Made by a program: the position numbers and the translations under genes. This document shows positions 1 to 64,000 of a DNA stretch of 64,000 nt, one piece after another. The notes beneath the pieces are model-generated. The model did not search any database. It was not told the origin of the DNA and saw only the letters and a program-made list of their open reading frames with translations. How positions within the stretch are numbered: position 1 is the stretch's first letter; every line of letters begins with the position of its first letter. This DNA comes from Vulcanimicrobiota bacterium. Lineage in GTDB: Bacteria; Vulcanimicrobiota; Vulcanimicrobiia; Vulcanimicrobiales; Vulcanimicrobiaceae. Where the stretch lies: the NCBI GenBank assembly GCA_963714015.1, contig OY970223.1:128001-192000 (forward strand), written 5' to 3'.

Positions 1-492
1 GTGCTGCTTCTGGGCTGTAACGTGCAGCACCGTGGAGTCACGGGGCAAGCGACACCTGAGAAGCGGAGTGTCATCGCGCCGAACGGCGTGCATTGCACCG
101 GATTCATGGGATCGAAGCCGGGTTACAGTTGTTATGAAAGAATTGCACGCCGGCCCGGTGTGCGGTGCAGCGGTTATGTGGATCCGGGAAGCAATGCGGC
201 GTTACCACCCCCGCCCGCCATCTACAGCGTACGCGATATTGGAAAGGCGGGCGTCCCGAGGTTAACACCAACGCAATTGCGCAGCGTAAGGATGATCGAG
301 GGCGCATTCGGCAGCGCCCACCTTCAGTTCGTGCTGCTGCCCGAGCGGGCCGAGTTGGTAGTATTCAACGCCACTCGAGGCGTATGCGCGAATTGGGCGG
401 GCGGTTATCCGTTGCTGAATGACAATCCGGACGGCCGGCGCTTCTATGAGCCCGGCGACAATCCATACACCACGCTTACGGCGCCCGACTAG
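1..492 (+). CDS. hypothetical exported/lipoprotein-like protein (5' end probably outside window)
   Basis: 163-aa ORF from the window edge; hydrophobic start followed by GC; no recognisable family. Confidence 0.4.
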   Translation: MLLLGCNVQHRGVTGQATPEKRSVIAPNGVHCTGFMGSKPGYSCYERIARRPGVRCSGYVDPGSNAALPPPPAIYSVRDIGKAGVPRLTPTQLRSVRMIEGAFGSAHLQFVLLPERAELVVFNATRGVCANWAGGYPLLNDNPDGRRFYEPGDNPYTTLTAPD

Positions 493-499
493 ACGGCCT

Positions 500-715
500 T
501 CATCGCGCAGCGCTCTTGATCTCCGCAAGCCGCGCGTGCACCGCATTCAGGAGCGCCTCGGTGAAAACGGCTCTTTCAGCGACTTGCGCCATCGCCTGGT
601 CCGTGCGCGGGCCGCCGAACGGCGTTTGCGCGCGAGCCGTCCGGGAAGCGGCGCCCGCAAGATCGTCTTTAGCGGTGCTCAAGGCGCTCTCGAGCGTATT
701 TGCAATGTCGAACAT
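500..715 (-). CDS. small helical hypothetical protein (~71 aa)
   Basis: MFDIANTLES...RLAEIKSAAR fills the gap between neighbours; protein-like composition; start uncertain. Confidence 0.4.
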   Translation of the reverse strand: MFDIANTLESALSTAKDDLAGAASRTARAQTPFGGPRTDQAMAQVAERAVFTEALLNAVHARLAEIKSAAR

Positions 716-767
716 TGGGTCAGCATGGGCGCGGAGTATTTCCGCGCAATTGGCGAAAGATTGCCGC

Positions 768-1383
768 ATGGGCAAATCGCGGTTCGAGGCGGCATCCGAC
801 GGCGTGTTCGCCATTGCAGTCACCCTCCTGGTCCTGGGGCTGAGCGTGCCGGTCTTGCGCCGTCCCACGGACGAAACGCTCGCGTCGGCGCTGTTGAATC
901 TCCGGCTGAATTTCGTGGCTTATGCATTGAGCTTCGCGGTCATCGGCATTATGTGGAACAACCACCAGATGCTGTTCCGCACGGTGGTCAAGCTGGACCG
1001 CACGACGTGGCTGCTCAATTTGCTGCTTCTCGGGATCACCGCGTTCATTCCGTTTTCTACAGCGGTCCTGGGCAGTTATCCGCTGCTGCGCCCGGCGGAT
1101 CTGCTCTATGGTTTGACGCTGACCGCCGCGTCGATTACGTACAACGCACTGCTTCATTACCTCATCGCGCATAATGCCTTTTCGGCCGCAATCAACCGCA
1201 GCGCCATAACGCAAACGGTCTTTCACTATCGGGTCGGATTGGTCGTCTATCTCGCCGCTACGCTCATATCGTTCGCCGCACCGGCGGCTAAGCTTCGTGC
1301 TGTACTGCGCGATAACGGTGTATTACTTGTTCCCGCGCGGTGTGGATTCGGACATTCCGATCGATGCTACCGGCAATCCCTGA
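768..1383 (+). CDS. TMEM175-family potassium channel (frameshift near 1287)
   Basis: N-terminal RFEAASDGVFAIAVTLLVL signature; multiple TM helices; last helix LSFVLYCAITVYYLFP continues in another frame to TGA at 1381-1383. Confidence 0.85.
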
Positions 1384-2429
1384 GCGTCCAGCGGAATACC
1401 CGCGACGAGCTGCGTGACCTGATCGTAATTCTGAACGCCTGATGCTATATGATTGCTCTTGAGGTAATTGTTGTACACTCGCCAGGAGAAGCGCGAGAGG
1501 TTGAGATTGACGAATTGGGCATTTCGGGCTCGAATGGCCGCGAAATCTTCCCAAACTTGCGGAACGAACATCTTGTGCGTGTAATGCTGCAGCGGCGGCA
1601 GATACAGGAAGAGCTCGAGCCATCCCGAGTACTGCGCAATCGTATCGGGATCGCGCAGGCATGTAACGACCGCGATGTAGTTCGCTTCGTCTTCGCGATT
1701 GTAGCCGGCGACGTGGCTCCATTCATGCGCTTGCGAGAACGGCCGTTCGAACCAAAGCAGGTCCGGCGCCAGTTGCGTCTCCAGCGTGAGCGGATTCGTA
1801 AAACCGCTGGTCCCCGTCTTGTCCATGAACCATCCGGCGAGCGCGGGTTTGGAGGGCTGTACGTTAGGCGCCCATCCGTCGCCCAATCGCTGCACCACCG
1901 GAAGCCATGCAGTGCGCAGCTGCTCGACGTCCGCAGCGTCTTGCGCTTGGAGCCGGTGGGCTTGCGGCGCCAGACGGTTCATCTGCGCGATTGCGCGCGC
2001 GCGCAGCGCGTCGATGGCGCGGGGATTTACGCGCGCCGAATCGTACGCGGCGCGAGCCTGCACGGGCGCGCGATCGTACCCAAAGCCCCAACCCGCGTAA
2101 AACCACAGCGAGTAAAATCCCAGCAGCGCCAGCGCTCCGAGCAGTCCGCGCCAGAACGGACGAACGAAGACCAAAGATGCAACGAGCGCCAAAACGCCTG
2201 CCACGATAACCGCATCGCCTAAGCAAAAAGGCGCCGCCGGCGTTACGGACGACCAAAAATGCTGCCACCCCGGATAATAACCGTTGGTGAACTCATCCTC
2301 TACCCATGCCGGAGAAGGACGCAGAAACGCCGCCGCTGCTCCCAAAGCGATAAACGCGAGGTCGATAGGCAGCGTGAAAGACAGAAGAGAGCCGCGTTGA
2401 TACGCGACTCTCTTCTGAAGCTTGGGCAA
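1323..2429 (-). CDS. DUF3810-family membrane-anchored zincin-like protein
   Basis: N-terminal TM segments; GFTNPLTLE and AHEWSH...REDEANY (HExxH) motifs; start approximate. Confidence 0.75.
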   Translation of the reverse strand: MPKLQKRVAYQRGSLLSFTLPIDLAFIALGAAAAFLRPSPAWVEDEFTNGYYPGWQHFWSSVTPAAPFCLGDAVIVAGVLALVASLVFVRPFWRGLLGALALLGFYSLWFYAGWGFGYDRAPVQARAAYDSARVNPRAIDALRARAIAQMNRLAPQAHRLQAQDAADVEQLRTAWLPVVQRLGDGWAPNVQPSKPALAGWFMDKTGTSGFTNPLTLETQLAPDLLWFERPFSQAHEWSHVAGYNREDEANYIAVVTCLRDPDTIAQYSGWLELFLYLPPLQHYTHKMFVPQVWEDFAAIRARNAQFVNLNLSRFSWRVYNNYLKSNHIASGVQNYDQVTQLVAGIPLDAQGLPVASIGMSESTPRGNK

Positions 2430-2445
2430 GGCGGGAACCCCTGGA

Positions 2446-2835
2446 CTAGCGCTTGCTGAATTGGAAGCGTTTGCGGGCGCGCTTGCGGCCGTACTTCTTC
2501 GATTCCTTTTCGCGCGGGTCGCGCGTGAGCAGACCCTGCTTGCGCAGGACCTCGCGCAGCGATTCATCCATGGAGATCAGCGCGCGCGCGATACCGTGCC
2601 GAACGGCGCCGGCCTGACCGGCGATTCCGCCGCCTTCGGTCTTGACGTCGATGTTGAACCGCGAGCCGCTTTGCGTGGCTTCGAGCGGCTGGCGCACGAT
2701 CTGCCGCAGCGTGGGACGCGGGAAGTAGTCGTCTATGGGACGTTTGTTGATCGTGATGACGCCTTGACCAAGCGAGATCTTCACTCGCGCTATAGAACGC
2801 TTACGGCGGCCGGTACCTTGAAAATTCTCGTTCAC
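2446..2835 (-). CDS. rpsI: 30S ribosomal protein S9
   Basis: [32 protein letters not shown]-terminal RKRFQFSKR. Confidence 0.98.
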
Positions 2836-2844
2836 TACTTGCTC

Positions 2845-3270
2845 CTACGCCAGCGGCTGCGGGTTCTGCGCGTCGTGCGGGTGCGCCGCGCCGTTATAAA
2901 CTTTCAGACGGGTGAGTTGGACGTTGCGCGTACGGTTGGTGGGAAGCATACCGCGAACGGCGCGCTCGATAAGGCGCTCGGGATGCTTCTCTTTGACTTG
3001 ACGCGCGGTTTCGATCTTGAGTCCGCCCGGATAACCGCTGTGGCGGTAGTAGACCTTGTTGTCCCACTTCTTGCCGCCGAGCTCGATCTTTTCGGCGTTG
3101 ATCACGACCACGTGATCGCCGTCGTCGATGTGCGGCGTCCACGTGGCCTTGTGCTTGCCCGAGAGGGCGCGGGCGATGCGCACGGCCAGAGTGCCGAGGC
3201 GTTGCCCGGCAGCATCCACGATGTACCAATCGTGTTTCGTTTCCGCCGTCTTTTGCTGGTAGGTCCGCAT
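2845..3270 (-). CDS. rplM: 50S ribosomal protein L13
   Basis: WYIVDA..LG.LA, TPHIDDGDHVVVINAEK, YRHSGYPGGLK; upstream of rpsI. Confidence 0.98.
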   Translation of the reverse strand: MRTYQQKTAETKHDWYIVDAAGQRLGTLAVRIARALSGKHKATWTPHIDDGDHVVVINAEKIELGGKKWDNKVYYRHSGYPGGLKIETARQVKEKHPERLIERAVRGMLPTNRTRNVQLTRLKVYNGAAHPHDAQNPQPLA

Positions 3271-3279
3271 AACCCGGCA

Positions 3280-3308
3280 AGTCTAAAGGAAAATCTCCGG
3301 CCCGTCAA
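3280..3308 (-). promoter_or_regulatory. sigma70-type promoter of rplM-rpsI
   Basis: TTGACG-17 nt-TAGACT on minus strand, 9 nt before the ATG. Confidence 0.6.
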
Positions 3309-3327
3309 GGGATTTTAAGCAGAACTT

Positions 3328-3360
3328 TACTTGACAAATTATTGATTGCTCAAGTATATT
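3328..3360 (+). promoter_or_regulatory. sigma70 promoter with overlapping inverted repeat (candidate MarR operator)
   Basis: TTGACA(3331)-18 nt-TATATT(3355); TACTTGA(3328-3334)...TCAAGTA(3350-3356) inverted repeat. Confidence 0.55.
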
Positions 3361-3367
3361 CCCTTCC

Positions 3368-3790
3368 ATGCTGACCGAAAATGCTGCTCTGGCGGTGGGT
3401 CTGTGGCGTGCCGACGCCCTCCTGCGCAAGCGGCTCGAAGGGCCGCTTGGCGGCGTCCACGGTATCGGCTACACCGACTTTGTGATCCTGGCCGAACTCG
3501 ATTCGGTCGTCGGCGGCCGCCTCCGCCCTATCGATCTGGCGAACCGGCTCCTTCTGACGCCCGGCGGAGTAACCCGAGCCGTCATACCGCTGGCAAAGAT
3601 TGGTCTGGTGGAACGCGTCTCGCATGAGCGCGACGCCCGCGCGAGTTACGTCGCACTCACGGAAGCGGGCAAAACCCGTGTGCGCGAGGCAATGCCGACG
3701 GTGGAAAGCGTCGTCGGAGAAACGCTCGCTTCACTGACCCGAACCGATCGTCTTACCCTTGTCGGTTTGGTGGAACGTCTCGGCTACTGA
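3368..3790 (+). CDS. MarR-family transcriptional regulator
   Basis: wHTH pattern DLANRLLLTPGGVTRAV..L...GLVER...DAR...ALTEAG. Confidence 0.9.
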   Translation: MLTENAALAVGLWRADALLRKRLEGPLGGVHGIGYTDFVILAELDSVVGGRLRPIDLANRLLLTPGGVTRAVIPLAKIGLVERVSHERDARASYVALTEAGKTRVREAMPTVESVVGETLASLTRTDRLTLVGLVERLGY

Positions 3791-3836
3791 GCCATGAAAG
3801 CATCGGGCGGCACCAGCGTCGAATCGTAGACTCTTC

Positions 3837-4631
3837 GTGCAGCAATACCAGACTTTTTTAAGCGACATTCTTGAAAACGGCATCGACAAGGGCGATCGAA
3901 CGGGAACCGGCACGAAGAGCATCTTCGGTTACCAGATGCGCTTCGATCTGCATGCCGGCTTTCCGCTCGTCACTACGAAGAAACTTCATACGCGTTCGAT
4001 CGTGCACGAACTGCTGTGGTTCTTGAACGGCGATACGAATGTCAAGTATCTGCACGATAACGGCGTGACTATCTGGGACGAATGGGCTGACGAACGAGGC
4101 GAGCTCGGGCCGATCTACGGCCGGCAATGGCGCTCGTGGCCGTCCCGCGACGGAAGCGCGATCGATCAGATCGGCAACGTCGTGGCAGAGATCGAACGCA
4201 ATCCCAATTCACGTCGGCTCATCGTAAGCGCTTGGAACGTCGGCGAGCTCGACGAGATGAAGCTCGCGCCGTGCCACGTGCTCTTTCAATTTTGGGTCGG
4301 TAATGGGCGCCTGTCCTGCCAGCTCTACCAGCGCAGCGCGGACGCTTTTCTCGGTGTTCCGTTCAACATCGCTTCGTACGCCCTGCTCACGCATATGGTG
4401 GCGCATCAAACGCATCTGGAACCCGGTGATTTCATCTGGACGGGCGGCGACTGCCATCTCTACCGCAATCATCTCGAACAGGCGCGTTTGCAACTTCAGC
4501 GCGATCCGCGTCCGCTGCCGCACCTCGCGTTCAAGCGCCGCCCTCACTCCTTGTACGACTACCGGTTCGACGACATTGCCATCGTCGGATACGATCCGCA
4601 TCCGCCGATTCGCGCAGAAGTGGCCGTCTAA
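3837..4631 (+). CDS. thyA: thymidylate synthase
   Basis: [20 protein letters not shown] catalytic Cys, [17 protein letters not shown]. Confidence 0.98.
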
Positions 4632-4636
4632 CGAAA

Positions 4637-5122
4637 ATGCCGCGCGTGATCTTCGTCGTCGCGCACGATCGGCGCGGCGTAATGGGCAAGAACGGCAAGT
4701 TGCCGTGGCACCTGCCTGAAGATCTCAAGCATTTTCGCCGGCTCACGCTCGAGAAGCCCGTGATCATGGGAAGGGTCACTTATGACTCGATAGGAGGCCC
4801 ACTCCGGCGCCGGCGCAACATCGTATTGACGCGCGACCGCAGCTTCTCGGCGGACGGCATGGAGACGGCGCGTTCGCTGGACGAAGCGTTCAAATTGTGC
4901 AGCGGAGCCGAAGAGATCGCGATTATCGGCGGCGCCCAAATCTTCAACGCATTCTCTCCTTACGTCGACACTGCATTCGTCACGCGCGTCGAAACGGAGA
5001 TCGAAGGCGACGTGCGTTACGCGGCGCCCAACCGGGCACATACCGTTGAGACGATCGGCACGCACGCGGCCGACGAGCGCAACGCGTACGCGATGACGTT
5101 TCTGCGCTACGACTATTCCTAG
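4637..5122 (+). CDS. folA: dihydrofolate reductase
   Basis: GKLPWHLPEDLKHFR, VIMGRVTYDSI, IIGGAQIF; follows thyA. Confidence 0.95.
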   Translation: MPRVIFVVAHDRRGVMGKNGKLPWHLPEDLKHFRRLTLEKPVIMGRVTYDSIGGPLRRRRNIVLTRDRSFSADGMETARSLDEAFKLCSGAEEIAIIGGAQIFNAFSPYVDTAFVTRVETEIEGDVRYAAPNRAHTVETIGTHAADERNAYAMTFLRYDYS

Positions 5123-5904
5123 AGGAGCGGCGCGGTGACCGGCGGTTCGCGGAAGGTTTCGAACCCGTCGGCATATCGCACTCCGGCCAAATACAGTCCG
5201 CGCGCGGGGGCGGTCAGTCCCGCGGCAGATCGACTCCGGGCGCGAAGTATCTGCTGCATCGAGGCGGGATCGCGCCTTCCGGCCGCGCACTCGAGCAGCG
5301 TTCCCACGATCGTGCGCACCATGCGGTGCAGAAAACCATCCGCGCGAATCTCGATCCGCAGCAAATCGCCGAGGCGCCTCGTCTCGAGCAATTTGATCGT
5401 GCGGATCGTCGGTCCGCTCTCGGGAAGCACGCCGCAGAACGAGCGAAAGTCATGCTCGCCGACGAGCCGTTGGGCGCCTTCGCGGAAGGCCTCGACGTCC
5501 AGCGCCCACCAGACGTGGTAGGCGTACTTGGCCAGGAGCGGTGACGGATTCGGCGCGTTGTAGACGGCATAAACGTACGCGCGTTCCCTTGCCGAAAAGC
5601 GGGCCGAGAACGCATCGTCCACAGTGACCACCTCGCGAATCTTCACGTCGGCGGGCAGCAGCGAGTTTGCCGCAATTGCAAAGCGTTCAAAAGGAAAAGT
5701 CGTCTCCGTTTTCCAGGAGACGACTTGTGCGGTGGCGTGCACACCCGCGTCGGTGCGGCCGGCAGCCGTGATCTTCACTGGCGATCCGAGCAGCCGGGTA
5801 AAGACCCGCTCGAGTTCGCCGGCCACCGTGCGCAGCCTGGGCTGGTACTGCAGCCCGCAAAAACTCGTGCCGTCGTATTCGACGACGGCGCGAAGCGTCG
5901 TTAG
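5119..5904 (-). CDS. truA: tRNA pseudouridine(38-40) synthase
   Basis: VEYDGT.F.GLQ, AGRTDAGVHA, GEHDFRSF, GFLHRMVRTIVG; start codon unclear near 5904. Confidence 0.95.
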   Translation of the reverse strand, partial: LTTLRAVVEYDGTSFCGLQYQPRLRTVAGELERVFTRLLGSPVKITAAGRTDAGVHATAQVVSWKTETTFPFERFAIAANSLLPADVKIREVVTVDDAFSARFSARERAYVYAVYNAPNPSPLLAKYAYHVWWALDVEAFREGAQRLVGEHDFRSFCGVLPESGPTIRTIKLLETRRLGDLLRIEIRADGFLHRMVRTIVGTLLECAAGRRDPASMQQILRARSRSAAGLTAPARGLYLAGVRYADGFETFREPPVTAPLL

Positions 5905-6341
5905 ACTGCGGCCGTCTCCCGCTTCGGAACCGTCCGCTTCTCGTCCAGATCCAGCAGGTCCGGCCAGCTCGTCACGTCCGAGCGATCCGGCGCGATCGAG
6001 TTGCGCAGCTGCAGGAAGGACTTCAGCGATTCGCCTTCGGGCTTGCGCGTCAGCCATTCCCGGTTCCATTGCTCGATCTCGGCGGCCGATTTCTTCTCGA
6101 TGAATGGTTTGACGTACGCCTCGGTCTCGGCATCGCTCTTGGCGTTCTTGATGACGTCTAAAAGTGCTTCATGGTCGATCCCGAGAAATGCGAACACCGC
6201 CTGGTCCATGCCGCAGTTATAGTGGTAATCGCCGACGTTGCCGTGCGCTAACGCCTTGCCTTTGTCGATCGCTCTGCCGATTTGAACGACGCCGAACAGC
6301 TGCTCGCTGACGCTTCGCGGGTAAGTCTGGGTCAGATCCAC
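5901..6341 (-). CDS. DUF5069-family protein
   Basis: DLT..YPRS...LFG...GRAIDK...GDYHYNC.MD...F.FLGI pattern; GTG start with AAAGGAG RBS. Confidence 0.75.
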   Translation of the reverse strand: MDLTQTYPRSVSEQLFGVVQIGRAIDKGKALAHGNVGDYHYNCGMDQAVFAFLGIDHEALLDVIKNAKSDAETEAYVKPFIEKKSAAEIEQWNREWLTRKPEGESLKSFLQLRNSIAPDRSDVTSWPDLLDLDEKRTVPKRETAAV

Positions 6342-6434
6342 GAGTGAGGCTCCTTTGGTTACGAAAAGTAAGTACATCCCCCGAAACCCCGCTTATGAAA
6401 AGTAGGTTGCGGCCGGTCTTGGGCTCTGGCGCCG

Positions 6435-7259
6435 CTAGCGGCCCAGCCTCCGCGTGAATCCGACGAAGGGCATTACGAACGTGTTGCGATCGGCGAAGAA
6501 TCCGCCGTTGAAGTTCGCCTGATAATTCAGATACCGCACCCCGTAGGACACCGTAAAAGGTCCTGCCGGCCGCTCGATCTCCACTTGTGCCTGGATCTGC
6601 GAACCGCGCTCCCAATCCGGAAGCAATTCTTGGTCGAACGTGCCGTTGCGGTCGGTCTGGAAATTGGTCCACGTCATGTGCCCATGAAGCGCCGGATTGT
6701 AGGCCAGCCAAGTCTCCAGCACGCTCCCGCCGCGAAGCGGAAGGCGGTTCACGATTTCATACAGCGATCCGGCCACACGCGACTTGTCGTATTGTCCTTC
6801 CGTAAATACCGGTGAGACGTAGCCAAGATATTCGGTTCGCTGGTTGTAGAGCGTTTCGCCGATACCGGCCGCAAACGTTCCGGCTTTGTTCCAGTAGCGC
6901 AGCGAACCGGACAAATACGAGAGCGCAATGTTTTGCAAGCCGAGGCCGTTGTTCCCGACGGGAAAAGATCGCAGCGGCGGAATGCCTTCGGCGACGATCT
7001 CAAACCTGCCGGAGCGGTGTGAGGCTTGAATGAGCGGCGCCGGAATGAGCGGCGCCGTCGCAGTACCGCCCTGTTCGGCATGCTGGCCGTGCACGACGAC
7101 GATCGAGAGACCGGCGGTCGTGCCGTCGTCCGCGCGCACTGCCTGCGGTGCCGTCATCGCACCCAAGAACAATATCAATACGCACACCCGGTTGTTCAAC
7201 AAGGCATTTCCTCTCGGCAACGGCATAACCGGCGGTTCGATATACCGCAACGCATACAA
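6435..7259 (-). CDS. hypothetical exported, probably outer-membrane beta-strand protein
   Basis: Signal-peptide-like segment ending AVRA; alternating aromatic beta-strand pattern; start uncertain. Confidence 0.5.
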   Translation of the reverse strand: MYALRYIEPPVMPLPRGNALLNNRVCVLILFLGAMTAPQAVRADDGTTAGLSIVVVHGQHAEQGGTATAPLIPAPLIQASHRSGRFEIVAEGIPPLRSFPVGNNGLGLQNIALSYLSGSLRYWNKAGTFAAGIGETLYNQRTEYLGYVSPVFTEGQYDKSRVAGSLYEIVNRLPLRGGSVLETWLAYNPALHGHMTWTNFQTDRNGTFDQELLPDWERGSQIQAQVEIERPAGPFTVSYGVRYLNYQANFNGGFFADRNTFVMPFVGFTRRLGR

Positions 7260-7307
7260 GGTGATTCGTGTGACGCGCGATCGCGCCTGCCCGGCCGCCT
7301 TTGACCC

Positions 7308-7460
7308 TTACCGCGCCTCGCATTGCGCGTGGTGACAGCGGCAACGCTGCGGATCGATAGCGGCGCTCGTACCATCTTCGCGGCAAGCGTTCGAGCAGTA
7401 CGTTTCGCCGGCGTCCACGCTGCAGGTGCATGGTTCGTGCGCACAAATCGTGGAATCCAT
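7308..7460 (-). CDS. bacterial metallothionein (SmtA/BmtA-like), 50 aa, absent from the ORF track
   Basis: Hand translation MDSTICAHEPCTCSVDAGETYCSNACREDGTSAAIDPQRCRCHHAQCEAR*; 8 Cys and 3 His with CxxxxCxC, YCSxxC and CxCxHxxC; starts 5 nt after the lysS stop. Confidence 0.8.
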   Translation of the reverse strand: MDSTICAHEPCTCSVDAGETYCSNACREDGTSAAIDPQRCRCHHAQCEAR

Positions 7461-7465
7461 TGCGC

Positions 7466-8959
7466 CTAACCGTGCTGACGCTGTAGCGGGAAAAGGATGA
7501 CGTCGCGAATGCTGGGACTATTGGTCAACAGCATGATCAGCCGATCCATGCCGATTCCGATTCCTGCGGTCGGCGGCATGCCGTATTCCAGAGCGCGAAC
7601 GAAGTCCCAATCGGGTTCGGGAATCTCTTCGTCACCTTGCGCGCGCTCTTCGATCTGTGCCTCGAAGCGCGCGCGCTGATCGTCCGGATCGTTGCATTCC
7701 GTGAACGCGTTGCTGATCTCCATGGTGTTGCAGAAGAGTTCGTAACGGTCGGTGATCTGCGGATCGCCGGGGCGGCGCTTTGCGAGTGGGGAGATCAGCA
7801 CGGGATATCCCATCACGAACGTCGGCTGTATCAGGTGCGGCTCCAAGACGCGCTCGAAGATCTTGTCGAGCGCATGGCCGTGCGTCGGAGACTCGGGAAG
7901 TCCGAGCTGCCGCAGCACCGCAGCCGCTCCCGCCGGGTCGAGCAGCTGTTCGCGAGTATATCCTCCGTGCTCGCGCATGGCGTCTAAATAGTCGATTTGT
8001 TTGAACGGCCGTTTGAACGAAATGGTGCGGTCGTTGACGGCGAGCTCCTCTGCGCCGCCCGTTGCAACGGATACGAGCTGCGCGATGAGCGCCTCATTGA
8101 ACTCGCGCATGTCGTCGACGTTCCAATAGGCCGCGTACAGCTCGAGCATCGTGAACTCGGGATTGTGCGTCGTGTCGATGCCTTCGTTGCGGAAGATCCG
8201 GCCGATCTCGTACACGCGTTCCATGCCCCCCACGATCAGCCGCTTGAGATTCAACTCTGTGGCGATCCGCAGCTGCATGACCTGGTCCAGGGCGTTGACG
8301 TGCGTTACGAACGGCCGGGCGGCAGCGCCTCCGGCGACGTGCAGCAGCGTCGGCGTCTCGACTTCGTAGAATCCGTAACTGTCGATGAAACGGCGCGCTT
8401 CGGCAACCAGACGGCTTCGCATGATGAAGGCGTCCCGGACTTGCGGATTGACGATCAAGTCGACGTAGCGCTGGCGGTACCGCTTCTCGACGTCGGTCAA
8501 TCCGTGCCACTTGTCAGGAAGCGGATACAGCGATTTCGCCAACGCTTCGAAGGCGTGCACGTGAAGCGTGAGCTCGCCCATCTTAGAACGGAACATGAAG
8601 CCGCTGACTCCGACGATGTCGCCGATGTCCAGATCGATCCAGTCGGCGAAGCGATCGTCACCGATTTCGTCTTTCCGGACGTAGAGTTGCAGCCGACCCG
8701 TGCGGTCGGCCAGGTCGGCGAAAATGGTCTTCCCCATCCGGCGCTTGGCCATCAGCCGTCCGGCGAGGGACCAGTCTTCGCTTTCCGCATGCTGCTCGGG
8801 AACGAGGAAGCCGTATTTCTCGACGAGCTCGCCGATGTTCGTGTCCGTGCGATACCGCGTCTTCCCGAACGGATCGCCGCCGCGCGCGCGAAGCGCAGCC
8901 AGATTTTCGCGCCGGGCGTCTACGAGCGCGGCTTCGGTTCTTCCCAAGTCCTCGTTCAT
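7466..8959 (-). CDS. lysS: lysine--tRNA ligase (class II)
   Basis: RYRQRYVDLI, GGAAARPF.TH, YEIGRIFRNEG, LEYGMPPTAG.GIG.DRL. Confidence 0.98.
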   Translation of the reverse strand: MNEDLGRTEAALVDARRENLAALRARGGDPFGKTRYRTDTNIGELVEKYGFLVPEQHAESEDWSLAGRLMAKRRMGKTIFADLADRTGRLQLYVRKDEIGDDRFADWIDLDIGDIVGVSGFMFRSKMGELTLHVHAFEALAKSLYPLPDKWHGLTDVEKRYRQRYVDLIVNPQVRDAFIMRSRLVAEARRFIDSYGFYEVETPTLLHVAGGAAARPFVTHVNALDQVMQLRIATELNLKRLIVGGMERVYEIGRIFRNEGIDTTHNPEFTMLELYAAYWNVDDMREFNEALIAQLVSVATGGAEELAVNDRTISFKRPFKQIDYLDAMREHGGYTREQLLDPAGAAAVLRQLGLPESPTHGHALDKIFERVLEPHLIQPTFVMGYPVLISPLAKRRPGDPQITDRYELFCNTMEISNAFTECNDPDDQRARFEAQIEERAQGDEEIPEPDWDFVRALEYGMPPTAGIGIGMDRLIMLLTNSPSIRDVILFPLQRQHG

Positions 8960-9006
8960 AAGCCCGGACCCTTTCGCAGCCGGGCTGCCCGGAACCTTAT
9001 AATAAC

Positions 9007-9034
9007 GAAGGCCCGCGCGCAAACGCAGGCCTTC
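9007..9034 (-). terminator. hairpin downstream of greA
   Basis: Minus strand GAAGGCCTGCG/CGCGGGCCTTC 11-bp stem (one G-U) followed by GTTATTAT. Confidence 0.45.
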
Positions 9035-9056
9035 ATTTATTGCTCGAGACGCGCCG

Positions 9057-9560
9057 TTAGGAAGCCTTTTTGGCCGCCTTCTTCGTGCTCTTGATCGACT
9101 CGATTTTGTATTTGACGATTCCGCGCGGGGTCGAGACGTCGACGGTCTCGCCTTTCTTGTGACCGATCAGCGCGCGGCCGAGCGGCGACTCGTTGCTGAT
9201 GCGCTGGTTCACCGGGTCCGCTTCAGCCGAGCCCACGATGGAAAACTCGTGACTCGAGGCGCCCTTCAAATCTTTGACCTTCACGCTGCAGCCCAAGTGC
9301 ACTTCGTCGCCGGCGTAGTCAAGATCGTCGATGATTCGGGCGTTTCGAATCATGGCTTCGAGCTTGAGAATCCGTCCTTCGATGAATGCCTGTTCTTGTT
9401 TCGCGTCTTCGTATTCCGCGTTTTCGCTCAGATCCCCGAATTCTTTGGCTTGCCGGATCCGGTCGTTGACTTCTTTGCGGTGGACGGTCTTCAGATCGTC
9501 GAGCTCTCGCTCGAGTTTCTCCAGGCCCTCTCTGGTAAGGACGATCTCTTTGTCGTTCAA
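9057..9560 (-). CDS. greA: transcription elongation factor GreA
   Basis: GDLSENAEYEDAK, ISNESPLGRALIG; TTG start. Confidence 0.97.
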   Translation of the reverse strand: MNDKEIVLTREGLEKLERELDDLKTVHRKEVNDRIRQAKEFGDLSENAEYEDAKQEQAFIEGRILKLEAMIRNARIIDDLDYAGDEVHLGCSVKVKDLKGASSHEFSIVGSAEADPVNQRISNESPLGRALIGHKKGETVDVSTPRGIVKYKIESIKSTKKAAKKAS

Positions 9561-9839
9561 GTACAGACCCTCGGATGAAAGACCGCCCGCCCCCAAAGCG
9601 CACAGTCTGCCTAGTAATGAGGCGCCCGGAGTGAGCGCCAGCGCGGTTGGTTCGGAATGCCCGGGGGGCGAGCCTGCCGCTTTTCCGACAGCTTACCCTT
9701 GCCTGCTACCCTCGGACGTACCCCGAATCATACCCACGGCCGGCCTTCTCAATCATTGGCTTGCGGGCACAAATGCGAGCAGCCGTTTTGGCGCCTGCCC
9801 CCATAGCGTAATCGGCAGAAAACCGCTACAGTTTCGGGA

Positions 9840-11192
9840 ATGGCGCAAACCGACGCCTCGCGGCTTCGTAAGGAATCGCTCGCCTTTCCCGAGGTCCTGG
9901 CGGCCTCGGTTGCCCTGATTGGGCCGAGCATGACGCCTATTCTGATCGCGCCGTACATGTATCAGAACGCCGGGAACGCGTCGTGGCTCGCTTACGTCTT
10001 CGGCGGAATCATGCTGCTGTTCGTGGCGCTGAATCTGAATCAGTTCGCAAAGCGCTTCACCGGCGCCGGTTCGATGTACGAATACGCAGCGGAAAATCTG
10101 GGGCCCGCCGCAGGCGCGCTGGCCGGGTGGACGCTCATCTGGGCGTACGTTTTCGTCGGCGCGTCACAGTTCGGCGCGATGACGCTCTTCGTAAAGAATT
10201 TGTTGGGTTTGGGCGGATGGCAGGTTCCCGCTCTGCTCGTCTTCGGCGTCGCAACGATAGTGTGGTGGTATTTCGCGTACCGCGACATTCAACTCTCGAC
10301 GATCGTCATGCTGGCACTCGAGACGATCTCCGTTTCCATTATCTCGATCTTGGTGGTCTTCGTGCTGTTCGGTCACGGCGTCGCCGTCGATCCGGCTCAG
10401 TTGCACCTGCACGGAATCAGCGGTACGGGAATCGGTGTAGGAATCGCGTTCGCAATCTTCAGTTTCGTCGGATTCGAGAGCGCGACGGCGTTTGGTGAAG
10501 AAGCAAAACGTCCGCTGGTGAACATACCGCGCGCCGTTCTCGCAAGCGTCGTGCTGGCCAGCGTCTTCTTCATCGTCTGCATCTACGCCGAGATCGTCGG
10601 CCTTCGCCACTCGAAAACTCCGCTCGATCAGCTCTCGGCGCCGCTCTGGACGCTCGCTGACCTCTACGGAGCCGGCTATTTCAAAATACCGATAGGCATC
10701 GGCGCCATCTTCAGTTCGTTCTCCGTTGCGCTCGCGTGCGTAACGACCGGCGCTCGAATCATCCTGCCGATGGCGCGTAAGGGTCTTTTTCCGCTTGCGG
10801 CGGCGAAGATTCAGCCGCGTTTCGCCACGCCTTACGTTGCGGTTTCGGCGGTACTGGGGGCGATGCTCGTCACCGCGCTTGCGATGTATTTCGCGGGCGT
10901 GACCCCAATCAACATTTTCAACTATTGCGGTACGCTGAGCAGTTTTGGGTTCATCGTCATCTACGCGTTTATCGCCGTTTCGGCGCCTCTTTTTTTACGG
11001 CGGATCGGCGATCACAAAACGATCGACTACGTCATAGCCGCCTTGGCGCTGATTTTTTTGCTGGTGCCTGCGGTCACGCTGTTCGTCCCGGCGCCTCCGC
11101 CGCCTACGAACGCCTTTGCCTATATTTTCGTGGCGTACATGCTCGGAGGCTGGATCTATTTTACCGCCGCGGGCCGCAGACGCACCGCATAA
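9840..11192 (+). CDS. APC-family amino acid/polyamine permease
   Basis: About 12 TM helices; AGSMYEY, FSFVGFESATAFGEE, NIPRA motifs. Confidence 0.9.
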   Translation: MAQTDASRLRKESLAFPEVLAASVALIGPSMTPILIAPYMYQNAGNASWLAYVFGGIMLLFVALNLNQFAKRFTGAGSMYEYAAENLGPAAGALAGWTLIWAYVFVGASQFGAMTLFVKNLLGLGGWQVPALLVFGVATIVWWYFAYRDIQLSTIVMLALETISVSIISILVVFVLFGHGVAVDPAQLHLHGISGTGIGVGIAFAIFSFVGFESATAFGEEAKRPLVNIPRAVLASVVLASVFFIVCIYAEIVGLRHSKTPLDQLSAPLWTLADLYGAGYFKIPIGIGAIFSSFSVALACVTTGARIILPMARKGLFPLAAAKIQPRFATPYVAVSAVLGAMLVTALAMYFAGVTPINIFNYCGTLSSFGFIVIYAFIAVSAPLFLRRIGDHKTIDYVIAALALIFLLVPAVTLFVPAPPPPTNAFAYIFVAYMLGGWIYFTAAGRRRTA

Positions 11193-12724
11193 TCTGCTAA
11201 AATCTCCCGCGCCGCGCGGATACCGGACTGAGCGCCGCCCTCCATGAAGCCCTGATACTCGACGGACGTGTGCTCGCCCGCAAAGTGTATGCCGCCTTGC
11301 GCGACCTGTTCGTAACCTGCAAATCCGGTGTACTGCCCCACCAGCCAGGTCGAGTAGCTCGCGAGAATATTGGGATCGACTTGCGCGTTCCCCAATGTCG
11401 CTTTACCGTTGTACGCTTTAGCGGTTCCCGGCCACACGCGATCGAGCATGCGCGAGAAATTTGCGAACGTGGCGAGCCACGGCGGGGGACTGATTCGCGA
11501 ACGTGTACGGCGTAGGCGGCACGTCCGTGAGACCTTGCGCACCGGCCGTGAAGAACTCGACGATTCCGGATCGGCCTGCCTGACCGCACGAAAAATCCAC
11601 CGAGCACTGAAATCCCAGATCGGTCCAAATCTGACCGTCGACCGGGTCGGGCCAAGGACCACTGCCGGTCCAAGGACGCCGGTCGAACTGGACGTGCAGC
11701 TTGGAATGGATGCCGTAGCCGAGCTCGTTTATCGCTCGAAGCTTGCGCGAGTCGAACTGCGCGCCGCTGAAATCCAAACCGCGCAGAACGATAAAGGGAA
11801 TAGCGACAATGACGCGGTCCGCGTATTCCGTAACCGCTGCGCCCGTGCCGATCTGAAATTGCAGCGCATATCCGCCCGCAGGCCGCTTGCGCAGCGAGAT
11901 CAGGCGATGCTGCATCTTGATGGAGCCGCCGGGCAGTGCGGCGGAAATCGCAAGCGGCAGCCGCTGACTTCCGGCGGCGAGAATGTAGCGCTGGTCGGAG
12001 TATCCCAAAACGTTCATTTCGCCGGTGCGTTCGTACGAATGCTGGATGCCCAGCATGTAAACGACGTTCAAGCGCGCTCTGCTGCTCGATCGGCGCGCCG
12101 TTCTCGTTCCAGTACGCATCGACGATCAACCGGCCCATCTGCGATTCCAGGCCGCCCGGTACGTACCGCTCGATCCAGTCTTTCATGGACATGGCGTCCA
12201 AGCGGCGCGCTTCGGACGTAGCATGGTCGTACGTCGTTTGCGGGCCGATCTGCGTCAGCTGAGCCTTGAGCACCCGGTAGACCGGCTGCGAAATCGCGAT
12301 CGGCGCGGCGCATCGGGTAGTAGCGATCGTGAAAATACGACGTGTCGCGCGAACGAGCAGGCATAGCCGCAAACGTGTCGATCAGGCGCAGATTGAAGCG
12401 GTGGGCGAGTGCGTGCATATTGGTATGATGCGAGTCGATCATCGCGCCGCACCATTCCGTGTGCTGTCCGTCGTTCCAATATCCGGTCTCGGAGTGCATC
12501 CGACCGCCGATGCGATTGGATGCCTCGTACACGGTCGCCGAGAGGCCGGCGTCGTGTAACTGCAGCGCCGCAGTTAAGCCGGCTATGCCCGCGCCGATAA
12601 CGGCGATCCTCGGCTCGTTGCGCCGCACCCCCAAGCCGCACGATACGAGCAGGGGGGAAGCCGCCGCGCCGAGCATGCCGCGCGCGAATTGACCGCGCGT
12701 GAGCGTTCTGCGCAGCAGCGGCAC
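11156..12724 (-). CDS. flavin monoamine/polyamine oxidase family, probably exported (about 3 frameshifts)
   Basis: IAVIGAGIAGL..A, YEAS.RIGGR, KLHVQF...W and IHFAGEHTS...QGFMEGG spread over four ORF pieces; N-terminal signal-like segment with Cys. Confidence 0.85.
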
Positions 12725-15700
12725 TACAACCTGACGTTCAAGTCGAGCGTTATCTGAAAGGGTTGAATCTCCGAAGTGTAGCCGACTTGAGTGTTGTTGA
12801 ACCACGTGCCGTACGGATAGGTTACTTGAATCGGCGTGTAGGCCGGCGCAAGAAAGTTTCCGGACGGTGCCAAGATGTTCGAGGGAAGATTCGAGTAGAT
12901 GCACGTGCCGGCATCGTCCCAGGCGTAGCCCCGCTGGAAGCAGTGATTGTATACGTTGTTCGCGATCAGCGTCAGCGTCATTTTGGAATTGAGATCGTAG
13001 CCGACCTGAAGGTTCGCAATCAGTTGAGCAGGTTCGCGCAAGGAACCGGGCGCGTCGAATTTTCCGGTATACGGATCGGGCAGAAAGAGCGCGCCCGGAG
13101 TTTCGGTTGCGCCGCCTGCGGTCGTATAGGTGCCCGTGCAGCTTACGCCGGGTGATTGCGGAGTCGCGGACGGCAGCGCCGTACAAGATTGCGGAACATA
13201 GCCCGGATAAACCAGCGGCGACCCGTAGACGGATCCGGAGTCGTAGCTGAAGGACGGAGTCACCGAGAAACGCCCGTGCCGGTAGTTGAGAATCAGCGAG
13301 GCGACGTCGGGAACTTCAAAGCCGTTGGCCGCCGTGAACGGCGCGGGCGTCACGTCGTACGGCGCATACCATCCGTTGCGATCGAGCAGCGGCTGAGGCG
13401 CGTCGTTGATGTACGGATTTGGAACCGTAACCGTACCGTTGTTGAAATTCGCGACGGAATTTTGTCCTTGCCAGACCGCGGTGCCGCACTGTGCGTAAGC
13501 GGCCGTGCCGGGCTGGCCCGCAGCCGGGTTGCCGGACGGATTACATGCGGACGTGTACGAGTTATACTGCGCGATGTAATTATTCAGCGTGTCGATGACG
13601 CTGGCGCCGTTCGAGACGGCCGCGTACTTCACTTTGCTGTCGGTGTGCGTGTACGAGGCCAAAAACGAGAAGCCGTCGTGCGAGAAATCGCCGCCTTGGA
13701 GCGAGAGTTCGACGCCGTCGTTGATTTGCGTGCCGACGTTCAGACCGGCTAGAGTTCCCTGCAGCGGGTTGATCGCCAGATACTGGAGCTGATTATGCGT
13801 TTGGCGAAAGAACGGCGTGATTTTATACGAGAGGTCGGTTCCGCGAATGTGCTTCTCGAGCGAGAGGTCGAAGTTGTTCGCGGTGTCGGGCTGTACGGCG
13901 TGATCCGGCGTCGTGTAGCCGAACGCGTAAAACTGCGAGATGAACGACGGCAAATCTTGTTGCCACGTATTGTACTGCTGATATGAAGTCGCCGCAGGAC
14001 GGACGTAGCGCCCCGCCGAGCCGCGAATCACCGTATCGGGATTGAGGGTCCAAGTAAAGGCCGCGCGCGGTTGAAAAACCGCGGTCGCGGTCGTGCTGCC
14101 TCCGACGTTCGTCAGTCCGACTCCAGGCGTAGGCGCGCCGTTACTCCACATCGGCGTAAAACCCGCCGGACAAGTGCCGAACGTTCCCGTGTTCGCATTC
14201 CAGGTCGACACCGGAGCGAAGCCGGGCGCACCGCAATTCTCCCGATCGAAGGCGTTGAACCAAAACTGACGCGCCGGATAATTCGATTGCAGGTTATCCA
14301 AGCGATAGGCGAAGCGATCGATTCGTCCGCCGAAATTCACGCTCAGCCGCTCGTTGGGATGATAGACGTCGGTCAAAGCGATCGACGAAAAATACGGCGC
14401 GACGTTGTCTACCTGTGCGGCATAGCCGTTTTCCGTCATATACCAAGCGGCGCCGGCGTTTGCGGCCGGTGACCCTGCGGGCGCTGCACCGGGCTGCAGA
14501 TCGATCGTGAAACTCGGCGTAAGTCCGCCTTGGCTTCCGGGATCGTAGCAACTCCACGGCTGCCCCGTGGTGTAGTTGTAGCAGTTGCCGCTCCGGTCGG
14601 CGTAGTTGGAGATCAGCGTCCCGAGGCCCGTGCTGCCGAAGAGCGCGTTGTACGTCTGCAGGCGCTGGGTCTCGTATGAGACCTTCGCCGTGATCTCGTG
14701 CTGCGCGGAGAGTTGATTGGCGTATGTGAGATTGCTGCCGTAGATGTGTCCGAGCACTTCGTAGTCGGGCAGTGAGGCGCCGAACGTCAGCTGCGCCGCG
14801 TTTCCGCCGAAGATGAACCAGTTCGTGTATTCACCGAAGCCGACCAGCCGCAGGTACGAATCGTTGTTGATATTCCGCTGGTACTGCAGCTTCTCTATCG
14901 CGAACGCGTTGCTGGACGAGTCGCGCTCGTTGGGGTTGAGAAACGATTCATATTGAGGTGCCGTCACCGTATCGAGCGGGCGCTGCTGCGGGCTGCTCGG
15001 GAAAGCGCTGTTGACCAGCAAGTTCTGGTTAGGCGTCTGCATGAGCGGCCCGTTGTAGTAGATCGAGTCGAGCCACGGGAACGGGTATCCCGGCCAGAAG
15101 TTTGCGGTCGACGACGGATTGCAGTACGTTCCGCTGCTGCAGACCGTGACGTTCTGCGCGCCGATGTCGTTCGCCGAGCTGTTGAAGTACGTAAATATCT
15201 GCCCGACGGTATACAGCAGCTGAACGTCGTCGCGTCCCGCGTTGCGATGATGAGGAATGCCGAAGTGCACGTTGGCGATCGTTTCGCGGTCTTCTTGATA
15301 CGCTTGCCCGTTGACGCTGCCGGGATCGAAGTACGCCCCCCAGTCGTTCGCTGCGGTGCCGCCGCTGCCGTCAAGAATGTGGTAGACGGAGTTGTTCGTC
15401 GGAACGTAGAGCGGAAAGAAGTACAACGGATCGCCGGCGCCGTTGAACTGGTTGTCGTAGCGGAACGCTTGATTATCCGCCAGCGTGCCCAAATAGTACG
15501 AGAACAGATGATTTGGCGAGGCGCCTCCGACTTCGGCAGAGAGTTTGTGATAAAACGTCGGTGCGCCGGCGCCGAAATCCGCGTCCGCGTAACCGGGATA
15601 GGTGCCGGTGCGGATCACTTGGTTGATGTATCCCGCCAAGCCCGGCGAATCCGACGTTGCGGGCGTTCCGCCCGTGTAGACTTGGACTTCTTGCTGGCCG

Positions 15701-16350
15701 AGCGACGAAAGCGTGACGATCGGCGCTTCGTCGGAATCGCGCAGCACCGGAACGCCGTCGAACTCATAGGCGACTTGGTCGTAGTCGCCGCCGCGAATGT
15801 AAACGCTCTGGTACCACCCTTGTTGCCCAGTCGGCATCGATACACCGGGCGCGCTGGCAATGGCGCTGTACGCCTGATTCAGCGAACCGGATCCGGCAAG
15901 CGCCGTAGCGGCGTGCTGGCCGGACGGATTGAGCGAATAGACGTCGCTCGTCGTGCCGGGGTGAACCAGACTCTGCACGGACCGCGAGCGCACTTGCGCG
16001 ATCGTCTTGATCGACTTTTGCAGTGAAACGTTAACGTCGGTCGATTGATCCGCCAGCACCGAGTTTCCGGGTATCGACTGGGAGTCGTAGCCGTCTTTCT
16101 CAACGCTCAAAACATACGTGTCCGGCGCCAGCGAAATGAAGGCGAAGTTGCCGCCGGAGTCGGTCGAAGCGCTCGCGTTCTGCGAGGCCGACGACACGAT
16201 CACTTTGGCGCCGGGAATTGCGGCGTGCGTCTGCGCGTCGACGACGCGCCCGCGCAACGCTCCGGTCGTGCCGGCGCTTACCGCGAGCGGATAGCCGGTC
16301 AAGAAAAGCGCGGCCGCCCATGCAGCCCAAACCAGTCGCAATTTGCCCAA
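12724..16350 (-). CDS. TonB-dependent outer-membrane receptor with N-terminal carboxypeptidase-regulatory-like domain (~1208 aa)
   Basis: TTG start with GAGGT RBS; signal peptide; GRVVD...IPGAKV domain; YIRGG plug motif; FQPRAAFTW barrel strands. Confidence 0.88.
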   Translation of the reverse strand: MGKLRLVWAAWAAALFLTGYPLAVSAGTTGALRGRVVDAQTHAAIPGAKVIVSSASQNASASTDSGGNFAFISLAPDTYVLSVEKDGYDSQSIPGNSVLADQSTDVNVSLQKSIKTIAQVRSRSVQSLVHPGTTSDVYSLNPSGQHAATALAGSGSLNQAYSAIASAPGVSMPTGQQGWYQSVYIRGGDYDQVAYEFDGVPVLRDSDEAPIVTLSSLGQQEVQVYTGGTPATSDSPGLAGYINQVIRTGTYPGYADADFGAGAPTFYHKLSAEVGGASPNHLFSYYLGTLADNQAFRYDNQFNGAGDPLYFFPLYVPTNNSVYHILDGSGGTAANDWGAYFDPGSVNGQAYQEDRETIANVHFGIPHHRNAGRDDVQLLYTVGQIFTYFNSSANDIGAQNVTVCSSGTYCNPSSTANFWPGYPFPWLDSIYYNGPLMQTPNQNLLVNSAFPSSPQQRPLDTVTAPQYESFLNPNERDSSSNAFAIEKLQYQRNINNDSYLRLVGFGEYTNWFIFGGNAAQLTFGASLPDYEVLGHIYGSNLTYANQLSAQHEITAKVSYETQRLQTYNALFGSTGLGTLISNYADRSGNCYNYTTGQPWSCYDPGSQGGLTPSFTIDLQPGAAPAGSPAANAGAAWYMTENGYAAQVDNVAPYFSSIALTDVYHPNERLSVNFGGRIDRFAYRLDNLQSNYPARQFWFNAFDRENCGAPGFAPVSTWNANTGTFGTCPAGFTPMWSNGAPTPGVGLTNVGGSTTATAVFQPRAAFTWTLNPDTVIRGSAGRYVRPAATSYQQYNTWQQDLPSFISQFYAFGYTTPDHAVQPDTANNFDLSLEKHIRGTDLSYKITPFFRQTHNQLQYLAINPLQGTLAGLNVGTQINDGVELSLQGGDFSHDGFSFLASYTHTDSKVKYAAVSNGASVIDTLNNYIAQYNSYTSACNPSGNPAAGQPGTAAYAQCGTAVWQGQNSVANFNNGTVTVPNPYINDAPQPLLDRNGWYAPYDVTPAPFTAANGFEVPDVASLILNYRHGRFSVTPSFSYDSGSVYGSPLVYPGYVPQSCTALPSATPQSPGVSCTGTYTTAGGATETPGALFLPDPYTGKFDAPGSLREPAQLIANLQVGYDLNSKMTLTLIANNVYNHCFQRGYAWDDAGTCIYSNLPSNILAPSGNFLAPAYTPIQVTYPYGTWFNNTQVGYTSEIQPFQITLDLNVRL

Positions 16351-16468
16351 TACCGATACCTCGCTCGTAAGCAAGCGCGTATTTGGAGTTAAGTCTACGC
16401 CCGCGTAGAGCACCCTTCCACGTGCGCCGTCACCAATTTCAACGGGGATTTCTGTCTCGGCGCACCAA

Positions 16469-18073
16469 TCACCACTCGCGGTTCTCGATGTCCAGGAGCC
16501 GCGTCGCCAGTCGCAGTCTAAAACGCGCGTCGGCGTCGTCGAGGTCCACGCCGAGCTCTTCGGTCGCCCGGTCGAGGCGGTACCGCAGCGTGTTGGGATG
16601 GATTCCGAGCACTTGAGAAGTCCGCCGGAAGTGAAAGCCTTGGCGCGCGAGCGCGAGCAGCGCCTGGGCCAGCTGCCGGCCGTTCTTGCGGCTGCGCAGC
16701 GGCTTGAACAGATCGTCCAAGAACGTCTCGCGCGCCTTTGCGTCACCCATGATGACCCGCGGCACGAGTAAATCCTCGTAGAAGCACACGTTCCCGCGAT
16801 AGCGATAGCTGAGCAACGACAGCGCTTCCCGGTAGCTCTGTCTGGCGCCGTCGGCGCCGGAGTGAACGCGGCCGAAAACCATCGGCATGGACGGCTCCCC
16901 GAGCGATTGACGAACGGGCTCGACCGACTTTCCTTCAGGCAGCAGAAAGGCGACGTGATTCAGGTTCACGGTGACGAGCTGCTCGACGGACATCTGCTTG
17001 AGCGCGTCGCGAACGCGTGCCGCGATCCGGTCGCGCCGGAGCACCGCGTCACGCTCGAGCGGCAGCTCTTCGGGAACGATCACGATGCCGACGCGATAGC
17101 GGCCGCGCGGATCGAATCCCAACAACCGCACGCGCTCTTCGGCAACGGGCTTCTCGCCCGGCTCGGACTCCAATAAGGAGAGAAACGACGCATAGCCCAA
17201 GCGTGATTCTACCGAAGCGAGCTCCCGCTGATGGGCGATGTGTATGGCGGCAACGAGCGCGGCGTGTTCTGCAGCGCGATGATCCAGTTCGCTGAGCGGC
17301 GCGTGTCCTTCGATAATCCAAACCAGGCCGACGAGTTCGGAGCCGATTCTGATCGGACAAACCACCCGTGCCGCCGATCCGACCTCGGCCATGGCCGGCA
17401 CGCGTAACGGCTTGTCCGAAGCGCGAATGTGGCGCGCCATGCCGGATCGTTCCAACGCGCGCATCATCGCTTGCGGTGTCTGCGACTGCTCCAGCGTTTC
17501 GCGGCGCACCGCGTCCTGCGCGCCCTCGACGGAGCAGTACGCGAGCAGCTTTCCGGTTGGATCTTCGAATGTAACGGAGCGGCCGATGAGCGAACAGAGG
17601 CTCTTGGCGAGATCGTCCAAACTTGCATCCCGCGATGCTGCGCGGGTTAGGGCGCGGTGAATCTGCTCGGAGCGCTCGATGATGCGGTAGGGCGCAGCAG
17701 TCACGGCTTTATGCAGCTCTTCCGTAATTGCCGCAAACGGCACTTCCCACGGAATTTCCAGCAACGGAAGATTGGAGCGATCCGCTTCGTCCCGCGCGGC
17801 CTCGGAAAAATGGTCGACGTATTTGGGCACGGCCATTGCAAGCACCGCAACTCCTGCGGCGGAGAGGTTTGCGATATGCCCTCGCTGCGCCGGCTCACCC
17901 TTCGGCCACGCGTACCCGGTCGTCAAGATCATAAAGCCGGGGCGCACCCACGGAACGGGGTCGGGCATGTCGACCACGTGCGACCACAATACCTCGCGGT
18001 CCAGCCCCCCGCGTCCCGCAACCACGGCCGCGGCAGCGAGCGACGGCAGCTCGAGCACTTCTTTCAACTGCAT
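16469..18073 (-). CDS. PucR-family transcriptional regulator
   Basis: N-terminal VVAG..GLDREV.W.H ligand domain; C-terminal LGIHPNTLRYRL HTH. Confidence 0.92.
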   Translation of the reverse strand: MQLKEVLELPSLAAAAVVAGRGGLDREVLWSHVVDMPDPVPWVRPGFMILTTGYAWPKGEPAQRGHIANLSAAGVAVLAMAVPKYVDHFSEAARDEADRSNLPLLEIPWEVPFAAITEELHKAVTAAPYRIIERSEQIHRALTRAASRDASLDDLAKSLCSLIGRSVTFEDPTGKLLAYCSVEGAQDAVRRETLEQSQTPQAMMRALERSGMARHIRASDKPLRVPAMAEVGSAARVVCPIRIGSELVGLVWIIEGHAPLSELDHRAAEHAALVAAIHIAHQRELASVESRLGYASFLSLLESEPGEKPVAEERVRLLGFDPRGRYRVGIVIVPEELPLERDAVLRRDRIAARVRDALKQMSVEQLVTVNLNHVAFLLPEGKSVEPVRQSLGEPSMPMVFGRVHSGADGARQSYREALSLLSYRYRGNVCFYEDLLVPRVIMGDAKARETFLDDLFKPLRSRKNGRQLAQALLALARQGFHFRRTSQVLGIHPNTLRYRLDRATEELGVDLDDADARFRLRLATRLLDIENREW

Positions 18074-18234
18074 TCTAAAGGGCGCTCCTCGCGAGGGGCG
18101 GCCGGCATTGCTGGATTCCTAGACCAAAAATCGCCTGAATTTTGTGCATTCGCCACCTAGAGCCGCCGCGCGAGGAACGTTAAACTGGAAGGCAGCCCAT
18201 TCCTCGGGCGGCTCGCGGCTGCCCCGAAAGGACC

Positions 18235-19506
18235 TTGAGCGTGCAGCTGGCCGGCTCCCAGACCGAAACACTTCTGCGCCGCCGCGCCGACAGCGTGTCG
18301 CGAGGCGTCGGCAACGCGCATCCGATCTTCGTCGACCGGGCGGAGGGCGCGCGAATTTGGGATGTGGACGGCCGCGAGTACCTGGATTTTGCCGGAGGCA
18401 TCGGCGTCCTCAATGCAGGGCATTGCCATCCGAAGATCGTCGCCGCAATTGCCGAACAAGCCGCGCGGTTCACGCATACGTGTTTCCAAGTCGGCATGTA
18501 CGAGCCGTACGTGCAATTGGCCGAGAAGCTCAACCGGCTCGCGCCCGGACCGTCGCCTAAGAAAACGCTGCTGCTGACGACCGGCGCCGAAGCAACGGAG
18601 AACGCGGTGAAGATCGCCCGGGAGTATACGCGCCGGCCCGCAGTGATTGGGTTTCAGCATGGTTATCACGGCAGAACGCTGCTGGCGCTCTCCCTGACGG
18701 GCAAGAATGCGCCGTACAAGCAGCATTTCGGCCCCTTCTGCGCCGAGATCTATCACTCGCCTTTTCCTTACGAACTGCGCGGCTGGACCGTGGAGCGCGC
18801 ACTCGAAGCTCTGACGGATCTCTTCGCGACCCAGGTCGCCCCGGATCGCGTGGCGGCGATTATCGTCGAGCCCGTGCTGGGCGAAGGCGGATTCATTCCG
18901 GCGCCGGCGCCGTTCTTGCAGGAGCTCCGCCGCGTCTGCGACCGGGAGGGGATCGTGCTGATCTGCGACGAGATTCAAACCGGTTTTGGGCGCACGGGAC
19001 GCTTCTTCGCGTGCGAGCACGCGGGTATCGAGCCGGATCTGATTGCCGTCGCAAAGTCGCTGGCCGGCGGAATGCCCCTCTCGGCGGTCGTCGGGAAGGC
19101 GTCTATTATGGACGCTCCGGAACCGGGCGGCTTGGGCGGGACGTACGCCGGCAATCCAATCGCGTGCGCGGCGGCACTGGCCACGCTCGAGATCATGGAC
19201 GATGCGTTCTTAGAGCGCGCACGCGTCATCGGCGAAAGATTGTTCGCGGCGCTGCGCGATTTGAAGAGCCGCTACGAAGCAATCGTCGAAGTACGCGGGT
19301 TAGGCGCGATGGTCGCCATGGAACTGCGCAATCCCCGGGATTGCGAGACCATCGTCCGCGAGGCGCGCGAACGCGGATTACTGCTGCTGCTCGCCGGCAA
19401 GGGCAACGTCATCCGCATCCTGGTTCCACTCATCATCAGCGACGCCGATTTACAGACGGCGTTCGCGCGTCTGGGCGAAAGTTGCGAGGCCGCGCTTTCC
19501 GCCTGA
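18235..19506 (+). CDS. gabT: 4-aminobutyrate--2-oxoglutarate aminotransferase
   Basis: LDFAGGIGVLNAGH, TGAEATENAVKIAR, DEIQTGFGRTG, AKSLAGGMPL, GGTYAGNP. Confidence 0.9.
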   Translation: MSVQLAGSQTETLLRRRADSVSRGVGNAHPIFVDRAEGARIWDVDGREYLDFAGGIGVLNAGHCHPKIVAAIAEQAARFTHTCFQVGMYEPYVQLAEKLNRLAPGPSPKKTLLLTTGAEATENAVKIAREYTRRPAVIGFQHGYHGRTLLALSLTGKNAPYKQHFGPFCAEIYHSPFPYELRGWTVERALEALTDLFATQVAPDRVAAIIVEPVLGEGGFIPAPAPFLQELRRVCDREGIVLICDEIQTGFGRTGRFFACEHAGIEPDLIAVAKSLAGGMPLSAVVGKASIMDAPEPGGLGGTYAGNPIACAAALATLEIMDDAFLERARVIGERLFAALRDLKSRYEAIVEVRGLGAMVAMELRNPRDCETIVREARERGLLLLLAGKGNVIRILVPLIISDADLQTAFARLGESCEAALSA

Positions 19507-19535
19507 AGTGAGGTCCTAAAATTAGTGAACGTTCG

Positions 19536-20892
<1,357 letters not shown>

Positions 20893-20895
20893 TCC

Positions 20896-22419
20896 ATGCA
20901 AACTCTCAATCGCACCGCTTCTCCGGAAGAATTGCTCCGCAATCTGCCGCGCTCGGCTAACGGTACGCTGCTGATGTACGTCAACGGCCGATGGTGCGAC
21001 GCCTCGGACGGGGCAACCCGCACGCTGATCAATCCCTCGAACGACGAGGCGGTAGCGACGGTCTGCGAGGGGACGCGCGAGGATGCCGCCCGAGCGATTC
21101 AAAGCGCGCACGACGCGTTTTACAGCGGGCCCTGGGGCGAGAGTACGGCACTGGATCGCGCAAAGCTGCTCCTGCGCCTTGCCGACAAAATCGACGAGTA
21201 CGCCGCCGAGCTTGCGCGGATCGACACGCTCAACAACGGCAAGCCGATTCGCGAAACCGAGTACGACGTCACCGATGCGGCAAATTGCTTCCGCTACTAC
21301 GCCGGCCTTGCCACGAAGCCGACGGGACAGACGTTCGACGTGCCGGCGCCTTCGCAAACGTTCGTCGTGCGCGAACCGATCGGCGTCTGCGGACAGATCA
21401 TTCCGTGGAACTATCCGCTGCTGATGGCGGCGTGGAAACTTGCGCCGGCACTCGCTGCAGGCAACACCTGCGTGCTCAAACCGTCGGAGCTGACGCCGCT
21501 CTCCGCCTTGCGTTTGGCGACGATCTTCGAAGAGATCGAGCTTCCGGCAGGCGTCGTGAACATCGTCTTGGGCGCGGGCGCAACCGTGGGCGCGGCCATC
21601 GCTGAAAGCGACCAGGTGAGCAAAGTCGCGTTTACCGGCGGCACGGTAACCGGGCGCTCCATCATGCGCGCGGCGACCGGAAACTTGAAGAAGATCTCGC
21701 TCGAGCTCGGCGGCAAGTCGCCCAACGTCGTTTTCGCGGACGCCGATTTCGATACGGCGGTCGACTATGCGCTCTTCGGCATCTACGCCAACGCCGGTCA
21801 AGTATGCTCGGCCGGTTCGCGGTTGATCCTGCAAGACACGTTGTACGAAAAGTTCGTGGAACGCCTGGTCGAGCGCGCAAAGAACATTCGCGTAGGCGAC
21901 GGTTTCGATCCGCAGACCGAGATGGGTCCGTTGATCTCACGCGCGCACACGGACAAGGTGCAGAACTACATTGCGCTCGGCATCGAAGAAGGCGCCAAAA
22001 TCGAATGCGGCGGCAACCGGATCGGCGATCGCGGCTGCTTCATCGCGCCCACGATCTTTACGCGGACCAATCCAAAAATGCGCATCGTGCAGGAAGAGAT
22101 CTTCGGTCCCGTGCTCGTCGTGCAGACGTTCAAGGACGAAGCCGAAGCGATAGCGCTCGCGAACGACACGATCTACGGCCTTGCCGGCGCCGTCTTCAGC
22201 CAGGACGCAGCAAAGGCGCATCGCGTCATTCGCAAGATGCGGGCCGGCATCACGTGGATCAATACGTACCATCCGACGTACAACGAAGCTCCGTGGGGAG
22301 GCTATAAGCAGTCCGGAATCGGACGGGAACTCGGCACGTACGGCTACGACGCGTACACGGAGGTCAAGCAGATCAACGTCAATCTCTCCGTCGAGCCGTC
22401 GGGTTGGTTCACCGCATGA
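20896..22419 (+). CDS. aldehyde dehydrogenase (aminoaldehyde/betaine-aldehyde type)
   Basis: IPWNYPL, LELGGKSP, AGQVCSAG, EEIFGPV. Confidence 0.92.
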   Translation: MQTLNRTASPEELLRNLPRSANGTLLMYVNGRWCDASDGATRTLINPSNDEAVATVCEGTREDAARAIQSAHDAFYSGPWGESTALDRAKLLLRLADKIDEYAAELARIDTLNNGKPIRETEYDVTDAANCFRYYAGLATKPTGQTFDVPAPSQTFVVREPIGVCGQIIPWNYPLLMAAWKLAPALAAGNTCVLKPSELTPLSALRLATIFEEIELPAGVVNIVLGAGATVGAAIAESDQVSKVAFTGGTVTGRSIMRAATGNLKKISLELGGKSPNVVFADADFDTAVDYALFGIYANAGQVCSAGSRLILQDTLYEKFVERLVERAKNIRVGDGFDPQTEMGPLISRAHTDKVQNYIALGIEEGAKIECGGNRIGDRGCFIAPTIFTRTNPKMRIVQEEIFGPVLVVQTFKDEAEAIALANDTIYGLAGAVFSQDAAKAHRVIRKMRAGITWINTYHPTYNEAPWGGYKQSGIGRELGTYGYDAYTEVKQINVNLSVEPSGWFTA

Positions 22420-23723
22420 GCATGACCGCTGCGCGTACGTCGCGAGTTCTCACGCCGTGGTCGACGCAAGCCAATCGCAGCGTTCCAACGATCGTTCGGG
22501 GCGACGGCTCGTATCTGTTTGACGAAAGCGGAAAACGGTACGTCGACCTCTCAGCGGGATTGGTTGCGGTGAACCTGGGCCACGCGCATCCGGCATTGGC
22601 GCAAGCGATTGCGGAACAAGCGGCTGCGGTGGCATATGCGGCGCCGAGCCTCGGCAACGACAAGCGCGAGGCGCTGGCATCCGCAATCTCCGATTTGACG
22701 CCGTGGAATGAGGGCGCGCGCGTCTTTTTCACCACCGGAGGCGGTGAGGCAAACGAAGATGCGCTGAAGATCGCGCGCACGCTTACCGGCCGCCACAAGG
22801 TGCTCGCCGCGTATCGTTCGTTCCACGGATCGGCGCCGGGCGCCGGAACGCTCAGCGGCGAGAACCGGCGCTGGCCGAACGAGCCCGGCATTCCCGGCGT
22901 CGTGCACTTTTTCGCGCCGTTTCCGTATCGCAGCCCTTTCCATACGCGCGATGCCGCCGAAGAGACGCGGCGCGCGATCGCCCATTTGGAAGACGTCGTG
23001 TTGTACGAGGGCCGCGACCGCATCGCGGCGCTGCTCATCGAACCGATCGTCGGATCGAACGGCGTGATCCTCTACCCGGAAGGCTACCTGGAACGGGTGC
23101 GCGAGCTCTGTACGCGCTACGGCATCCTGCTGATCTTCGATGAAGTCATGACGGGATTCGGACGCACCGGAAAGCCGTTTGCCTCGCAGACGTTCGGCGT
23201 GACCCCGGATCTGTTCACGTTCGCTAAGGGCGTTACGTCGGCGTACGTGCCGCTTGGCGGCGTAGCCGTGCGCGAGGATCTTGCCTCGTATTTCGATACG
23301 CGCCCGCTTCCGTGCGGTCACACGTTCTCCGGCCATCCGCTGGCGATGGCTGCGGGCGTTGCCGCCCTCAAGGCGTATGAGCAGGTCTTTCCGCGCGTTG
23401 CGCAAGTCGAATCGTGGCTGCGGTCCGGGCTCGAAGGACTCGCCTCGCGGCATGAGGTGATTGGCGAAGTGCGTGGAACGGGCGCGTTCTTCGGATTGGA
23501 GCTCGTAAAGGACCGCCGCACGCGGGAGCCGCTCGTTGAATGGCAGGGCCCGCGCGCGCTCAACCGGTTCACCGGCGACCTGCTCGAGCGCGGCGTCTAC
23601 GTTTATGCGCGCTTCAATACGGTGATCGTTTCACCGCCCCTCACGATCGAACGCGAGACGGTTTCCGAGGCGATAGAGATCTTGGACGCTGCGTTGACGG
23701 ACCTGGAAAAGAGCGAAGCTTAG
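22416..23723 (+). CDS. class III (omega-amino acid) aminotransferase, possibly beta-alanine/taurine type
   Basis: FDEVMTGFGRTG, FAKGVTSAYVPLG, GHTFSGHP. Confidence 0.85.
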   Translation: MSMTAARTSRVLTPWSTQANRSVPTIVRGDGSYLFDESGKRYVDLSAGLVAVNLGHAHPALAQAIAEQAAAVAYAAPSLGNDKREALASAISDLTPWNEGARVFFTTGGGEANEDALKIARTLTGRHKVLAAYRSFHGSAPGAGTLSGENRRWPNEPGIPGVVHFFAPFPYRSPFHTRDAAEETRRAIAHLEDVVLYEGRDRIAALLIEPIVGSNGVILYPEGYLERVRELCTRYGILLIFDEVMTGFGRTGKPFASQTFGVTPDLFTFAKGVTSAYVPLGGVAVREDLASYFDTRPLPCGHTFSGHPLAMAAGVAALKAYEQVFPRVAQVESWLRSGLEGLASRHEVIGEVRGTGAFFGLELVKDRRTREPLVEWQGPRALNRFTGDLLERGVYVYARFNTVIVSPPLTIERETVSEAIEILDAALTDLEKSEA

Positions 23724-23725
23724 CA

Positions 23726-25114
23726 ATGGCCGAAGTGCTCGACATTCGCGACCCGGCAACGGGCGAAGCCATCGGCAGCGTAAAGGCCGCAAGCGAACGC
23801 GACGTGGCGCAGGCGGTCAAGGCTGCGGGACTGGCATTTCCGGCGTGGGCCGCAACACCGGTCGCCGAACGGGCGCGACTCATGTTCCGTTACGCGGACG
23901 CTTTGGAGCGGCATTTCGAGGCGCTCGCGACATCCGTCTCGCGCGAAAACGGTAAGACCATGACCGATGCGCGTGCGGAAGTTCGGCGCGGCATCGAGGC
24001 GGTCGAGTTTGCTTGCGGGATGCCTTCGCTCATGATGGGCGATTCGCTGGCGAACATCTCCGGCGGCGTCGACTGCGTGAGCGTCCGGTATCCGTTGGGC
24101 GTCTGCGTCGGCATCACGCCGTTCAATTTCCCCGCGATGATTCCGCTCTGGATGATGCCGCTGGCGCTCGCCGCCGGGAACACCTTCGTTCTCAAGCCTT
24201 CGCCGCAGACTCCGCTGACGGCGCAAATGCTGCTGACGATCGCTCGAGAATGCGGTTTCCCGGAAGGTCTCTTCAATATCGTCAACGGCGCCTCCGAAGC
24301 GGTGCAGACGTTGATTTCCCATCCGCGCGTGCAGGCGGTCTCCTTCGTCGGATCGTCGCACGTCGCGCGCATCGTTCAGGATGTGGCAGTGCGCTATCAC
24401 AAGCGCGTTCAGGCGCTCGGCGGCGCGAAAAATTATTTGATCGTCATGCCGGATGCTGCCGACGAGAATACGCTCTCCGCGGTTCTCTCTTCAGCGTTCG
24501 GCGGTGCAGGACAACGCTGCCTGGCCGGTTCGGTCGTCGTGACGGTCGGCGATGCTGCCGACGGGTTTTTGCCGATGCTCGTACAGGGCGCGAAAAGAAT
24601 GCGTATGGGGCCCGGGCTCGACCAGAGCGCCGATATGGGTCCGGTCATCAGTGCCCAAGCGCGCGAGCGCGTCATCGGTTACATTCAACGCGCCGAAGCT
24701 TCGGGTCATAACGTGCTGCTCGACGGGCGCGCGTCGCGCAACGGCGGCAACTTTCTCGCACCGACGATCGTCGACAACGTCGACCCAAGCCACGAGCTCG
24801 CAACCGAAGAGGTCTTCGGACCGGTGCTCGCGGTCATTCGCGCGAAGACGCTCGAGGACGCGATCGAAATCGCCAACCGCTCGCGTTACGGCAACGCTTC
24901 GTCAATCTTCACTAAAGACGGAAAAAGCGCGCGCGAGTTCACGCAGCGCATTCAAGTCGGGATGGCCGGCGTCAACATCGGCGTTGCCGCCCCCATGGCG
25001 TATTTTCCCTTCGGCGGCGTGAAGGATTCGATCTTCGGCGACTTGCGCTGCCACGGCAAAGACGCCATCGCTTTTTATACGCAGCAGCGCGTCGTGATTT
25101 CCCGCTGGCCCTGA
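23726..25114 (+). CDS. mmsA: CoA-acylating (methyl)malonate-semialdehyde dehydrogenase
   Basis: ITPFNFPAMIPLW, LGGAKN, AFGGAGQRCLA, FPFGG.KDS.FGD. Confidence 0.9.
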   Translation: MAEVLDIRDPATGEAIGSVKAASERDVAQAVKAAGLAFPAWAATPVAERARLMFRYADALERHFEALATSVSRENGKTMTDARAEVRRGIEAVEFACGMPSLMMGDSLANISGGVDCVSVRYPLGVCVGITPFNFPAMIPLWMMPLALAAGNTFVLKPSPQTPLTAQMLLTIARECGFPEGLFNIVNGASEAVQTLISHPRVQAVSFVGSSHVARIVQDVAVRYHKRVQALGGAKNYLIVMPDAADENTLSAVLSSAFGGAGQRCLAGSVVVTVGDAADGFLPMLVQGAKRMRMGPGLDQSADMGPVISAQARERVIGYIQRAEASGHNVLLDGRASRNGGNFLAPTIVDNVDPSHELATEEVFGPVLAVIRAKTLEDAIEIANRSRYGNASSIFTKDGKSAREFTQRIQVGMAGVNIGVAAPMAYFPFGGVKDSIFGDLRCHGKDAIAFYTQQRVVISRWP

Positions 25115-25272
25115 GCGCCTAGTATGGGTCATGGTGAGAAAGAGCATCGCCACTTTGTTGGATAGAGTCTAGCGCCCGCGTCGTTCAAGGCGTGCAGCAG
25201 ATCGATCGAGTCGTCGTTGCGCAGCGCTCACAGTTCTGGCCGACCCGGAGTATCTGCCGGCCGCCGTCTCAC

Positions 25273-27057
25273 TCAGCGCGGGACGCGCTCCAATTGAGCC
25301 GTAATGGACGCGAAGCCCTCCGCGACCGCTGCGTGCACAGCGCGAAGTTCCGCGACGATGCCGTCGTCCAGGCCGGCGGCGCGTTGCGCGAGGATGTCGA
25401 GCGCGCCTGCAACGCCGTGGGCGACTTCTTCAATGGCGCGCGATTCGTCCGGCGCATATGCCTCTTCGGAGCGCTTGGGACCAAGTACGAGCGCACCGAC
25501 CAACCGTCCGCGCGCAATCATCGGATAGGCGAACTCGCCTTGCAGACACGTCTCGATTCCATGTAAATCGAGCACCCGATGCCACGTGCGCAGAGAAACG
25601 ATCGCCCCATCGTTCTCGCTGACGCTCCCGTAGCAGCCGGCGCCGTCGTCCAACGCGAGCCGCACGAAGAGCGCGTCCGCATGGCGTTCGAGCACGCCGA
25701 TGGTCCGCCCGATCAACGTCTGCACATCGGTAATATACGCGGCCTCGTGCGCGAAGCGGCGAATCGCCTGTTCGTCTTCGTGCCGTTTCCGGAAGAACAC
25801 GCGGTCCAGCACGTAATCTACGCGCGTGTGTACGAAATGAATCGACAAGCCGAGCGCGAGCGCAACCGCAGCACCGGCGAGAAGACTGGCCGTATGGTTC
25901 GTCTGTTGCAGCCACGCGCCGACCGCCCATTCCACCAGCACGAACGTGCCGACGATGATCAGCGACACGACGGAAAAAATCGCGACGCGGTTGAGTGCAA
26001 AGCCGATGTCGAGCAGCCGCCGGTTGAGTAGTGCGTACGTCATGCCGAGCGGTGCGAAAAAGATCCCGACGTTGACCAGTTGGTACGCGACGATCAGCGC
26101 GGTGCCGCGAGACGATTCGGGAAAAATCGCCGGCGCGAGCTGCATACCTGCGTCGGCTAGATACATCAGACCCAGTGACGCAGTGGTCCATGCGATGCGG
26201 CCGCGCTCTTTGCCCTGCGTTGCCGCTATGCCGGCGATGGCACAAAGCAATGAAAGAATGTAGGGCGCCGCGGACCACTCGAAATTCCAATCGGGGCCCA
26301 GCGTTTGAGCAACCCACGCTTCGCCGCCGTTCCAAAACGTTGCCAGACGCACGACCTCGTAGACGGCCACCGCAATTGCCGATGCCCATGCTAAAACAGA
26401 CAATGCAATCCGCACGCCGGAGACCGGACGGCCGAAAAGCAGTGCGTAGTTCACGAGAAGTACGCTGGCCACGACGGTCGCCGTGAAGCCCATAGCCGCT
26501 GCAACGAGATCGGCGAAGGCCGACGGCGTGAGCCAGGATCCCGCCTGCAGTGCCGATGCCCCGACGTTCAAGGCAAGAATCACACAGAGAATGCGAGCTT
26601 CCGGCAAATCGGCACGCCGCCACGCGATGACGATCGCAAAGGCGAGCATCCAAAACGACGCTGCTGCGAACACCCAAATGTCCCAGCGCCACACCGGCTT
26701 CCCGCCCGCGCGATAAAGAACGTTAAACGTGCGCGTGCCTCGCGTGACGGCCACCGGAATACGTTCGTGCGGATAGACGCCGATCAGCAGCCGGTAGCGA
26801 TCCGCAGGTGACAGCTCGCGCAGATGAACGAGATCCCCGGCCCGCAAGCCGCTCGTCTGCGCGGGACCGCCCGCATCGACGGAGCTGATGCGCACGAGCG
26901 CCGGATTCGGCGTCAGCTCGGTCTGAAAGCCTAGGCCGGACGATGATTCAACGGCGTCGGTGAAGAGGCTGCAAGCAATCAACGCCGCACACAAAAAGCA
27001 CAGCGTGAGAAGGATCGCGCGCCAAAAGCGGGTCGAGCGCGGAGAGGCGGCCTCCAT
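25273..27057 (-). CDS. membrane protein with PDZ-like domain, multi-TM region and C-terminal GAF-like domain
   Basis: SVDAGGPA..SGLRAGD (PDZ); many TM helices; YPMIARGRLVGALVLGPKRSEEAY (GAF-like). Confidence 0.7.
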   Translation of the reverse strand: MEAASPRSTRFWRAILLTLCFLCAALIACSLFTDAVESSSGLGFQTELTPNPALVRISSVDAGGPAQTSGLRAGDLVHLRELSPADRYRLLIGVYPHERIPVAVTRGTRTFNVLYRAGGKPVWRWDIWVFAAASFWMLAFAIVIAWRRADLPEARILCVILALNVGASALQAGSWLTPSAFADLVAAAMGFTATVVASVLLVNYALLFGRPVSGVRIALSVLAWASAIAVAVYEVVRLATFWNGGEAWVAQTLGPDWNFEWSAAPYILSLLCAIAGIAATQGKERGRIAWTTASLGLMYLADAGMQLAPAIFPESSRGTALIVAYQLVNVGIFFAPLGMTYALLNRRLLDIGFALNRVAIFSVVSLIIVGTFVLVEWAVGAWLQQTNHTASLLAGAAVALALGLSIHFVHTRVDYVLDRVFFRKRHEDEQAIRRFAHEAAYITDVQTLIGRTIGVLERHADALFVRLALDDGAGCYGSVSENDGAIVSLRTWHRVLDLHGIETCLQGEFAYPMIARGRLVGALVLGPKRSEEAYAPDESRAIEEVAHGVAGALDILAQRAAGLDDGIVAELRAVHAAVAEGFASITAQLERVPR

Positions 27058-27131
27058 GCGGGTAGGTTCCGCGAAGGTCGCGCTCGGTCATCTTTGGGAT
27101 TCGGCGGCCGAAGATTTTTTCGATTTGAGCG

Positions 27132-27257
27132 TCGCTCGTATGCATGGTTTACGTCTTGAACGCCGATGACGGCCAAGACGAGCGCTCCATTCGGTGCAAG
27201 CAGTTCCGAATAGGCTTCAACGTTGTGCTTTGCGCAGACAGTATCCAAGATTTCCAT
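27132..27257 (-). pseudogene. relic of Zn-dependent (cinnamyl/YahK-type) alcohol dehydrogenase
   Basis: ILDTVCAKHNVEAYSELLAPNGALVL joined directly to VQDVNHAYER, two non-adjacent motifs of that family. Confidence 0.5.
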
Positions 27258-27342
27258 GCTATAACCCTAAGGGGGCTTACCGAAGAGCGCGCTTGAAAAC
27301 GGCGAGGCGCTCGGCGTCCCCGAGGCTGAAAGGCGGACTGCA

Positions 27343-28488
27343 TTGACGATTAGCAGACGCGAATTACTTGTCGCTTCAATGTCTACGGTGGCGGCTGCAG
27401 CGGTTTCGACGCAAGCGGCAGGCGCCGAAGGTCGCGTAAGAGCGCGAGCTTTGGGGCTTGCGCCAGGCGTTTTTCCGCCCGGCGCACTCAATGCCATCAC
27501 CGACGTTGCAGGCGTGCGCGTGGGACATGTGACGCTGATCGACGGCGACCGCATTTGCACCGGCGTCACCGCCATCGTGCCGCACGCTGGAAATATCTTT
27601 CAAGAGAAAGTTGCGGGCGGCGTCTTCATCGGCAACGCATTCGGAAAACTCGCCGGCTCGACGCAAGTGCAGGAATTGGGCTCGATCGAAACCCCGATCG
27701 TTTTGACGAACACGTTGAACGTGGGGACCGGTATGCTCGGGACGATTTCTTGGACTCTGCGGCAGCCCGGGAACGAAGACGTCGTTTCGGTAAACGCCGT
27801 TGTCGGCGAAACGAACGACTCGTGGCTCAACGACATTCGCGGCATGCACGTGACGACCGATCAGGTCATTGCTGCGATTACGCAAGCGAAGGGCGGCGCC
27901 GTGCAAGAAGGAACCGTGGGCGCCGGCGCCGGCACTGTTTGCTTCGGTTGGAAGGGCGGCATCGGCACCGCCTCACGCGTGATACCGGATCGTTTCGGCG
28001 GTCATACGGTCGGCGTTCTGGTGCAAACGAACTACGGCGGGGTGCTGACTATGGGCGGCGCACCGGTTGGAAAAGAACTGGGCCGGTACGATTACAAGCC
28101 GGGGAACGGCAAGGGCTCGTGCATGATGGTCGTGGCAACGGACGCTCCGCTCACCGGCCACGAATGCCGGCGTCTCGCCGCGCGCGCCGTGTACGGACTT
28201 GCCCGCACGGGCTCGTCGTATGAAAACGGCAGCGGCGATTTTGCCATCGCGTTTTCGACGGCGCAAACGGCGAGAATCAAATACGGCGATCTCGGGGTGC
28301 AGTCATTCGAAACGGTCTCGACCGACGGAATGTCGCCGCTCTTTGAAGCGGCGCTTGAAGCAACTGAGGAAGCCGTCTACAATTCGCTGCTGCAAGCGAC
28401 GACGGTTCGGTCGCAAGGCCACACGGTCGAGGCGATTCCAATCGATCGCGTTCGCGAGATTCTTCGGCGTCATGGGGCTATTTCGTAA
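27343..28488 (+). CDS. DmpA/peptidase S58 (P1) family aminopeptidase with Tat signal
   Basis: SRRELL Tat motif; NAITDVAGVRVGH, GTVGAGAG and GSCMMVVATDAPL autoprocessing site. Confidence 0.9.
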   Translation: MTISRRELLVASMSTVAAAAVSTQAAGAEGRVRARALGLAPGVFPPGALNAITDVAGVRVGHVTLIDGDRICTGVTAIVPHAGNIFQEKVAGGVFIGNAFGKLAGSTQVQELGSIETPIVLTNTLNVGTGMLGTISWTLRQPGNEDVVSVNAVVGETNDSWLNDIRGMHVTTDQVIAAITQAKGGAVQEGTVGAGAGTVCFGWKGGIGTASRVIPDRFGGHTVGVLVQTNYGGVLTMGGAPVGKELGRYDYKPGNGKGSCMMVVATDAPLTGHECRRLAARAVYGLARTGSSYENGSGDFAIAFSTAQTARIKYGDLGVQSFETVSTDGMSPLFEAALEATEEAVYNSLLQATTVRSQGHTVEAIPIDRVREILRRHGAIS

Positions 28489-28627
28489 GCCAAAACCGGC
28501 GCCCGGCCGATCGCCTCGACGTCGGGCGCCGTGACGTCCGCAACGACGGAAGTTCGGGGACTCGCGGTCCAATTGTACGGCCCGTGACGCGGCGTGGTAC
28601 AGTTGACGTAGTTGGGAGGTGCAAGGT

Positions 28628-31371
28628 GTGAAGCGAGCCCACCAAATGCCTACCGGTACCGTAACCTTTCTCTTCACGGATGTCGAGGAATCCAGCCGCC
28701 GTTGGGAGTCGGATGGCGCGGCCATGTCGCGCGCGCTGCGCGGCCACGACGCCCTGATTCGATCGGCCGCTCTAAAACACGGCGGCTACATTTTCAAGAC
28801 TCTCGGCGACGCGTTCTGCATAGCCTTCGACAGCGCCCCGCACGCCATCGCGGCGGCGCTCGAAGCGCAGCGGGCGCTTCAGCAGGCCGACTTTCACGAG
28901 ATCGGCGGCCTACGCGTACGCATGGCGCTCCACGCCGGCGATTGCGAGCGGAGAGAACGCGACTATTTCGGACCGGTCCTCAACCGCACGTCGCGGCTTC
29001 TGGATCTCGCGCATGGCGAGCAGGTTCTTATTTCGCGGGCGGCTGCGTTCCTCGCAGCGGAGGAGCTTCCCGAGAGCACAACGCTGATAGATCTCGGCAC
29101 CCATCGCTTAAAGGACTTAGCTCAGGCCGAACAGGTGCGGCAGTTGGTGGCGCCGGATCTGCGATCCGCATTTCCGCCGCTTCGCTCGGAGCAGGCGCAA
29201 CCGAATAATCTTCCGCTACAAATAACGCGCTTCATCGGACGCCGCCACGAAATCCGCGCGGTTATCGAGCTGCTCGAACGGCATCGCTTGGTGACGCTCG
29301 TGGGTTCGGGCGGCGTCGGAAAGACCAGGCTCGCGCTTCAAATCGCCTGCGAAGTTGCCCCGGAGTTTCCGGACGGCGTCTCCTTCATCGATTTGGCGCC
29401 GGTACGCGACCCGCAATTCGTGCCGCTGACCGCTGCCAAGAGCTTGGGCCTTGCCGAAATGCCGAACGTCTCGGTTACCGAACTGATCGCCGGCTATCTG
29501 CGGGAACGGCAAAGCATCTTGCTGTTCGACAACTGCGAACACTTGACCGGCGCAGCGGCGTTACTGGCGAGCGAAGTGCTGGAAAAATGCAAGGACATTC
29601 GTATCCTTGCCACCTCCCAAGAGCCGTTGCATATTGAGGGCGAATGTTCGTTTCGCGTTTCCTCGCTTCCGCAAGAGGACGCCGTTGCGCTTTTTATCGA
29701 CCGGGCATCGGCGGTAAATCCGGAGTTCACCGTCGCCGATAAAACACGGGAACAAATAGTGAGCTGTGCAGGCGCGTGGATGGCATCGCGCTCGCCATCG
29801 AGCTGGCAGCCGCACGCGTGAAAGCGCTTTCGCTCGAACATCTCGATCAAAGATTGGACGAGCGCTTCCGCGTGCTGACGTTCGGGAGCCGCACGGCGCT
29901 CCCGCGTCATCAAACGATGCGCGCGCTCCTCGATTGGAGCCATGACTTGCTGAAAACCGCGGAGCAAACGCTGTTTCGCCGCCTGGCGGTGTTCGCGAAC
30001 GGCTGGACGCTGCAGCAGGCCTGCGCCGTGTGCGGATCGGGCGTACCCGAATGGGAGATCGTCGACGCGCTGTCTTCGCTTGTGGACAAGTCGCTCGTCG
30101 TTGCGTCGGTCGGCGCCTCGAGCGAACGCTTTAAAATGTACGAAACGACACGCGAATATGCGTTGGAGCAGTTGGGCGCAAGCGGGGAGAGGGCGGCGCT
30201 CGAACTGGCGCACGCCCACTACTTCACGCTTTTCGCAGAAGAAAAGGACTCGGCGTGGGAGGGCACGCCGACGGAATCTTGGTTTGATGAAATGCTGCCT
30301 GAGGAAGACAACTTCCGCGCGGCTCTGAATTGGGCGCTGGAACGGGCAAATGACCATGAAACCGGCATCCGGCTCGTGTCGTATCTGCCGCGTTTTTGGT
30401 GGACGGGCGCTCGCCAAGCGGAAGGCATGCGGTGGTACGAAGCGGCGTTTAGGACGGTCGATGTGTGTCCGACGCCGGCGTCGACGATTGCGCGTCTGCG
30501 GTACGGCCTTGGAGTGCTGAATTCGACGACGCTGATGCGTCGTGACGCGCGCGAAAATGCCGAGCGCGCCGTCGAACTCTCACGCGACGGCGAGGATAGA
30601 CGGCTGTTTGGCTGGAGCCTACTGGTGCTCGGCGTTGCGTGCGCGCTGATGGACGATCCGCGCGCAGGACGAGGCCATTGCGCAGAAGGCCTAAAGATTG
30701 CAGAGGCCTTACAGGCGACACGCTTGCACGCGTGGCTGCAATGGGCGCAAGCGCTCAACGATGCCGCTGCCGGTCTCTTCGCTGACGCACGCGCGGAACT
30801 TGCGCCGCAGGCGGAAATTGCAAAGCAACTCGGCGACGATCTGCTGCTCGGCCTCGTGTTTATTTACGCCGGCATCGTCGAACTAGGCGCCGGCGACGGG
30901 GACGCTTCGCTGAAATACACGCAAGACGCGCTCGAATTATACCGGCGCAAAGGCGACCGCATCGGCGTGGCGCTTGCGTGGTCCAACATCGCTCCCTGCT
31001 GCTTATCGCTGCAGCGCATGGAGGATGTCCGCGACGCAGGCCGCCAAGCGTTGCTGTACGCGCGGGACGCGTACAACTCCAGACTCATCGTCATTGCGAT
31101 AGAATATCTTGCCGCGGCCGACGCCGATGCGAGTTCTGTGCGCGCCGCCCGTTTGATCGGCTACGCGGACGCATGGTACGGCCGTTCCGGAACGCCGCGG
31201 GATCTCTCCGAACGTGCAGCACAACAATGGACCATGGCGAAGTTGGAAAGCACCCTTCCGCAAGATCTACTCGAGCGTGAAAAGGCTTGCGGAGCAAACC
31301 TTTCCGATGCACAGGCAATGGAGCTGGCACTATCCGAGCGCGATTCGGCAGCGACGGTCATATCTCGATAG
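28628..31371 (+). CDS. class III nucleotide cyclase-STAND ATPase-TPR protein (frameshift near 29765)
   Basis: FLFTDVE, KTLGDAF, NRTSRL; Walker A GSGGVGKT; DNCEH; DGIALAIELAAAR; helical-repeat C-terminus. Confidence 0.88.
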
Positions 31372-31420
31372 CCACGCGTCACTTCGCCTCGGAAGGGAAC
31401 TCGCGTTCGGCCCCGCCCAA

Positions 31421-31551
31421 GGCGCCAAAGTCCCGAACGACATGAACATCTATCCGGACGCCGGTCACGGCTTCGCCGCTGCCAAAAGAGCTTCGCTTCG
31501 GAGGACTCTTGGCGGCGCGCTATAGCGTTCTTACGAGCGCATTTGGCCTGA
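31421..31551 (+). pseudogene. C-terminal relic of dienelactone hydrolase
   Basis: KVPNDMNIYPDAGHGF then, in a shifted frame, EDSWRRAIAFLRAHLA*; no N-terminal part or start. Confidence 0.55.
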
Positions 31552-31713
31552 TCTATCGCGGCGACGACGAGCAGCATGGCGTCACCGTCGGTTCTGCCGT
31601 GTCGGGGAAATACCGCGAAACCCTCCTCGGTCGTTCCAAAGCCGTGTTGCGGGAGCGAGTGTGTGCGCCATGCATCGAAGGAAAGGCGTGCGCCGTACAT
31701 GAAGCGCGGATAG

Positions 31714-32058
31714 ATGCTTCCCATCGCATTGCTGTACGCGCTTGTCATGCCCGTGCCTTCGCCGTCGCCGACACCGCTGTGCGACCGCCGGCTCGGCGTT
31801 TATCAGCCGCAAAGCGACGATCCGGTACCGATCTCGACGCGGCCGCTTATCGATCCCGATTCTATTCGTGTCGTCGTGCACGTTTGGGTGGACGAGACCG
31901 GCAAATTGTCACGGGCTCAGATTACGAACTCCAGCGGCAATCAGCGGCTCGATCGGGCTGCGATTGAAGCGGCGAAGAACAGCCGTTATGCTCCGAGGAT
32001 CTTAGACTGCTCTGCCGTCCCTTCCGATGGGTACTTCGTCGTCACTTTTCAGTCTTAG
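31714..32058 (+). CDS. small TonB C-terminal domain protein
   Basis: Pro-rich N-terminus; VWVDETG...SSGNQRLDRAAIEAAK. Confidence 0.75.
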   Translation: MLPIALLYALVMPVPSPSPTPLCDRRLGVYQPQSDDPVPISTRPLIDPDSIRVVVHVWVDETGKLSRAQITNSSGNQRLDRAAIEAAKNSRYAPRILDCSAVPSDGYFVVTFQS

Positions 32059-32092
32059 CGCCGCTCTCTACGATCCGAGGAAAGTTAACGTT

Positions 32093-33007
32093 CTAAGCGG
32101 CTCCGCTCAACTCGATGACGCGCGGCCGCAAGTGCAGCCGCTGCAAGACGCCTTCGTAGTCTTCGGGTTTCACATCGCTCCACTTCTTGTCCAGAAGCGC
32201 CAGCAGTGCCGCTTCGACGACGTTCGTTCCGAACGAGCGCCCTTGAAACTCGGGCGTCGTCGTAATGAGCAACTTGACGCCGCGTTTGCGCAATTCTTCG
32301 ACGTCGCTCTGCGTCACGGTGTTCGTAAGAACGATCTTGCCTTGCAGATCGTCCGGCATGAACTGCCGCATGAAGTGAAAGTCGCCCGCGATGATGTCGG
32401 CATCGTGATAGTACTGCGGATACTTGGGCTCCGGCGGTTTGTCTTGCTTCTTCCCGGTCGGATAAAAGAATTGAAACGGCAGCTTGCACGCGTCGGGGAG
32501 ATACTTCTCGGCCATCTCCTCGAACTCGTGTAGACCTTTGACCGGTTTGTCGAGATCGAGCGCAAAAATGAAGTCGCCGAAGAGTACGTCGGCGCCGGCG
32601 TCGACGAGCGCCTGGGCCATGCCGAAGCGGTCGAGCGCGCTCACCATCAGCACTTTCTTGCCTTTGAGATCGATGTGAAGGTCTTCTTGCATGAAGCGCA
32701 CTGCTTCGCGTTCGAGCGTGTTCTTCAGGCCGCTGCCGTCGACCACGGGCGTTACTTTCGCGGCTTCCAGCAAGCGCACTCCGTCGCGTAATGCATAGCG
32801 GTGCTTCCCGGCATACAGATACACGTCGATGCCGCCCAAGCCGATGGCGTCGACTTTGCCGTCTAGTTCGTGCACCTTCGCGATAGCCGCGTCGAGTTTG
32901 CCATCGGTTCCCACGCGCGAAATATCGAACGTCTCTCCGAGCAAATCCACCATCGCGTGGTGGTCCCGCGAACTGCTCCCCAATGAAACGCTCACTACGC
33001 GTTTCAT
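32093..33007 (-). CDS. conserved uncharacterised protein (family often auto-annotated quinate 5-dehydrogenase)
   Basis: VVSVSLGSS.RD, AIGLGGID, VVDGSGLKNTLE, GRSFGTNVVEA. Confidence 0.7.
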   Translation of the reverse strand: MKRVVSVSLGSSSRDHHAMVDLLGETFDISRVGTDGKLDAAIAKVHELDGKVDAIGLGGIDVYLYAGKHRYALRDGVRLLEAAKVTPVVDGSGLKNTLEREAVRFMQEDLHIDLKGKKVLMVSALDRFGMAQALVDAGADVLFGDFIFALDLDKPVKGLHEFEEMAEKYLPDACKLPFQFFYPTGKKQDKPPEPKYPQYYHDADIIAGDFHFMRQFMPDDLQGKIVLTNTVTQSDVEELRKRGVKLLITTTPEFQGRSFGTNVVEAALLALLDKKWSDVKPEDYEGVLQRLHLRPRVIELSGAA

Positions 33008-33013
33008 TTGAAA

Positions 33014-33250
33014 AGGCGCTCCGGCCTAGCCTGCGCGCCCCCCACGCTAAAGCGTGGGGCCCCCATTTCCGCAAGGCGCCTCATGCGTTCTGCCACTTCA
33101 AAGCCTCCCCGAGGGCGCCGGAAAGATCAGCGCACACACGGGTGAGGCGCTCCGGCCTAGCCTGCGCGCCCCCCACGCTAAAGCGTGGGGCCCCCATTTC
33201 CGCAAGGCGCCTCATGCGTTCTGCCACTTCAAAGCCTCCCCGAGGGCGCC
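33014..33250. repeat. two identical 106-bp direct repeats (33014-33119, 33145-33250) with internal palindrome; REP/MITE-like
   Basis: Exact base-by-base duplication with a 25-bp spacer; each copy contains CCCCACGCT-AA-AGCGTGGGG. Confidence 0.9.
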
Positions 33251-34378
33251 CGCGGGATCGGGATTTGTCCGGCGCTTTTCGGCGGCGGCACGGGTTGCCG
33301 CGATTTGTTCAGGTGTGATTGCGGCGTCGAATGCGCGCATGTCGGCAAGCGTGAACCCGCACCGCGTCGCCATCCGCTCGATCTCGATCACTTTTTCGAG
33401 CTCGATGCCGCGGCCGAGCGTATACGACTCCAAGCGGTTTTCCAGCGCGAGCACCATGGTCTCGCTCATGCATGCCAGCGCGGTGCGCGGCGGCAAATTC
33501 GTATCCCAGTCCAGACCCGGTTCGCGGACGCGCTCGAAACGCACGTTACCGGGAACGAGCATGTTTCCGCCTTCGGTCACGAGCACGTCGGGGCGGTCTT
33601 GGGCGACGCGGCGGCTGACGTCATGCGGCAGCGAGAGTTCGCAGACAACGGCGCCCGTTTGAAGATCTTCGGGTTGAATGACCTCTTGCGTGGAACTGGT
33701 CGCAGTCAGGATCAGCTGACCTTGCCGCACTGCTTGGGAAATGTCCGTCGTGAACGAAGAACTGCACGGTAGATCCGCAGCGATCGATTCGTGAAATTTC
33801 GCGAGGCGCGTGTTGTTGCGCGCGACCATCACGACGTGCTTGACCTTCGGCGCGATGAGCTGCACGCACGCGGAGCCAATCGAACCTGTTGCGCCGACGA
33901 CGACCGCGGTGGACTCTGCCGGATCGACGCCCATCTCGCTCGCGCCGCGGAATAAACTTTGAATGCCGGCAGAAATCGTCAGTGAATTGCCGGTCGTTAC
34001 CGGAATCGGCGAGCGCTCCGCGACCGTAATGCCGCCGTCGCCCACGACGCCGGTGAACGCACCCAAGCCCGCTACCTGCGCTCCGAGTTCGGCGCCAATT
34101 TCGATGGCGCGCAGTATGCGTTTGTAAACTTCCTCGCGCGGAAACTCCATGATCTGTTCGGGGAACAGCGCCGCGGAGACGAACCAGCCTTCGGTTTCGC
34201 GGCCGTCGGGCGTTCGCACGCCCGTAACGTGCACGGCGGCCCACGGCGGCATCCACTCCATGATCTTGCGGATAATCGCGGGGCTTTTGCCTTTGGCGCT
34301 CGGTTCGTATCGCTCGATGTCTTCGAGCGACAGCGGATGAACCACGAAGCAAAACTTCGGTGCCGCGTTTGCGCTCAT
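33212..34378 (-). CDS. acyl-ACP reductase-like NAD(P)-dependent reductase
   Basis: F.FVVHPL, LGAFTGVV, VTTGNSLT, VVGATGSIGSAC, ALACMSETMVLALE resemble cyanobacterial AAR and the PigE/TamH reductase domain. Confidence 0.75.
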   Translation of the reverse strand: MSANAAPKFCFVVHPLSLEDIERYEPSAKGKSPAIIRKIMEWMPPWAAVHVTGVRTPDGRETEGWFVSAALFPEQIMEFPREEVYKRILRAIEIGAELGAQVAGLGAFTGVVGDGGITVAERSPIPVTTGNSLTISAGIQSLFRGASEMGVDPAESTAVVVGATGSIGSACVQLIAPKVKHVVMVARNNTRLAKFHESIAADLPCSSSFTTDISQAVRQGQLILTATSSTQEVIQPEDLQTGAVVCELSLPHDVSRRVAQDRPDVLVTEGGNMLVPGNVRFERVREPGLDWDTNLPPRTALACMSETMVLALENRLESYTLGRGIELEKVIEIERMATRCGFTLADMRAFDAAITPEQIAATRAAAEKRRTNPDPAGALGEALKWQNA

Positions 34379-34810
34379 CGTTCGGCCTCTTTTTTCAGAG
34401 CGGCGAGCATCATCTCGCTGTTCTCGCGCACCTTCCGCTCGAGCGTCGGACCGATCAGTTCGGCGAGCGTCGGTACGCCGAAGTCGAAGTCGACGCCGAG
34501 CATGACGTGCGTCTCGCCGCCGTTTTCGCTGAACGTCCAGGAGCCCTCAAATTTGTCCAAGTCGCCCTCGAGCAGTTTGTAGTCGATTCGCAGCCCCTCG
34601 TCGTCGAACCGGTCTTCTTCAATCCATTCGATCGGCGCCTCTTCGACGAGGGTCTTCCACCGCGAGAGCACGCGGTCCGGATGCCGCTCCAGAATGGAGA
34701 TCGACTCCACGTCCGGCATGAACTGCGGAAAGCGCTCTTGTTCTTTAGCTGAATTCGTACACGGCACGAGCTGAAGCGGCGATCACGATGGATGTTTCGA
34801 CGTAAGGCAT
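34375..34810 (-). CDS. SRPBCC/START-like lipid-binding cyclase family (frameshift near 34750)
   Basis: MPYVETSIVI.A....VY then ERFPQFMPDVESI, GDLDKFEGSW, VDFDFGVP. Confidence 0.82.
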
Positions 34811-34813
34811 TCG

Positions 34814-36091
34814 TTACAGGGCGCCGAGCTTCTCGCGAGCGGTTTCCAGCCCTGCCTGCAGCGCCGCGAGCGCGCGGTCGACCTCTTCGGAGGTAACCAC
34901 GAGCGGCGGCTCCAGGCGAATGACGCGCTGCATGTTCAGTGTCCATGCAGCCGTTACGCCCCGCTTGACCATCTCCGGAATAATCCAGCCGCCGTAGCCT
35001 TCGCTCGTGAGTTCGATGCCTGCGAGCAACCCCAAACCACGCGCCTCCTTGACGATCTCCGGATAACGCCGGGCGAGTTCATCGGCGCCCGCGAGCAGCT
35101 GCGCACCACGCTCTCGCGCATTGCGCACGAGATCGTCTTCCAAAAGCACGTTCATCGCTGCAAGCGCAGCCGCGCACGCAAGCTCGTTGCCGCCGAACGT
35201 CGAGGTGTGAATCACCGGATCCTTGGCGTAGGCCGCATTCCAGATGCTCGGCCGTGCAATGTACGCGCCGACCGGAATGATGCCGCCCGACAATCCCTTC
35301 GCCAGCGTCATCACGTCCGGAACGACGTCATCGCGATTGCAGCCGAAAAGGAATCCGCAGCGGCCAAGACCGGTTTGGACTTCGTCGGCGATGAAGAGCG
35401 CGCCGGTTCGATCGCAGATCTCGCGAACGCTGCGCAGATACCCGGCAGGCGGAACGTTAACGCCGCCCTCTCCTTGAACGGGTTCTACCACGAACGCCGC
35501 GGCGTCCCGGAGCGCCGCTTCCAACCCGTCGACGGAACCGAACGGTACGTGCTCGACGTCTACGAGCAATGGAGCGAAGGCGTTCCGAAAGTAGTCGCGT
35601 CCGCTCGCCGAAAGCGCGCCCAGCGTTTTGCCGTGGTAGGCATTGTACGTTGCGACGATCTTGCGCCGCTTCGTCGCGGCACGCGAGAGTTTTATTGCAC
35701 CCTCGACGGCTTCCGTACCGCTGTTTGCGAAAAACGATATCTGAAGATCGCCGGGCGCGAGCTCGGCAAGGCGTTTGGAAGCGCGTCCGAGCATGACGTT
35801 GAACATCGTCTTGCCGGAGAGCGACATCAACTCCATCTGCTCTTTGACCGCTGCGATCACTTTCGGGTGACTGTGACCGAGCGTAAAGACGCCGTAGCCG
35901 CCGGCGAAGTCCAAGTACGCTTTGCCGTTATGATCCCAAATCGTGCAGCCTTTCGCGCGAACTTCGACCGGGCTTCCGGAGACTTTCATGACTCGCGCGA
36001 GCGGCGGATTCACGTAATTCTTGTAGTTCTCGTACGTCTCGTCGTACAAGTCTTGACCGGCACTTACCGCGAAAGCGATACTCTCGGTCAT
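34814..36091 (-). CDS. class III aminotransferase
   Basis: [53 protein letters not shown]. Confidence 0.92.
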   Translation of the reverse strand: MTESIAFAVSAGQDLYDETYENYKNYVNPPLARVMKVSGSPVEVRAKGCTIWDHNGKAYLDFAGGYGVFTLGHSHPKVIAAVKEQMELMSLSGKTMFNVMLGRASKRLAELAPGDLQISFFANSGTEAVEGAIKLSRAATKRRKIVATYNAYHGKTLGALSASGRDYFRNAFAPLLVDVEHVPFGSVDGLEAALRDAAAFVVEPVQGEGGVNVPPAGYLRSVREICDRTGALFIADEVQTGLGRCGFLFGCNRDDVVPDVMTLAKGLSGGIIPVGAYIARPSIWNAAYAKDPVIHTSTFGGNELACAAALAAMNVLLEDDLVRNARERGAQLLAGADELARRYPEIVKEARGLGLLAGIELTSEGYGGWIIPEMVKRGVTAAWTLNMQRVIRLEPPLVVTSEEVDRALAALQAGLETAREKLGAL

Positions 36092-37122
36092 GCGGCTGCC
36101 GCGCGTTCGAGCGACGCGATGGTTTCCTCGACGACCGCGACGACGTCGGCCGCGCGATCCAAGTGCATAATGCGCTCGCGAAGAACGGCGGCGTTTGGAA
36201 TTCCTTTCAAATAGAGCGCCAGATGCTTGCGCATTTGCGGAACCGCGCGCGGCTCGCCCAATTCGTCGACCATCGTCCTATAGTGCACGTGAATCGCGTA
36301 GCGCAGCCGATCGGCAGCGCTCGGCACGGGCTGTTCGGGGCGGCCTTCCATCAGGTCCCGGATTTGCGAGATCAGCCACGGATTCCCCAGCGTCGCGCGC
36401 CCCAGCATGATCGCGTCGACGCCGCTCTCCCGCATTCGCCGCATTGCGCTGAACGGTTCGTCCAGATCGCCGTTGCCGATAACGGGAATGTCGATCGCCT
36501 GCTTGAGCGCTTTGATGTGCTCCCAATCCGCGCTTCCTTTATAGAACTGTTTTGCGGTACGGGCGTGGAGCGTCACCGCCTGGATCCCCACGCGCTGCGC
36601 GCGGCGCGCGACTTCGACGTACACGATCTCCGCCTCGCTCCAGCCTAAGCGCATTTTCATGGTGACCGGACAATCCACTGCGCGCACCACGGCATCCATG
36701 ATCCGCTCGCAGCGCTCGACGTCCCGCAGGCAAGCCGAGCCGCCGTTGATCTTGGTGACCTTCGGTGAGGGGCAGCCGAAATTGATGTCCACGATGTCGG
36801 CGCCGCACTCCCGCACGACCTTCGCCGCCTTGGCCATCACCTCGGGATCGTCACCCCAAAGCTGCGTGCTGACCGGCTTCTCCAGTCCGTGCTGATCGAT
36901 CATCTCCATCGTGCGCTTTGCGCTCGAGGCGTACTGGAGCGCATTTGCGGAGACGAACTCGGTCACGGTGAGCCCCAAACCGAACGGCTTATAGAGCGCC
37001 CGCATCGTGCGGTTGGTCACGCCGGACATCGGCGCCAAAATCAGCGGCGGCCAAATCCGGTGCGGGCCAATCGTTAAGGGAGCGACCGGACGAACGGTCT
37101 GAATTGGGTCGGCGCAAGCCAT
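36088..37122 (-). CDS. dusB: tRNA-dihydrouridine synthase
   Basis: LAPMSGVT, DINFGCP, VTLHART, IPVIGNGD, MLGRA.LGNPW. Confidence 0.92.
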   Translation of the reverse strand: MACADPIQTVRPVAPLTIGPHRIWPPLILAPMSGVTNRTMRALYKPFGLGLTVTEFVSANALQYASSAKRTMEMIDQHGLEKPVSTQLWGDDPEVMAKAAKVVRECGADIVDINFGCPSPKVTKINGGSACLRDVERCERIMDAVVRAVDCPVTMKMRLGWSEAEIVYVEVARRAQRVGIQAVTLHARTAKQFYKGSADWEHIKALKQAIDIPVIGNGDLDEPFSAMRRMRESGVDAIMLGRATLGNPWLISQIRDLMEGRPEQPVPSAADRLRYAIHVHYRTMVDELGEPRAVPQMRKHLALYLKGIPNAAVLRERIMHLDRAADVVAVVEETIASLERAAAA

Positions 37123-37220
37123 ACGGAGCGAGTATAGCACGGGTTGTCATCGCCGAGCAGCAGCGCTTCGACGTAAGGCACGAAGCCTCGGGCCGCCCCA
37201 GGTGATCCGGGAGTCCGTCT

Positions 37221-37994
37221 TCATGACGACAGGGATTGGTAGTACCGGCGTAAGCCCAGCAGACTGAGGTGCGGATTGACTTCATAAACGATGTCGCTGT
37301 TGCGCGCAACGACGTCGGCCATGCCGCCGGTCGCGATCACGCGGGCGTCGGCGCCGAGCTCTTCGCGGAAACGGCGCACCAAGCTCTCCGTCTGGCCGAC
37401 GAAACCGTAGACGATGCCCGATTGCAACGAAGATACCGTATCGGTGCCGAGCGCGCGCTTCGGAGCCTCCAGCGCAATTTGCGGCAACTTTGCGGTGCGC
37501 TCGACGAGTGCTTCGATCGAAGTGTTGATTCCCGGGGCGATCGCTACGCCGACGTATTCGCCCTGCGCGGAGATCGCCATGAAGACCGTCGCCGTTCCGT
37601 AACTGATCACGATTAAAGGCGCGCCATAGCGCTCGCGCGCACCGATGGCGCATGCGACCAAATCGGCGCCTACTTCACCGGGCCGCTCGGTGCGGATCGC
37701 CATGAGGTTCTGCCTGTGCGCTTTGAACAATTGCGGCGCACAACCGAAATAGCGCGCCGAAGCTTGCTCGAGCACGTTGTCGAGTTGCGGGACCACGCTG
37801 GCAATCACGACCTCTTCGACGTCCGAATGCTTCAGATTTGCGGTCGCGAGGAGTTGCGAGAAGAACACGCCGTACTCGTCGGCAGTGCGGCGCGAATCCG
37901 TCGTGACGCGCCAAAATTGCAAGAGCTCGCCGCCGCCCGGCTCGAAGCAGCCGAGCTTGGTTTCGGTGTTGCCGACGTCAATGACGAGAAGCAC
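37221..37994 (-). CDS. coaX: type III pantothenate kinase
   Basis: IDVGNT, SVVP, EVGAD, GTAT, IAPG, IATGG. Confidence 0.93.
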   Translation of the reverse strand: MLLVIDVGNTETKLGCFEPGGGELLQFWRVTTDSRRTADEYGVFFSQLLATANLKHSDVEEVVIASVVPQLDNVLEQASARYFGCAPQLFKAHRQNLMAIRTERPGEVGADLVACAIGARERYGAPLIVISYGTATVFMAISAQGEYVGVAIAPGINTSIEALVERTAKLPQIALEAPKRALGTDTVSSLQSGIVYGFVGQTESLVRRFREELGADARVIATGGMADVVARNSDIVYEVNPHLSLLGLRRYYQSLSS

Positions 37995-39173
37995 GTAATT
38001 CCTCGATGCAGTCGAGAAGACGCGCAGCAAGCACGCTCTTTGAAGCCGATCCAAGCTCGCGGCGCCCCTCGCGTCCCCACAATACCGTCAGCTCGTTCGT
38101 CTGCGCGCCGAAGCCGCGGTTCCCCGAAACGTCGTTCACGGCGATCGCGTCGAGATTCTTACGCGCAAGCTTCTCGCGAGCATTGGACTCGTGGTTCTGC
38201 GTCTCGGCGGCAAATCCGACGACGAAACTCCGTCCTTTGTTTTTCGCGATCTCCGCCAGCACGTCGGGATTTCGAACCATCCGGACGTTTTGATCCTCGC
38301 CGGTCTTCTTGACCTTCTGTTCTTCGCGACGTTCGGGACGCCAGTCCGAAACTGCCGCCGTAGCGACGATCAGATCGGCGCCGCGCGCGTGCTCGAGAGC
38401 CGCCTGCAGCATTTGCTCGGCGTTCTCAACACGCACGGTCCGCGCACCGGCCGGCGGATCCAAATGGGTCGGGCCCAAGATCAGCGTGACATCGGCGCCG
38501 CGCAGGGCTGCTTCCCGCGCCAAGGCGATTCCCGTTTCGCCCGTCGCCGCATTCCCGACGAACCGCACCGGATCGAACGCTTCGCGCGTCGGACCGGCGG
38601 TGATTGCGACGCGCAGTCCCGCTAATGATTGCGATCGCGCGAGCGCGGCTTCCAGCGCGTCAATCAGCGCTTCCTCCGATGCCAGGCGTCCTACTCCATG
38701 CTCGCGTTCGGCCAAGAACCCGCGCTCCGGCTCGACGAACTCGCACCCCCGCTCGCGCAGCGCACGCAGGTTCTCTTGCGTTGCGGGATTGCGAAACATC
38801 GCATCGTTCATTGCGGGCGCCAGGACGATCGGAATTCGCGCCGCAAGCAGCGCGGTCGTGAGCAGGTCGTCCGCGATGCCGTTCGCGAGCTTGGCGATGA
38901 CGTTCGCCGTTGCCGGAACGACCAGCGCGACGTCGGCTTCGCGCACGAGCCGGATGTGCGGAATGCGCTCCGGCGCGTCCCACAATGAGGTGTACACGGG
39001 GCGCGCGGTCAAGGATGCGAACGTGAGGGGCGCAATGAAACGCTCCGCTTCAGCCGTCATGACGACGTCGATAATCGCTCCGCGTTGGACGAGCGTACTG
39101 GTCAATGCGGCGGACTTGTATGCGGCGATGCCGCCCGTCACGCCCAGCAGAATGCGCGCGCCTACAAGCCCCT

Positions 39174-39177
<4 letters not shown>
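37978..39177 (-). CDS. coaBC: phosphopantothenoylcysteine decarboxylase/ligase
   Basis: GVTGGIAAYK, APAMN, ITAGPTRE.FDPVRF, VGFAAET. Confidence 0.96.
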
Positions 39178-40332
<1,155 letters not shown>

Positions 40333-40471
40333 TCATTCTCGCTCTTTCGGCGTCCTCTACAGTAGCCGAGCCGGCTGCGGACGAAGGACCGCGGCAACGG
40401 TTGGCGCACACTGGGTATGATGCTTATTCCGGGGCATTAACAATTCCATGACACCGGACGATATTCAGTAA

Positions 40472-40723
40472 GTGACGTTATGGACATCGGAACCGGGCAC
40501 TGAGGCGGAACGGATGAACGACAGGATCGACGAGTTGCTGCATCTCATTGAGGTCGAGCCCGACGCACTGCGCGAGGCCGAATTCATGCAGGCGCAAGCG
40601 ATTCTCGACACGATGATCGGCAAAACTATTACCACTGCCGAAATCGAAGAAACGCGGATCGTAGTCACGACGTCCGACGGCAACAAATACTTTTTCTACG
40701 GATTCTTAGGAGAAGGCAGCTAG
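40472..40723 (+). CDS. small acidic hypothetical protein
   Basis: 83-aa ORF with protein-like composition filling a gap between genes; start uncertain. Confidence 0.5.
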   Translation: MTLWTSEPGTEAERMNDRIDELLHLIEVEPDALREAEFMQAQAILDTMIGKTITTAEIEETRIVVTTSDGNKYFFYGFLGEGS

Positions 40724-40730
40724 CAGCCGT

Positions 40731-41097
40731 CTAGGCTCGCGTTTTTTGCTGAAGACCGTGGATGAACTCCACGATGGCGCTCTGATCGGCTGCGGCGATC
40801 TGCGTAAACGCCACACCATGCGCGAACTGTTGTTTTCCCGCATCGAAGAACGATAGCACGACGCGCGCGCGGATCATCATCTCGCGTTCGTCGTCGGGGA
40901 GCGTAAACCGCAACGTCACGTTTTGTCCGGGAGCTCAAATCGTTTTTGGTAATGACGCGCACGCCGCCGCCGCTCAAATCGACCGCATTACCGTACATCA
41001 CGAGTTCACCGCCCGGAACGATGACCGTTACGGGGAAATCGACAGGAGCCCTAAAGAAGCGCCGCTGTTGCGGAGTGCCGGATTGATCGGTAGTCAC
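40731..41097 (-). CDS. PilZ domain protein (frameshift near 40930)
   Basis: QRRFFR (RxxxR) and DLSGGG (DxSxxG); C-terminal RARVV...HGVAF in another frame. Confidence 0.85.
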
Positions 41098-41137
41098 TAC
41101 GGCTCTATCGTTCTTGAGAAGTCCGGTTCGCCCTGCG

Positions 41138-42392
41138 TCATTCGGCAACGGCTCGCGCGGCAATGAGGGCGCCCAGCATCGAATGTTCGGCCATGACGCC
41201 GCCTTGCAAATAGACTTCGTACGGCTCGCGCAGGGGCGCGTCGCACGAGAGTTCGATTGTGGCGCCGCCGACGAACGCCCCGCTGGACATGATGACGGGA
41301 TCGACGTATCCCGGCACGGCTCCGGGCTCGGGTCGAAACTGCGCGTTTACGGGCAGCGCCGTTTGTAAAGCCTGGGCAAAGCGCCGGAGACTTTTGCGCA
41401 TCTCCCAAACGCACGGACTGCACGATGTCCGTGCGCGTGTCCCCCGGCTGCGGGTCCACCTCGTACCCCAGCGCGGCGAAAAGCGCAGCCGCAAAATCGA
41501 GCCCGCGCAGCGTCTGTTCCACGATCATCGGCGCGATGAACAAGCCTTGGATCAACGCGCGCCCAAAGCCGAGCGTCGGTCCCAGCGCGTCGCCCAATCC
41601 GGGCGCGTACAAGCGCGCGGCAACGCGTTCGATCAAATCCTCGCGGCCGGCAACGTAACCGCCTGCAGGCGCAAGCGATCCGCCCAAGTTTTTGATCAGC
41701 GATCCCATCACCAAATCAGCGCCGGCATGCGTGGGCTCCCGAGACTCGACAAGTTCGCCGTAGCAATCGTCCACCAGAATTGCAACGTCCGGACGCAGTC
41801 GTTTCGCGAGCGAAAAGATTCGCTCGCACTGCGTTACGTCGACGGACGGTCGAGGGGCATAACCGCGCGATCGCTGGACGAACATGGTCGCGACGCGCGG
41901 ATCTTCCAGCTGCTCTGCGATCGACTGCTCGTCGAACAACGCCGGGCTTGCCGATCGCAGTGCAACTTCGCGATAGATCGCGCCGGTCGACGTCAAGCAA
42001 TGCGGTGCCTGCGCGATCGCATTGTGCAGCGTATCGTAAGGCCGGCCGGTCACGCTCAGCAGAACCTTGCCCGGAGGAGTGCATGCAAAGAGCGCAGCAA
42101 CGATTGCGTGCGTTCCGCTGACGAACGACAGCCGAGCCAGCGCACGAGGCACGCCGAATATTCGCGCCAACAGGGACTCGTAACGCTCCCGCGCCGCATC
42201 GTCGTAACCGTAACCGGTCGATCCCGCGAGATCGTGCTCGGCGACGCCTTCTTTCAGGAAGGCCGCCAAGACGTTGGCCTTTACTCGATCTTGCGCCGGA
42301 TATTTCAAGTCGCGGGTCCGGGCGTGCGCGAGAAGCGCCGCATCGCGTACGTCGCCGCGGATGCCGAAGCGGTCGCAAAGAATCTCGATCAC
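41138..42392 (-). CDS. YnbB/aluminium-resistance (methionine gamma-lyase-like) PLP protein (frameshift near 41395)
   Basis: GSTGYGYDD, FVSGTHAI, QRSRGY, GSLIKNLGG; second frame GATIELSCDAP. Confidence 0.88.
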
Positions 42393-43560
42393 GCGTTGGC
42401 GCGAGCTTCGTGTTGTTCGTATGCGCGAACGAACGGCAGGTACAGCACCGTCGCGACCACTAGGTTCACGCACACGAGGCCGATCGCGCGAACGTCCGAA
42501 GTCGCCAAATACGTCGAAGCGAACGTCGGAATACTCGACGGAATCCACAGGGCCGGCCGTGCTACCAGCCCGCCGGCGATTGTGAAGTAGGAGATCGTTG
42601 CCAAAACGATTGGCACGACGACGAACGGAATCGCGAGGAACGGGTTCAACACGATCGGTAATCCGAACACGAGCGGTTCGTTGATGTTGAAGAGCGCGGG
42701 CACTAAGGTCAAGCGTCCGACTTTACGCAGGCGATCCACCTTGCTCATCGCAAGCAATACGACGAGCGGAAGCGTCGCGCCCGCGCCCCCGGGAAAGACG
42801 AACAGGAAGAGCGAGACGACGACGATATGCGGCAGCGGCTGGTGCACGTCGAAGGCGGCGGTATTCTGCTGCTGAAGCGCCAGATATACGGGCGTTACGA
42901 TCGCGGCGAGCGTCGCGGGTCCGTGAACGCCGAAGATCCACAACACCGTTTCCGCCAGCGTTATGACGATCAGCGCGGCATACGTGTCGCCCAGCCGCCC
43001 CATCGGTGCCAGCGCCCAAATCAATGCGTTGCCGAGCGAGAAGTGTACGTCGAAAAGGGCCGCTGTCAACAAGATCGCGAGTGCGGCGGCGAGCGTCTGC
43101 GCGATGAGCCGCGGTCGAATGACGCGCTGCAGCAATACGCTGGCGCCCGCGATCCCAAGCGCGACGATCAGCGCGAGAAAAAGTCCACTCTGCCCAACGC
43201 GTCCCAAATAGGCCAGCGGATCCGCATAGGTGACGGGGCGTGGCAATGCGAGGGTGAACGCGACGAAGGTTCCGGCAACGAGTATTCCACGCTTCAGGTT
43301 GAGCTGCAGCGCAAGCCGGTACGGCAGAACGATTGCCAGAGTGACCGCCATCACGCCGAACGCCGGCAGCTCGGCCAGCGAGATTCGATCGAGCAAACTT
43401 GAGAAAAATGGCCGATGCACCGGGACGACGGCCATGAAAAAGATCAGGCCGGCGACAAGACCGATGATGCTCCACGGCAGCGCGTCGCGCACGGCAACCA
43501 TGGCCGGAGCATCGCCAAAAGCGCGCAAGACCGGCACCACGCGCCGGTCGAACCAGATAA
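42389..43560 (-). CDS. PTS EIIC component, lactose/cellobiose family
   Basis: AVRDA, LWIFGVHG, GGAGATL, FNINEPLVFGLPIVLNP, YLPFVR; start uncertain. Confidence 0.85.
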
Positions 43561-43562
43561 AG

Positions 43563-44171
43563 CTAGAGTTTGCGAACCACGGCCTCGACGCGGCCGACGA
43601 TCGTGACATCGTTCGAATAGATTGGCGCCATCGACTGATTCTCCGGCTGGAGCCGCACGCGCCCGTCTTCCTTGTAAAAGCGCTTCACCGTAGCCTCGCC
43701 GTCAAGCATCGCAACGACGATCTCGCCGTTATTCGCGCTTTTCTGCGGGCGTACGACGATGAGATCGCCGTCCAGAATAGCCGCGTCGACCATCGAGTCG
43801 CCCTGAACTCGCAACATGAAGCCGTCCGAGCTGCGCGTGAAGGAGGCCGGCAGCACGAATTCACCTTCGACGTTCTCCTCGGCCGTAATCGGAACGCCGG
43901 CTGCCACTTTGCCGATGACGGGCATTACGATCGTTTCAGGCGCCGGCGGCCCGGGGGGGTTCATCTGGCTGCGCAAGGCGCGCGGTTTGGTGGGATCGCG
44001 GCTGATCAGCCCGTGCTTTTCGAGCGACTTGAGGTGCGCGTGGATCGTCGAGGACGAGGAAAGGCCGACGCGCTCGCCGATCTCGCGGACCGACGGCGGG
44101 TAGCCCCGCTCGGCCGTGAATTGTCGGATAACGTCCAAAATGCGGCGCTGCTTTTCCGTGGCTTGCTGCAT
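43563..44171 (-). CDS. lexA: SOS repressor LexA
   Basis: GYPPSVREIG, VAAG.P cleavage site, GDSM, ATVKR. Confidence 0.97.
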   Translation of the reverse strand: MQQATEKQRRILDVIRQFTAERGYPPSVREIGERVGLSSSSTIHAHLKSLEKHGLISRDPTKPRALRSQMNPPGPPAPETIVMPVIGKVAAGVPITAEENVEGEFVLPASFTRSSDGFMLRVQGDSMVDAAILDGDLIVVRPQKSANNGEIVVAMLDGEATVKRFYKEDGRVRLQPENQSMAPIYSNDVTIVGRVEAVVRKL

Positions 44172-44261
44172 GCTCCCCCTGCCTTAGCCGCCGGGGCCCG
44201 CAAAAGGACACCCGTATGGCACAAGTTCCTGGTAAACCCTATCACAAATGCGCCTGCATGG

Positions 44262-44377
44262 CAAACATATGTTCGAGAACCCCTTGACACTACGCGAAAA
44301 GGCTGTGGTAAAATCTAGGGGACGAACAAGCGTTTGGCACAACATATAGGCAGGGTAGTATACCAAACACCAGTTCG
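44262..44377. promoter_or_regulatory. three Gram-positive-type LexA (Cheo) boxes around a divergent promoter
   Basis: CAAACATATGTTCG (44262), CGAACAAGCGTTTG (44323), CAAACACCAGTTCG (44364) vs consensus CGAAC-N4-GTTCG; TTGACA at 44284 and TGnTAAAAT at 44306-44314. Confidence 0.8.
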
Positions 44378-44404
44378 TCGCAAGATATAGTCGAGGAGAA
44401 AGCC

Positions 44405-44686
44405 ATGGTCAAGCGTAGACGATTTACCCTGATGCCGCTCATCACCCTGGCGACCCTGAGCGCCGTCGTGACCGTTCCGGCTCTCTCGGGTATGCATCTC
44501 TACGCGGCAACGCCTCAGCATTTTGCCACGATAGTCGTCCATTCCGGAGACTCCCTTTGGAGCATCGCCTCAACCCATACGTCCACCGGTAACGACGTCC
44601 AAGAGACCGTCGATCGCATCAGCGAAGTGAACCACCTTACCACCTCCGCCATCGAGCCCGGACAGCGCCTTCGCGTCCCTGAGTGA
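44405..44686 (+). CDS. membrane-anchored LysM protein, YneA/ChiZ-like SOS division inhibitor
   Basis: One TM helix plus V..GDSLWSIA...I.EVNHL....I.PGQRL.VP; divergent from lexA. Confidence 0.85.
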   Translation: MVKRRRFTLMPLITLATLSAVVTVPALSGMHLYAATPQHFATIVVHSGDSLWSIASTHTSTGNDVQETVDRISEVNHLTTSAIEPGQRLRVPE

Positions 44687-44700
44687 GCGCGTAAAAACAA

Positions 44701-44732
44701 AAAAAGGACCGCACCCTCCCGCGGTCTTTTTT
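44701..44732 (+). terminator. intrinsic terminator
   Basis: AAAAAGGACCGC-loop-GCGGTCTTTTTT. Confidence 0.8.
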
Positions 44733-44808
44733 ATTCTCTTCCGGGGAGAGACGCTTGCGCACTGCCGCGGGCCAACCGGAAGAAACCTTGACGAGCAGCG
44801 CCGAAGCG

Positions 44809-45483
44809 ATGTCCATGAGATTTCAGAGATGGAACCGTTCGCTTTGCGCAGGCTTGCTCGCCGCTCTAGCAGCGGCACTGCCTTTTTCTGCCGGCGCAGC
44901 AACGATCGATCCGGCTTTGCTGCACCCGGGTACGCTGACGGCGCAAGCGCCTGCAAAGTACGACGTTACGTTCAAAACGACCGCCGGCACGTTCGTGGTT
45001 CACGTGACGCGGGCATGGGCGCCGCACGGCGCCGATCGGTTTTACAATCTGGTGAAGCATGGATTTTACAACGGAGCAGCGTTTTTTCGTGTGCTGCCCG
45101 GCTTCGTCGCGCAATTCGGACTGAGCCCGGATCCCGCGGTAAACCAAGTTTGGGCGAATGCGACGATCCCGGACGATCCCGTGGCGACGAGCAATCGCGC
45201 GGGTTCCGTCACGTTCGCCGATTCCGGACCCAATTCACGCACGACGCAGCTCTTCATTGATTTTGCGGATAACAAACGGCTCGACGGTCTGGGATTCGCG
45301 CCAATCGGGAGCGTGAGCTCCGGCATGAATATCGTACGCAAACTGTACGGCGGTTATGGCGAGCAGCCGAACCAAGACGCCATCACGGCGTCGGGCAGCA
45401 GCTACCTGCAGCAAAACTTTCCGAAACTCGATCGTATCATCTGGGCGAAGATCCCCTCGCGCTCAAACGTCAGCGGAAAGTAA
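44809..45483 (+). CDS. exported cyclophilin-type peptidyl-prolyl isomerase
   Basis: Signal peptide; WAP.GADRFYNLV..GFY, FFRV.PGFVAQFG, SRTTQLFI. Confidence 0.9.
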   Translation: MSMRFQRWNRSLCAGLLAALAAALPFSAGAATIDPALLHPGTLTAQAPAKYDVTFKTTAGTFVVHVTRAWAPHGADRFYNLVKHGFYNGAAFFRVLPGFVAQFGLSPDPAVNQVWANATIPDDPVATSNRAGSVTFADSGPNSRTTQLFIDFADNKRLDGLGFAPIGSVSSGMNIVRKLYGGYGEQPNQDAITASGSSYLQQNFPKLDRIIWAKIPSRSNVSGK

Positions 45484-45563
45484 CTATACTAAGAGAGCAG
45501 GGTTCGGTCGAGTGCGTGGCCCCAAGGGCGCCGTCGCCGCAACGCTAACGGAGGATACGCAAT

Positions 45564-46724
45564 ATGCCCGGCCGGTCAACGCTGTCTTTGTGGGCGGGAG
45601 AGGAAACTCCGCAGCCGTTTGGAGCTTCGCAAGTTCCAATCGTTCAAAGCATCACGTTCGGATTTCCATCAGTGGAAGAGTGGCTCGCCGTGGCGACCCA
45701 TGGGCAAGCCGGCCACATCTACTCTAGAAACACCAACCCGACTGTCGCGACCCTGGAAGAAAAAATCCGGCAGCTCGAAGACGCCCAAGCCGCCACGAGC
45801 TTCTCTTCGGGAATGGCGGCGATCAGCAACACGCTGTTCGCATTGCTGGCGCCCGGAAACCGCGTCGTCGCCGTTCAGGATACATACGGCGGAACGAATC
45901 AGCTCTTCATCGATTTTTTGCCCAAAGCCGGTATCGACGTCGTCCTTTGCGAGACGAGCGATGATGCCGTCGAGCAGGCGCTGCACGACGGAGCGCAGGT
46001 CTTGTACGTTGAATCTCCGACAAACCCGACGCTCAAGGTGCTCGACATCGAGAGGCTCGCGCGCGCCGCGCATGCTTCGGCCGCATTATGCGTGGTCGAT
46101 AATACCGTCGCTACGCCCATTAACCAGCGCCCGATAGCACTGGGCGCCGATCTCGTGATTCACAGCGCTTCGAAGTTCCTCGGCGGACACGGAGACGCGC
46201 TCGGCGGCCTGGTATGCGGCACCGAGGATTTGATTCGGCAGATCTTCCACTATCGCGAGATAACGGGGGCTGCGCTCGATCCGTTTGCGGCGTACTTACT
46301 TTTGCGCGGCATGAAAACGCTATCCATTCGCGTCGAGCGCCAAAATGCCAGTGCGCTGGCCATCGCGCAATTTCTCGAGGAGCATCCTGCCGTCGAGCGC
46401 GTCTTTTATCCCGGTCTTCCGTCGCACTCGCGGCACGCCGTGGCAAAACGTCAGATGTCGGGATTCGGCGGCATGCTGAGCTTCATGCTGAAGGAAGACG
46501 GGCCCAAAGCGGCTGGTGTGCTCGATGCGCTGCAATTTGCTCATCGCGCTGCCTCGCTGGGGCACGTCGAGACGGTGGCCGGATTACCGTCTACGACCAG
46601 TCACGTGGAGTGTTCGGCGGAAGAACGCGCCGCTATGGGCATCCCGGAAACGCTCATTCGCTACTCGGTCGGCATCGAAGACGTAGACGACCTCATCGGC
46701 GATTTGCGCAAAGCGCTCGGTTAG
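45564..46724 (+). CDS. cystathionine gamma-synthase/lyase family PLP enzyme
   Basis: YSRNTNPT, SGMAAI, ESPTNP, VDNT, HSASKFLGGHGD. Confidence 0.92.
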   Translation: MPGRSTLSLWAGEETPQPFGASQVPIVQSITFGFPSVEEWLAVATHGQAGHIYSRNTNPTVATLEEKIRQLEDAQAATSFSSGMAAISNTLFALLAPGNRVVAVQDTYGGTNQLFIDFLPKAGIDVVLCETSDDAVEQALHDGAQVLYVESPTNPTLKVLDIERLARAAHASAALCVVDNTVATPINQRPIALGADLVIHSASKFLGGHGDALGGLVCGTEDLIRQIFHYREITGAALDPFAAYLLLRGMKTLSIRVERQNASALAIAQFLEEHPAVERVFYPGLPSHSRHAVAKRQMSGFGGMLSFMLKEDGPKAAGVLDALQFAHRAASLGHVETVAGLPSTTSHVECSAEERAAMGIPETLIRYSVGIEDVDDLIGDLRKALG

Positions 46725-46862
46725 CCATCCACGGTGCCCGGTGCCCCCCGGAGTATTTCTCGATCTGTTAAGCGCGAAGCGGATCCATGGCGTTTTGCAA
46801 CGAGGGAACGCGAACGCCGCAAGTACGAGCGCCCGAGATTGCATGCTCGATCGGCGTCTGCC

Positions 46863-46886
46863 AACAGTTGGCGGGTTCCGAGCGTC
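46863..46886 (+). promoter_or_regulatory. candidate ECF-type autoregulatory promoter
   Basis: AAC-17 nt-CGTC immediately upstream of the sigma gene ATG. Confidence 0.4.
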
Positions 46887-46888
46887 TT

Positions 46889-47458
46889 ATGAGTGTGGCA
46901 TTTACCATCGAGGCTTCGCTCGTAGAGGCGGCCCGTTCACAAGCCGGCGCATTGGAAGCGCTGATCGGCGCGGTTTGGCCTGACGCATATCGTCTGGCGT
47001 ACGGGATTCTCTACGACCGCGGTTTGGCGGAGGATGCGGCGCAAGAGGCGTGCGCGGCGATGGCAATGTCGCTGAATTCGCTCAATCGGCCCGAAGCTTT
47101 TCGTTCGTGGTTTTGCCGCCTGGTCGTCAACGAGTCGATCAGCGCGAACCGCCGGCGCCGCGAGGTGGCTGCGCCGCCTGATGAGATATGTATTGCGGCC
47201 GCGCCCGATTCCACGGACGCTCTTGACTTGGCGATTGCGATTCGCGCGTTATCGCCCGAACAGCGTGCGATCGTACTGCTTCATTATTTTGCCGGTTTGA
47301 ACAGCCGAGAGATCGCGGAGGCGGCGCGCATCCCCGCCTCGACCGTGCGATTCCATCTCATGAAGGCGCGCAACGCGCTTCGCCGCGCACTTGCCGATTC
47401 GACTGCATCATCATCTTCGGAGGCCTTTTCAAATGCTCACGGACTTGCAGATTCGTAA
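46889..47458 (+). CDS. ECF sigma factor
   Basis: AEDAAQEA, FRSWF.R region 2; LSPEQR..VLLHY..GL..REIA.....STVR region 4. Confidence 0.9.
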   Translation: MSVAFTIEASLVEAARSQAGALEALIGAVWPDAYRLAYGILYDRGLAEDAAQEACAAMAMSLNSLNRPEAFRSWFCRLVVNESISANRRRREVAAPPDEICIAAAPDSTDALDLAIAIRALSPEQRAIVLLHYFAGLNSREIAEAARIPASTVRFHLMKARNALRRALADSTASSSSEAFSNAHGLADS

Positions 47459-48200
47459 CGCAGCGGACGTGCTGTGGCGGTCGATCGACGTACCGCCGCT
47501 GCCCATGCCCCACATCAAACAATCGATGGAACGGCGCGGCGCGAAAGCCCTCGGATCGCGCACACCGCGACTCTCGCGTCCGGCACTAGCCTTTGCGGCT
47601 ATCGTCTTCGCCGCGCTTCCGCTTCTCGCGTATTCGATCGTCTCGTACCAGACTCGTTCGCGCCAAGCGCTCGAAGCACGCGGCGGATGGGCACCGCCGC
47701 CGCCGCCCGCATCGCTATTCGCGCGCCTGAAGCCGAAGGATGTTACGCTGACGCAAGCGCGACTTGGGCTGACGTTTGCGCTTTTGCCGCCGGCGGGTGT
47801 GCCGAGCGACGCGCGGCTATCGAAGATCGAACTCGGCGCCATCGGCCTCTACAACCGCGCGACGAAGGCGTGGCAACTCGGGCCGAACGAGGTCGTATTC
47901 CGATACGACCGTGGCCGCAGCCAATTTTTCAACGTCCTCATTCAACGGTATGACGCATCGGATTTACCCGGGCGGTACATATTCGAGGATGTGGGACCCG
48001 ACCGCAAGGGCAATCCGGTACTCATTCGATACGACCAGTTCGCCTGGCGAAATGGCGATCAGATGACCCAGGCCACCACCAGCGCTGCGATCAACGATCG
48101 CGCCATCCAGGAAATCGCGCGCGCAATGCACGGCACGATGCTGCAGTTGCGGTGGCCGAACAGCGACGCCGCGGCCGGCACACTGCACGTCATCCGGTAA
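47433..48200 (+). CDS. putative single-TM anti-sigma factor
   Basis: Overlaps sigma 3' end; GGAGG RBS; short N-terminus, one TM helix, extracytoplasmic domain. Confidence 0.6.
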   Translation: MLTDLQIRNAADVLWRSIDVPPLPMPHIKQSMERRGAKALGSRTPRLSRPALAFAAIVFAALPLLAYSIVSYQTRSRQALEARGGWAPPPPPASLFARLKPKDVTLTQARLGLTFALLPPAGVPSDARLSKIELGAIGLYNRATKAWQLGPNEVVFRYDRGRSQFFNVLIQRYDASDLPGRYIFEDVGPDRKGNPVLIRYDQFAWRNGDQMTQATTSAAINDRAIQEIARAMHGTMLQLRWPNSDAAAGTLHVIR

Positions 48201-48231
48201 CTGGGCGCGAAGCCACACCCCAGAATCGGCG

Positions 48232-50962
48232 TCAATGGGCCTTAGCCTCGCCTAAGGCGATCGCCGCTGCGCGGCCGTGGCTAAGTGCTGCGCCCTCGTC
48301 TGAAAGCTGTGCCAGTTCCTGTTCGGGGAGCATCCCGCGCAGCGCCGCATCGTAGCGCTCGCGAATGCGTCTCGAGGCATGCTGAGAATCATACTGCATT
48401 CGTTCGAACGCGCGCTTGGTGTACGCGGCGATTCTCGCTCCGGTGACGGCGTCGCCTTCCAGCGTGCGGGCGAATCCGAGGTTCTCGATTGCGCGCACCG
48501 ACATGACGCTCTCCGCATGGACGCCCGCGTCGCGCAGAATGGCGCATCCGATTTCCGCAGCCTCTCGGGCACGGCCGGAAAAAGCCAAATAGCCGCAGAG
48601 GTCGACGCGCTGCATCAAAGCGGCCAAACGAAATTTCGTGTCTTCGTTCGGCGGGATCGTTTCCTTTAAAATGTCGATCGCGCGCGAGACGTTTCCGCGC
48701 AGAAATTCGATATCTGCGATATTCAGATCGCAAATCATGACGTTGTCCGCATCGCCGGCCTGGACTTGCGAACGCCGCGTTATCTCAAAGGCTTGCACGG
48801 CCCCCTCGTAATCACCGCACGCAGCGCAAACCAAGCCCTTCGTACTCATGAGTACCATCTGCAGCCGCGTCTCGCCGGGCGGCGCGACGGAGAACGCTTC
48901 GTCTATGGCGGCGCGCGCTTCATCGACTTTGCCGACCATTGCCGCGGCATACGCGTACGCGCGCAAACCGTTTGCAACGTACGCCGCCTTTCCGCACATG
49001 CGGGCGTACCGCAAGGCCTCCGATGCGGCGTGAAGTTGTCCCCTGGCGCCGGGCAGATACCGGACCTGCACCCACAGGCGATACTTCAGTTCGGGATGCG
49101 TATCGGGAATCAATGCGATGTAGCGGTGCAGAAACTCAATCGCTTCGTTGACGATATTCAGATGTCCCCAGACGCTCAGCACCGCGGCGGCGAGTTCTGC
49201 GCCGCGCAGCGGACTGTGCTCCAGACCGCAATTCAGAGCCGCGCGCAGGTCTTGCAGTTGCGAAAATACGGCGTCCCGGAACGGCACGCGATTGCCCGTG
49301 CGCTCCGCGCGTTCCAATTCGCCTTTGAAACGGTCGCGAAAATATTCGAGGTGCCGCTCCGCGGTTTGCTCTAGCGCTCCTGCCGCTTCGAGCTTTTCCC
49401 GGCAGTACGCGCGCGTCGATTCCAGCAGCCGATACCGCATGGGATCGGAGTCGGGCACGGTCGATACGAGCGATTTGTCGACCAGAGATTGCAGCATGTC
49501 GAGCACTTCGAGCTCGTCCGGAGGTTCGTCGCCGGCGACGGCGGCCGCGCCGTCCGCCGTAAACCCGTCTACGAAAATCGAAAGACGTCCAAATACCGAT
49601 CGCTCGGCGTCCGTCAAAAGGTCGTAGACTCCAGTCGATGAGGGCGCGCAGCGTTTGTTGCCGGGGAAGCGTCGTACGCGCGCCTCCCGTAAGCATGCGA
49701 AAGCGCTCGTCGAGCCGATCGCGCAGCTGTTGCGGGCTCAGAATTTTGACGCGGGAGGCGGCAAGCTCTATGGCGAGTGGAATGCCGTCGAGGCGGTTGC
49801 AAACGTCCGCAACGATTGCCGCATTGCTCGGCGTCAATGCGAAGCGGTTGTTCGCCGCGGCCGCGCGGTCTGCGAAGAGTTGAGACGCCTGTTCCGGCGA
49901 CAGTGAGGGGAGCCGGTACGTCGATTCGCCGGCAATTTGAAGACTCTGCCGCGACGTCGCAAGAACGCGGATATTTGGGCACTGATTGAGCAACGCCGAA
50001 ACGACGCGGCTCACGGTATCGACGAGATGTTCGCAGTTATCCAAGATCAACAGCGCTTGCCGCTCTTTGAGCGCTGCCACGAGCGCCTCGAGCGGCTCCC
50101 CACCGCCCCCTGCCGTCGATGAAATCGCCTGCGCGATTGCGGGCGCCACGTAGTCGCCGCTGGTAAGCGGGGCAAGTTCGATGAACCAAACGCCGTCCGT
50201 CGCGCGGTCGATCAGATGGGCGCCGACTTGCAGTGCCGTGCGCGTTTTGCCTACGCCGCCTGCGCCGACAACCGTCACCAGCCGGTGCGCCGCAACGAGG
50301 TCCGCAATTTGCGCCACCTCTTCATCGCGCCCGATGAACGAACTGATCTGCTGCGGCAGATTGTTGGCCAGCGCGCTCATCGATCGAAGCGGCGGAAACT
50401 CGCTCCGCAAGCCGTCTCCAACGAGTTGGTAGACGCGTTCGGGCTGCGAAAGATCCTTAAGCCGGTGCGCCCCCAAATCGAGCACTTCCGGCATTGCATC
50501 CGCGTCCCTCAGGAGATCGCTCGTCGCACCGGAAAGCAGTATTTGGCCGCCATGCGCTATCGCCAGCAATCGAGCCGCTCGATTTACCGCGATGCCGAAA
50601 AAGTCTCCATCCCGCTCTTCGCAAGCACCGGTGTGAATTGCGGCGCGAACGAGCAGTCCGTCGATGGAGCTGAAGTCTTCGGTGCTTAGCGCGCGCTGCG
50701 CGGCGGTCATCGCCGCGACGGCATCAGCGGGCCGGGAAAACGCCGAATAAAACGCGTCTCCGAGGCACTTGAAGATGTGGCCGCCGTGCTCGCTAATTGC
50801 GGCGCGCAAGATCCCATCGTGGCGGCGCAGCGCCTCCTGCATCGCCGCCGCATTGCGATCCCACCGCACGGTGCTGCCTTCGATGTCGGTGAAGGCAAAC
50901 GTCACCGCGGGCGCCGTCGCGGAAGCGGCGCGCTGCGAAAGACGTTCCGAAGACATCTGCAT
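48232..50962 (-). CDS. class III nucleotide cyclase-STAND ATPase-TPR protein (frameshift near 49620)
   Basis: FTDIEGST, LGDAF, NRAARL; GAGGVGKT; LDNCEH; DGIPLAIELAA; YRLLESTR. Confidence 0.88.
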
Positions 50963-50985
50963 ACCAGCGCCTCGGTGCCTTATTT

Positions 50986-51882
50986 CTACGCAGGAACGGC
51001 TTGGCCCGCGCGGCCGCTTAGCCGCTTTCCAAGCGGGCCCCTATCGACGAGGGGGTAGCTGAAGAAATTCGAGCCGTTGCCCACGTCGTCCCAACGAAAT
51101 CCCTCAGGCAGGTTCAGGCGGTAGTCCATCTCCGTAAGAATTCGCAGCGACTCCTTGGTTGAGTCCGGATACTCGCCGCCCATTTCCAGATAAATTAGCG
51201 GCCTGTCTCGGGCAATCAACTCCCGGGCGCCGTCCAGTACGAACGGTTCGTAGCCCTCAGTGTCGATCTTTATGAGCGCAATGCGCCGCTCGCGCAGTTG
51301 CGTAACGTCGTCGAGACGCACTACTTGAACGGATTCCGATTGTGCGCCCGAGACGTCATGCGTCAGCGTGTCGTTTCCCGACGAGCCGGAGATCCGATTG
51401 AGTGTAAGCGTGGCAGGGCTCGAGCCGCAGCCCATATTCAGCGGAGTGACGCATCCGGAAAGTCCGTTTGCGTCGATGGTGCGAAGCAGCTTCCGAAACG
51501 TTCTCGGCGACGGTTCGAACGAAAAGATCCGCCCCGACGGGCCGGTAATGGACGCCATCAGGACCGTGGTCCACCCGAGGTTTGCGCCGACGTCGATTGC
51601 GGCATCGCCAGGCTTGAGCATCGCCGAGTAGACCGGCAGATCGTTTTGATGGTACTCCGCGTCGTGCATATGATAGGTCAGCTCTTGCACGTCGCCGTCG
51701 TCCGAGTAGATCAGTTTGATCCAGCCGTAATCGGCGAACCGATCGCCGTACGGATCCTTCGGCAAACGCCGGAGCGTTGCGGCGGTCGAGTAGCGATGCG
51801 CGTGGTTGGATAGCTTTTGCAGAAGCCGAAAAGCCAGCGGACGCACGTGCTGAACGGAGAGTCGCGGCGCGCTTAACCCCAT
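50986..51882 (-). CDS. FkbM-family methyltransferase
   Basis: IDVGANLG, FEPSP, IKIDTEGYE..VLDGA. Confidence 0.9.
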   Translation of the reverse strand: MGLSAPRLSVQHVRPLAFRLLQKLSNHAHRYSTAATLRRLPKDPYGDRFADYGWIKLIYSDDGDVQELTYHMHDAEYHQNDLPVYSAMLKPGDAAIDVGANLGWTTVLMASITGPSGRIFSFEPSPRTFRKLLRTIDANGLSGCVTPLNMGCGSSPATLTLNRISGSSGNDTLTHDVSGAQSESVQVVRLDDVTQLRERRIALIKIDTEGYEPFVLDGARELIARDRPLIYLEMGGEYPDSTKESLRILTEMDYRLNLPEGFRWDDVGNGSNFFSYPLVDRGPLGKRLSGRAGQAVPA

Positions 51883-52009
51883 GCGCGGATGATAACACCA
51901 CTGGAAGCGCCGCAAGCGTGTCGCCGGCCCATCTCCGGCGTGGTCATCCTGCCGAAGGCGCATAGCCGAGCATGCCCATCCAAGACCGGGACCCAGCTGC
52001 GGCGCCTGC

Positions 52010-52531
52010 CTAACGCCTCCGCGGTTTTGGAAAGACTTCGGAAACCTCGAACGTCAGCCAGGGAGCGGCCGCGTGCGCAAAGCGTTCGCCGGCGTGGAAC
52101 GTGCGGACGCCGTCGAGTGAATGTGCCGCGATGGCCTTGCAAGCGGGGTCGACGTCGAGCACCAGTATGGATCCGGTTGCCAAATAGCGCTCGATCTTGC
52201 GCCGAAGGTACAGCACGCGTACCGATGGAGAGCGGATTTCTATAGCGATGTCGGGGGCGAATGGCGGCTCTTCGGCTTCTTCGTCGCTTAGCCGCCCCAG
52301 CCGTTCCTTCGAAATGAACGCGATATCGGGCACGAATTCGCTCTCGCTATTATCCGCGGCCCCCACGCAGAAGCGCCACTCGGGCCCAAACTCTCCACGT
52401 TCCGCTGCGCAACGATCGAGAATGCGTAAGAGCGCCGCCTGCACCAAGGCGTGCGTCCGCCGGGGGCTCACTTTGGGATAGGGCCGTCCGTCGAGATATT
52501 CGAGTTCCGGCGGATCGTACAACGTAACCAT
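52010..52531 (-). CDS. Uma2 (DUF820) family PD-(D/E)xK endonuclease-like protein
   Basis: EYLDG...SP...H, PDIAF, APDIAIEIRSPS, KIERY. Confidence 0.88.
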   Translation of the reverse strand: MVTLYDPPELEYLDGRPYPKVSPRRTHALVQAALLRILDRCAAERGEFGPEWRFCVGAADNSESEFVPDIAFISKERLGRLSDEEAEEPPFAPDIAIEIRSPSVRVLYLRRKIERYLATGSILVLDVDPACKAIAAHSLDGVRTFHAGERFAHAAAPWLTFEVSEVFPKPRRR

Positions 52532-52534
52532 GGC

Positions 52535-52744
52535 TTACCTCCTAGACACCACGATGATGCTGTGCCCTTGGTGATCGTTCAGGAACTGGAGTCCCTCGAC
52601 GATCCAGCTGTCCAGGCCTCCGTGCGAATGTTTGGCTACTTCGCGCACGACGTGAATGCGATCTTTGAGCCAGGCCAGTTCCGAGCGAGTCGTCGGCGGC
52701 CAAATAGCAACCTCGCAATCTTCGCATTGATAGCCGTTAGCCAT
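52535..52744 (-). CDS. small CxxC/His protein (69 aa), possibly Zn-binding
   Basis: YQCEDC N-terminus and DHQGH C-terminus; GGAGG RBS for the downstream Uma2 gene lies in its 3' end. Confidence 0.55.
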   Translation of the reverse strand: MANGYQCEDCEVAIWPPTTRSELAWLKDRIHVVREVAKHSHGGLDSWIVEGLQFLNDHQGHSIIVVSRR

Positions 52745-53014
52745 GGCCCACTCTGCGCTGTCGCAAAAAGAGCGTCCTCCAATCGGACTACAATTCATGC
52801 GGCAGACGTCTCAGCGCTTCATGGTGCGAGGAGACGTATAGTTTGCCGATGCAGTTCGATACGCTCGTGAAGTGGCGCTGCCCTCAATTGCTTTTGACGT
52901 AGTTCCAATTCGCCGCGAGCCGTATTCGTTCTACGAAGACTTTCCAGGCTGCCCGCAGCCGCCGCTGATTTCCCTTCCCCCAGAAAGTCGACGCATTGGC
53001 GAAGCGTTCGCTCG

Positions 53015-54707
53015 GTGTCAAAGACACGCCGCTCTCCCGCATGGTTCTCCAGCTCGGCGTTCAACGCAACGGGCCTTTCGGCGTTCCTGCGCAGTGCTTC
53101 AGCGCGGCTCCCGGAGCTGTTGAACAGCGTGGATATTCGGCGGTCGGCCGGGGACATTCAAAACGCCGCAACGGTAGCGATCGAGGATGACCCGGCCTGC
53201 GCCGATGCGTTTGTCCGAAGCGCAAGTCTTCTCAAAGCGGCTTGGTCGATGTATGCGGACATCTTCAGCGGCCGCTTTGCACCCGACGAACTCAACGGAG
53301 TGCCGCTCGAGATGCGGCAGTATCCGAACGTGTTCGGAACGACGTCCTGCTACGAGAACGGCGCGATCCGCCGGCGCAAGAGCGCCGCCGTTTCTCGAGT
53401 TTTGGTTCTTGCGCGCGGACAAACGTTCGTGCTCGACTTCGGCCGGGATTGGGCCAATCTGGCAATCGATGATATTGCGAGCGCCTTCAAGAAAACGTGG
53501 AGCGAATCGTACGCATCGGATGCAGCCAATCGCGGAGCGAGCCTTGGTCTAGTATCGGCGACGAACGATAAACTGCAGCGATCGCTATTCGAAACGACCC
53601 TCCGTCATGCGACGAATCGCCAATCGCTCGCGGAGCTCCAGAATACCTTCTTGACGATTTGTCTAGATTTGGATGCGGAGCCGCGATCCTACGCTGAAGC
53701 GCTGCAGATTGCTCATGGAGGAAACACGCCGAATCGCTGGTTCAACGCAAGCACGCAAATTGTGGTTTTCGGTAACGCGCGGTCTTGCGGGATTTTCAAT
53801 TTCTCCGCTTGCATCGACGGCAACGTGATGATGCGCACCGCAAGCGAGCTGCGCGCCCGTGCGGCTCGGTACACTTCCCAGGCGGAGCATCGTGCGGAGC
53901 GGATGGGGGAGTCCCCGCCGAAAGCGCGGCGGCTCCGCTGGCTCATAGATGCGCAGGTTATCAAACGGGCGCAATCCGATCTCGCACAACTCGCCGACAG
54001 CGCGCAGTTCACTTTTGAACTTCCAGGCTATGGAAGCGCGCGATTCCATTCCCGAGGATTGGAACCGGTTTCAGCCTTCGTCATGGCGGTCAATATTGCG
54101 GCGTCCCGGATACTCCGCCGAGCACCCATCGTGTCGGAGTTTCTTACGCAGTCGCGATACCGGTACATGGGCGTCCGGTCAATCGTAACGACCACTCCTG
54201 AACATTTACGTTTTTTCGAGGCATTAGAATTACCCCAGCGAGATGTTCGTCATGCGCGGGCCGCTTTCGAAAACGCCTGCGCGAAACGGGCGCAGGCCTG
54301 CCGCAATGCTCGCTCCGTCTTGGCAATTCTTCCCGCGATCGATCTCTTCCGGAGCACCCTAGACACGCGCGGCCGAAAGACGTTCAATCGCAAGCTCTAC
54401 GGGTGCGTCGCCTTGCTGAGACGGCTGGGCCTTTCGGTGCCGCCGACCGACGTCACCCTCTCCTCTCCGGCGCTCGCGCCGGGAGTCCGATTCGTGGGAC
54501 GTTCGGGTGTGCGAACGCGCAGCACCGGCGGATTCCTGATGCATTATCACCTCTTAGAAGATCGGCTGGTGGTCACCGTTATGCCCGGCATCGAATGCCG
54601 CCATTCCAACGAGACTGATGGTTGCAGAAATTCGCCGGGCTCTGGACGATCTGCTGAACCTTTTTACTAATAGTAATTGCTCCTCCGCCGAAGGTGCGGA
54701 CGGCTGA
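53015..54707 (+). CDS. choline/carnitine O-acyltransferase-like protein (frameshift near 54615; start uncertain)
   Basis: RSASLL, PLEMRQYPNVFGTT, FLTICLD, NRWF.ASTQIVV..N, IDG; family-like C-terminal helix EIRRALDDLLNLF in another frame ending at 54707. Confidence 0.75.
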
Positions 54708-54777
54708 ATCGCAAACACAGATGGTTGCCGGCTCATTACGCACGCCGGCTTGCGTACTAAAACGGAGGCGCCATCTC

Positions 54778-54948
54778 ATGGAGTACGCCGCACCGAACGT
54801 CCTGACGTCTTACCTCGTTCCGGAGCTCTCTCGGGATGCAAGGGGCTTTGCCAGCGATCCCGTCTTCTGCGATCGTGACGAGCGCGCAGACTCGGGCCAT
54901 TATCCGGACTGCACGTATACCTTCGTGCCTCGCGGCGGGTACGACTAG
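54778..54948 (+). CDS. putative RiPP precursor peptide A1 (56 aa)
   Basis: MEYAAPNVLTSYLVPELSRDARGFASDPVFCDRDERADSGHYPDCTYTFVPRGGYD; ACGGAGG RBS; paralog of A2. Confidence 0.85.
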   Translation: MEYAAPNVLTSYLVPELSRDARGFASDPVFCDRDERADSGHYPDCTYTFVPRGGYD

Positions 54949-55064
54949 CCCGCCGCTTTTGCGGCATCTCGCCAAACGGCCCATTAATCCGACCGCAGAC
55001 GGCTCAGCGCTCTATAGTACGACGGCACGTATGGCCGTCCGTTGCCCTCGGATACGCTCATTTT

Positions 55065-56301
55065 ATGTGGAGCACTTCGCCTGCGGGGCGCGCCGCTTTG
55101 GCATGGCTGCTCACGCCGCTTTCGATTGAAGAGTTTCAATCGCAGTACTACGAGCGTGCGCCGATGCACGTTGCCCGCGACCGAGCTGGATATTACCAGC
55201 GCGTCTTCGATCTGCTCGAAGTGGAACGCATTCTCTACGCCAGCGAGCTTCACAAAGCCGATATCCGCCTGGTCAAAGACGGCGTGCCGGTGCGGCCGGA
55301 GTCATACCTGGTTCCGAAGCCGGTCTGCAAAGAGAACGAGCTCGAGCCGTATACCGATCGGGTCGACGCCGATCGGATCAGTGCGCTGTTTGCGAGCGGG
55401 TGCTCTATCGTCATGCACGACGTGCGCTCGCTTTCGGCTCCCGCGGCAAATTTCTGCCGTGAGTTGGAGATGCTCTTTCATCACCGCGTCTCGCCCAACA
55501 TGTATCTTACGCCCCCCGGTAATCAGGGCTTCGACGCGCACTACGACACGCACGATACGGCGATCGTGCAGATCGAGGGAACCAAGCACTGGCGCGTCTA
55601 CGAGTCGGCGTTTCCGCTTCCGCTGGACGATCAAACGTTCGATAAGCGCCTACACACTCCGGGAAAAGTTTGCATCGAGGCAGACCTGCGCCCCGGCGAT
55701 TTCCTCTACATCCCTCGCGGTTTTTTGCACGAGGCCAAGGCGAACGAGGACCTTTCGCTTCATTTGACGCTGGGTTTATATCCGCGTCGCTGGATCCAGG
55801 TGCTAAAGAAAGCGCTGGACGATGCCGGCGAGGCAGCGGAGAACGCGCTGCTGCGAGAGACGGCCACAGCCGAGAGCGTTCCGGCGCTGCACGCACTGCT
55901 GCAAAGCATCTTGGCGCATAGCGCGCTCTGCGCTGCCGAAGTCGCGATCGAAAACCAATTCGTGCGAGAACGGCGAAACGGGCTGGACGGCCAGATGAAT
56001 CAGATTTCCCGCTTGCGGGAGCTGGGCGAGGAATCGCTGGTTGCGCTGCGGCCGAACGTGCTGTACGAGCTGACCGAGAGCGAGAAAACCGCGCGGTTGG
56101 CGTTCTCCGGAAAGAATTTGGTGTTCGGAGCCGGCGCAAGCGGCATCATCCGGGAACTCGAAGGCGCGGCTTCGCGCGCGGGCCGGCGATCTGCTCAAGC
56201 ACGATCCCAAAGCGCTGGCGATCCTGCGTAAGCTGATTCAGGAAGGCTTTGCCGTTCAACTTCCTCCCGCGCAGCAGCGCGCAGCGCGAACGGTAGCCTA
56301 A
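55065..56301 (+). CDS. JmjC/cupin-4 Fe(II)/2OG oxygenase 1, NO66/RoxA-like (frameshift near 56180)
   Basis: YLTPPGNQGF.AHYDTHD..QIEG.KHW and PGDFLYIPRG..HEA (HxD...H); C-terminus HDPKALAILRKLIQEGFAVQL continues in another frame to TAA at 56301. Confidence 0.92.
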
Positions 56302-56322
56302 CTAAACACCGGCACGCTCGCC

Positions 56323-56394
56323 GAAACGTCCGTTCTGCACGTGCCGCGCAACCACCCGGGATAATACAGCCGGTATTGCAGTTTAGCCGCCGTC
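56323..56394 (+). pseudogene. relic of a further JmjC paralog N-terminus
   Basis: ETSVLHVPRNHPG*YSRYCSLAAV aligns with paralog segments ERKVLYLPRNDAQFFQGDFSLAEV and ERAPFHISRNESGRYDRYFSLQEM. Confidence 0.5.
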
Positions 56395-56606
56395 CGACCT
56401 TAGCGCCGGCTGCACCACATAACGCATAGTCCGATCGGCCCTCACGCCGAACATTTCACGTGTTTCTCAGGTCTTTCTCAGCAGCGGACGCCCCAGCGCA
56501 AGATGGTGCGCAGGGCGTTTGTGGCTCTCTCCACCGGTGCGTTATGCTCTGGTTGTGCCGGTGTATGCGCAACACCGGCGTGCTTACAAACGGAGGCACT
56601 ATTCTT

Positions 56607-56783
56607 ATGGAGTACACCGCACCCAAACTCCTGACGTCGTATGCGGTTCCAGATCTTTACAGCGATGCCAAAGGCTTTGCCAGCGACCCGCTGTATTGCG
56701 ACCCGAACCGGAGTGGCGATCTGGGTAACTACCCGAATTGCAACCCAAGCGCCAACATCGTTTGGCACCAACCGTACGACTAA
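56607..56783 (+). CDS. putative RiPP precursor peptide A2 (58 aa)
   Basis: MEYTAPKLLTSYAVPDLYSDAKGFASDPLYCDPNRSGDLGNYPNCNPSANIVWHQPYD; ACGGAGG RBS; 27/45 identical to A1 without gaps (hand count). Confidence 0.85.
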   Translation: MEYTAPKLLTSYAVPDLYSDAKGFASDPLYCDPNRSGDLGNYPNCNPSANIVWHQPYD

Positions 56784-56812
56784 CGGATTACCGGCGGCTG
56801 GCGCCGCCATCG

Positions 56813-56850
56813 ACGAAGACCCGGCAAGTTCGTGCCGGGTCTTCGTTTTT
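56813..56850 (+). terminator. intrinsic terminator/stabilising hairpin after precursor A2
   Basis: Perfect 14-bp stem ACGAAGACCCGGCA/TGCCGGGTCTTCGT followed by TTTT. Confidence 0.85.
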
Positions 56851-56964
56851 GCATGGGCTATCCGGCCTATGTGAGTTAAGTGTTCCAGGTCACGCCTACG
56901 TGAGGCCGGCGCCCGTTGGCGGCTCGCTCTTCGCGGACTACGCTAGAGGAAAAGGAGCCGACTG

Positions 56965-58191
56965 ATGGCCGCTGTTTCGCGCGATCGCACGACCCTGGCG
57001 TATCTGCTTGCGCCTCTTTCGATCGACGAATTCCTCAATGGGTACGCGCAGAGATCGCCTTTGCACGTCCGACGGGACGTCGAAGCGTATTATGAGCGAT
57101 ACTTCAACCTGAGCGAGTTCGAACGCGTCATATTCGGCTGTAAAATCACGACCGATGATCTGCGGATGATCAAGGACGGAACGCCGGTGCGTGAGGAGTC
57201 CTACATCTGGGAAGCTCCGAAAAAGTATACACCGCCTACGGTAACGTATCGCAGCAGCGTCGTGGACGCAGACCGCTTGGCCGGGCAGTTCGCGCACGGC
57301 TGCACGGTCAACATGAACAACATCGAACGCTACTCGCCTGGCGCGGCGTCGCTCGCCCGCGATCTTTCCGCGTTCTTTCAGAGCGGGGTTGGCGCAAATG
57401 TCTATCTGACGCCGCCGGGAAACCAAGGGTTCGGCGCCCACTACGACACGCACGACACAATGATCTTACAGATCGAGGGATCCAAGCGCTGGCGAGTATA
57501 CGAGCCGACGATCGAGTTGCCGCTCGACCATCAAATTTATCATCGCATCGGACATACGGTGCCCGGTCCATTGCTCTTCGAAACCGATTTGATGCCCGGC
57601 GATTTGCTCTACTTGCCGCGCGGCTTCTTTCACGAAGGGAAAGCCAACGAGGAACTCTCACTCCACGTCACATACAGCATCGCTCAGCCGCGCTGGGTGC
57701 AAGTTGCAATCGAAGCCCTCATGCGAGCCGCGGAATCGGACGTCCGCCTGCGCCGCTTCGCGGTCGATAGTCCTTCCGACGTCCCGGCCGCCCTCGCCGC
57801 GGCGTTGACCCCGGAGTTGCTGCAAGCCGCGCTGGACCGGTTGCGCGCTGAATTCCATGCCGTGTACCGCAGCGAGCTGGACGGCCAGCTGCGCCAGGTT
57901 GCGGCCTTGAACGATCTCTCGGAGCATTCGTTTATCTCCAAACGGCCTAGCGTTCTCTATGACGTCGAGGAAACTCCGAACGGCGTGCGCCTGACCTTCG
58001 CGGGCAAGACGGTCGGTCTTCCAGCCTCTGCAAAAGCCGTTGTCAACGAGCTCGACAGCGTTTCGGCCGTTGCCGTTTCCTCGCTGGTTGCGCACGATCC
58101 TAAGGCGCTCAACATCGTCCGGCGCCTCATTCAGGAAGGCTTTGCCGTTCAATTGCGGCCCGAGCGCAACCACAGCGCATCGGTTGCCTGA
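56965..58191 (+). CDS. JmjC/cupin-4 oxygenase 2
   Basis: NVYLTPPGNQGFGAHYDTHD, PGDLLYLPRGFFHEG; AAGGAG RBS. Confidence 0.93.
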   Translation: MAAVSRDRTTLAYLLAPLSIDEFLNGYAQRSPLHVRRDVEAYYERYFNLSEFERVIFGCKITTDDLRMIKDGTPVREESYIWEAPKKYTPPTVTYRSSVVDADRLAGQFAHGCTVNMNNIERYSPGAASLARDLSAFFQSGVGANVYLTPPGNQGFGAHYDTHDTMILQIEGSKRWRVYEPTIELPLDHQIYHRIGHTVPGPLLFETDLMPGDLLYLPRGFFHEGKANEELSLHVTYSIAQPRWVQVAIEALMRAAESDVRLRRFAVDSPSDVPAALAAALTPELLQAALDRLRAEFHAVYRSELDGQLRQVAALNDLSEHSFISKRPSVLYDVEETPNGVRLTFAGKTVGLPASAKAVVNELDSVSAVAVSSLVAHDPKALNIVRRLIQEGFAVQLRPERNHSASVA

Positions 58192-58213
58192 GCGGCCATG
58201 AACTGCGCATAAA

Positions 58214-59176
58214 ATGATCCCCCAATCAGCCGTGCCGATCCGTCTTATCCGCCGCGAAGGAGAAATCGGCGTCGATTGGCTCCGGCTCACTGCGTCGAAC
58301 ATGTCCGAACCGTTCTTCTTTCAGACCGTAAAACGGCTCAGGGAAGCCGGAGAACGCTACGTTTTCACCGGAGCCGACGAGTTGACGGCCTTTGCCGAAC
58401 GCTCGCACGACGTGAAGACCGCCTTTATTTTTCACGTTTCGCACTGCGGGTCGACGCTTCTCGCAAATGCGTTGAAAACCGTGGCAAATGCAGTTGTGAT
58501 CTCGGAACCGGCGTTGATGACGCCTGGTCAGCTTTTGTCGCCCTCGGCACGAAAGGCGTTCGGCCGATCTACGCTCGAGGCGCTCATCCTGGGCGCCGTC
58601 AACGCTTACGCTCTGAACGGGCCGCCAAAGCGTTACGTGTTTTTTAAGTTCATGGACTTGGCCAGCCTTGCGCTACCGACGCTGCGCCGCATGTTTCCGG
58701 CCGTCCCGTTTGTGTTCATCTATCGCGAACCCAGCCACGTCATTGCCTCGAACCTTGAGGAGGTGCCGGAAGATCTGCGTCTGAGCGCTGCGCCCGACAT
58801 TAAAGCCTTGCTCGGGAAGGATCAGGCTTGGGAGCCTTCCGCGACGGCCTGGTGGTCAGCAATATACGAGGCCGAGTGTCTGCGGGCGGCCGTAGCGCCG
58901 AACACGGTTATGGTAGACTACTGTGATCTGAACGATACCCGCGCAGTTCAGTTGATGTGCCACCTGGGAATGAACAGTGGCGACATCGACAAGGCTGCAG
59001 TCTCGACAACATTCGGGCGCTACTCGAAGGCCTCGCCAACCCAGAACATGACGTTCTCGCCGGCAGCGGACTACGAGCGCCGCCGCACTACGGCAGAACG
59101 AATGGATCCTGGAGAGTATCTCCCCGCAAGCGCAGCTTACCGGCGTCTGCGCGCGATGAAAGCGCGAATCGCATAG
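58214..59176 (+). CDS. sulfotransferase-fold (P-loop) protein
   Basis: FIFHVSHCGSTLL (5'-PSB-like), VISEP, FVFIYREP.HVIAS (3'-PB-like). Confidence 0.75.
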   Translation: MIPQSAVPIRLIRREGEIGVDWLRLTASNMSEPFFFQTVKRLREAGERYVFTGADELTAFAERSHDVKTAFIFHVSHCGSTLLANALKTVANAVVISEPALMTPGQLLSPSARKAFGRSTLEALILGAVNAYALNGPPKRYVFFKFMDLASLALPTLRRMFPAVPFVFIYREPSHVIASNLEEVPEDLRLSAAPDIKALLGKDQAWEPSATAWWSAIYEAECLRAAVAPNTVMVDYCDLNDTRAVQLMCHLGMNSGDIDKAAVSTTFGRYSKASPTQNMTFSPAADYERRRTTAERMDPGEYLPASAAYRRLRAMKARIA

Positions 59177-59183
59177 GAGCGTT

Positions 59184-60416
59184 ATGTGGAACTTTAAGTA
59201 TGACCAAGTGCTGCGCCGTTTCCTGACCCCGGTTCCGCTTGAACGTTTCCTGTCCGAATACTACGAGCGCAAAGTTCTGTACCTTCCGCGAAATGACGCG
59301 CAGTTTTTTCAGGGCGATTTCAGTCTGGCCGAGGTCGATCGATTCCTTCACAGCGTTGAGATTTCGGCCTCTTTTCTGCATGTCCTAAAAGACGGCGTCG
59401 GGACACCCGTCGCGGAGTATTCGCGCAACGTTCCGCGTTCCGATCCCGTTACGCATACCAGCGGCCAGGCGGCGATACTGGACCCGGGTCTCGTCGGCGA
59501 CTTTTTTGCCCGCGGCCATACGCTGCACTTCGATCATATACGTTCGTATAGTCCACAAGCAGCAGCGCTCTGCCGCGAGCTCGAGGGTTTCTTCGGCCAT
59601 CGCATCCGATGCACCGCATTCTTGACGCCGTCGCACAGTAAGGGATTTCGACTTCACTACGACGTGTACGATACATTCATTCTGCAGATTCACGGCTCCA
59701 AACGCTGGCGCGTGTCCGAAACGATGTTTCCGCTGCCGCTCGTGAGCCAGTTTTACACGCCTGACATGCAACCCGGCCCGTTGCTTCTGGATACCGTGCT
59801 GCGCCCTGGGGACTTCTTGTATATGCCGCGCGGCACGTTTCACGAAGCGGCAGCGGACGACGAAGCCTCGCTGCACTTGTCGATCGTGCCGGACCCCCTG
59901 CGATGGGAAGCGGTATTTCACCGCGTGCTGTCGGAGGTTGCGAAGGAAGAACTCCCGCTCCGTAGCAGCACGGCGACTCCGCTGAACGAGGAGGAGCTGG
60001 AAGTCATCGGAAGGCGCGTCTTTTCACGGGTGAGATCCGAAACCGCCAAGGACGAGCTGGAACTCGATTTTTACACGACGCGGCGAAACGACGGCAGCGG
60101 GCAGCTGCAGCAGATCTTGGATGCCGATCGGATCACGCCGCTTACGCAGATCTCCATTCGCGCCGGGTCGCTGTACAGCCTAAGCGAATCGGACCTGACC
60201 GCAACGGTGCGCTTTTCGGCAAAAGTCCTTCAGCTGCCGCGGAGTGCAGCGGAAATCGTCCGAGCTCTCGAATTGAACGGCCCGATGCCCGTGGCGGCGT
60301 TTCTCAAGTACGACGGAAACGCGCTTGCAATCGCGCGCACGTTGCTCAAGAGCGGCTTCTTAATGATGTCCGCGGAGCCGGAGAAGACCGGTGCAGTGCG
60401 CGTCCGATTGGGCTAA
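59184..60416 (+). CDS. JmjC/cupin-4 oxygenase 3 (most divergent)
   Basis: AFLTPSHSKGFRLHYDVYD..LQIHGSKRW, PGDFLYMPRGTFHEA. Confidence 0.92.
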   Translation: MWNFKYDQVLRRFLTPVPLERFLSEYYERKVLYLPRNDAQFFQGDFSLAEVDRFLHSVEISASFLHVLKDGVGTPVAEYSRNVPRSDPVTHTSGQAAILDPGLVGDFFARGHTLHFDHIRSYSPQAAALCRELEGFFGHRIRCTAFLTPSHSKGFRLHYDVYDTFILQIHGSKRWRVSETMFPLPLVSQFYTPDMQPGPLLLDTVLRPGDFLYMPRGTFHEAAADDEASLHLSIVPDPLRWEAVFHRVLSEVAKEELPLRSSTATPLNEEELEVIGRRVFSRVRSETAKDELELDFYTTRRNDGSGQLQQILDADRITPLTQISIRAGSLYSLSESDLTATVRFSAKVLQLPRSAAEIVRALELNGPMPVAAFLKYDGNALAIARTLLKSGFLMMSAEPEKTGAVRVRLG

Positions 60417-61153
60417 AGAGTACGCCGTCGCTTTAGAGGCGCGAGCAAATCCCTGGCCCCGCGCGCTGCAGCCCGGCTCCCTGGGAGCGCTCCTTTCTCC
60501 GGACGAGCGTGAGCCGGACTGCCATCGCTGGCTAGCGCATCGTATCTCCGAGGCGAGGTCGCAGCAGGCATCCCTTGTCGGCCGCGCGCAGGACGCGGTT
60601 CGCATGGAGTTCACGTTGCGCTATTCCTGGTCGATACCGACGCGTGAAGCACTCGATGCAATCGCACGCGCTCGCCGGGTGGAGTCTTAGAGGTCGGCGC
60701 CGGAAACGGCTACTGGTCGTTTCTGCTGCGCTCCCGCGGCATGCCGTTCGTTGCGGTCGACCGTTTTCCGGTTGAGAGCGGTTCAAACCCGGCCTGGAAG
60801 CTCCGATCCGCAGCCCGCTCGCGCCCAATCTCACGCGCCCTGGACGGCCGATGGAGCCGGTAAACGGAAAAGAGATCGCGACAGTACGGCAGCCGAGCCG
60901 GCGCTGCTCATCTGCTGGCTCTATTCGGCGCGCACGCTTCAAACGTATGAAGGCGGCACAATCGTGTTCGTCGGAGAGCCTCGCGGCCGTAACGATTTTC
61001 TACGAATTCTACGACGAACTGCTCGGCGAACTGGAGCGTCGCGGGGCGAGTGAGCGCGATTCCGCGCTTCTTCAACTCCCACGATTCACTTTGGATTTTC
61101 CGCCGAAGAAGCGGCTCCGGACGGCCCGGCCCGATCGGCCCATTCCGGCATGA
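60391..61153 (+). CDS. class I SAM-dependent methyltransferase, multiply frameshifted (possible pseudogene)
   Basis: YSWSIPTREAL, VLEVGAGNGYWSFLL..RG....AVD and LLICW...YEGGTIVFVGE read from different frames; boundaries approximate. Confidence 0.7.
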
Positions 61154-61200
61154 TGCGCCGGTTTGATGGCTCCCGAAGGTTTCCGCGCTAAGCTGCCGCT

Positions 61201-62421
61201 ATGTGGAGCTCATCGGCAGCCGAACGGGCCGTTTTTTCTTGGCTGGTCGCGCCTCATTCCATCGACGATTTCGCCGGGCATTACGAGCGCGCGCCGTTTC
61301 ACATATCGCGCAACGAGTCCGGACGCTACGATCGATATTTCAGTTTGCAGGAGATGGAGCGCGTGCTCTTCGGGTGCGAGCTGAACGTCAAGGATCTGCA
61401 GATCATCAAAGACGGCACCGCCGCTCGCCCCGAGACCTACACTCGCTCGCATTCCGAACCGAAACATCCGCTCGATCAGGCCGCCGGTGAAATCGTGAAC
61501 CCCGACCGCGCGAGCGCCCTCTTCGCAAGCGGGTGCACGGTCGTGCTCGACAACGTCAACAAATATTCCGCGTCGATGGCGTCGCTGTGCCGCGATCTGG
61601 AGATGTTTTTCGGCTGCCACGTCAACCCGAACGTCTACATGACGCCGCCGGGAAATCAAGGCTTCGCGGTTCATTACGACACGCATGACGCGCTGATCGT
61701 CCAAATCCGCGGATCGAAGCACTGGCGCGTGTACGAGTCCGCATTCCGGCTGCCGCTCGAGCATCAATACTGGGACAAGAAACTCTACCCCGCCGGCAAT
61801 ATGGTGCTCGATATGGAGATGCGGCCCGGGGACTTCCTTTACATTCCGCGCGGCTGCCTGCACGAGGCGAAGGCCAATGACGAGCTTTCGCTGCACGTAA
61901 CCATCGGACTCTATCCGACCCTTTGGACGCACGTCGCCGCGCAAGCGCTGATGAGGGCGGCGGAGGCGCTTCCATCGCTGCGGCAGGCGGCCGACGAAGA
62001 CGCAGCGGAGGCAATCTCGGCCGAGCTCGCGCAGGTCCTTGCGCCCGCGCGTCTGACCGAAGCTCTGCGCGCAGCCCGGCGAAGCTGGCGCAACGATCGC
62101 GACAACGGCCTCGAAGGACAACTCGAACAACTCGCCGCGCTGCCGCATCTGAACGAAGCGTCGATCGTGCGCAGGCGTCCGAACCTCTCTTACGAGTGGA
62201 TGGAGACCGAGCGCGGCGTCACGCTCACGTTTTCGGGAAAAACGGTGATACTCTCCAAGTCCGCGGCCGTCGTCATTCGCAAACTCGAAGCGGCCTCCGA
62301 ACTGGACGTCGCCGCACTCTGCGAACAAGACGAAAGTGCGCTCAAAGCGGTGCGCAAGCTGATTCAGGAAGGGTTCGCGATTCAGGAGCTCGGCGGCGAA
62401 CGCCGCTATAGAATCGCGTAG
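61201..62421 (+). CDS. JmjC/cupin-4 oxygenase 4
   Basis: NVYMTPPGNQGFAVHYDTHD, PGDFLYIPRGCLHEA, C-terminal RKLIQEGFA. Confidence 0.93.
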   Translation: MWSSSAAERAVFSWLVAPHSIDDFAGHYERAPFHISRNESGRYDRYFSLQEMERVLFGCELNVKDLQIIKDGTAARPETYTRSHSEPKHPLDQAAGEIVNPDRASALFASGCTVVLDNVNKYSASMASLCRDLEMFFGCHVNPNVYMTPPGNQGFAVHYDTHDALIVQIRGSKHWRVYESAFRLPLEHQYWDKKLYPAGNMVLDMEMRPGDFLYIPRGCLHEAKANDELSLHVTIGLYPTLWTHVAAQALMRAAEALPSLRQAADEDAAEAISAELAQVLAPARLTEALRAARRSWRNDRDNGLEGQLEQLAALPHLNEASIVRRRPNLSYEWMETERGVTLTFSGKTVILSKSAAVVIRKLEAASELDVAALCEQDESALKAVRKLIQEGFAIQELGGERRYRIA

Positions 62422-63668
62422 ATCGTGTGACCGTCGGCGATCAAGATCGTATTTCCTAACAAAACGGGCGGCGAAACGGAAAACGGTTCATTGAACGGCT
62501 GCTCGCGCAACACGCTTCCCGTTGCGGCGTTCAATGTGTAGAACATTCCCGCCGTATCGCCGACGAATACACGCCCTCCGGCGGTCACGGGGCTCATCTT
62601 AATCGGAGCGATCGACGTGAAGCGCCAGCGCACGGCTCCCGATCGCGCGTCGAAGGCGATCAACTCGTCGCTCGTGGGCATTGCTTGAAAATACATGCCC
62701 GCGGCATAGGTGCCGGCGATGGCGCGCTCCGACGATCCGACTTCGGTGTAGGGACCGGTGCGCGGACTGCGGTAGGTCCAGCGAACTGCGCCCGTATGCG
62801 CATCCAGCGCGGTCACGATCGTGCGCCCTTCCTTGCGGCTCGACCAGTTGCTCGCGTCGTTTTCGACGTTGCTTACGAAAATCGATCCCGCGCCGTAGGC
62901 CGGCGAGCAATCCGAATTGCCGAAGGGCGCGCTCCACAGCTGTTTTCCCGATTCCGGGTCGAGCGCATACGTGCGGCAATGATAAGGCCACGTGTAGTCG
63001 CATGCGGAAACGTAGCCCACTCCGCCGGCCAGCGTCGAAGAGGCCATGGTAGCGGGACCGACCAGCGCGTCTTTCCAGCGCAGGTTGCCGGATGCTGCGT
63101 CCAAACCGTAGGCGTGAAAGTCACCGTTCGCAAAAAAGATCGTGCCGCCGTCGATCGCCGGAGAAGGCATGTCTTCGCCGACAGTCGGGAAGGCCCACCG
63201 CTGCGCGCCGGTGCGCGCGTCGAACGCGATCAAACGATCGCCGCCGGGCCGCCCCCAGACGAGATTTCCGCTGTGCTCCGGATCGGTCGAGAGTTTCGGA
63301 TTGGGGATTCGCGCATTCGTCCCGGAACCGACGTACACGATGCCGTTTGCCAGAACCGGCGTCGACATCAATACGTCGTTTGTATGAGTGCGCCACAGCA
63401 CTTTGCCGTTCTTGGCATTAATTGCCAAAAGCTCGTTCGCAAAGGTGTCGACGAAAAGCGTCGTGCCCGCCACCGCGAATCCGCCGTTGACCTGCTGACC
63501 GACGTCGAGCTTCCAATGCGTGCTGAAACCGTCCAGAGGCACGACGGCGTTGTGATCGGGCGTGCGTTGAAACATCGCCCAAGAGTCGGATGGCGACACG
63601 TTCGCGGTCGCGCCATGACTGCACGCGCAGAGAACGGCGAGCAGAGCAAGTACTGAAAGCCTTACCAT
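62406..63668 (-). CDS. PQQ-like (BamB-type) beta-propeller lipoprotein
   Basis: Lipobox-like LCAC after a signal peptide; repeated A.DA.TG...W blades. Confidence 0.85.
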   Translation of the reverse strand: MVRLSVLALLAVLCACSHGATANVSPSDSWAMFQRTPDHNAVVPLDGFSTHWKLDVGQQVNGGFAVAGTTLFVDTFANELLAINAKNGKVLWRTHTNDVLMSTPVLANGIVYVGSGTNARIPNPKLSTDPEHSGNLVWGRPGGDRLIAFDARTGAQRWAFPTVGEDMPSPAIDGGTIFFANGDFHAYGLDAASGNLRWKDALVGPATMASSTLAGGVGYVSACDYTWPYHCRTYALDPESGKQLWSAPFGNSDCSPAYGAGSIFVSNVENDASNWSSRKEGRTIVTALDAHTGAVRWTYRSPRTGPYTEVGSSERAIAGTYAAGMYFQAMPTSDELIAFDARSGAVRWRFTSIAPIKMSPVTAGGRVFVGDTAGMFYTLNAATGSVLREQPFNEPFSVSPPVLLGNTILIADGHTIYAIL

Positions 63669-63779
63669 ACTCGAAGGTTCTTTTTGCAGCCCGATACTCC
63701 CCGCATGCAAACGTCTCATTCTGCCGTAAGCCATTACGCCCATGAAGTCACGACGCCGGGGCTTTACTATCAAAAGAGC

Positions 63780-64000
63780 ATGCGCATCGCCTTCGTCTGT
63801 CCTTTGCTTCCGCCGCATTATAACGGATGCGGAGACGCAACGGATCGGCTTGTGCGCGAGTTCCGGGAACGCGGCGACGAAACGCTCGTGCTTACCGACG
63901 ACGTCGCCGGCGTACTGCATCCCTTTCCGATGAAGAGCGTCGGCGGGTGGGGCGTGCGCTCGCTCTTCGAAACGAAACGCGCGGTGGCGGCCTTCCGGCC
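63780..64000 (+). CDS. GT-B (GT4-like) glycosyltransferase, N-terminal part, runs off the window
   Basis: Hand translation MRIAFVCPLLPPHYNGCGDATDRLVREFRERGDETLVLT...AVAAFR; open to the window end. Confidence 0.7.
   Translation, partial: MRIAFVCPLLPPHYNGCGDATDRLVREFRERGDETLVLTDDVAGVLHPFPMKSVGGWGVRSLFETKRAVAAFR

Follow-up and report, generated by a model that had tools for sequence, protein, structure and literature searches.

A soil bacterial gene cluster that probably specifies RiPP-like peptides modified by JmjC oxygenases

Organization of the locus

The locus raises the question of whether two small ORFs, interspersed with four genes for JmjC-type oxygenases, encode precursors of enzyme-modified peptides. 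It lies in the window (the whole 64,000-nucleotide stretch of DNA that was analysed) from an uncultured soil bacterium of Ca. Eremiobacterota, whose 3.56-Mb genome is assembled as one contig with a marker completeness of 89.6%. The co-oriented run of nine genes described in a sequence-only reading is present on the + strand with every gene in its place:

53015-54670, + strand: acyltransferase homologue (PF00755, carnitine/choline; Pfam E 3.4e-36)
54778-54948, + strand: putative precursor peptide A1, 56 aa
55065-56301, + strand: JmjC1, ROX-type Fe(II)/2OG oxygenase (called ORF stops at 56231; PF08007 E 1.1e-25)
56607-56783, + strand: putative precursor peptide A2, 58 aa
56812-56852, + strand: terminator-like hairpin between A2 and JmjC2 (15-bp stem, then UUUUU)
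56965-58191, + strand: JmjC2 (PF08007 E 2e-27)
58214-59176, + strand: sulfotransferase-like protein, 320 aa (Pfam Sulfotransfer_3 E 0.0065)
59184-60416, + strand: JmjC3 (PF08007 E 3.1e-24)
60391-61153, + strand: SAM-methyltransferase-like remnant in three frames (three-frame translation)
61201-62421, + strand: JmjC4, ROX-type oxygenase, 406 aa (PF08007 E 3.7e-28)

The four JmjC proteins match PF08007 in Pfam (E 1e-24 to 4e-28) and their genes are the only PF08007 genes of the source genome. A1, A2, JmjC2, JmjC3, JmjC4 and the sulfotransferase gene are intact in the assembly, and three of the nine genes (acyltransferase, JmjC1 and methyltransferase) are frameshifted. As had been proposed, no gene of the cluster matches the Pfam families of lanthipeptide synthetases, YcaO, radical SAM, lasso cyclase or ATP-grasp proteins. 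A leader peptidase or exporter is neither encoded in the cluster nor recurrent across loci, which counts against a RiPP-like reading. A second cluster of the same genome has an ABC exporter and an S24-type peptidase beside a peptide with the same leader.

The peptide family

A GGAGG box is found 9-10 nt 5′ of the ATG in A1 and A2 (9 nt for A1). The two peptides are 54% identical, mostly within residues 1-32, so that the strong RBS and the conserved N-terminal half attributed to both are confirmed. The leader of A1 comprises residues 1-26, with Y3-x-x-P6 and G-F-A-S, and is followed by a core with three Tyr and two Cys spaced by 13 residues. A2 has the same leader, a core whose two Cys are also 13 apart, and P-Y-D at its C-terminus. 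An A2 ortholog that is 83% identical was found in a metagenome locus (L017). Third codon positions hold 25 of the 40 differences between the two genes; codon changes are 8 synonymous and 1 non-synonymous in the leader, and 9 and 9 in the core. The leader pattern is that of real, conserved genes, as the initial reading held, and from this comparison A1 and A2 can be taken as translated and precursor-like in their behaviour. On the other side, the region is contained in no RNA run.

When 1.84 billion representatives were searched exhaustively with a profile, 54 matched, and 52 of these are peptides of 30-72 aa carrying the same leader. Its 26 conserved residues read M-x-Y-x-x-P-x-[ILV]-[ILV]-x-S-Y ... 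L-Y ... S-G-F-A-S, with Y-x-x-P invariant in the leader alignment. The short cores of these 52 representatives are enriched in Asp, Asn, Gly and Pro (16% Gly, 16% Asp, 10% Cys and 7% Asn overall). Exactly two Cys occur in 44 of the 52, which makes the two-Cys core of A1 and A2 the rule of the family; seven have one Cys or none, as do the peptides of loci L013 and L014. Asp or Asn is present in 49 cores, Arg, Lys or His in just 26, and Tyr in 15, aromatic residues being few or absent in most.

Linkage of peptide and JmjC genes

Relatives detected by the peptide profile are confined to the phylum Ca. Eremiobacterota, where they occur in 10 of 401 genomes, with one further metagenome contig. A test set beforehand asked whether the peptide homologues are linked to JmjC genes elsewhere. 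They are: a JmjC gene lies ~200 bp or less downstream on the same strand in 11 of the 15 loci outside the window (10 of 13 without the unpublished genome G254), and L017 has two peptides and four JmjC genes, as in the window. Three loci (L037, L040 and L044) have the peptide without any JmjC gene within 8 kb, and therefore the leader is not exclusive to JmjC enzymes. In the reverse direction, the peptide was found in none of a sample of 20 further PF08007 loci from the phylum and, among the best 80 JmjC loci from all genomes, in three, each from Eremiobacteraeota/Vulcanimicrobiota. In a quick tree of 17 peptide-linked JmjC proteins and 21 further PF08007 proteins from the phylum, the peptide-linked ones are all on one side of a branch with an SH-aLRT of 96 and on this sequence evidence form one clade.

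Gene neighbourhoods vary widely from locus to locus and accessory genes are not conserved together with the peptide-JmjC core. The JmjC enzyme is the sole partner kept across loci, in line with the earlier suggestion that the oxygenases are the main modifying enzymes. Judged by this comparison of gene content and linkage, the arrangement is more than chance, because the pairing recurs in those 11 other loci and the sole PF08007 genes of the genome are in the cluster.

The JmjC oxygenases

Comparison with solved structures places the enzymes in the ROX fold. The AlphaFold2 model of JmjC2 (pLDDT 87) has NO66 as its best PDB match (4ccn; Foldseek E 4e-26, TM 0.71), and its whole-protein structural matches are NO66, MINA53 and YcfD. 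It has the three-part build of ROX enzymes (human NO66 and MINA53, E. coli and Rhodothermus YcfD/RoxA; PF08007), namely a JmjC barrel, a helical dimerisation region and a C-terminal β3-α3 "winged-helix" domain. The metal site is ROX-like (H-x-D...H, plus a Lys 13 residues past the Asp); H159, D161, H223 and K174 are invariant in an alignment of 16 sequences. With this intact site and the modelled fold the JmjC enzymes look active. They differ from ROX enzymes by an identity of only 16-22%, by the presence of four paralogues in one cluster, and by a small peptide gene that accompanies each clade member. The residues hydroxylated by known ROX enzymes, Arg or His, are often missing from the cores described here. 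Of the four paralogues JmjC3 diverges most, at 31% identity to JmjC2, and in the tree it clusters with the "second" JmjC genes from other loci that have several. The conserved C-terminal domain of JmjC1 runs on in another frame to 56301, with one frameshift near 56170; its ortholog in the metagenome locus is intact (L017:5119-6357).

A model of the isolated C-terminal domain (pLDDT 85) is closest to the C-terminal domains of MINA53 (Z 10.7) and NO66 (Z 8.3). The next matches are PqqD (5sxy, Z 7.8), the PbtF RRE (8t19, 7.2), TbiB1 (5v1u, 6.7) and lasso B1 (6jx3, 6.5), values that are middling by the scale of the tool, followed by the RRE regions of MibB, TbtB, NisB, LynD, MccB, McbB and SuiB; 6jx3 is also the top Foldseek match. 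A "winged-helix" domain of this ordinary kind is present in all ROX enzymes, which counts against reading it as an RRE. Locus L042 encodes a PqqD protein (PF05402, E 1.8e-10) immediately upstream of the peptide, and a PqqD gene is immediately downstream of the leader-family peptide in the second cluster of the source genome. A profile comparison of the JmjC C-terminal domain with the L042 PqqD protein revealed no sequence similarity (probability 0.1).

Accessory genes

The sulfotransferase-like protein scores 17.2 bits against Pfam Sulfotransfer_3, for a cut-off of 27. A profile of 20 relatives matched TPST1 (5wrj, E 3.3e-8) and TPST2 (8e-4), the motifs F-H-V-S-H-C-G-S-T and R-D-P-x-E-V-x-x-S are kept, and 17 of the 20 relatives match PF13469. 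The original sulfotransferase call is thus upheld, and its best solved relatives, TPST1 and TPST2, point to tyrosine as a substrate; in A1 and A2, Asp borders the Tyr residues. In locus L039 two tandem sulfotransferase homologues (41-42% identical) are found upstream of a peptide and JmjC pair whose peptide ends in D-G-D-Y. RaxX is a tyrosine-sulfated ribosomal peptide and RaxST a sulfotransferase. The gene context described here is analogous, with a small ribosomal peptide near a TPST-like enzyme and Asp-flanked Tyr in A1 and A2. Unlike that system, the sulfotransferase accompanies only the window and L039 among the fetched loci, and therefore sulfation would be an optional decoration.

Aligned with choline acetyltransferase (2fy2), the acyltransferase homologue has F-S-A opposite the E-H-S motif. 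The catalytic His is absent from all eight members of its subfamily (the window copy and seven relatives), a result that weakens the acylation envisaged earlier. Its N-terminal ~40 residues are in another frame (ORF 52872-53123), as is its C-terminal helix after ~54590; the N- and C-termini of the relatives match these other frames of the window. The methyltransferase claim held in part: SAM-methyltransferase-like sequence is present, the second of its three frames containing the motif LEVGAGNGYW, but it is not one open frame in the assembly, and no Pfam family scored above cut-off for its pieces. Counterparts of the acyltransferase and methyltransferase were found in none of the other fetched loci, and by gene content both would at best be local extras.

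Relation to known systems

PF08007/JmjC hydroxylases that tailor RiPPs have been published, according to the parts of the papers available: PhaI for phaeornamide (PMC8784127) and BipG/BpmG and PbsQ for biphenomycins (PMC12707348, PMC12257519). For curacozole, PMC11575548 places CzlI in the JmjC subfamily and names no Pfam family. Like the enzymes studied here, these are Fe/2OG JmjC-type proteins associated with a leader-bearing ribosomal peptide. In those accounts, however, they perform accessory steps in lanthionine synthetase, MNIO/rSAM or YcaO clusters, whereas here JmjC is the sole conserved partner. Their targets are given as Orn/Lys or Phe, Orn or Lys being hydroxylated by the PF08007 RiPP enzymes; no Orn-forming arginase was found by Pfam among the genes of the cluster. 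RRE-like β3-α3 folds fused to PF08007, with bacterial homologues in RiPP-like contexts, are described in PMC12710340 (mSystems 2025), whose available text assigns them neither a precursor family nor a product; the C-terminal domain model obtained here also matches RREs structurally. With JmjC tailoring enzymes and JmjC-RRE-like fusions already in print, the earlier statement that no class of this kind had been described was too strong. Since the same peptide-oxygenase pairing recurs in related genomes, it most likely represents a family of enzyme-modified peptides that has yet to be described.

The leaders also resemble those of the lasso/PqqD-type RRE (B1) module. Y-x-x-P near the leader N-terminus is common to both and is, in the excerpted text of PMC12710340, the characterised lasso-peptide RRE recognition sequence; discrete PqqD proteins likewise adjoin family peptides. 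The difference is that no cluster gene matches the lasso cyclase or B2 protease families (Pfam), the cores are without the lasso pattern, and neither A1 nor A2 is matched by an NCBIfam lasso model.

Proposed pathway and alternative explanations

We consider it probable that the locus is a peptide-modification (RiPP-like) cluster of Ca. Eremiobacterota in which JmjC enzymes oxidise the precursors. A1 and A2 would be two ribosomally made precursors whose conserved 26-residue leader docks on the modifying enzymes. Docking would most likely take place at the oxygenases' C-terminal β3-α3 domain; a discrete PqqD protein may take this role in some relatives. The four paralogous ROX-type Fe(II)/2-oxoglutarate oxygenases would then oxidise side chains of the variable core, with Asp/Asn C-3 hydroxylation as our best guess at the reaction. 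We know of no ROX or PF08007 RiPP enzyme that acts on Asp or Asn, which counts against this guess. The two core Cys would close a disulfide loop, the TPST-related enzyme would probably O-sulfate the acid-flanked Tyr of A1 and A2, the SAM methyltransferase may contribute a methyl group, and the carnitine-acyltransferase homologue probably does not acylate. Comparison establishes the gene content, the linkage of peptide and JmjC genes, the conserved leader, the fold of the enzymes and their intact metal site; leader binding, which residues are modified and how they are oxidised, sulfation, and the export and function of the product are what we infer.

It is unlikely, though it would leave the RiPP-like architecture unchanged, that the JmjC enzymes instead cross-link or rearrange the core oxidatively, for example through a link that involves the two Cys or an aromatic residue, to give a macrocycle. 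The two Cys are the most constant core feature, and four paralogues for two peptides suggest more than one kind of step. Macrocyclisation by an aKG dioxygenase in RiPPs has reportedly been the subject of work by Xia et al., which may or may not concern the present enzyme family. That work (Xia et al. 2025, JACS) is cited where PMC12710340, in the text available, discusses JmjC homologues and RiPP-like contexts, and the summary of PMC13185096 has aKG enzymes forming aromatic-aliphatic cross-links. Against a macrocycle stand the scarcity of aromatic residues in most cores and the family members with one Cys or none; moreover, the characterised ROX and PF08007 RiPP enzymes in the accessible parts of the cited papers are all hydroxylases.

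We hold it rather improbable that the peptides are intracellular small proteins, hydroxylated in an O2- and iron-dependent manner for sensing, regulation or metal/calcium binding, possibly in connection with the envelope or exopolysaccharide. The peptide-JmjC pair has no protease or transporter as a conserved companion, and polysaccharide genes flank the peptide in L034, L036, L043, L037, L044, L013 and L014 (Wzy_C, Wzz, glycosyltransferases, epimerases, Poly_export, Bac_transf and polysaccharide deacetylase). LuxR-type regulators are near the peptide in L017, L037 and L044, the cores, acidic and rich in Asp and Gly, look similar to metal-binding loops, and JmjC enzymes such as FIH serve as oxygen sensors. 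A conserved N-terminus followed by a hypervariable C-terminus is nevertheless the pattern of a precursor; a PqqD chaperone adjoins family members, the same leader occurs beside the exporter and S24-type peptidase of the second cluster, and the combination of expanded paralogues and a sulfotransferase is what secondary metabolism typically shows.

If the three frameshifts were real, the cluster would be decaying, which would count against the RiPP-like reading. There is only a slim chance that it is such a remnant in a strain that makes no product, as at least six frame changes in three genes over 9.4 kb and the low marker completeness of a one-contig genome might indicate. An independent, related short-read contig from a soil run, 90-99% alike, has one base fewer at 53055, in the acyltransferase, and 9 bases fewer at 8 places within 60837-61112; applying its differences opens one methyltransferase frame of 89 codons. 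Each of the nine differences is an additional base on the window side, which looks like consensus error and not natural decay, and the other six genes are intact. The frameshifts are probably assembly errors.

That the small ORFs are regulatory upstream leader ORFs of ordinary ribosomal-protein oxygenases, as the fold and domain order shared with YcfD, NO66 and MINA53, a possible attenuator between A2 and JmjC2 and the lack of another PF08007 gene to serve the ribosome might suggest, is very improbable: PF08007 is missing at E <= 1e-5 from 311 of the 401 phylum genomes, so the enzyme is no housekeeping need, one cluster holds four paralogues, members of the peptide family are also found alongside PqqD and other enzymes where no JmjC gene is present, the peptide-linked JmjC proteins have their own clade, and a 26-residue sequence and two Cys kept across genera would be unusual for such ORFs. 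The A2-JmjC2 hairpin is not among the calls of a simple terminator scan. In folding analysis a 77-nt stretch reaches -42.5 kcal/mol (z -3.9), a stability equalled by one of 200 shuffles, and the strong hairpin and U-tract after A2 would fit the production of surplus precursor transcript.

Organization of the gene cluster and state of the assembly

The genes for the two small precursor-like peptides (A1 and A2) and the four PF08007 Fe(II)/2OG oxygenases (JmjC1 to JmjC4) belong to a single co-oriented run on the + strand, at about 52.9-62.4 kb of the window. All nine genes of the sequence-only reading are present and co-oriented on this strand. A GGAGG box precedes both peptide genes, as expected from the strong RBS assigned to them, and the conserved N-terminal half extends over the first 32 residues, which are common to A1 and A2.

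Table. Genes of the cluster (window coordinates, strand, description).
53015-54670 (+): carnitine/choline-acyltransferase homologue (PF00755, E 3.4e-36)
54778-54948 (+): peptide A1, 56 aa, after a GGAGG box
55065-56231 (+): JmjC1 (PF08007); the C-terminal domain runs on in another frame to 56301
56607-56783 (+): peptide A2, 58 aa, after a GGAGG box
56965-58191 (+): JmjC2 (PF08007)
58214-59176 (+): sulfotransferase-like gene (weak Pfam match, TPST-like profile)
59184-60416 (+): JmjC3 (PF08007)
60391-61153 (+): methyltransferase-like stretch spread over three frames
61201-62421 (+): JmjC4 (PF08007)

The left border is formed by a divergent Uma2 gene and an FkbM methyltransferase gene, the right border by a convergent BamB/PQQ-like lipoprotein gene (62406-63920, -). 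Four loci have a BamB/PQQ-like beta-propeller gene close to their peptide-JmjC pair: the window, whose copy has a lipoprotein-like signal, and three of the fetched outside loci (L038:579-2021, L013:12829-15108 and L014:10801-11769). This recurrence could be due to chance, such genes being possibly common in the phylum. A 15-bp hairpin followed by a U-tract lies 3′ of A2. A scan of positions 52400-62600 for sigma-70 promoters gave no sites, a result that is uninformative for this phylum.

The genome of the window is a single 3.56-Mb contig, assigned through named relatives to Ca. Eremiobacterota/Vulcanimicrobiota. Three genes of the cluster are broken in it (JmjC1, the methyltransferase and the acyltransferase); at both its ends the acyltransferase matches relatives solely in other frames. 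The region was present in no RNA run, which bears on expression neither way, and in a single DNA run, from soil, whose short contigs are 90-99% alike to the window (0.07 share of words; 16 of 30 bins covered). One of them is a base short at 53055. A second is short of 9 bases, at 8 places between 60837 and 61112, and applying these differences yields an open segment of 89 codons. Because all these differences are extra bases in the window, we think that the frameshifts of the cluster are probably, for the most part, consensus errors. Outside the cluster, two long ORFs in different frames overlap by ~480 bases at 48232-50962 (-). One codes for 461 aa with TPR, the other for 608 aa with a cyclase domain and a STAND NTPase, and their overlap may be another assembly frameshift within one large signalling gene.

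The putative precursor peptide family

A profile search run exhaustively over 1.84 billion representatives retrieved 54 matches; 52 of them are peptides, 30-72 residues long, that share one N-terminus. Its consensus is M-x-Y-x-x-P-x-[ILV]-[ILV]-x-S-Y-x-[VA]-x-[DE]-L-[YLV]-x-x-[AG]-x-G-F-x-S. Residues 1-26 are kept and the remainder is variable, both in 16 aligned peptides and in the 52 representatives, a division typical of RiPP leader and core. The variable cores of the 52 representatives have a median length of 18.5 residues and are composed of 16% Gly, 16% Asp, 10% Cys, 8% Pro and 7% Asn. Exactly two Cys, 3-19 residues apart, are found in 44 cores; Asp or Asn occurs in 49, Arg, Lys or His in 26 and Tyr in 15. 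No NCBIfam model matches A1, A2 or any enzyme of the cluster.

Between A2 and its ortholog, 25 of the 40 nucleotide differences fall at third codon positions. The codon changes are 8 synonymous and 1 non-synonymous in the leader, against 9 and 9 in the core. The third-position bias and the synonymous excess in the leader argue that the ORFs are translated, as the initial proposal of a precursor pair required, and the conservation pattern is, at the sequence level, that of a leader with a variable core.

One 97-aa representative (P0047) carries a different peptide twice in tandem, with the sequence Y-E-T-P-Q-[VI]-V-A-S-Y-S-I-D-E-L-I-E-E-A-A-V-C-T-G-Y-D-G. Its start, Y-x-x-P-x-[ILV]-[ILV]-x-S-Y, is that of the family, the G-F-x-S end is absent, and it is perhaps a member of a sister family.

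Linkage of peptide and JmjC genes

The family emerged through profile searches alone: a word-indexed search with A2 found a single outside cluster, and a first peptide scan of genome contigs found none. A six-sequence peptide profile gave matches in 10 of the 401 genomes of the phylum, a count that includes the unpublished genome G254 and two doubtful weak hits. The matches in G109 and G078 (E about 0.008) were not retained in the family, one being restricted to the core and the other carrying 2 stops.

The proposal stood or fell with whether peptide homologues lie beside JmjC genes in other genomes. After fetching the flanks and scoring all ORFs, a JmjC gene was found directly downstream of the peptide and on the same strand in 11 of 15 outside loci (10 of 13 when G254 is left out). 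Three loci (L037, L040 and L044) carry the peptide with no JmjC gene within 8 kb, and one of the 15 sits at a contig edge. The putative precursor gene is accordingly placed beside a candidate modifying-enzyme gene, with a linkage kept across genomes, as in RiPP clusters. The core of the window cluster is repeated in a metagenome contig (L017) with two peptides and four JmjC genes, in the order divergent peptide, three JmjC, A2 ortholog, fourth JmjC and TauE-family gene. The last of these (9373-9852), directly after the final JmjC gene and at the point where the contig ends, codes for a TauE/SafE-family membrane protein (sulfite-exporter family).

PF08007 itself is more widespread, being found in 90 of the 401 phylum genomes (including the unpublished G254, G241 and G360). 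The peptide was absent from all 20 other PF08007 loci of the phylum that were fetched. Among the best 80 JmjC loci of all species genomes it occurs in 3 only, all from this phylum. In a quick maximum-likelihood tree one branch (SH-aLRT 96) separates 17 cluster-associated JmjC proteins from 21 others.

Genes for polysaccharide and cell-envelope functions flank family peptides in seven loci (L034, L036, L043, L037, L044, L013 and L014). They include Wzy_C, Wzz, group-1 glycosyltransferases, epimerases, Poly_export, Bac_transf and a divergent polysaccharide deacetylase.

JmjC oxygenases and possible leader recognition

JmjC oxygenases of the ribosomal oxygenase type (ROX: NO66, MINA53 and YcfD) are known so far for hydroxylating ribosomal proteins. 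The four JmjC proteins of the cluster score 85-98 bits against PF08007 (cut-off 22). Residues H159, D161, H223 and K174 (JmjC2 numbering) do not vary among 16 sequences, the Lys lying 13 residues past the Asp; from NO66 structures we take the first three to form the iron site and K174 to bind 2OG. Along its entire length the JmjC2 model (pLDDT 87) matches NO66 (E 4e-26, TM 0.71), MINA53 and YcfD, and it displays the ROX architecture of a JmjC domain, a dimerisation domain and a C-terminal winged-helix domain.

A separate model of the C-terminal domain (pLDDT 85) shows four strands and then three helices, in a beta3-alpha3 order. Its best structural matches are the same domain of MINA53 (Z 10.7) and of NO66 (Z 8.3). 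The next ones are PqqD, PbtF, TbiB1 and lasso B1 (Z 6.5-7.8), and the run of matches to RiPP recognition elements (RREs) continues with the RRE regions of MibB, TbtB, NisB, LynD, MccB, McbB and SuiB, the whole run spanning Z 4.8-7.8. These matches agree with a remark in PMC12710340 that PF08007 proteins have RRE-like folds and that bacterial homologues occur in RiPP-like contexts. That paper also gives Y-x-x-P as the characterised recognition sequence of the lasso RRE. Alignment by hhalign of the JmjC C-terminal domain with the PqqD of locus L042 revealed no sequence similarity. Discrete PqqD proteins adjoin family peptides in L042 and in a second cluster of the window's genome.

Given the RRE-like C-terminal domain, the Y-x-x-P motif and the adjoining PqqD proteins, the most economical reading is a leader-guided modification, which we predict here. 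A complex prediction for JmjC2 and A2, both supplied as alignments, returned a score of 0.00, which counts neither way. The genomic context argues for the adjacent peptide, rather than a ribosomal protein, as the candidate substrate of these enzymes.

Predicted modifications and accessory genes

Hydroxylation of Arg or His by ROX enzymes and of Orn or Lys by PhaI (PMC8784127) or by BipG and PbsQ (PMC12707348, PMC12257519) is reported for relatives. Since the sole near-universal core residues of the peptide family are Asp/Asn, Gly and the two Cys, hydroxylation at C-3 of Asp or Asn would be the favoured reaction of the putative JmjC maturases. The main alternative is that the JmjC enzymes form an oxidative cross-link instead of hydroxylating the core.

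Distant JmjC homologues (25-36% identical) of Actinomycetota and Bacteroidota have small same-strand ORFs upstream (L050, L052, L057, L060, L072, L098, L100, L101, L106, L107 and L111, with the JmjC match at ~3001). These ORFs are extremely rich in Asp, Gly and Ala and often repetitive, as in the E-G-P-A-D-G-G-A-N-P-N-G-H-D-G-G-A-D-G-S-A repeats. Of 16 small ORFs that precede JmjC genes in other phyla, 14 have no NCBIfam match, the Asp/Gly/Ala-rich ones among them. Such Asp/Gly-rich ORFs fit an acidic-residue target and are no proof of it. A cyanobacterial ORF upstream of a JmjC homologue (L070:2554-2706) matches the NCBIfam precursor model "lasso_cyano" (E 6e-10), and an Acidobacteriota ORF in the same position (L093:2746-2913) codes for a double-Gly-leader-like peptide with C-C-T motifs.

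The sulfotransferase-like protein of the window scores 17.2 bits against PF13469, below the cut-off of 27; 17 of 20 relatives match that model at E <= 0.01. A phmmer search of PDB sequences with the window protein gave no match. The profile of the 20 relatives is closest to the protein-tyrosine sulfotransferases TPST1 (E 3.3e-8) and TPST2. An invariant S-x-C-G-S-T aligns to P-R-S-G-T-T of TPST1, and R-D-P-x-E-V-x-x-S aligns to R-D-G-R-A-S-V-H-S; these are the PAPS-binding motifs 5′-PSB and 3′-PB. In L039, whose peptide ends in D-G-D-Y, the peptide and JmjC genes have two homologues in tandem upstream of them, and a Tyr adjoins Asp in both A1 and A2. From the TPST-like profile, the tandem homologues and the Asp-flanked Tyr, tyrosine sulfation is a reasonable inference for two loci only, the cluster of the window and L039. 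Two ORFs of 389 and 223 aa lie between the tandem sulfotransferase genes and the peptide-JmjC pair of L039 (8303-10191, -; genome G300) and have no Pfam or NCBIfam match.

Acylation, also envisaged initially, fares less well. The acyltransferase homologue scores 125 bits against PF00755 (cut-off 22.3), but the catalytic His of the E-H-S-x-x-D-G motif aligns to its Ser264, and the 8 members of this small subfamily have S, C, D, N, T or P there, never His. Acylation by the known mechanism is, on this alignment, not to be expected. For the presumed SAM methyltransferase, a motif-I-like LEVGAGNGYW is present, but the frame is broken into three in the window and the pieces have no Pfam methyltransferase match. 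By tblastn, no counterpart of the acyltransferase, of the methyltransferase pieces or of the FkbM methyltransferase upstream was detected in the fetched loci. No leader peptidase or exporter gene was found among the cluster genes, nor is there one that recurs across the remaining JmjC-linked loci. These functions are missing from many RiPP clusters too.

Relation to known RiPP classes

Assignment to the lasso peptides can be dismissed, as neither the Asn-synthetase-like cyclase family nor the transglutaminase-like B2 protease family matches any gene of the cluster. The suggestion that no described class has this make-up holds in part: JmjC tailoring of RiPPs and JmjC-RRE-like fusions are published, but in the literature covered, which lacks most subscription papers, neither a RiPP class defined by JmjC enzymes as sole conserved maturases nor this leader and its peptide family was found. 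We put forward only tentatively, and consider rather unlikely, that the loci represent a separate RiPP class. Its sole class-defining maturases would be ROX-type JmjC enzymes, the short two-Cys cores, rich in Asp/Asn and Gly, would receive several hydroxyl groups or an oxidative cross-link, the Y-x-x-P leader would be bound by the enzymes' winged-helix domain, and sulfotyrosine would be formed in the present cluster.

If such a class exists, the C-terminal domain would serve for peptide recognition throughout the ribosomal-oxygenase family, and the small Asp/Gly-rich ORFs that precede related JmjC genes in Actinomycetota, Bacteroidota and cyanobacteria would encode substrates of one widespread, unrecognised peptide-hydroxylation system, whose products might be hydroxy-aspartate binders of metals or calcium.

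On the favoured reading of leader-guided modification, the loci would add a ribosomal peptide family with a JmjC oxygenase as its one conserved maturase. The simplest loci consist of one peptide and one enzyme, and such defined pairs could show roles of ROX-like enzymes outside the ribosome and allow the ROX "winged helix" to be tested as a leader-binding element. The window may also provide a second bacterial case of tyrosine-sulfated ribosomal peptides. To our knowledge, Ca. Eremiobacterota have few cultured members and almost no known chemistry. The value of the finding is tempered by the published hints of JmjC-RRE-like proteins in RiPP-like contexts.

A second cluster with the same leader family

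A second RiPP-like cluster with the same leader family and no JmjC gene lies ~8-15 kb past the end of the window (L044:8270-14665, equivalent to G000:C1:200270-206665 in the window's genome), and the same synteny is found in L037 (G300). On the - strand it comprises, in order, a LuxR-type response regulator, NTP_transf_5 (PF14907), an ABC ATPase, an ABC-2 permease and two tandem leader-family peptides (11050-11151 and 10907-11050), the latter with the core C-F-E-x-G-P-x-N-P-x-C. The peptides are followed by the only PqqD gene of the genome, a weak HprK-related-kinase-like ORF, an S24-like peptidase and polysaccharide export genes.

Follow-up and report, generated by a model that had tools for sequence, protein, structure and literature searches.

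Two small genes in the window (the whole 64,000-nucleotide stretch of DNA that was analysed) look like members of an undescribed family of enzyme-modified peptides. With a probability of roughly 70%, these peptides, A and B, are RiPP-type precursors whose cores undergo leader-guided oxidation by the adjacent ROX-type oxygenase. Residues 1-26 would form a recognition leader, marked by a lasso-like Y-x-x-P-x-[I/L/V], an [S/T]-Y, L17 and a G-F-x-S junction, and the remaining 30-32 residues would form a hypervariable acidic core that is rich in Asp, Asn and Gly and holds two cysteines. The cognate enzyme would be the Fe(II)/2-oxoglutarate oxygenase whose gene starts 85-210 bp 3' of the peptide gene, a member of the ROX branch that may have been recruited from ribosomal proteins to a peptide. 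The leader would dock as a beta-strand on a recognition-element fold, either the enzyme's own winged helix or a discrete PqqD where one is present. The JmjC active site would then take up the core and hydroxylate it, the likeliest position being the beta-carbon of Asp or Asn, and the two cysteines of the core may close a loop by a disulfide. Within the window, four paralogous oxygenases would work on two precursors, probably at different sites, and the sulfotransferase-like and acyltransferase-like proteins may decorate the new hydroxyls. From the genes we infer leader binding, the type and site of the oxidation, the disulfide, leader removal, export and the biological role.

All features of the window given here lie on the + strand. 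Peptide A (54778..54948) is 56 aa plus stop (coding 54778-54945), with its leader at 54778-54855 (residues 1-26) and a 30-aa core at 54856-54945. Peptide B (56607..56783) is 58 aa plus stop (coding 56607-56780), with its leader at 56607-56684 and a 32-aa core at 56685-56780. A first-pass annotation, made from the letters alone, had given the span of the two as 54778..56783, which is exact. It had also counted 27 identities between them, which is correct, over 45 columns, where BLASTP aligns 46 ungapped columns (E 6e-21). Within the pair, Cys31 and Cys45 are invariant and YD is the C-terminus of both, as had been reported. The peptides are indeed hidden in longer mechanical ORFs with upstream GTG starts, at 54694..54948 (84 aa) and 56460..56783 (107 aa). 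A GGAGG ribosome-binding site stands 9 nt 5' of the peptide A ATG (54764..54768) and another 10 nt 5' of the peptide B ATG (56592..56596), and the 30 nt upstream of the two genes are similar. All 11 homologues examined start at the same M-x-Y, 10 of them with a purine-rich stretch of the GGAG/GGAGG/AGGA type 5-12 nt upstream (L016 has only GAGCGA), and the majority of 49 protein-library matches begin at their own residue 1. Because of the GGAGG sites, the shared M-x-Y start and the library matches that run from residue 1, the short starts of A and B are taken as real. Different codons encode 12 of the 27 residues that are identical in A and B. Judged by their sequences, A and B are real genes, well beyond chance.

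Between peptide B and oxygenase 2 (56812..56851) lies a terminator-like hairpin whose 15-bp stem leads into UUUUU. Its predicted folding energy is -28.6 kcal/mol (z -6.5), which none of 200 shuffles equalled, and it is absent from the listing of a simple consensus scan. The hairpin and its five U residues fit a precursor that is made in excess over the enzyme. The same consensus scan, of 52500-62600, gave no sigma-70-like promoter, and there was no Rfam match within 51500-62600. One soil-metagenome DNA run (X1, share 0.17) yielded six short, low-depth contigs, 95-99% alike, which are too thin to count as evidence. In these contigs the covered parts of peptide A have zero listed differences, a single one falls in the coding sequence of peptide B as far as it is covered (56615 C>T, read as synonymous, TAC to TAT), and the covered stretch upstream of peptide B (56461-56574) has seven.

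The family was found with a profile of the leader. A search of 1.84 billion proteins gave 49 small proteins at E<=0.001, 10 of them at E<=1e-10; nearly all are 30-60 aa long and none is named in its source. No Pfam or NCBIfam model matches the family, and a word-index protein search with peptide A returned only itself, so that the family emerged from the exhaustive profile search. Ten of the 401 genomes in the phylum sample, counting the genome of the window (G000), have a match. The spread is patchy: neither of the two other genomes of the same genus carries a family peptide. There are three copies in G000 and five matches in G294. A and B are the only copies within the window, and the third copy of the genome, more distant, lies 11 kb beyond the window end. 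By sequence and context, A and B belong to a real, unannotated, precursor-like peptide family, known so far from Eremiobacterota-type genomes.

The first 26 residues are conserved and carry the motif YxxPx[ILV]...GFxS. Across 42 aligned rows Y3, P6 and S26 never change, at least 90% of the rows retain Y12, L17, G23 and F24, and most have I, L, V or M at position 8. The mean identity between two members is 0.48 over the leader and 0.26 over the core. In all eight pairs compared, leader pN (0.16-0.39) is smaller than pS (0.53-0.79), and the five pairs with unsaturated dS have a leader dN/dS of 0.11-0.31. These codon comparisons indicate that the leader is under purifying selection. The cores are built from Asp (16.1%), Gly (15.8%) and Asn (7.5%) with only 0.7% Glu, and 41 of the 42 have two or more Asp or Asn. 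Exactly two cysteines occur in 39 of the 42 cores, spaced 3 to 19 residues apart. His, Arg and Tyr are found in 14, 9 and 14 of the 42, respectively (both A and B contain Arg), and no residue aligns as a fixed modification site. Since only Asp and Asn are near-universal in the cores, they, rather than His, Arg or Pro, are suggested as the common target, if a single residue type is one; on composition, Asp/Asn hydroxylation is the most likely core modification.

Much of the architecture proposed in the first-pass annotation survives this wider comparison. The division into leader and core is borne out by the identities given above, the expected homologues of the N-terminus turned up in the profile search, the purifying selection it had asked about is found in the leader, and the cysteine pair proves to be a family feature. 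Its boundary does not hold: the leader had been ended at residue 23 with cleavage near A-(R/K)-G, and the conserved block reaches G23-F24-x-S26, while R, K, S, Q, T, C, H and other residues occupy position 22 and give no hint of a cut there. Likewise, C-x13-C is not conserved, given the range of cysteine spacings, and the terminal YD is limited to A, B and their closest relative, with otherwise diverse C-termini. In the proposed set of D, N, H, R and P as hydroxylation targets, Asp and Asn are the likelier shared ones; the hydroxylation itself we infer.

Four JmjC_2 oxygenase genes follow the peptides, and all four score 85.4-98.1 bits against PF08007, where the cut-off is 22. Oxygenase 1 (55065..56301; E 1.1e-25) begins 117 bp 3' of peptide A. 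Its HYDTHD and FLHEAKA motifs are readable, and its frame is broken around 56131-56180, inside the C-terminal winged-helix domain, where tblastn returns the protein as two pieces read in separate frames: the listed ORF stops at 56231, and the remainder of the domain is read in a second frame, which closes with the TAA at 56299-56301. Public contigs cover parts of the window other than the stretch around this break (56139-56300). The broken frame in the neighbour of peptide A is an observation that speaks against the best reading. Oxygenase 2 (56965..58191; 408 aa; E 2e-27) is intact and begins 182 bp 3' of peptide B. Oxygenase 3 (59184..60416; 410 aa; E 3.1e-24) is of a divergent "second-enzyme" type, and a quick tree places it with the second L018 oxygenase and not in the peptide-adjacent clade. 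Oxygenase 4 (61201..62421; 406 aa; E 3.7e-28) is the one in the window that most resembles the peptide-adjacent enzymes found in other genomes, with 45-55% identity. Beyond this block, the genome of the window holds no further ROX homologue at E<=1e-10.

The metal triad H159, D161 and H223 is invariant in 58 homologues, including oxygenases 2, 3 and 4. The AlphaFold2 model of oxygenase 2 has a pLDDT of 93.2, and its top Foldseek matches are NO66 (E 4.5e-27), then MINA53 and YcfD; the alignment of the full-length model with NO66 spans 468 columns at a TM of 0.72. As modelled, the enzyme has the three-domain ROX fold (JmjC barrel, dimerisation helices and winged helix) together with the metal triad. 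A complex prediction of oxygenase 2 with peptide B, using alignments, scored 0.00 where the mark is 0.32; run without controls, it is uninformative either way.

The pairing of peptide and oxygenase recurs in other genomes. A JmjC_2 gene begins 85-210 bp downstream of a family peptide in 9 of 10 related loci, locus L034 likewise has one just 3' of its family peptide, and each of the 13 JmjC genes of this clade, from five genomes, has a family peptide no more than 4.5 kb away. The exception is the peptide of L022, which has no oxygenase within 8 kb. Little else is shared. Among 57 neighbouring ORFs scanned, no family is common to all nine related loci, and a Pfam scan of the window block and of the same 57 ORFs found no conserved protease or exporter, so leader removal and secretion have no candidate genes in these loci. 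When the gaps between the genes, four in all and one of them 785 bp long (60417-61200), were compared by tblastx with 15 related loci, only scattered weak matches resulted, and no further conserved small gene emerged from them. The one locus retrieved by a single-protein scan with oxygenase 4 is from Pirellulaceae and irrelevant here. As far as gene neighbourhoods indicate, the oxygenase is the only conserved partner of the JmjC-type peptides.

Two more genes of the block are accessory. The first gene of the + strand block (53015..54670) resembles choline/carnitine acyltransferases (PF00755, E 3.4e-36); in the alignment it has a Ser where choline acetyltransferase has its catalytic His, and it has no tblastn match in the 10 related loci L018-L027. 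A 320-aa sulfotransferase-like gene (58214..59176) has a weak Sulfotransfer_3 match (E 0.0065, below the Pfam cut-off), scores 0.98 to "putative sulfotransferase" clusters in an Atlas feature search, and has two homologues in locus L026.

The C-terminal winged helix of oxygenase 2 (residues about 318-400; 57910-58188) is RRE-like, and it was modelled alone. VIA-align gives this domain of the oxygenase a Z-score of 11.0 with the MINA53 winged helix, 7.5 with PqqD, 7.3 with the PbtF RRE, TbiB1, TigE and MccB, and 6.6 with TfuB1, the TbiB1 and TfuB1 structures being leader complexes. For the isolated domain Foldseek gave nothing at E<=0.001; TfuB1 (0.034), MINA53 and YcfD came closest. Only 1 of 12 enzymes has a Pfam match to ROXA-like_wH (E 0.009). 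Among the peptide-adjacent enzymes the winged helix has a mean column identity of 54% and eight invariant columns. It is an ancestral ROX domain and nearer to MINA53 than to any RRE, so its presence alone is no proof of leader binding.

According to PMC12710340, YxxP is a characterised lasso recognition sequence, and the first-pass suggestion that it marks a recognition-element site gains support from context. Discrete PqqD proteins (PF05402) stand beside same-leader peptides in five loci (L047/L053, L052/L054, L048/L055, L051 and L044), and in genome G400 PqqD, peptide and JmjC gene lie in a row. This proximity of discrete PqqD proteins to same-leader sister peptides supports the leader as a recognition sequence. 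ABC transporter and S24 genes occur only in the sister, PqqD-type cluster, which also has a kinase-like gene. The leader is not oxygenase-specific, because L022 lacks the oxygenase and other family peptides belong to the PqqD-based gene set.

Which domain would read the leader is the point on which the closest alternative differs. It holds that a discrete PqqD acts in trans, here G000:C1:202655-202849, and that the winged helix of the oxygenase is uninvolved; this seems somewhat unlikely. That PqqD is the only one in its genome and adjoins the third family peptide, whose leader is homologous; the PqqD of G400 is directly 5' of a JmjC-type peptide, and four of five genomes checked have a PqqD somewhere. 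However, genome G142 (93% complete) carries a JmjC-type peptide and has no PF05402 match at E<=0.001, an adjacent PqqD occurs in only 1 of 11 JmjC-type loci and is missing nearby in the other 10, and the winged helix is as well conserved as described above. BLASTP found no similarity between the discrete PqqD and the winged helix of oxygenase 2 (E 0.49). The pairing could also be right and the chemistry other than stable hydroxylation: a cross-link or some other oxidative change, such as desaturation, alteration of the backbone or a macrocycle through an aromatic residue or the conserved cysteines. The near-constant Cys pair could mark reacting residues and not a passive disulfide, and a J Am Chem Soc paper of 2025 (147:26693) reportedly describes 2OG-dependent macrocyclization in RiPPs, which may bear on novelty here. 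That work is cited in PMC12710340 and PMC12636437, and alpha-KG enzymes are listed among cross-link formers in PMC12797325. The characterised fold relatives checked (NO66, MINA53, YcfD, BipG/PbsQ and PhaI) are nevertheless all hydroxylases in the descriptions available, and a ring templated by an enzyme would not usually come with a Cys spacing anywhere between 3 and 19 residues, which makes another chemistry unlikely.

The peptides might also not lead to a natural product at all. They would instead be intracellular regulated substrates, decoys or regulators of ROX-type oxygenases, in one form an oxygen/2-oxoglutarate-sensing switch like FIH/HIF with the N-terminal half as a docking helix or strand. 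The missing protease and exporter, a minimal conserved unit of two genes and a genome otherwise empty of ROX homologues at the threshold used would suit such a role. A conserved N-terminal half with a hypervariable C-terminal half is, however, the pattern of a precursor; a genome may hold multiple divergent copies and several paralogous enzymes; and in the sister cluster the same leader is accompanied by a typical RiPP gene set, made up of PqqD, ABC transporter and kinase-like genes. A regulatory role is very unlikely on this balance. That A and B are chance GC-rich open frames or untranslated duplication remnants is barely credible: spurious ORFs are common at high GC, 12 kb here hold 138 ORFs of at least 30 aa, and a look for RNA data turned up none, but the peptides have 49 library homologues, frame-specific conservation with divergence biased to synonymous changes, conserved ribosome-binding sites and a position before the same enzyme that is fixed across genera.

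A bolder form of leader-guided oxidation is doubtful and would reach further. Here the winged helix common to all ROX enzymes would be a working peptide-recognition element, and the ROX enzyme would be the sole maturase of a poly-beta-hydroxy-Asp/Asn metal chelator. If true, this would be a RiPP class with a ROX enzyme as self-sufficient maturase and no separate RRE, in which several paralogous ROX enzymes convert an Asp/Asn-rich disulfide loop. Beta-hydroxy-Asp and -Asn groups are classic Fe(III) and Ca(II) ligands in non-ribosomal siderophores, and the product would be a ribosomally made chelator, in this genome perhaps O-sulfated or acylated; metal binding by the acidic two-Cys cores is speculation. 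A leader shared with the PqqD/kinase-type cluster of the same genome would then mean that leaders and recognition domains are swapped between unrelated maturases, and would hint at a common origin of the ROX winged helix and the RRE.

For leader-guided oxidation as proposed at the outset, the interest lies in both partners. The precursor family and its leader motif fall outside Pfam and NCBIfam models, and mining tools keyed on known precursors would miss them. The maturase is of a type known for ribosomal-protein hydroxylation, so far seen in RiPPs only as optional late tailoring, and here it appears to define the pathway. The producers are little-known soil bacteria of a phylum with few cultured members, and the small two-gene cassettes should be easy to express heterologously.

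Several known systems share parts of this arrangement. Lasso leaders have Y-x-x-P-x-[L/I/V] near their start, as the family peptides do, and their PqqD-like B1 elements (TbiB1, TfuB1) have a counterpart in the discrete PqqD beside the sister peptides and, once, beside a JmjC-type peptide. Lasso leaders have Thr at -2, whereas the family junction is G-F-x-S. The only genome matches to the lasso cyclase family PF00733 are at 1,415,660 and 2,482,193, where the window spans 128,001-192,000, and the own genome (89.6% complete) has no match to the Transglut_core3 / B2 protease family PF13471 at E<=0.001. A lasso peptide was rejected on these grounds, with no Asn-synthetase-like cyclase nearby and no transglutaminase-like protease in the genome. 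No 2026 description of cyclase-less lasso-type clusters was found in the literature.

PF08007/JmjC Fe(II)/2OG enzymes are described as acting on ribosomal precursors in the biphenomycins (BipG/BpmG/PbsQ) and phaeornamide (PhaI); as far as the descriptions go, BipG/PbsQ and PhaI are late, optional tailoring enzymes that hydroxylate an arginase-made ornithine (PMC12707348, PMC12257519, PMC8784127). By the same descriptions their clusters contain an MNIO plus a B12-rSAM, or a LanM plus a GNAT, with NHLP or other leaders, which sets the window system apart, its leader being of another kind. Membership of the biphenomycin or phaeornamide type was rejected, as Pfam finds MNIO, B12-rSAM, LanM, GNAT and arginase absent from the window genes and the related loci. 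Bregman et al. 2025 (mSystems, PMC12710340) note RRE-JmjC fusions, and in that paper's account the closest bacterial JmjC homologues (about 30% identity) occur in RiPP-like contexts. The note on fusions is a single sentence that names no precursor family, motif or product, and the present family offers a testable case for the idea raised there in passing, that JmjC_2 enzymes carry, in their fused winged helix, a true binding element for leaders.

The proposed chemistry, Asp/Asn beta-hydroxylation, would be that of FIH and CinX. Structures of FIH, a JmjC enzyme, with Asn/Asp substrates are among the fold matches (E about 1e-8); FIH has no winged helix and aligns to the barrel only (TM 0.35). 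CinX, from cinnamycin biosynthesis, belongs to another 2OG subfamily. It is described as a RiPP Asp beta-hydroxylase (PMC11575548).

The nearest systems are the ROX enzymes themselves, YcfD/RoxA of E. coli and human NO66 and MINA53, which have the three-domain fold and HxD...H triad in common with the window enzymes. Homologues of the latter are even named "ribosomal protein L16 Arg81 hydroxylase" or "NO66" in their sources, although sequence identity to ROX is only 16-22%. ROX enzymes hydroxylate Arg or His, and these residues occur in the minority of family cores counted above. Unlike ROX genes, those of the window clade sit behind precursor-like peptide genes, with up to four paralogues per cluster. 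Because of this position and the several paralogues, the gene context suggests that the oxygenases likely act on small peptides and not on a ribosomal protein.

Two paralogous precursor-like peptides lie in the block where the first-pass annotation had placed them, peptide A at 54778-54945 (56 aa) and peptide B at 56607-56780 (58 aa), each followed by its stop codon. BLASTP pairs 46 of their residues without a gap, 27 of them identical (E 6e-21), and the pairwise alignment agrees with the earlier description of Cys31 and Cys45 as fixed and of Tyr-Asp as the common end. Both genes are indeed hidden inside longer ORFs, since the mechanical ORF list gives only 54694..54948 and 56460..56783, which begin at upstream GTG starts. 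A GGAGG stretch sits 9 nt (A) and 10 nt (B) upstream of the ATG, and the 30 nt preceding the two starts are alike. Among the identical residues, 12 of the 27 are encoded by different codons. The genome, a single contig of 3.56 Mb that is 89.6% complete and has the window at 128,001-192,000, holds one more, distant family copy beyond the window, at 202,913-203,038 on the minus strand.

A profile of the two sequences found relatives in 8 further genomes among 401 sampled from the phylum. After translation, 11 relatives open with the M-x-Y-x-x-P motif, as A and B do, and 10 of the 11 are preceded, at 5-12 nt, by a purine-rich ribosome-binding sequence (the exception is L016). Further homologues and purifying selection were among the checks that the first-pass annotation had proposed, and both were found. 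A 13-row profile, searched against a set of about 15 billion proteins reduced to one representative per 50%-identity cluster, gave 49 matches at E≤0.001, 10 of them also at E≤1e-10. Five or more of these coincide exactly with profile rows and two others nearly so, which leaves about 42 new sequences; nearly all matches are 30-60 aa long, and the majority align from residue 1. In leader codons 2-26, pN (0.16-0.39) is below pS (0.53-0.79) in 8 of 8 pairs, and dN/dS is 0.11-0.31 in the five pairs with unsaturated synonymous sites. For A against B the leader dN/dS is 0.20, and pN rises from 0.16 in the leader to 0.28 in core codons 27-46.

Ten of the family peptides that were looked up are unnamed or called "hypothetical protein", and the family matches no model of Pfam or NCBIfam. 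A larger, 42-row profile matches in 10 of the 401 phylum genomes, own genome included, and in 9 of 116 genera, with no match in the two other genomes of the same genus. The source names of homologous oxygenases include Candidatus Eremiobacteraeota and Vulcanimicrobiaceae MAGs. One unpublished genome, G247, contributes two of the 13 profile rows (L008 and L015), one of the nine oxygenase loci (L024), the PqqD-type locus L051, and a share of both phylum genome counts; every conclusion holds without it.

The 42-row alignment consists of A, B and 40 library matches. Eight matches were omitted: the truncated P0134 and P0159, the N-terminally extended P0144, P0151, P0152 and P0160, P0162, and the duplicated variant P0165. 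By eye, P0144, P0151, P0152, P0160 and P0162 have two Cys in their cores, P0134 has three, and P0159 stops ahead of any Cys. P0165 (97 aa, on a 227-kb metagenome contig) carries a related leader, M-x-x-Y-E-T-P-Q-[IV]-V-A-S-Y-S-I-D-E-L, twice in tandem in one ORF, with G-F-x-S replaced by A-A-V-C-T-G-Y-D-G.

In 32 of the 42 rows the conserved block spans 26 residues, in the others 25-28, with the consensus M-x-Y-x-x-P-x-[ILV]-x-x-[ST]-Y-x-[VA]-x-x-L-[YFLV]-x-x-[AG]-x-G-F-x-S. Y3, P6 and S26 are invariant, and Y12, L17, G23 and F24 occur in 90% or more of the rows. The G-F-x-S at its end may be part of the recognition sequence, a protease site, or both. Beyond S26 no confident alignment is possible; mean pairwise identity is 0.48 in the leader against 0.26 in the core. 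Cores are 5-32 residues long, with net charges of 0 to -6, and consist of 16.1% Asp, 15.8% Gly, 9.2% Cys, 8.0% Pro, 7.5% Asn and 7.5% Thr, with Glu at just 0.7%. Of the 42 cores, 39 contain exactly two Cys, with Asp or Asn between them in 37 of those 39; 41 of the 42 cores hold at least two Asp/Asn. The C-x13-C loop and terminal Tyr-Asp, which the first-pass annotation had made part of the architecture, are confined to A, B and P0123, their closest relative: across the family the two Cys are separated by 3 to 19 residues, and the C-terminal residues are otherwise varied.

The recurring partner of these peptides is an oxygenase. The window holds four JmjC_2 (PF08007) genes, scoring 85-98 bits against a cut-off of 22: oxygenase 1 starts 117 bp past peptide A, oxygenase 2 starts 182 bp past peptide B, and oxygenases 3 and 4 lie at 59184-60416 and 61201-62421. 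Ten related loci were taken with 8 kb per side, and in nine of them, L024 included, an oxygenase homologue follows the peptide on the same strand 85-210 bp downstream; the tenth (L022, from G294) has none inside 8 kb of the peptide. A further locus, L034 of G142, likewise has one. In the reverse direction, every clade oxygenase found at E≤1e-10 in five genomes lies at most 4.5 kb from a family peptide (four genes in the own genome, four in G294, three in G366, and one each in G142 and G055, some of them in several pieces because of frame breaks). No other family is common to all loci among 57 neighbouring ORFs of nine loci, L024 left out.

The AlphaFold2 model of oxygenase 2 is confident (pLDDT 93.2) and aligns end to end with the ribosomal oxygenases NO66 (E 4.5e-27, TM 0.72), MINA53 and YcfD. 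H159, D161 and H223 are invariant among 58 oxygenase homologues. In a quick tree, oxygenases 1, 2 and 4 and all peptide-adjacent enzymes form a 36-row clade with support 93, and oxygenase 3 falls outside it with the second oxygenase of L018 (support 96). In that tree each of oxygenases 1, 2 and 4 has its own metagenomic orthologue as neighbour, which marks them as old paralogues and not as recent tandem duplicates.

The reading frame of oxygenase 1 breaks at about 56131-56180, inside the final winged-helix domain, and the remainder runs in another frame to 56301; public contigs leave the broken stretch uncovered. The gene may be a real pseudogene, or the break may be an indel error of the long-read assembly, since the assembly has other split genes, such as a UDP-glucose/GDP-mannose dehydrogenase (L053 4240-5548, minus strand) that appears as two overlapping ORFs, one with the N-terminal domain and one with the central and C-terminal domains. 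At window positions 48232-50962, also on the minus strand, an adenylate/guanylate cyclase and NB-ARC/STAND NTPase ORF with an Arg-rich, nonsense-like tail overlaps a TPR ORF that is read in a different frame; a frame break has probably cut a single cyclase-STAND-TPR gene in two here.

The leader is probably read by a PqqD-like recognition fold, and three lines converge on this reading. The first is the motif itself: according to PMC12710340, Y-x-x-P is the characterised sequence by which PqqD-like domains recognise lasso leaders. The second is a sister branch of the peptide family, which shares Y-x-x-P-x-[IV] and A-S-G-F-A-S and has a discrete PqqD gene (PF05402, E 6.7e-9) within about 20 bp downstream. 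The third family peptide of the own genome belongs here (L053 9914-10039, minus strand), in a cluster at G000:C1:199,000-206,000 (L053 about 6,100-13,700). That cluster comprises LuxR, NTP_transf_5 (PF14907), an ABC ATPase, an ABC-2 permease, the peptide, PqqD, an apparently truncated P-loop kinase-like ORF of 167 aa, an S24-like peptidase and a 329-aa lipoprotein-like ORF. The gene order is kept in the own genome, G294 (L054) and G366 (L055), and partly in G247 (L051); G055:C75 is a weaker example. The genome region of the sister cluster has no lasso cyclase; the cluster resembles a lasso-derived one that lacks the cyclase, with a leader in common with the JmjC-type peptides. The third line is a row in G400:C8 (L025), where PqqD (7563-7844, 93 aa), peptide (8001-8123) and oxygenase (8216-9472) follow one another. 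L025 is the sole one of 11 JmjC-type loci with an adjacent PqqD, and may represent a transitional stage in evolution from one kind of cluster to the other.

Neither the 10 other JmjC-type loci nor the window have a PqqD near the peptide. G142 (93% complete) has no PqqD match at E≤0.001 in its genome, so the sole candidate leader reader there is the oxygenase C-terminal domain. That domain of oxygenase 2, modelled alone (pLDDT 84.8), has the order strand-strand-strand(-strand)-helix-helix-helix. Its top structural matches are the winged helices of ribosomal oxygenases, MINA53 (Z 11.0, rmsd 2.5 over 82 residues) and NO66 (Z 8.8), followed by recognition elements: PqqD (7.5), the PbtF RRE, TigE, TbiB1 and MccB (7.3 each), TbtB (7.0) and TfuB1 (6.6), where a Z near 7 is middling on the scale of the comparison tool. 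The modelled domain and the recognition elements have a common fold, which does not equal leader binding.

Altogether, we consider it likely that the ROX-type enzyme oxidises the core under leader guidance (probability about 0.7). FIH, a JmjC enzyme, beta-hydroxylates Asp and Asn on proteins. The ROX relatives NO66, MINA53 and YcfD are hydroxylases by their structure titles, and Asp and Asn are the sole side chains, leaving aside Cys and Gly, that occur in almost every core. Because the verifiable relatives are all hydroxylases and Asp/Asn are near-universal in cores, beta-hydroxylation of core Asp/Asn by the oxygenase would be the best guess at the specific reaction, though a tentative one. 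Additional modification sites are likely in A and B, because their cores are unusually long and contain Arg, His, Tyr and Trp, and because the window has four oxygenases. Passages of PMC12707348, PMC12257519 and PMC8784127 report ornithine hydroxylation in RiPP precursors by BipG/BpmG/PbsQ and PhaI, and a part of PMC11575548 presents CzlI as a more distant JmjC enzyme acting on Phe.

The rest of the block is less constant. A sulfotransferase-like gene (0.98 in an Atlas feature search) has homologues in one related locus, L026; such genes recur in two loci. At the head of the block, 53015-54670 encodes a choline/carnitine acyltransferase-like protein (PF00755, E 3.4e-36), a type rare in bacteria, with no homologue in the 10 related loci. 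Since the related loci mostly or entirely lack them, both accessory genes are strain-specific additions. The acyltransferase-like protein may be inactive or work differently, judging from its sequence, because a Ser aligns at the catalytic His of choline acetyltransferase. In the window block and the related loci, the peptide-oxygenase pair has no conserved protease or exporter beside it. A PQQ_2/BamB-like beta-propeller lies within a few kb of the pair in four loci (window 62406-63920, minus strand; L021 582-2021; L023 10752-11717; L027 11054-13330), with 46% identity between the window and L021 copies; this recurrence may be synteny only. A hairpin past peptide B has a 15-bp stem followed by U5 (-28.6 kcal/mol, z -6.5) and would let precursor transcripts exceed enzyme transcripts; the one past peptide A falls short of significance (z -1.15). 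Immediately upstream of the block, on the opposite strand, an FkbM-family methyltransferase (50986-51963) and a Uma2-family endonuclease-like gene (52010-52531) have no tie to it.

Known systems were compared with the locus. A lasso system was rejected, with no PF00733 cyclase near the window and no PF13471 protease in the whole genome, and so was a biphenomycin- or phaeornamide-type cluster, whose defining enzymes are absent. The full-text literature searched, which did not extend to JACS 2025, 147:26693 and the PMC12710340 supplements, describes neither this precursor family nor a pathway whose defining maturase is of the ROX type. Sections of PMC12710340 (2025) place bacterial JmjC_2 homologues of RRE-fused eukaryotic proteins in RiPP-like contexts. 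JmjC hydroxylases in RiPP pathways are already known, but the known ones perform late tailoring steps.
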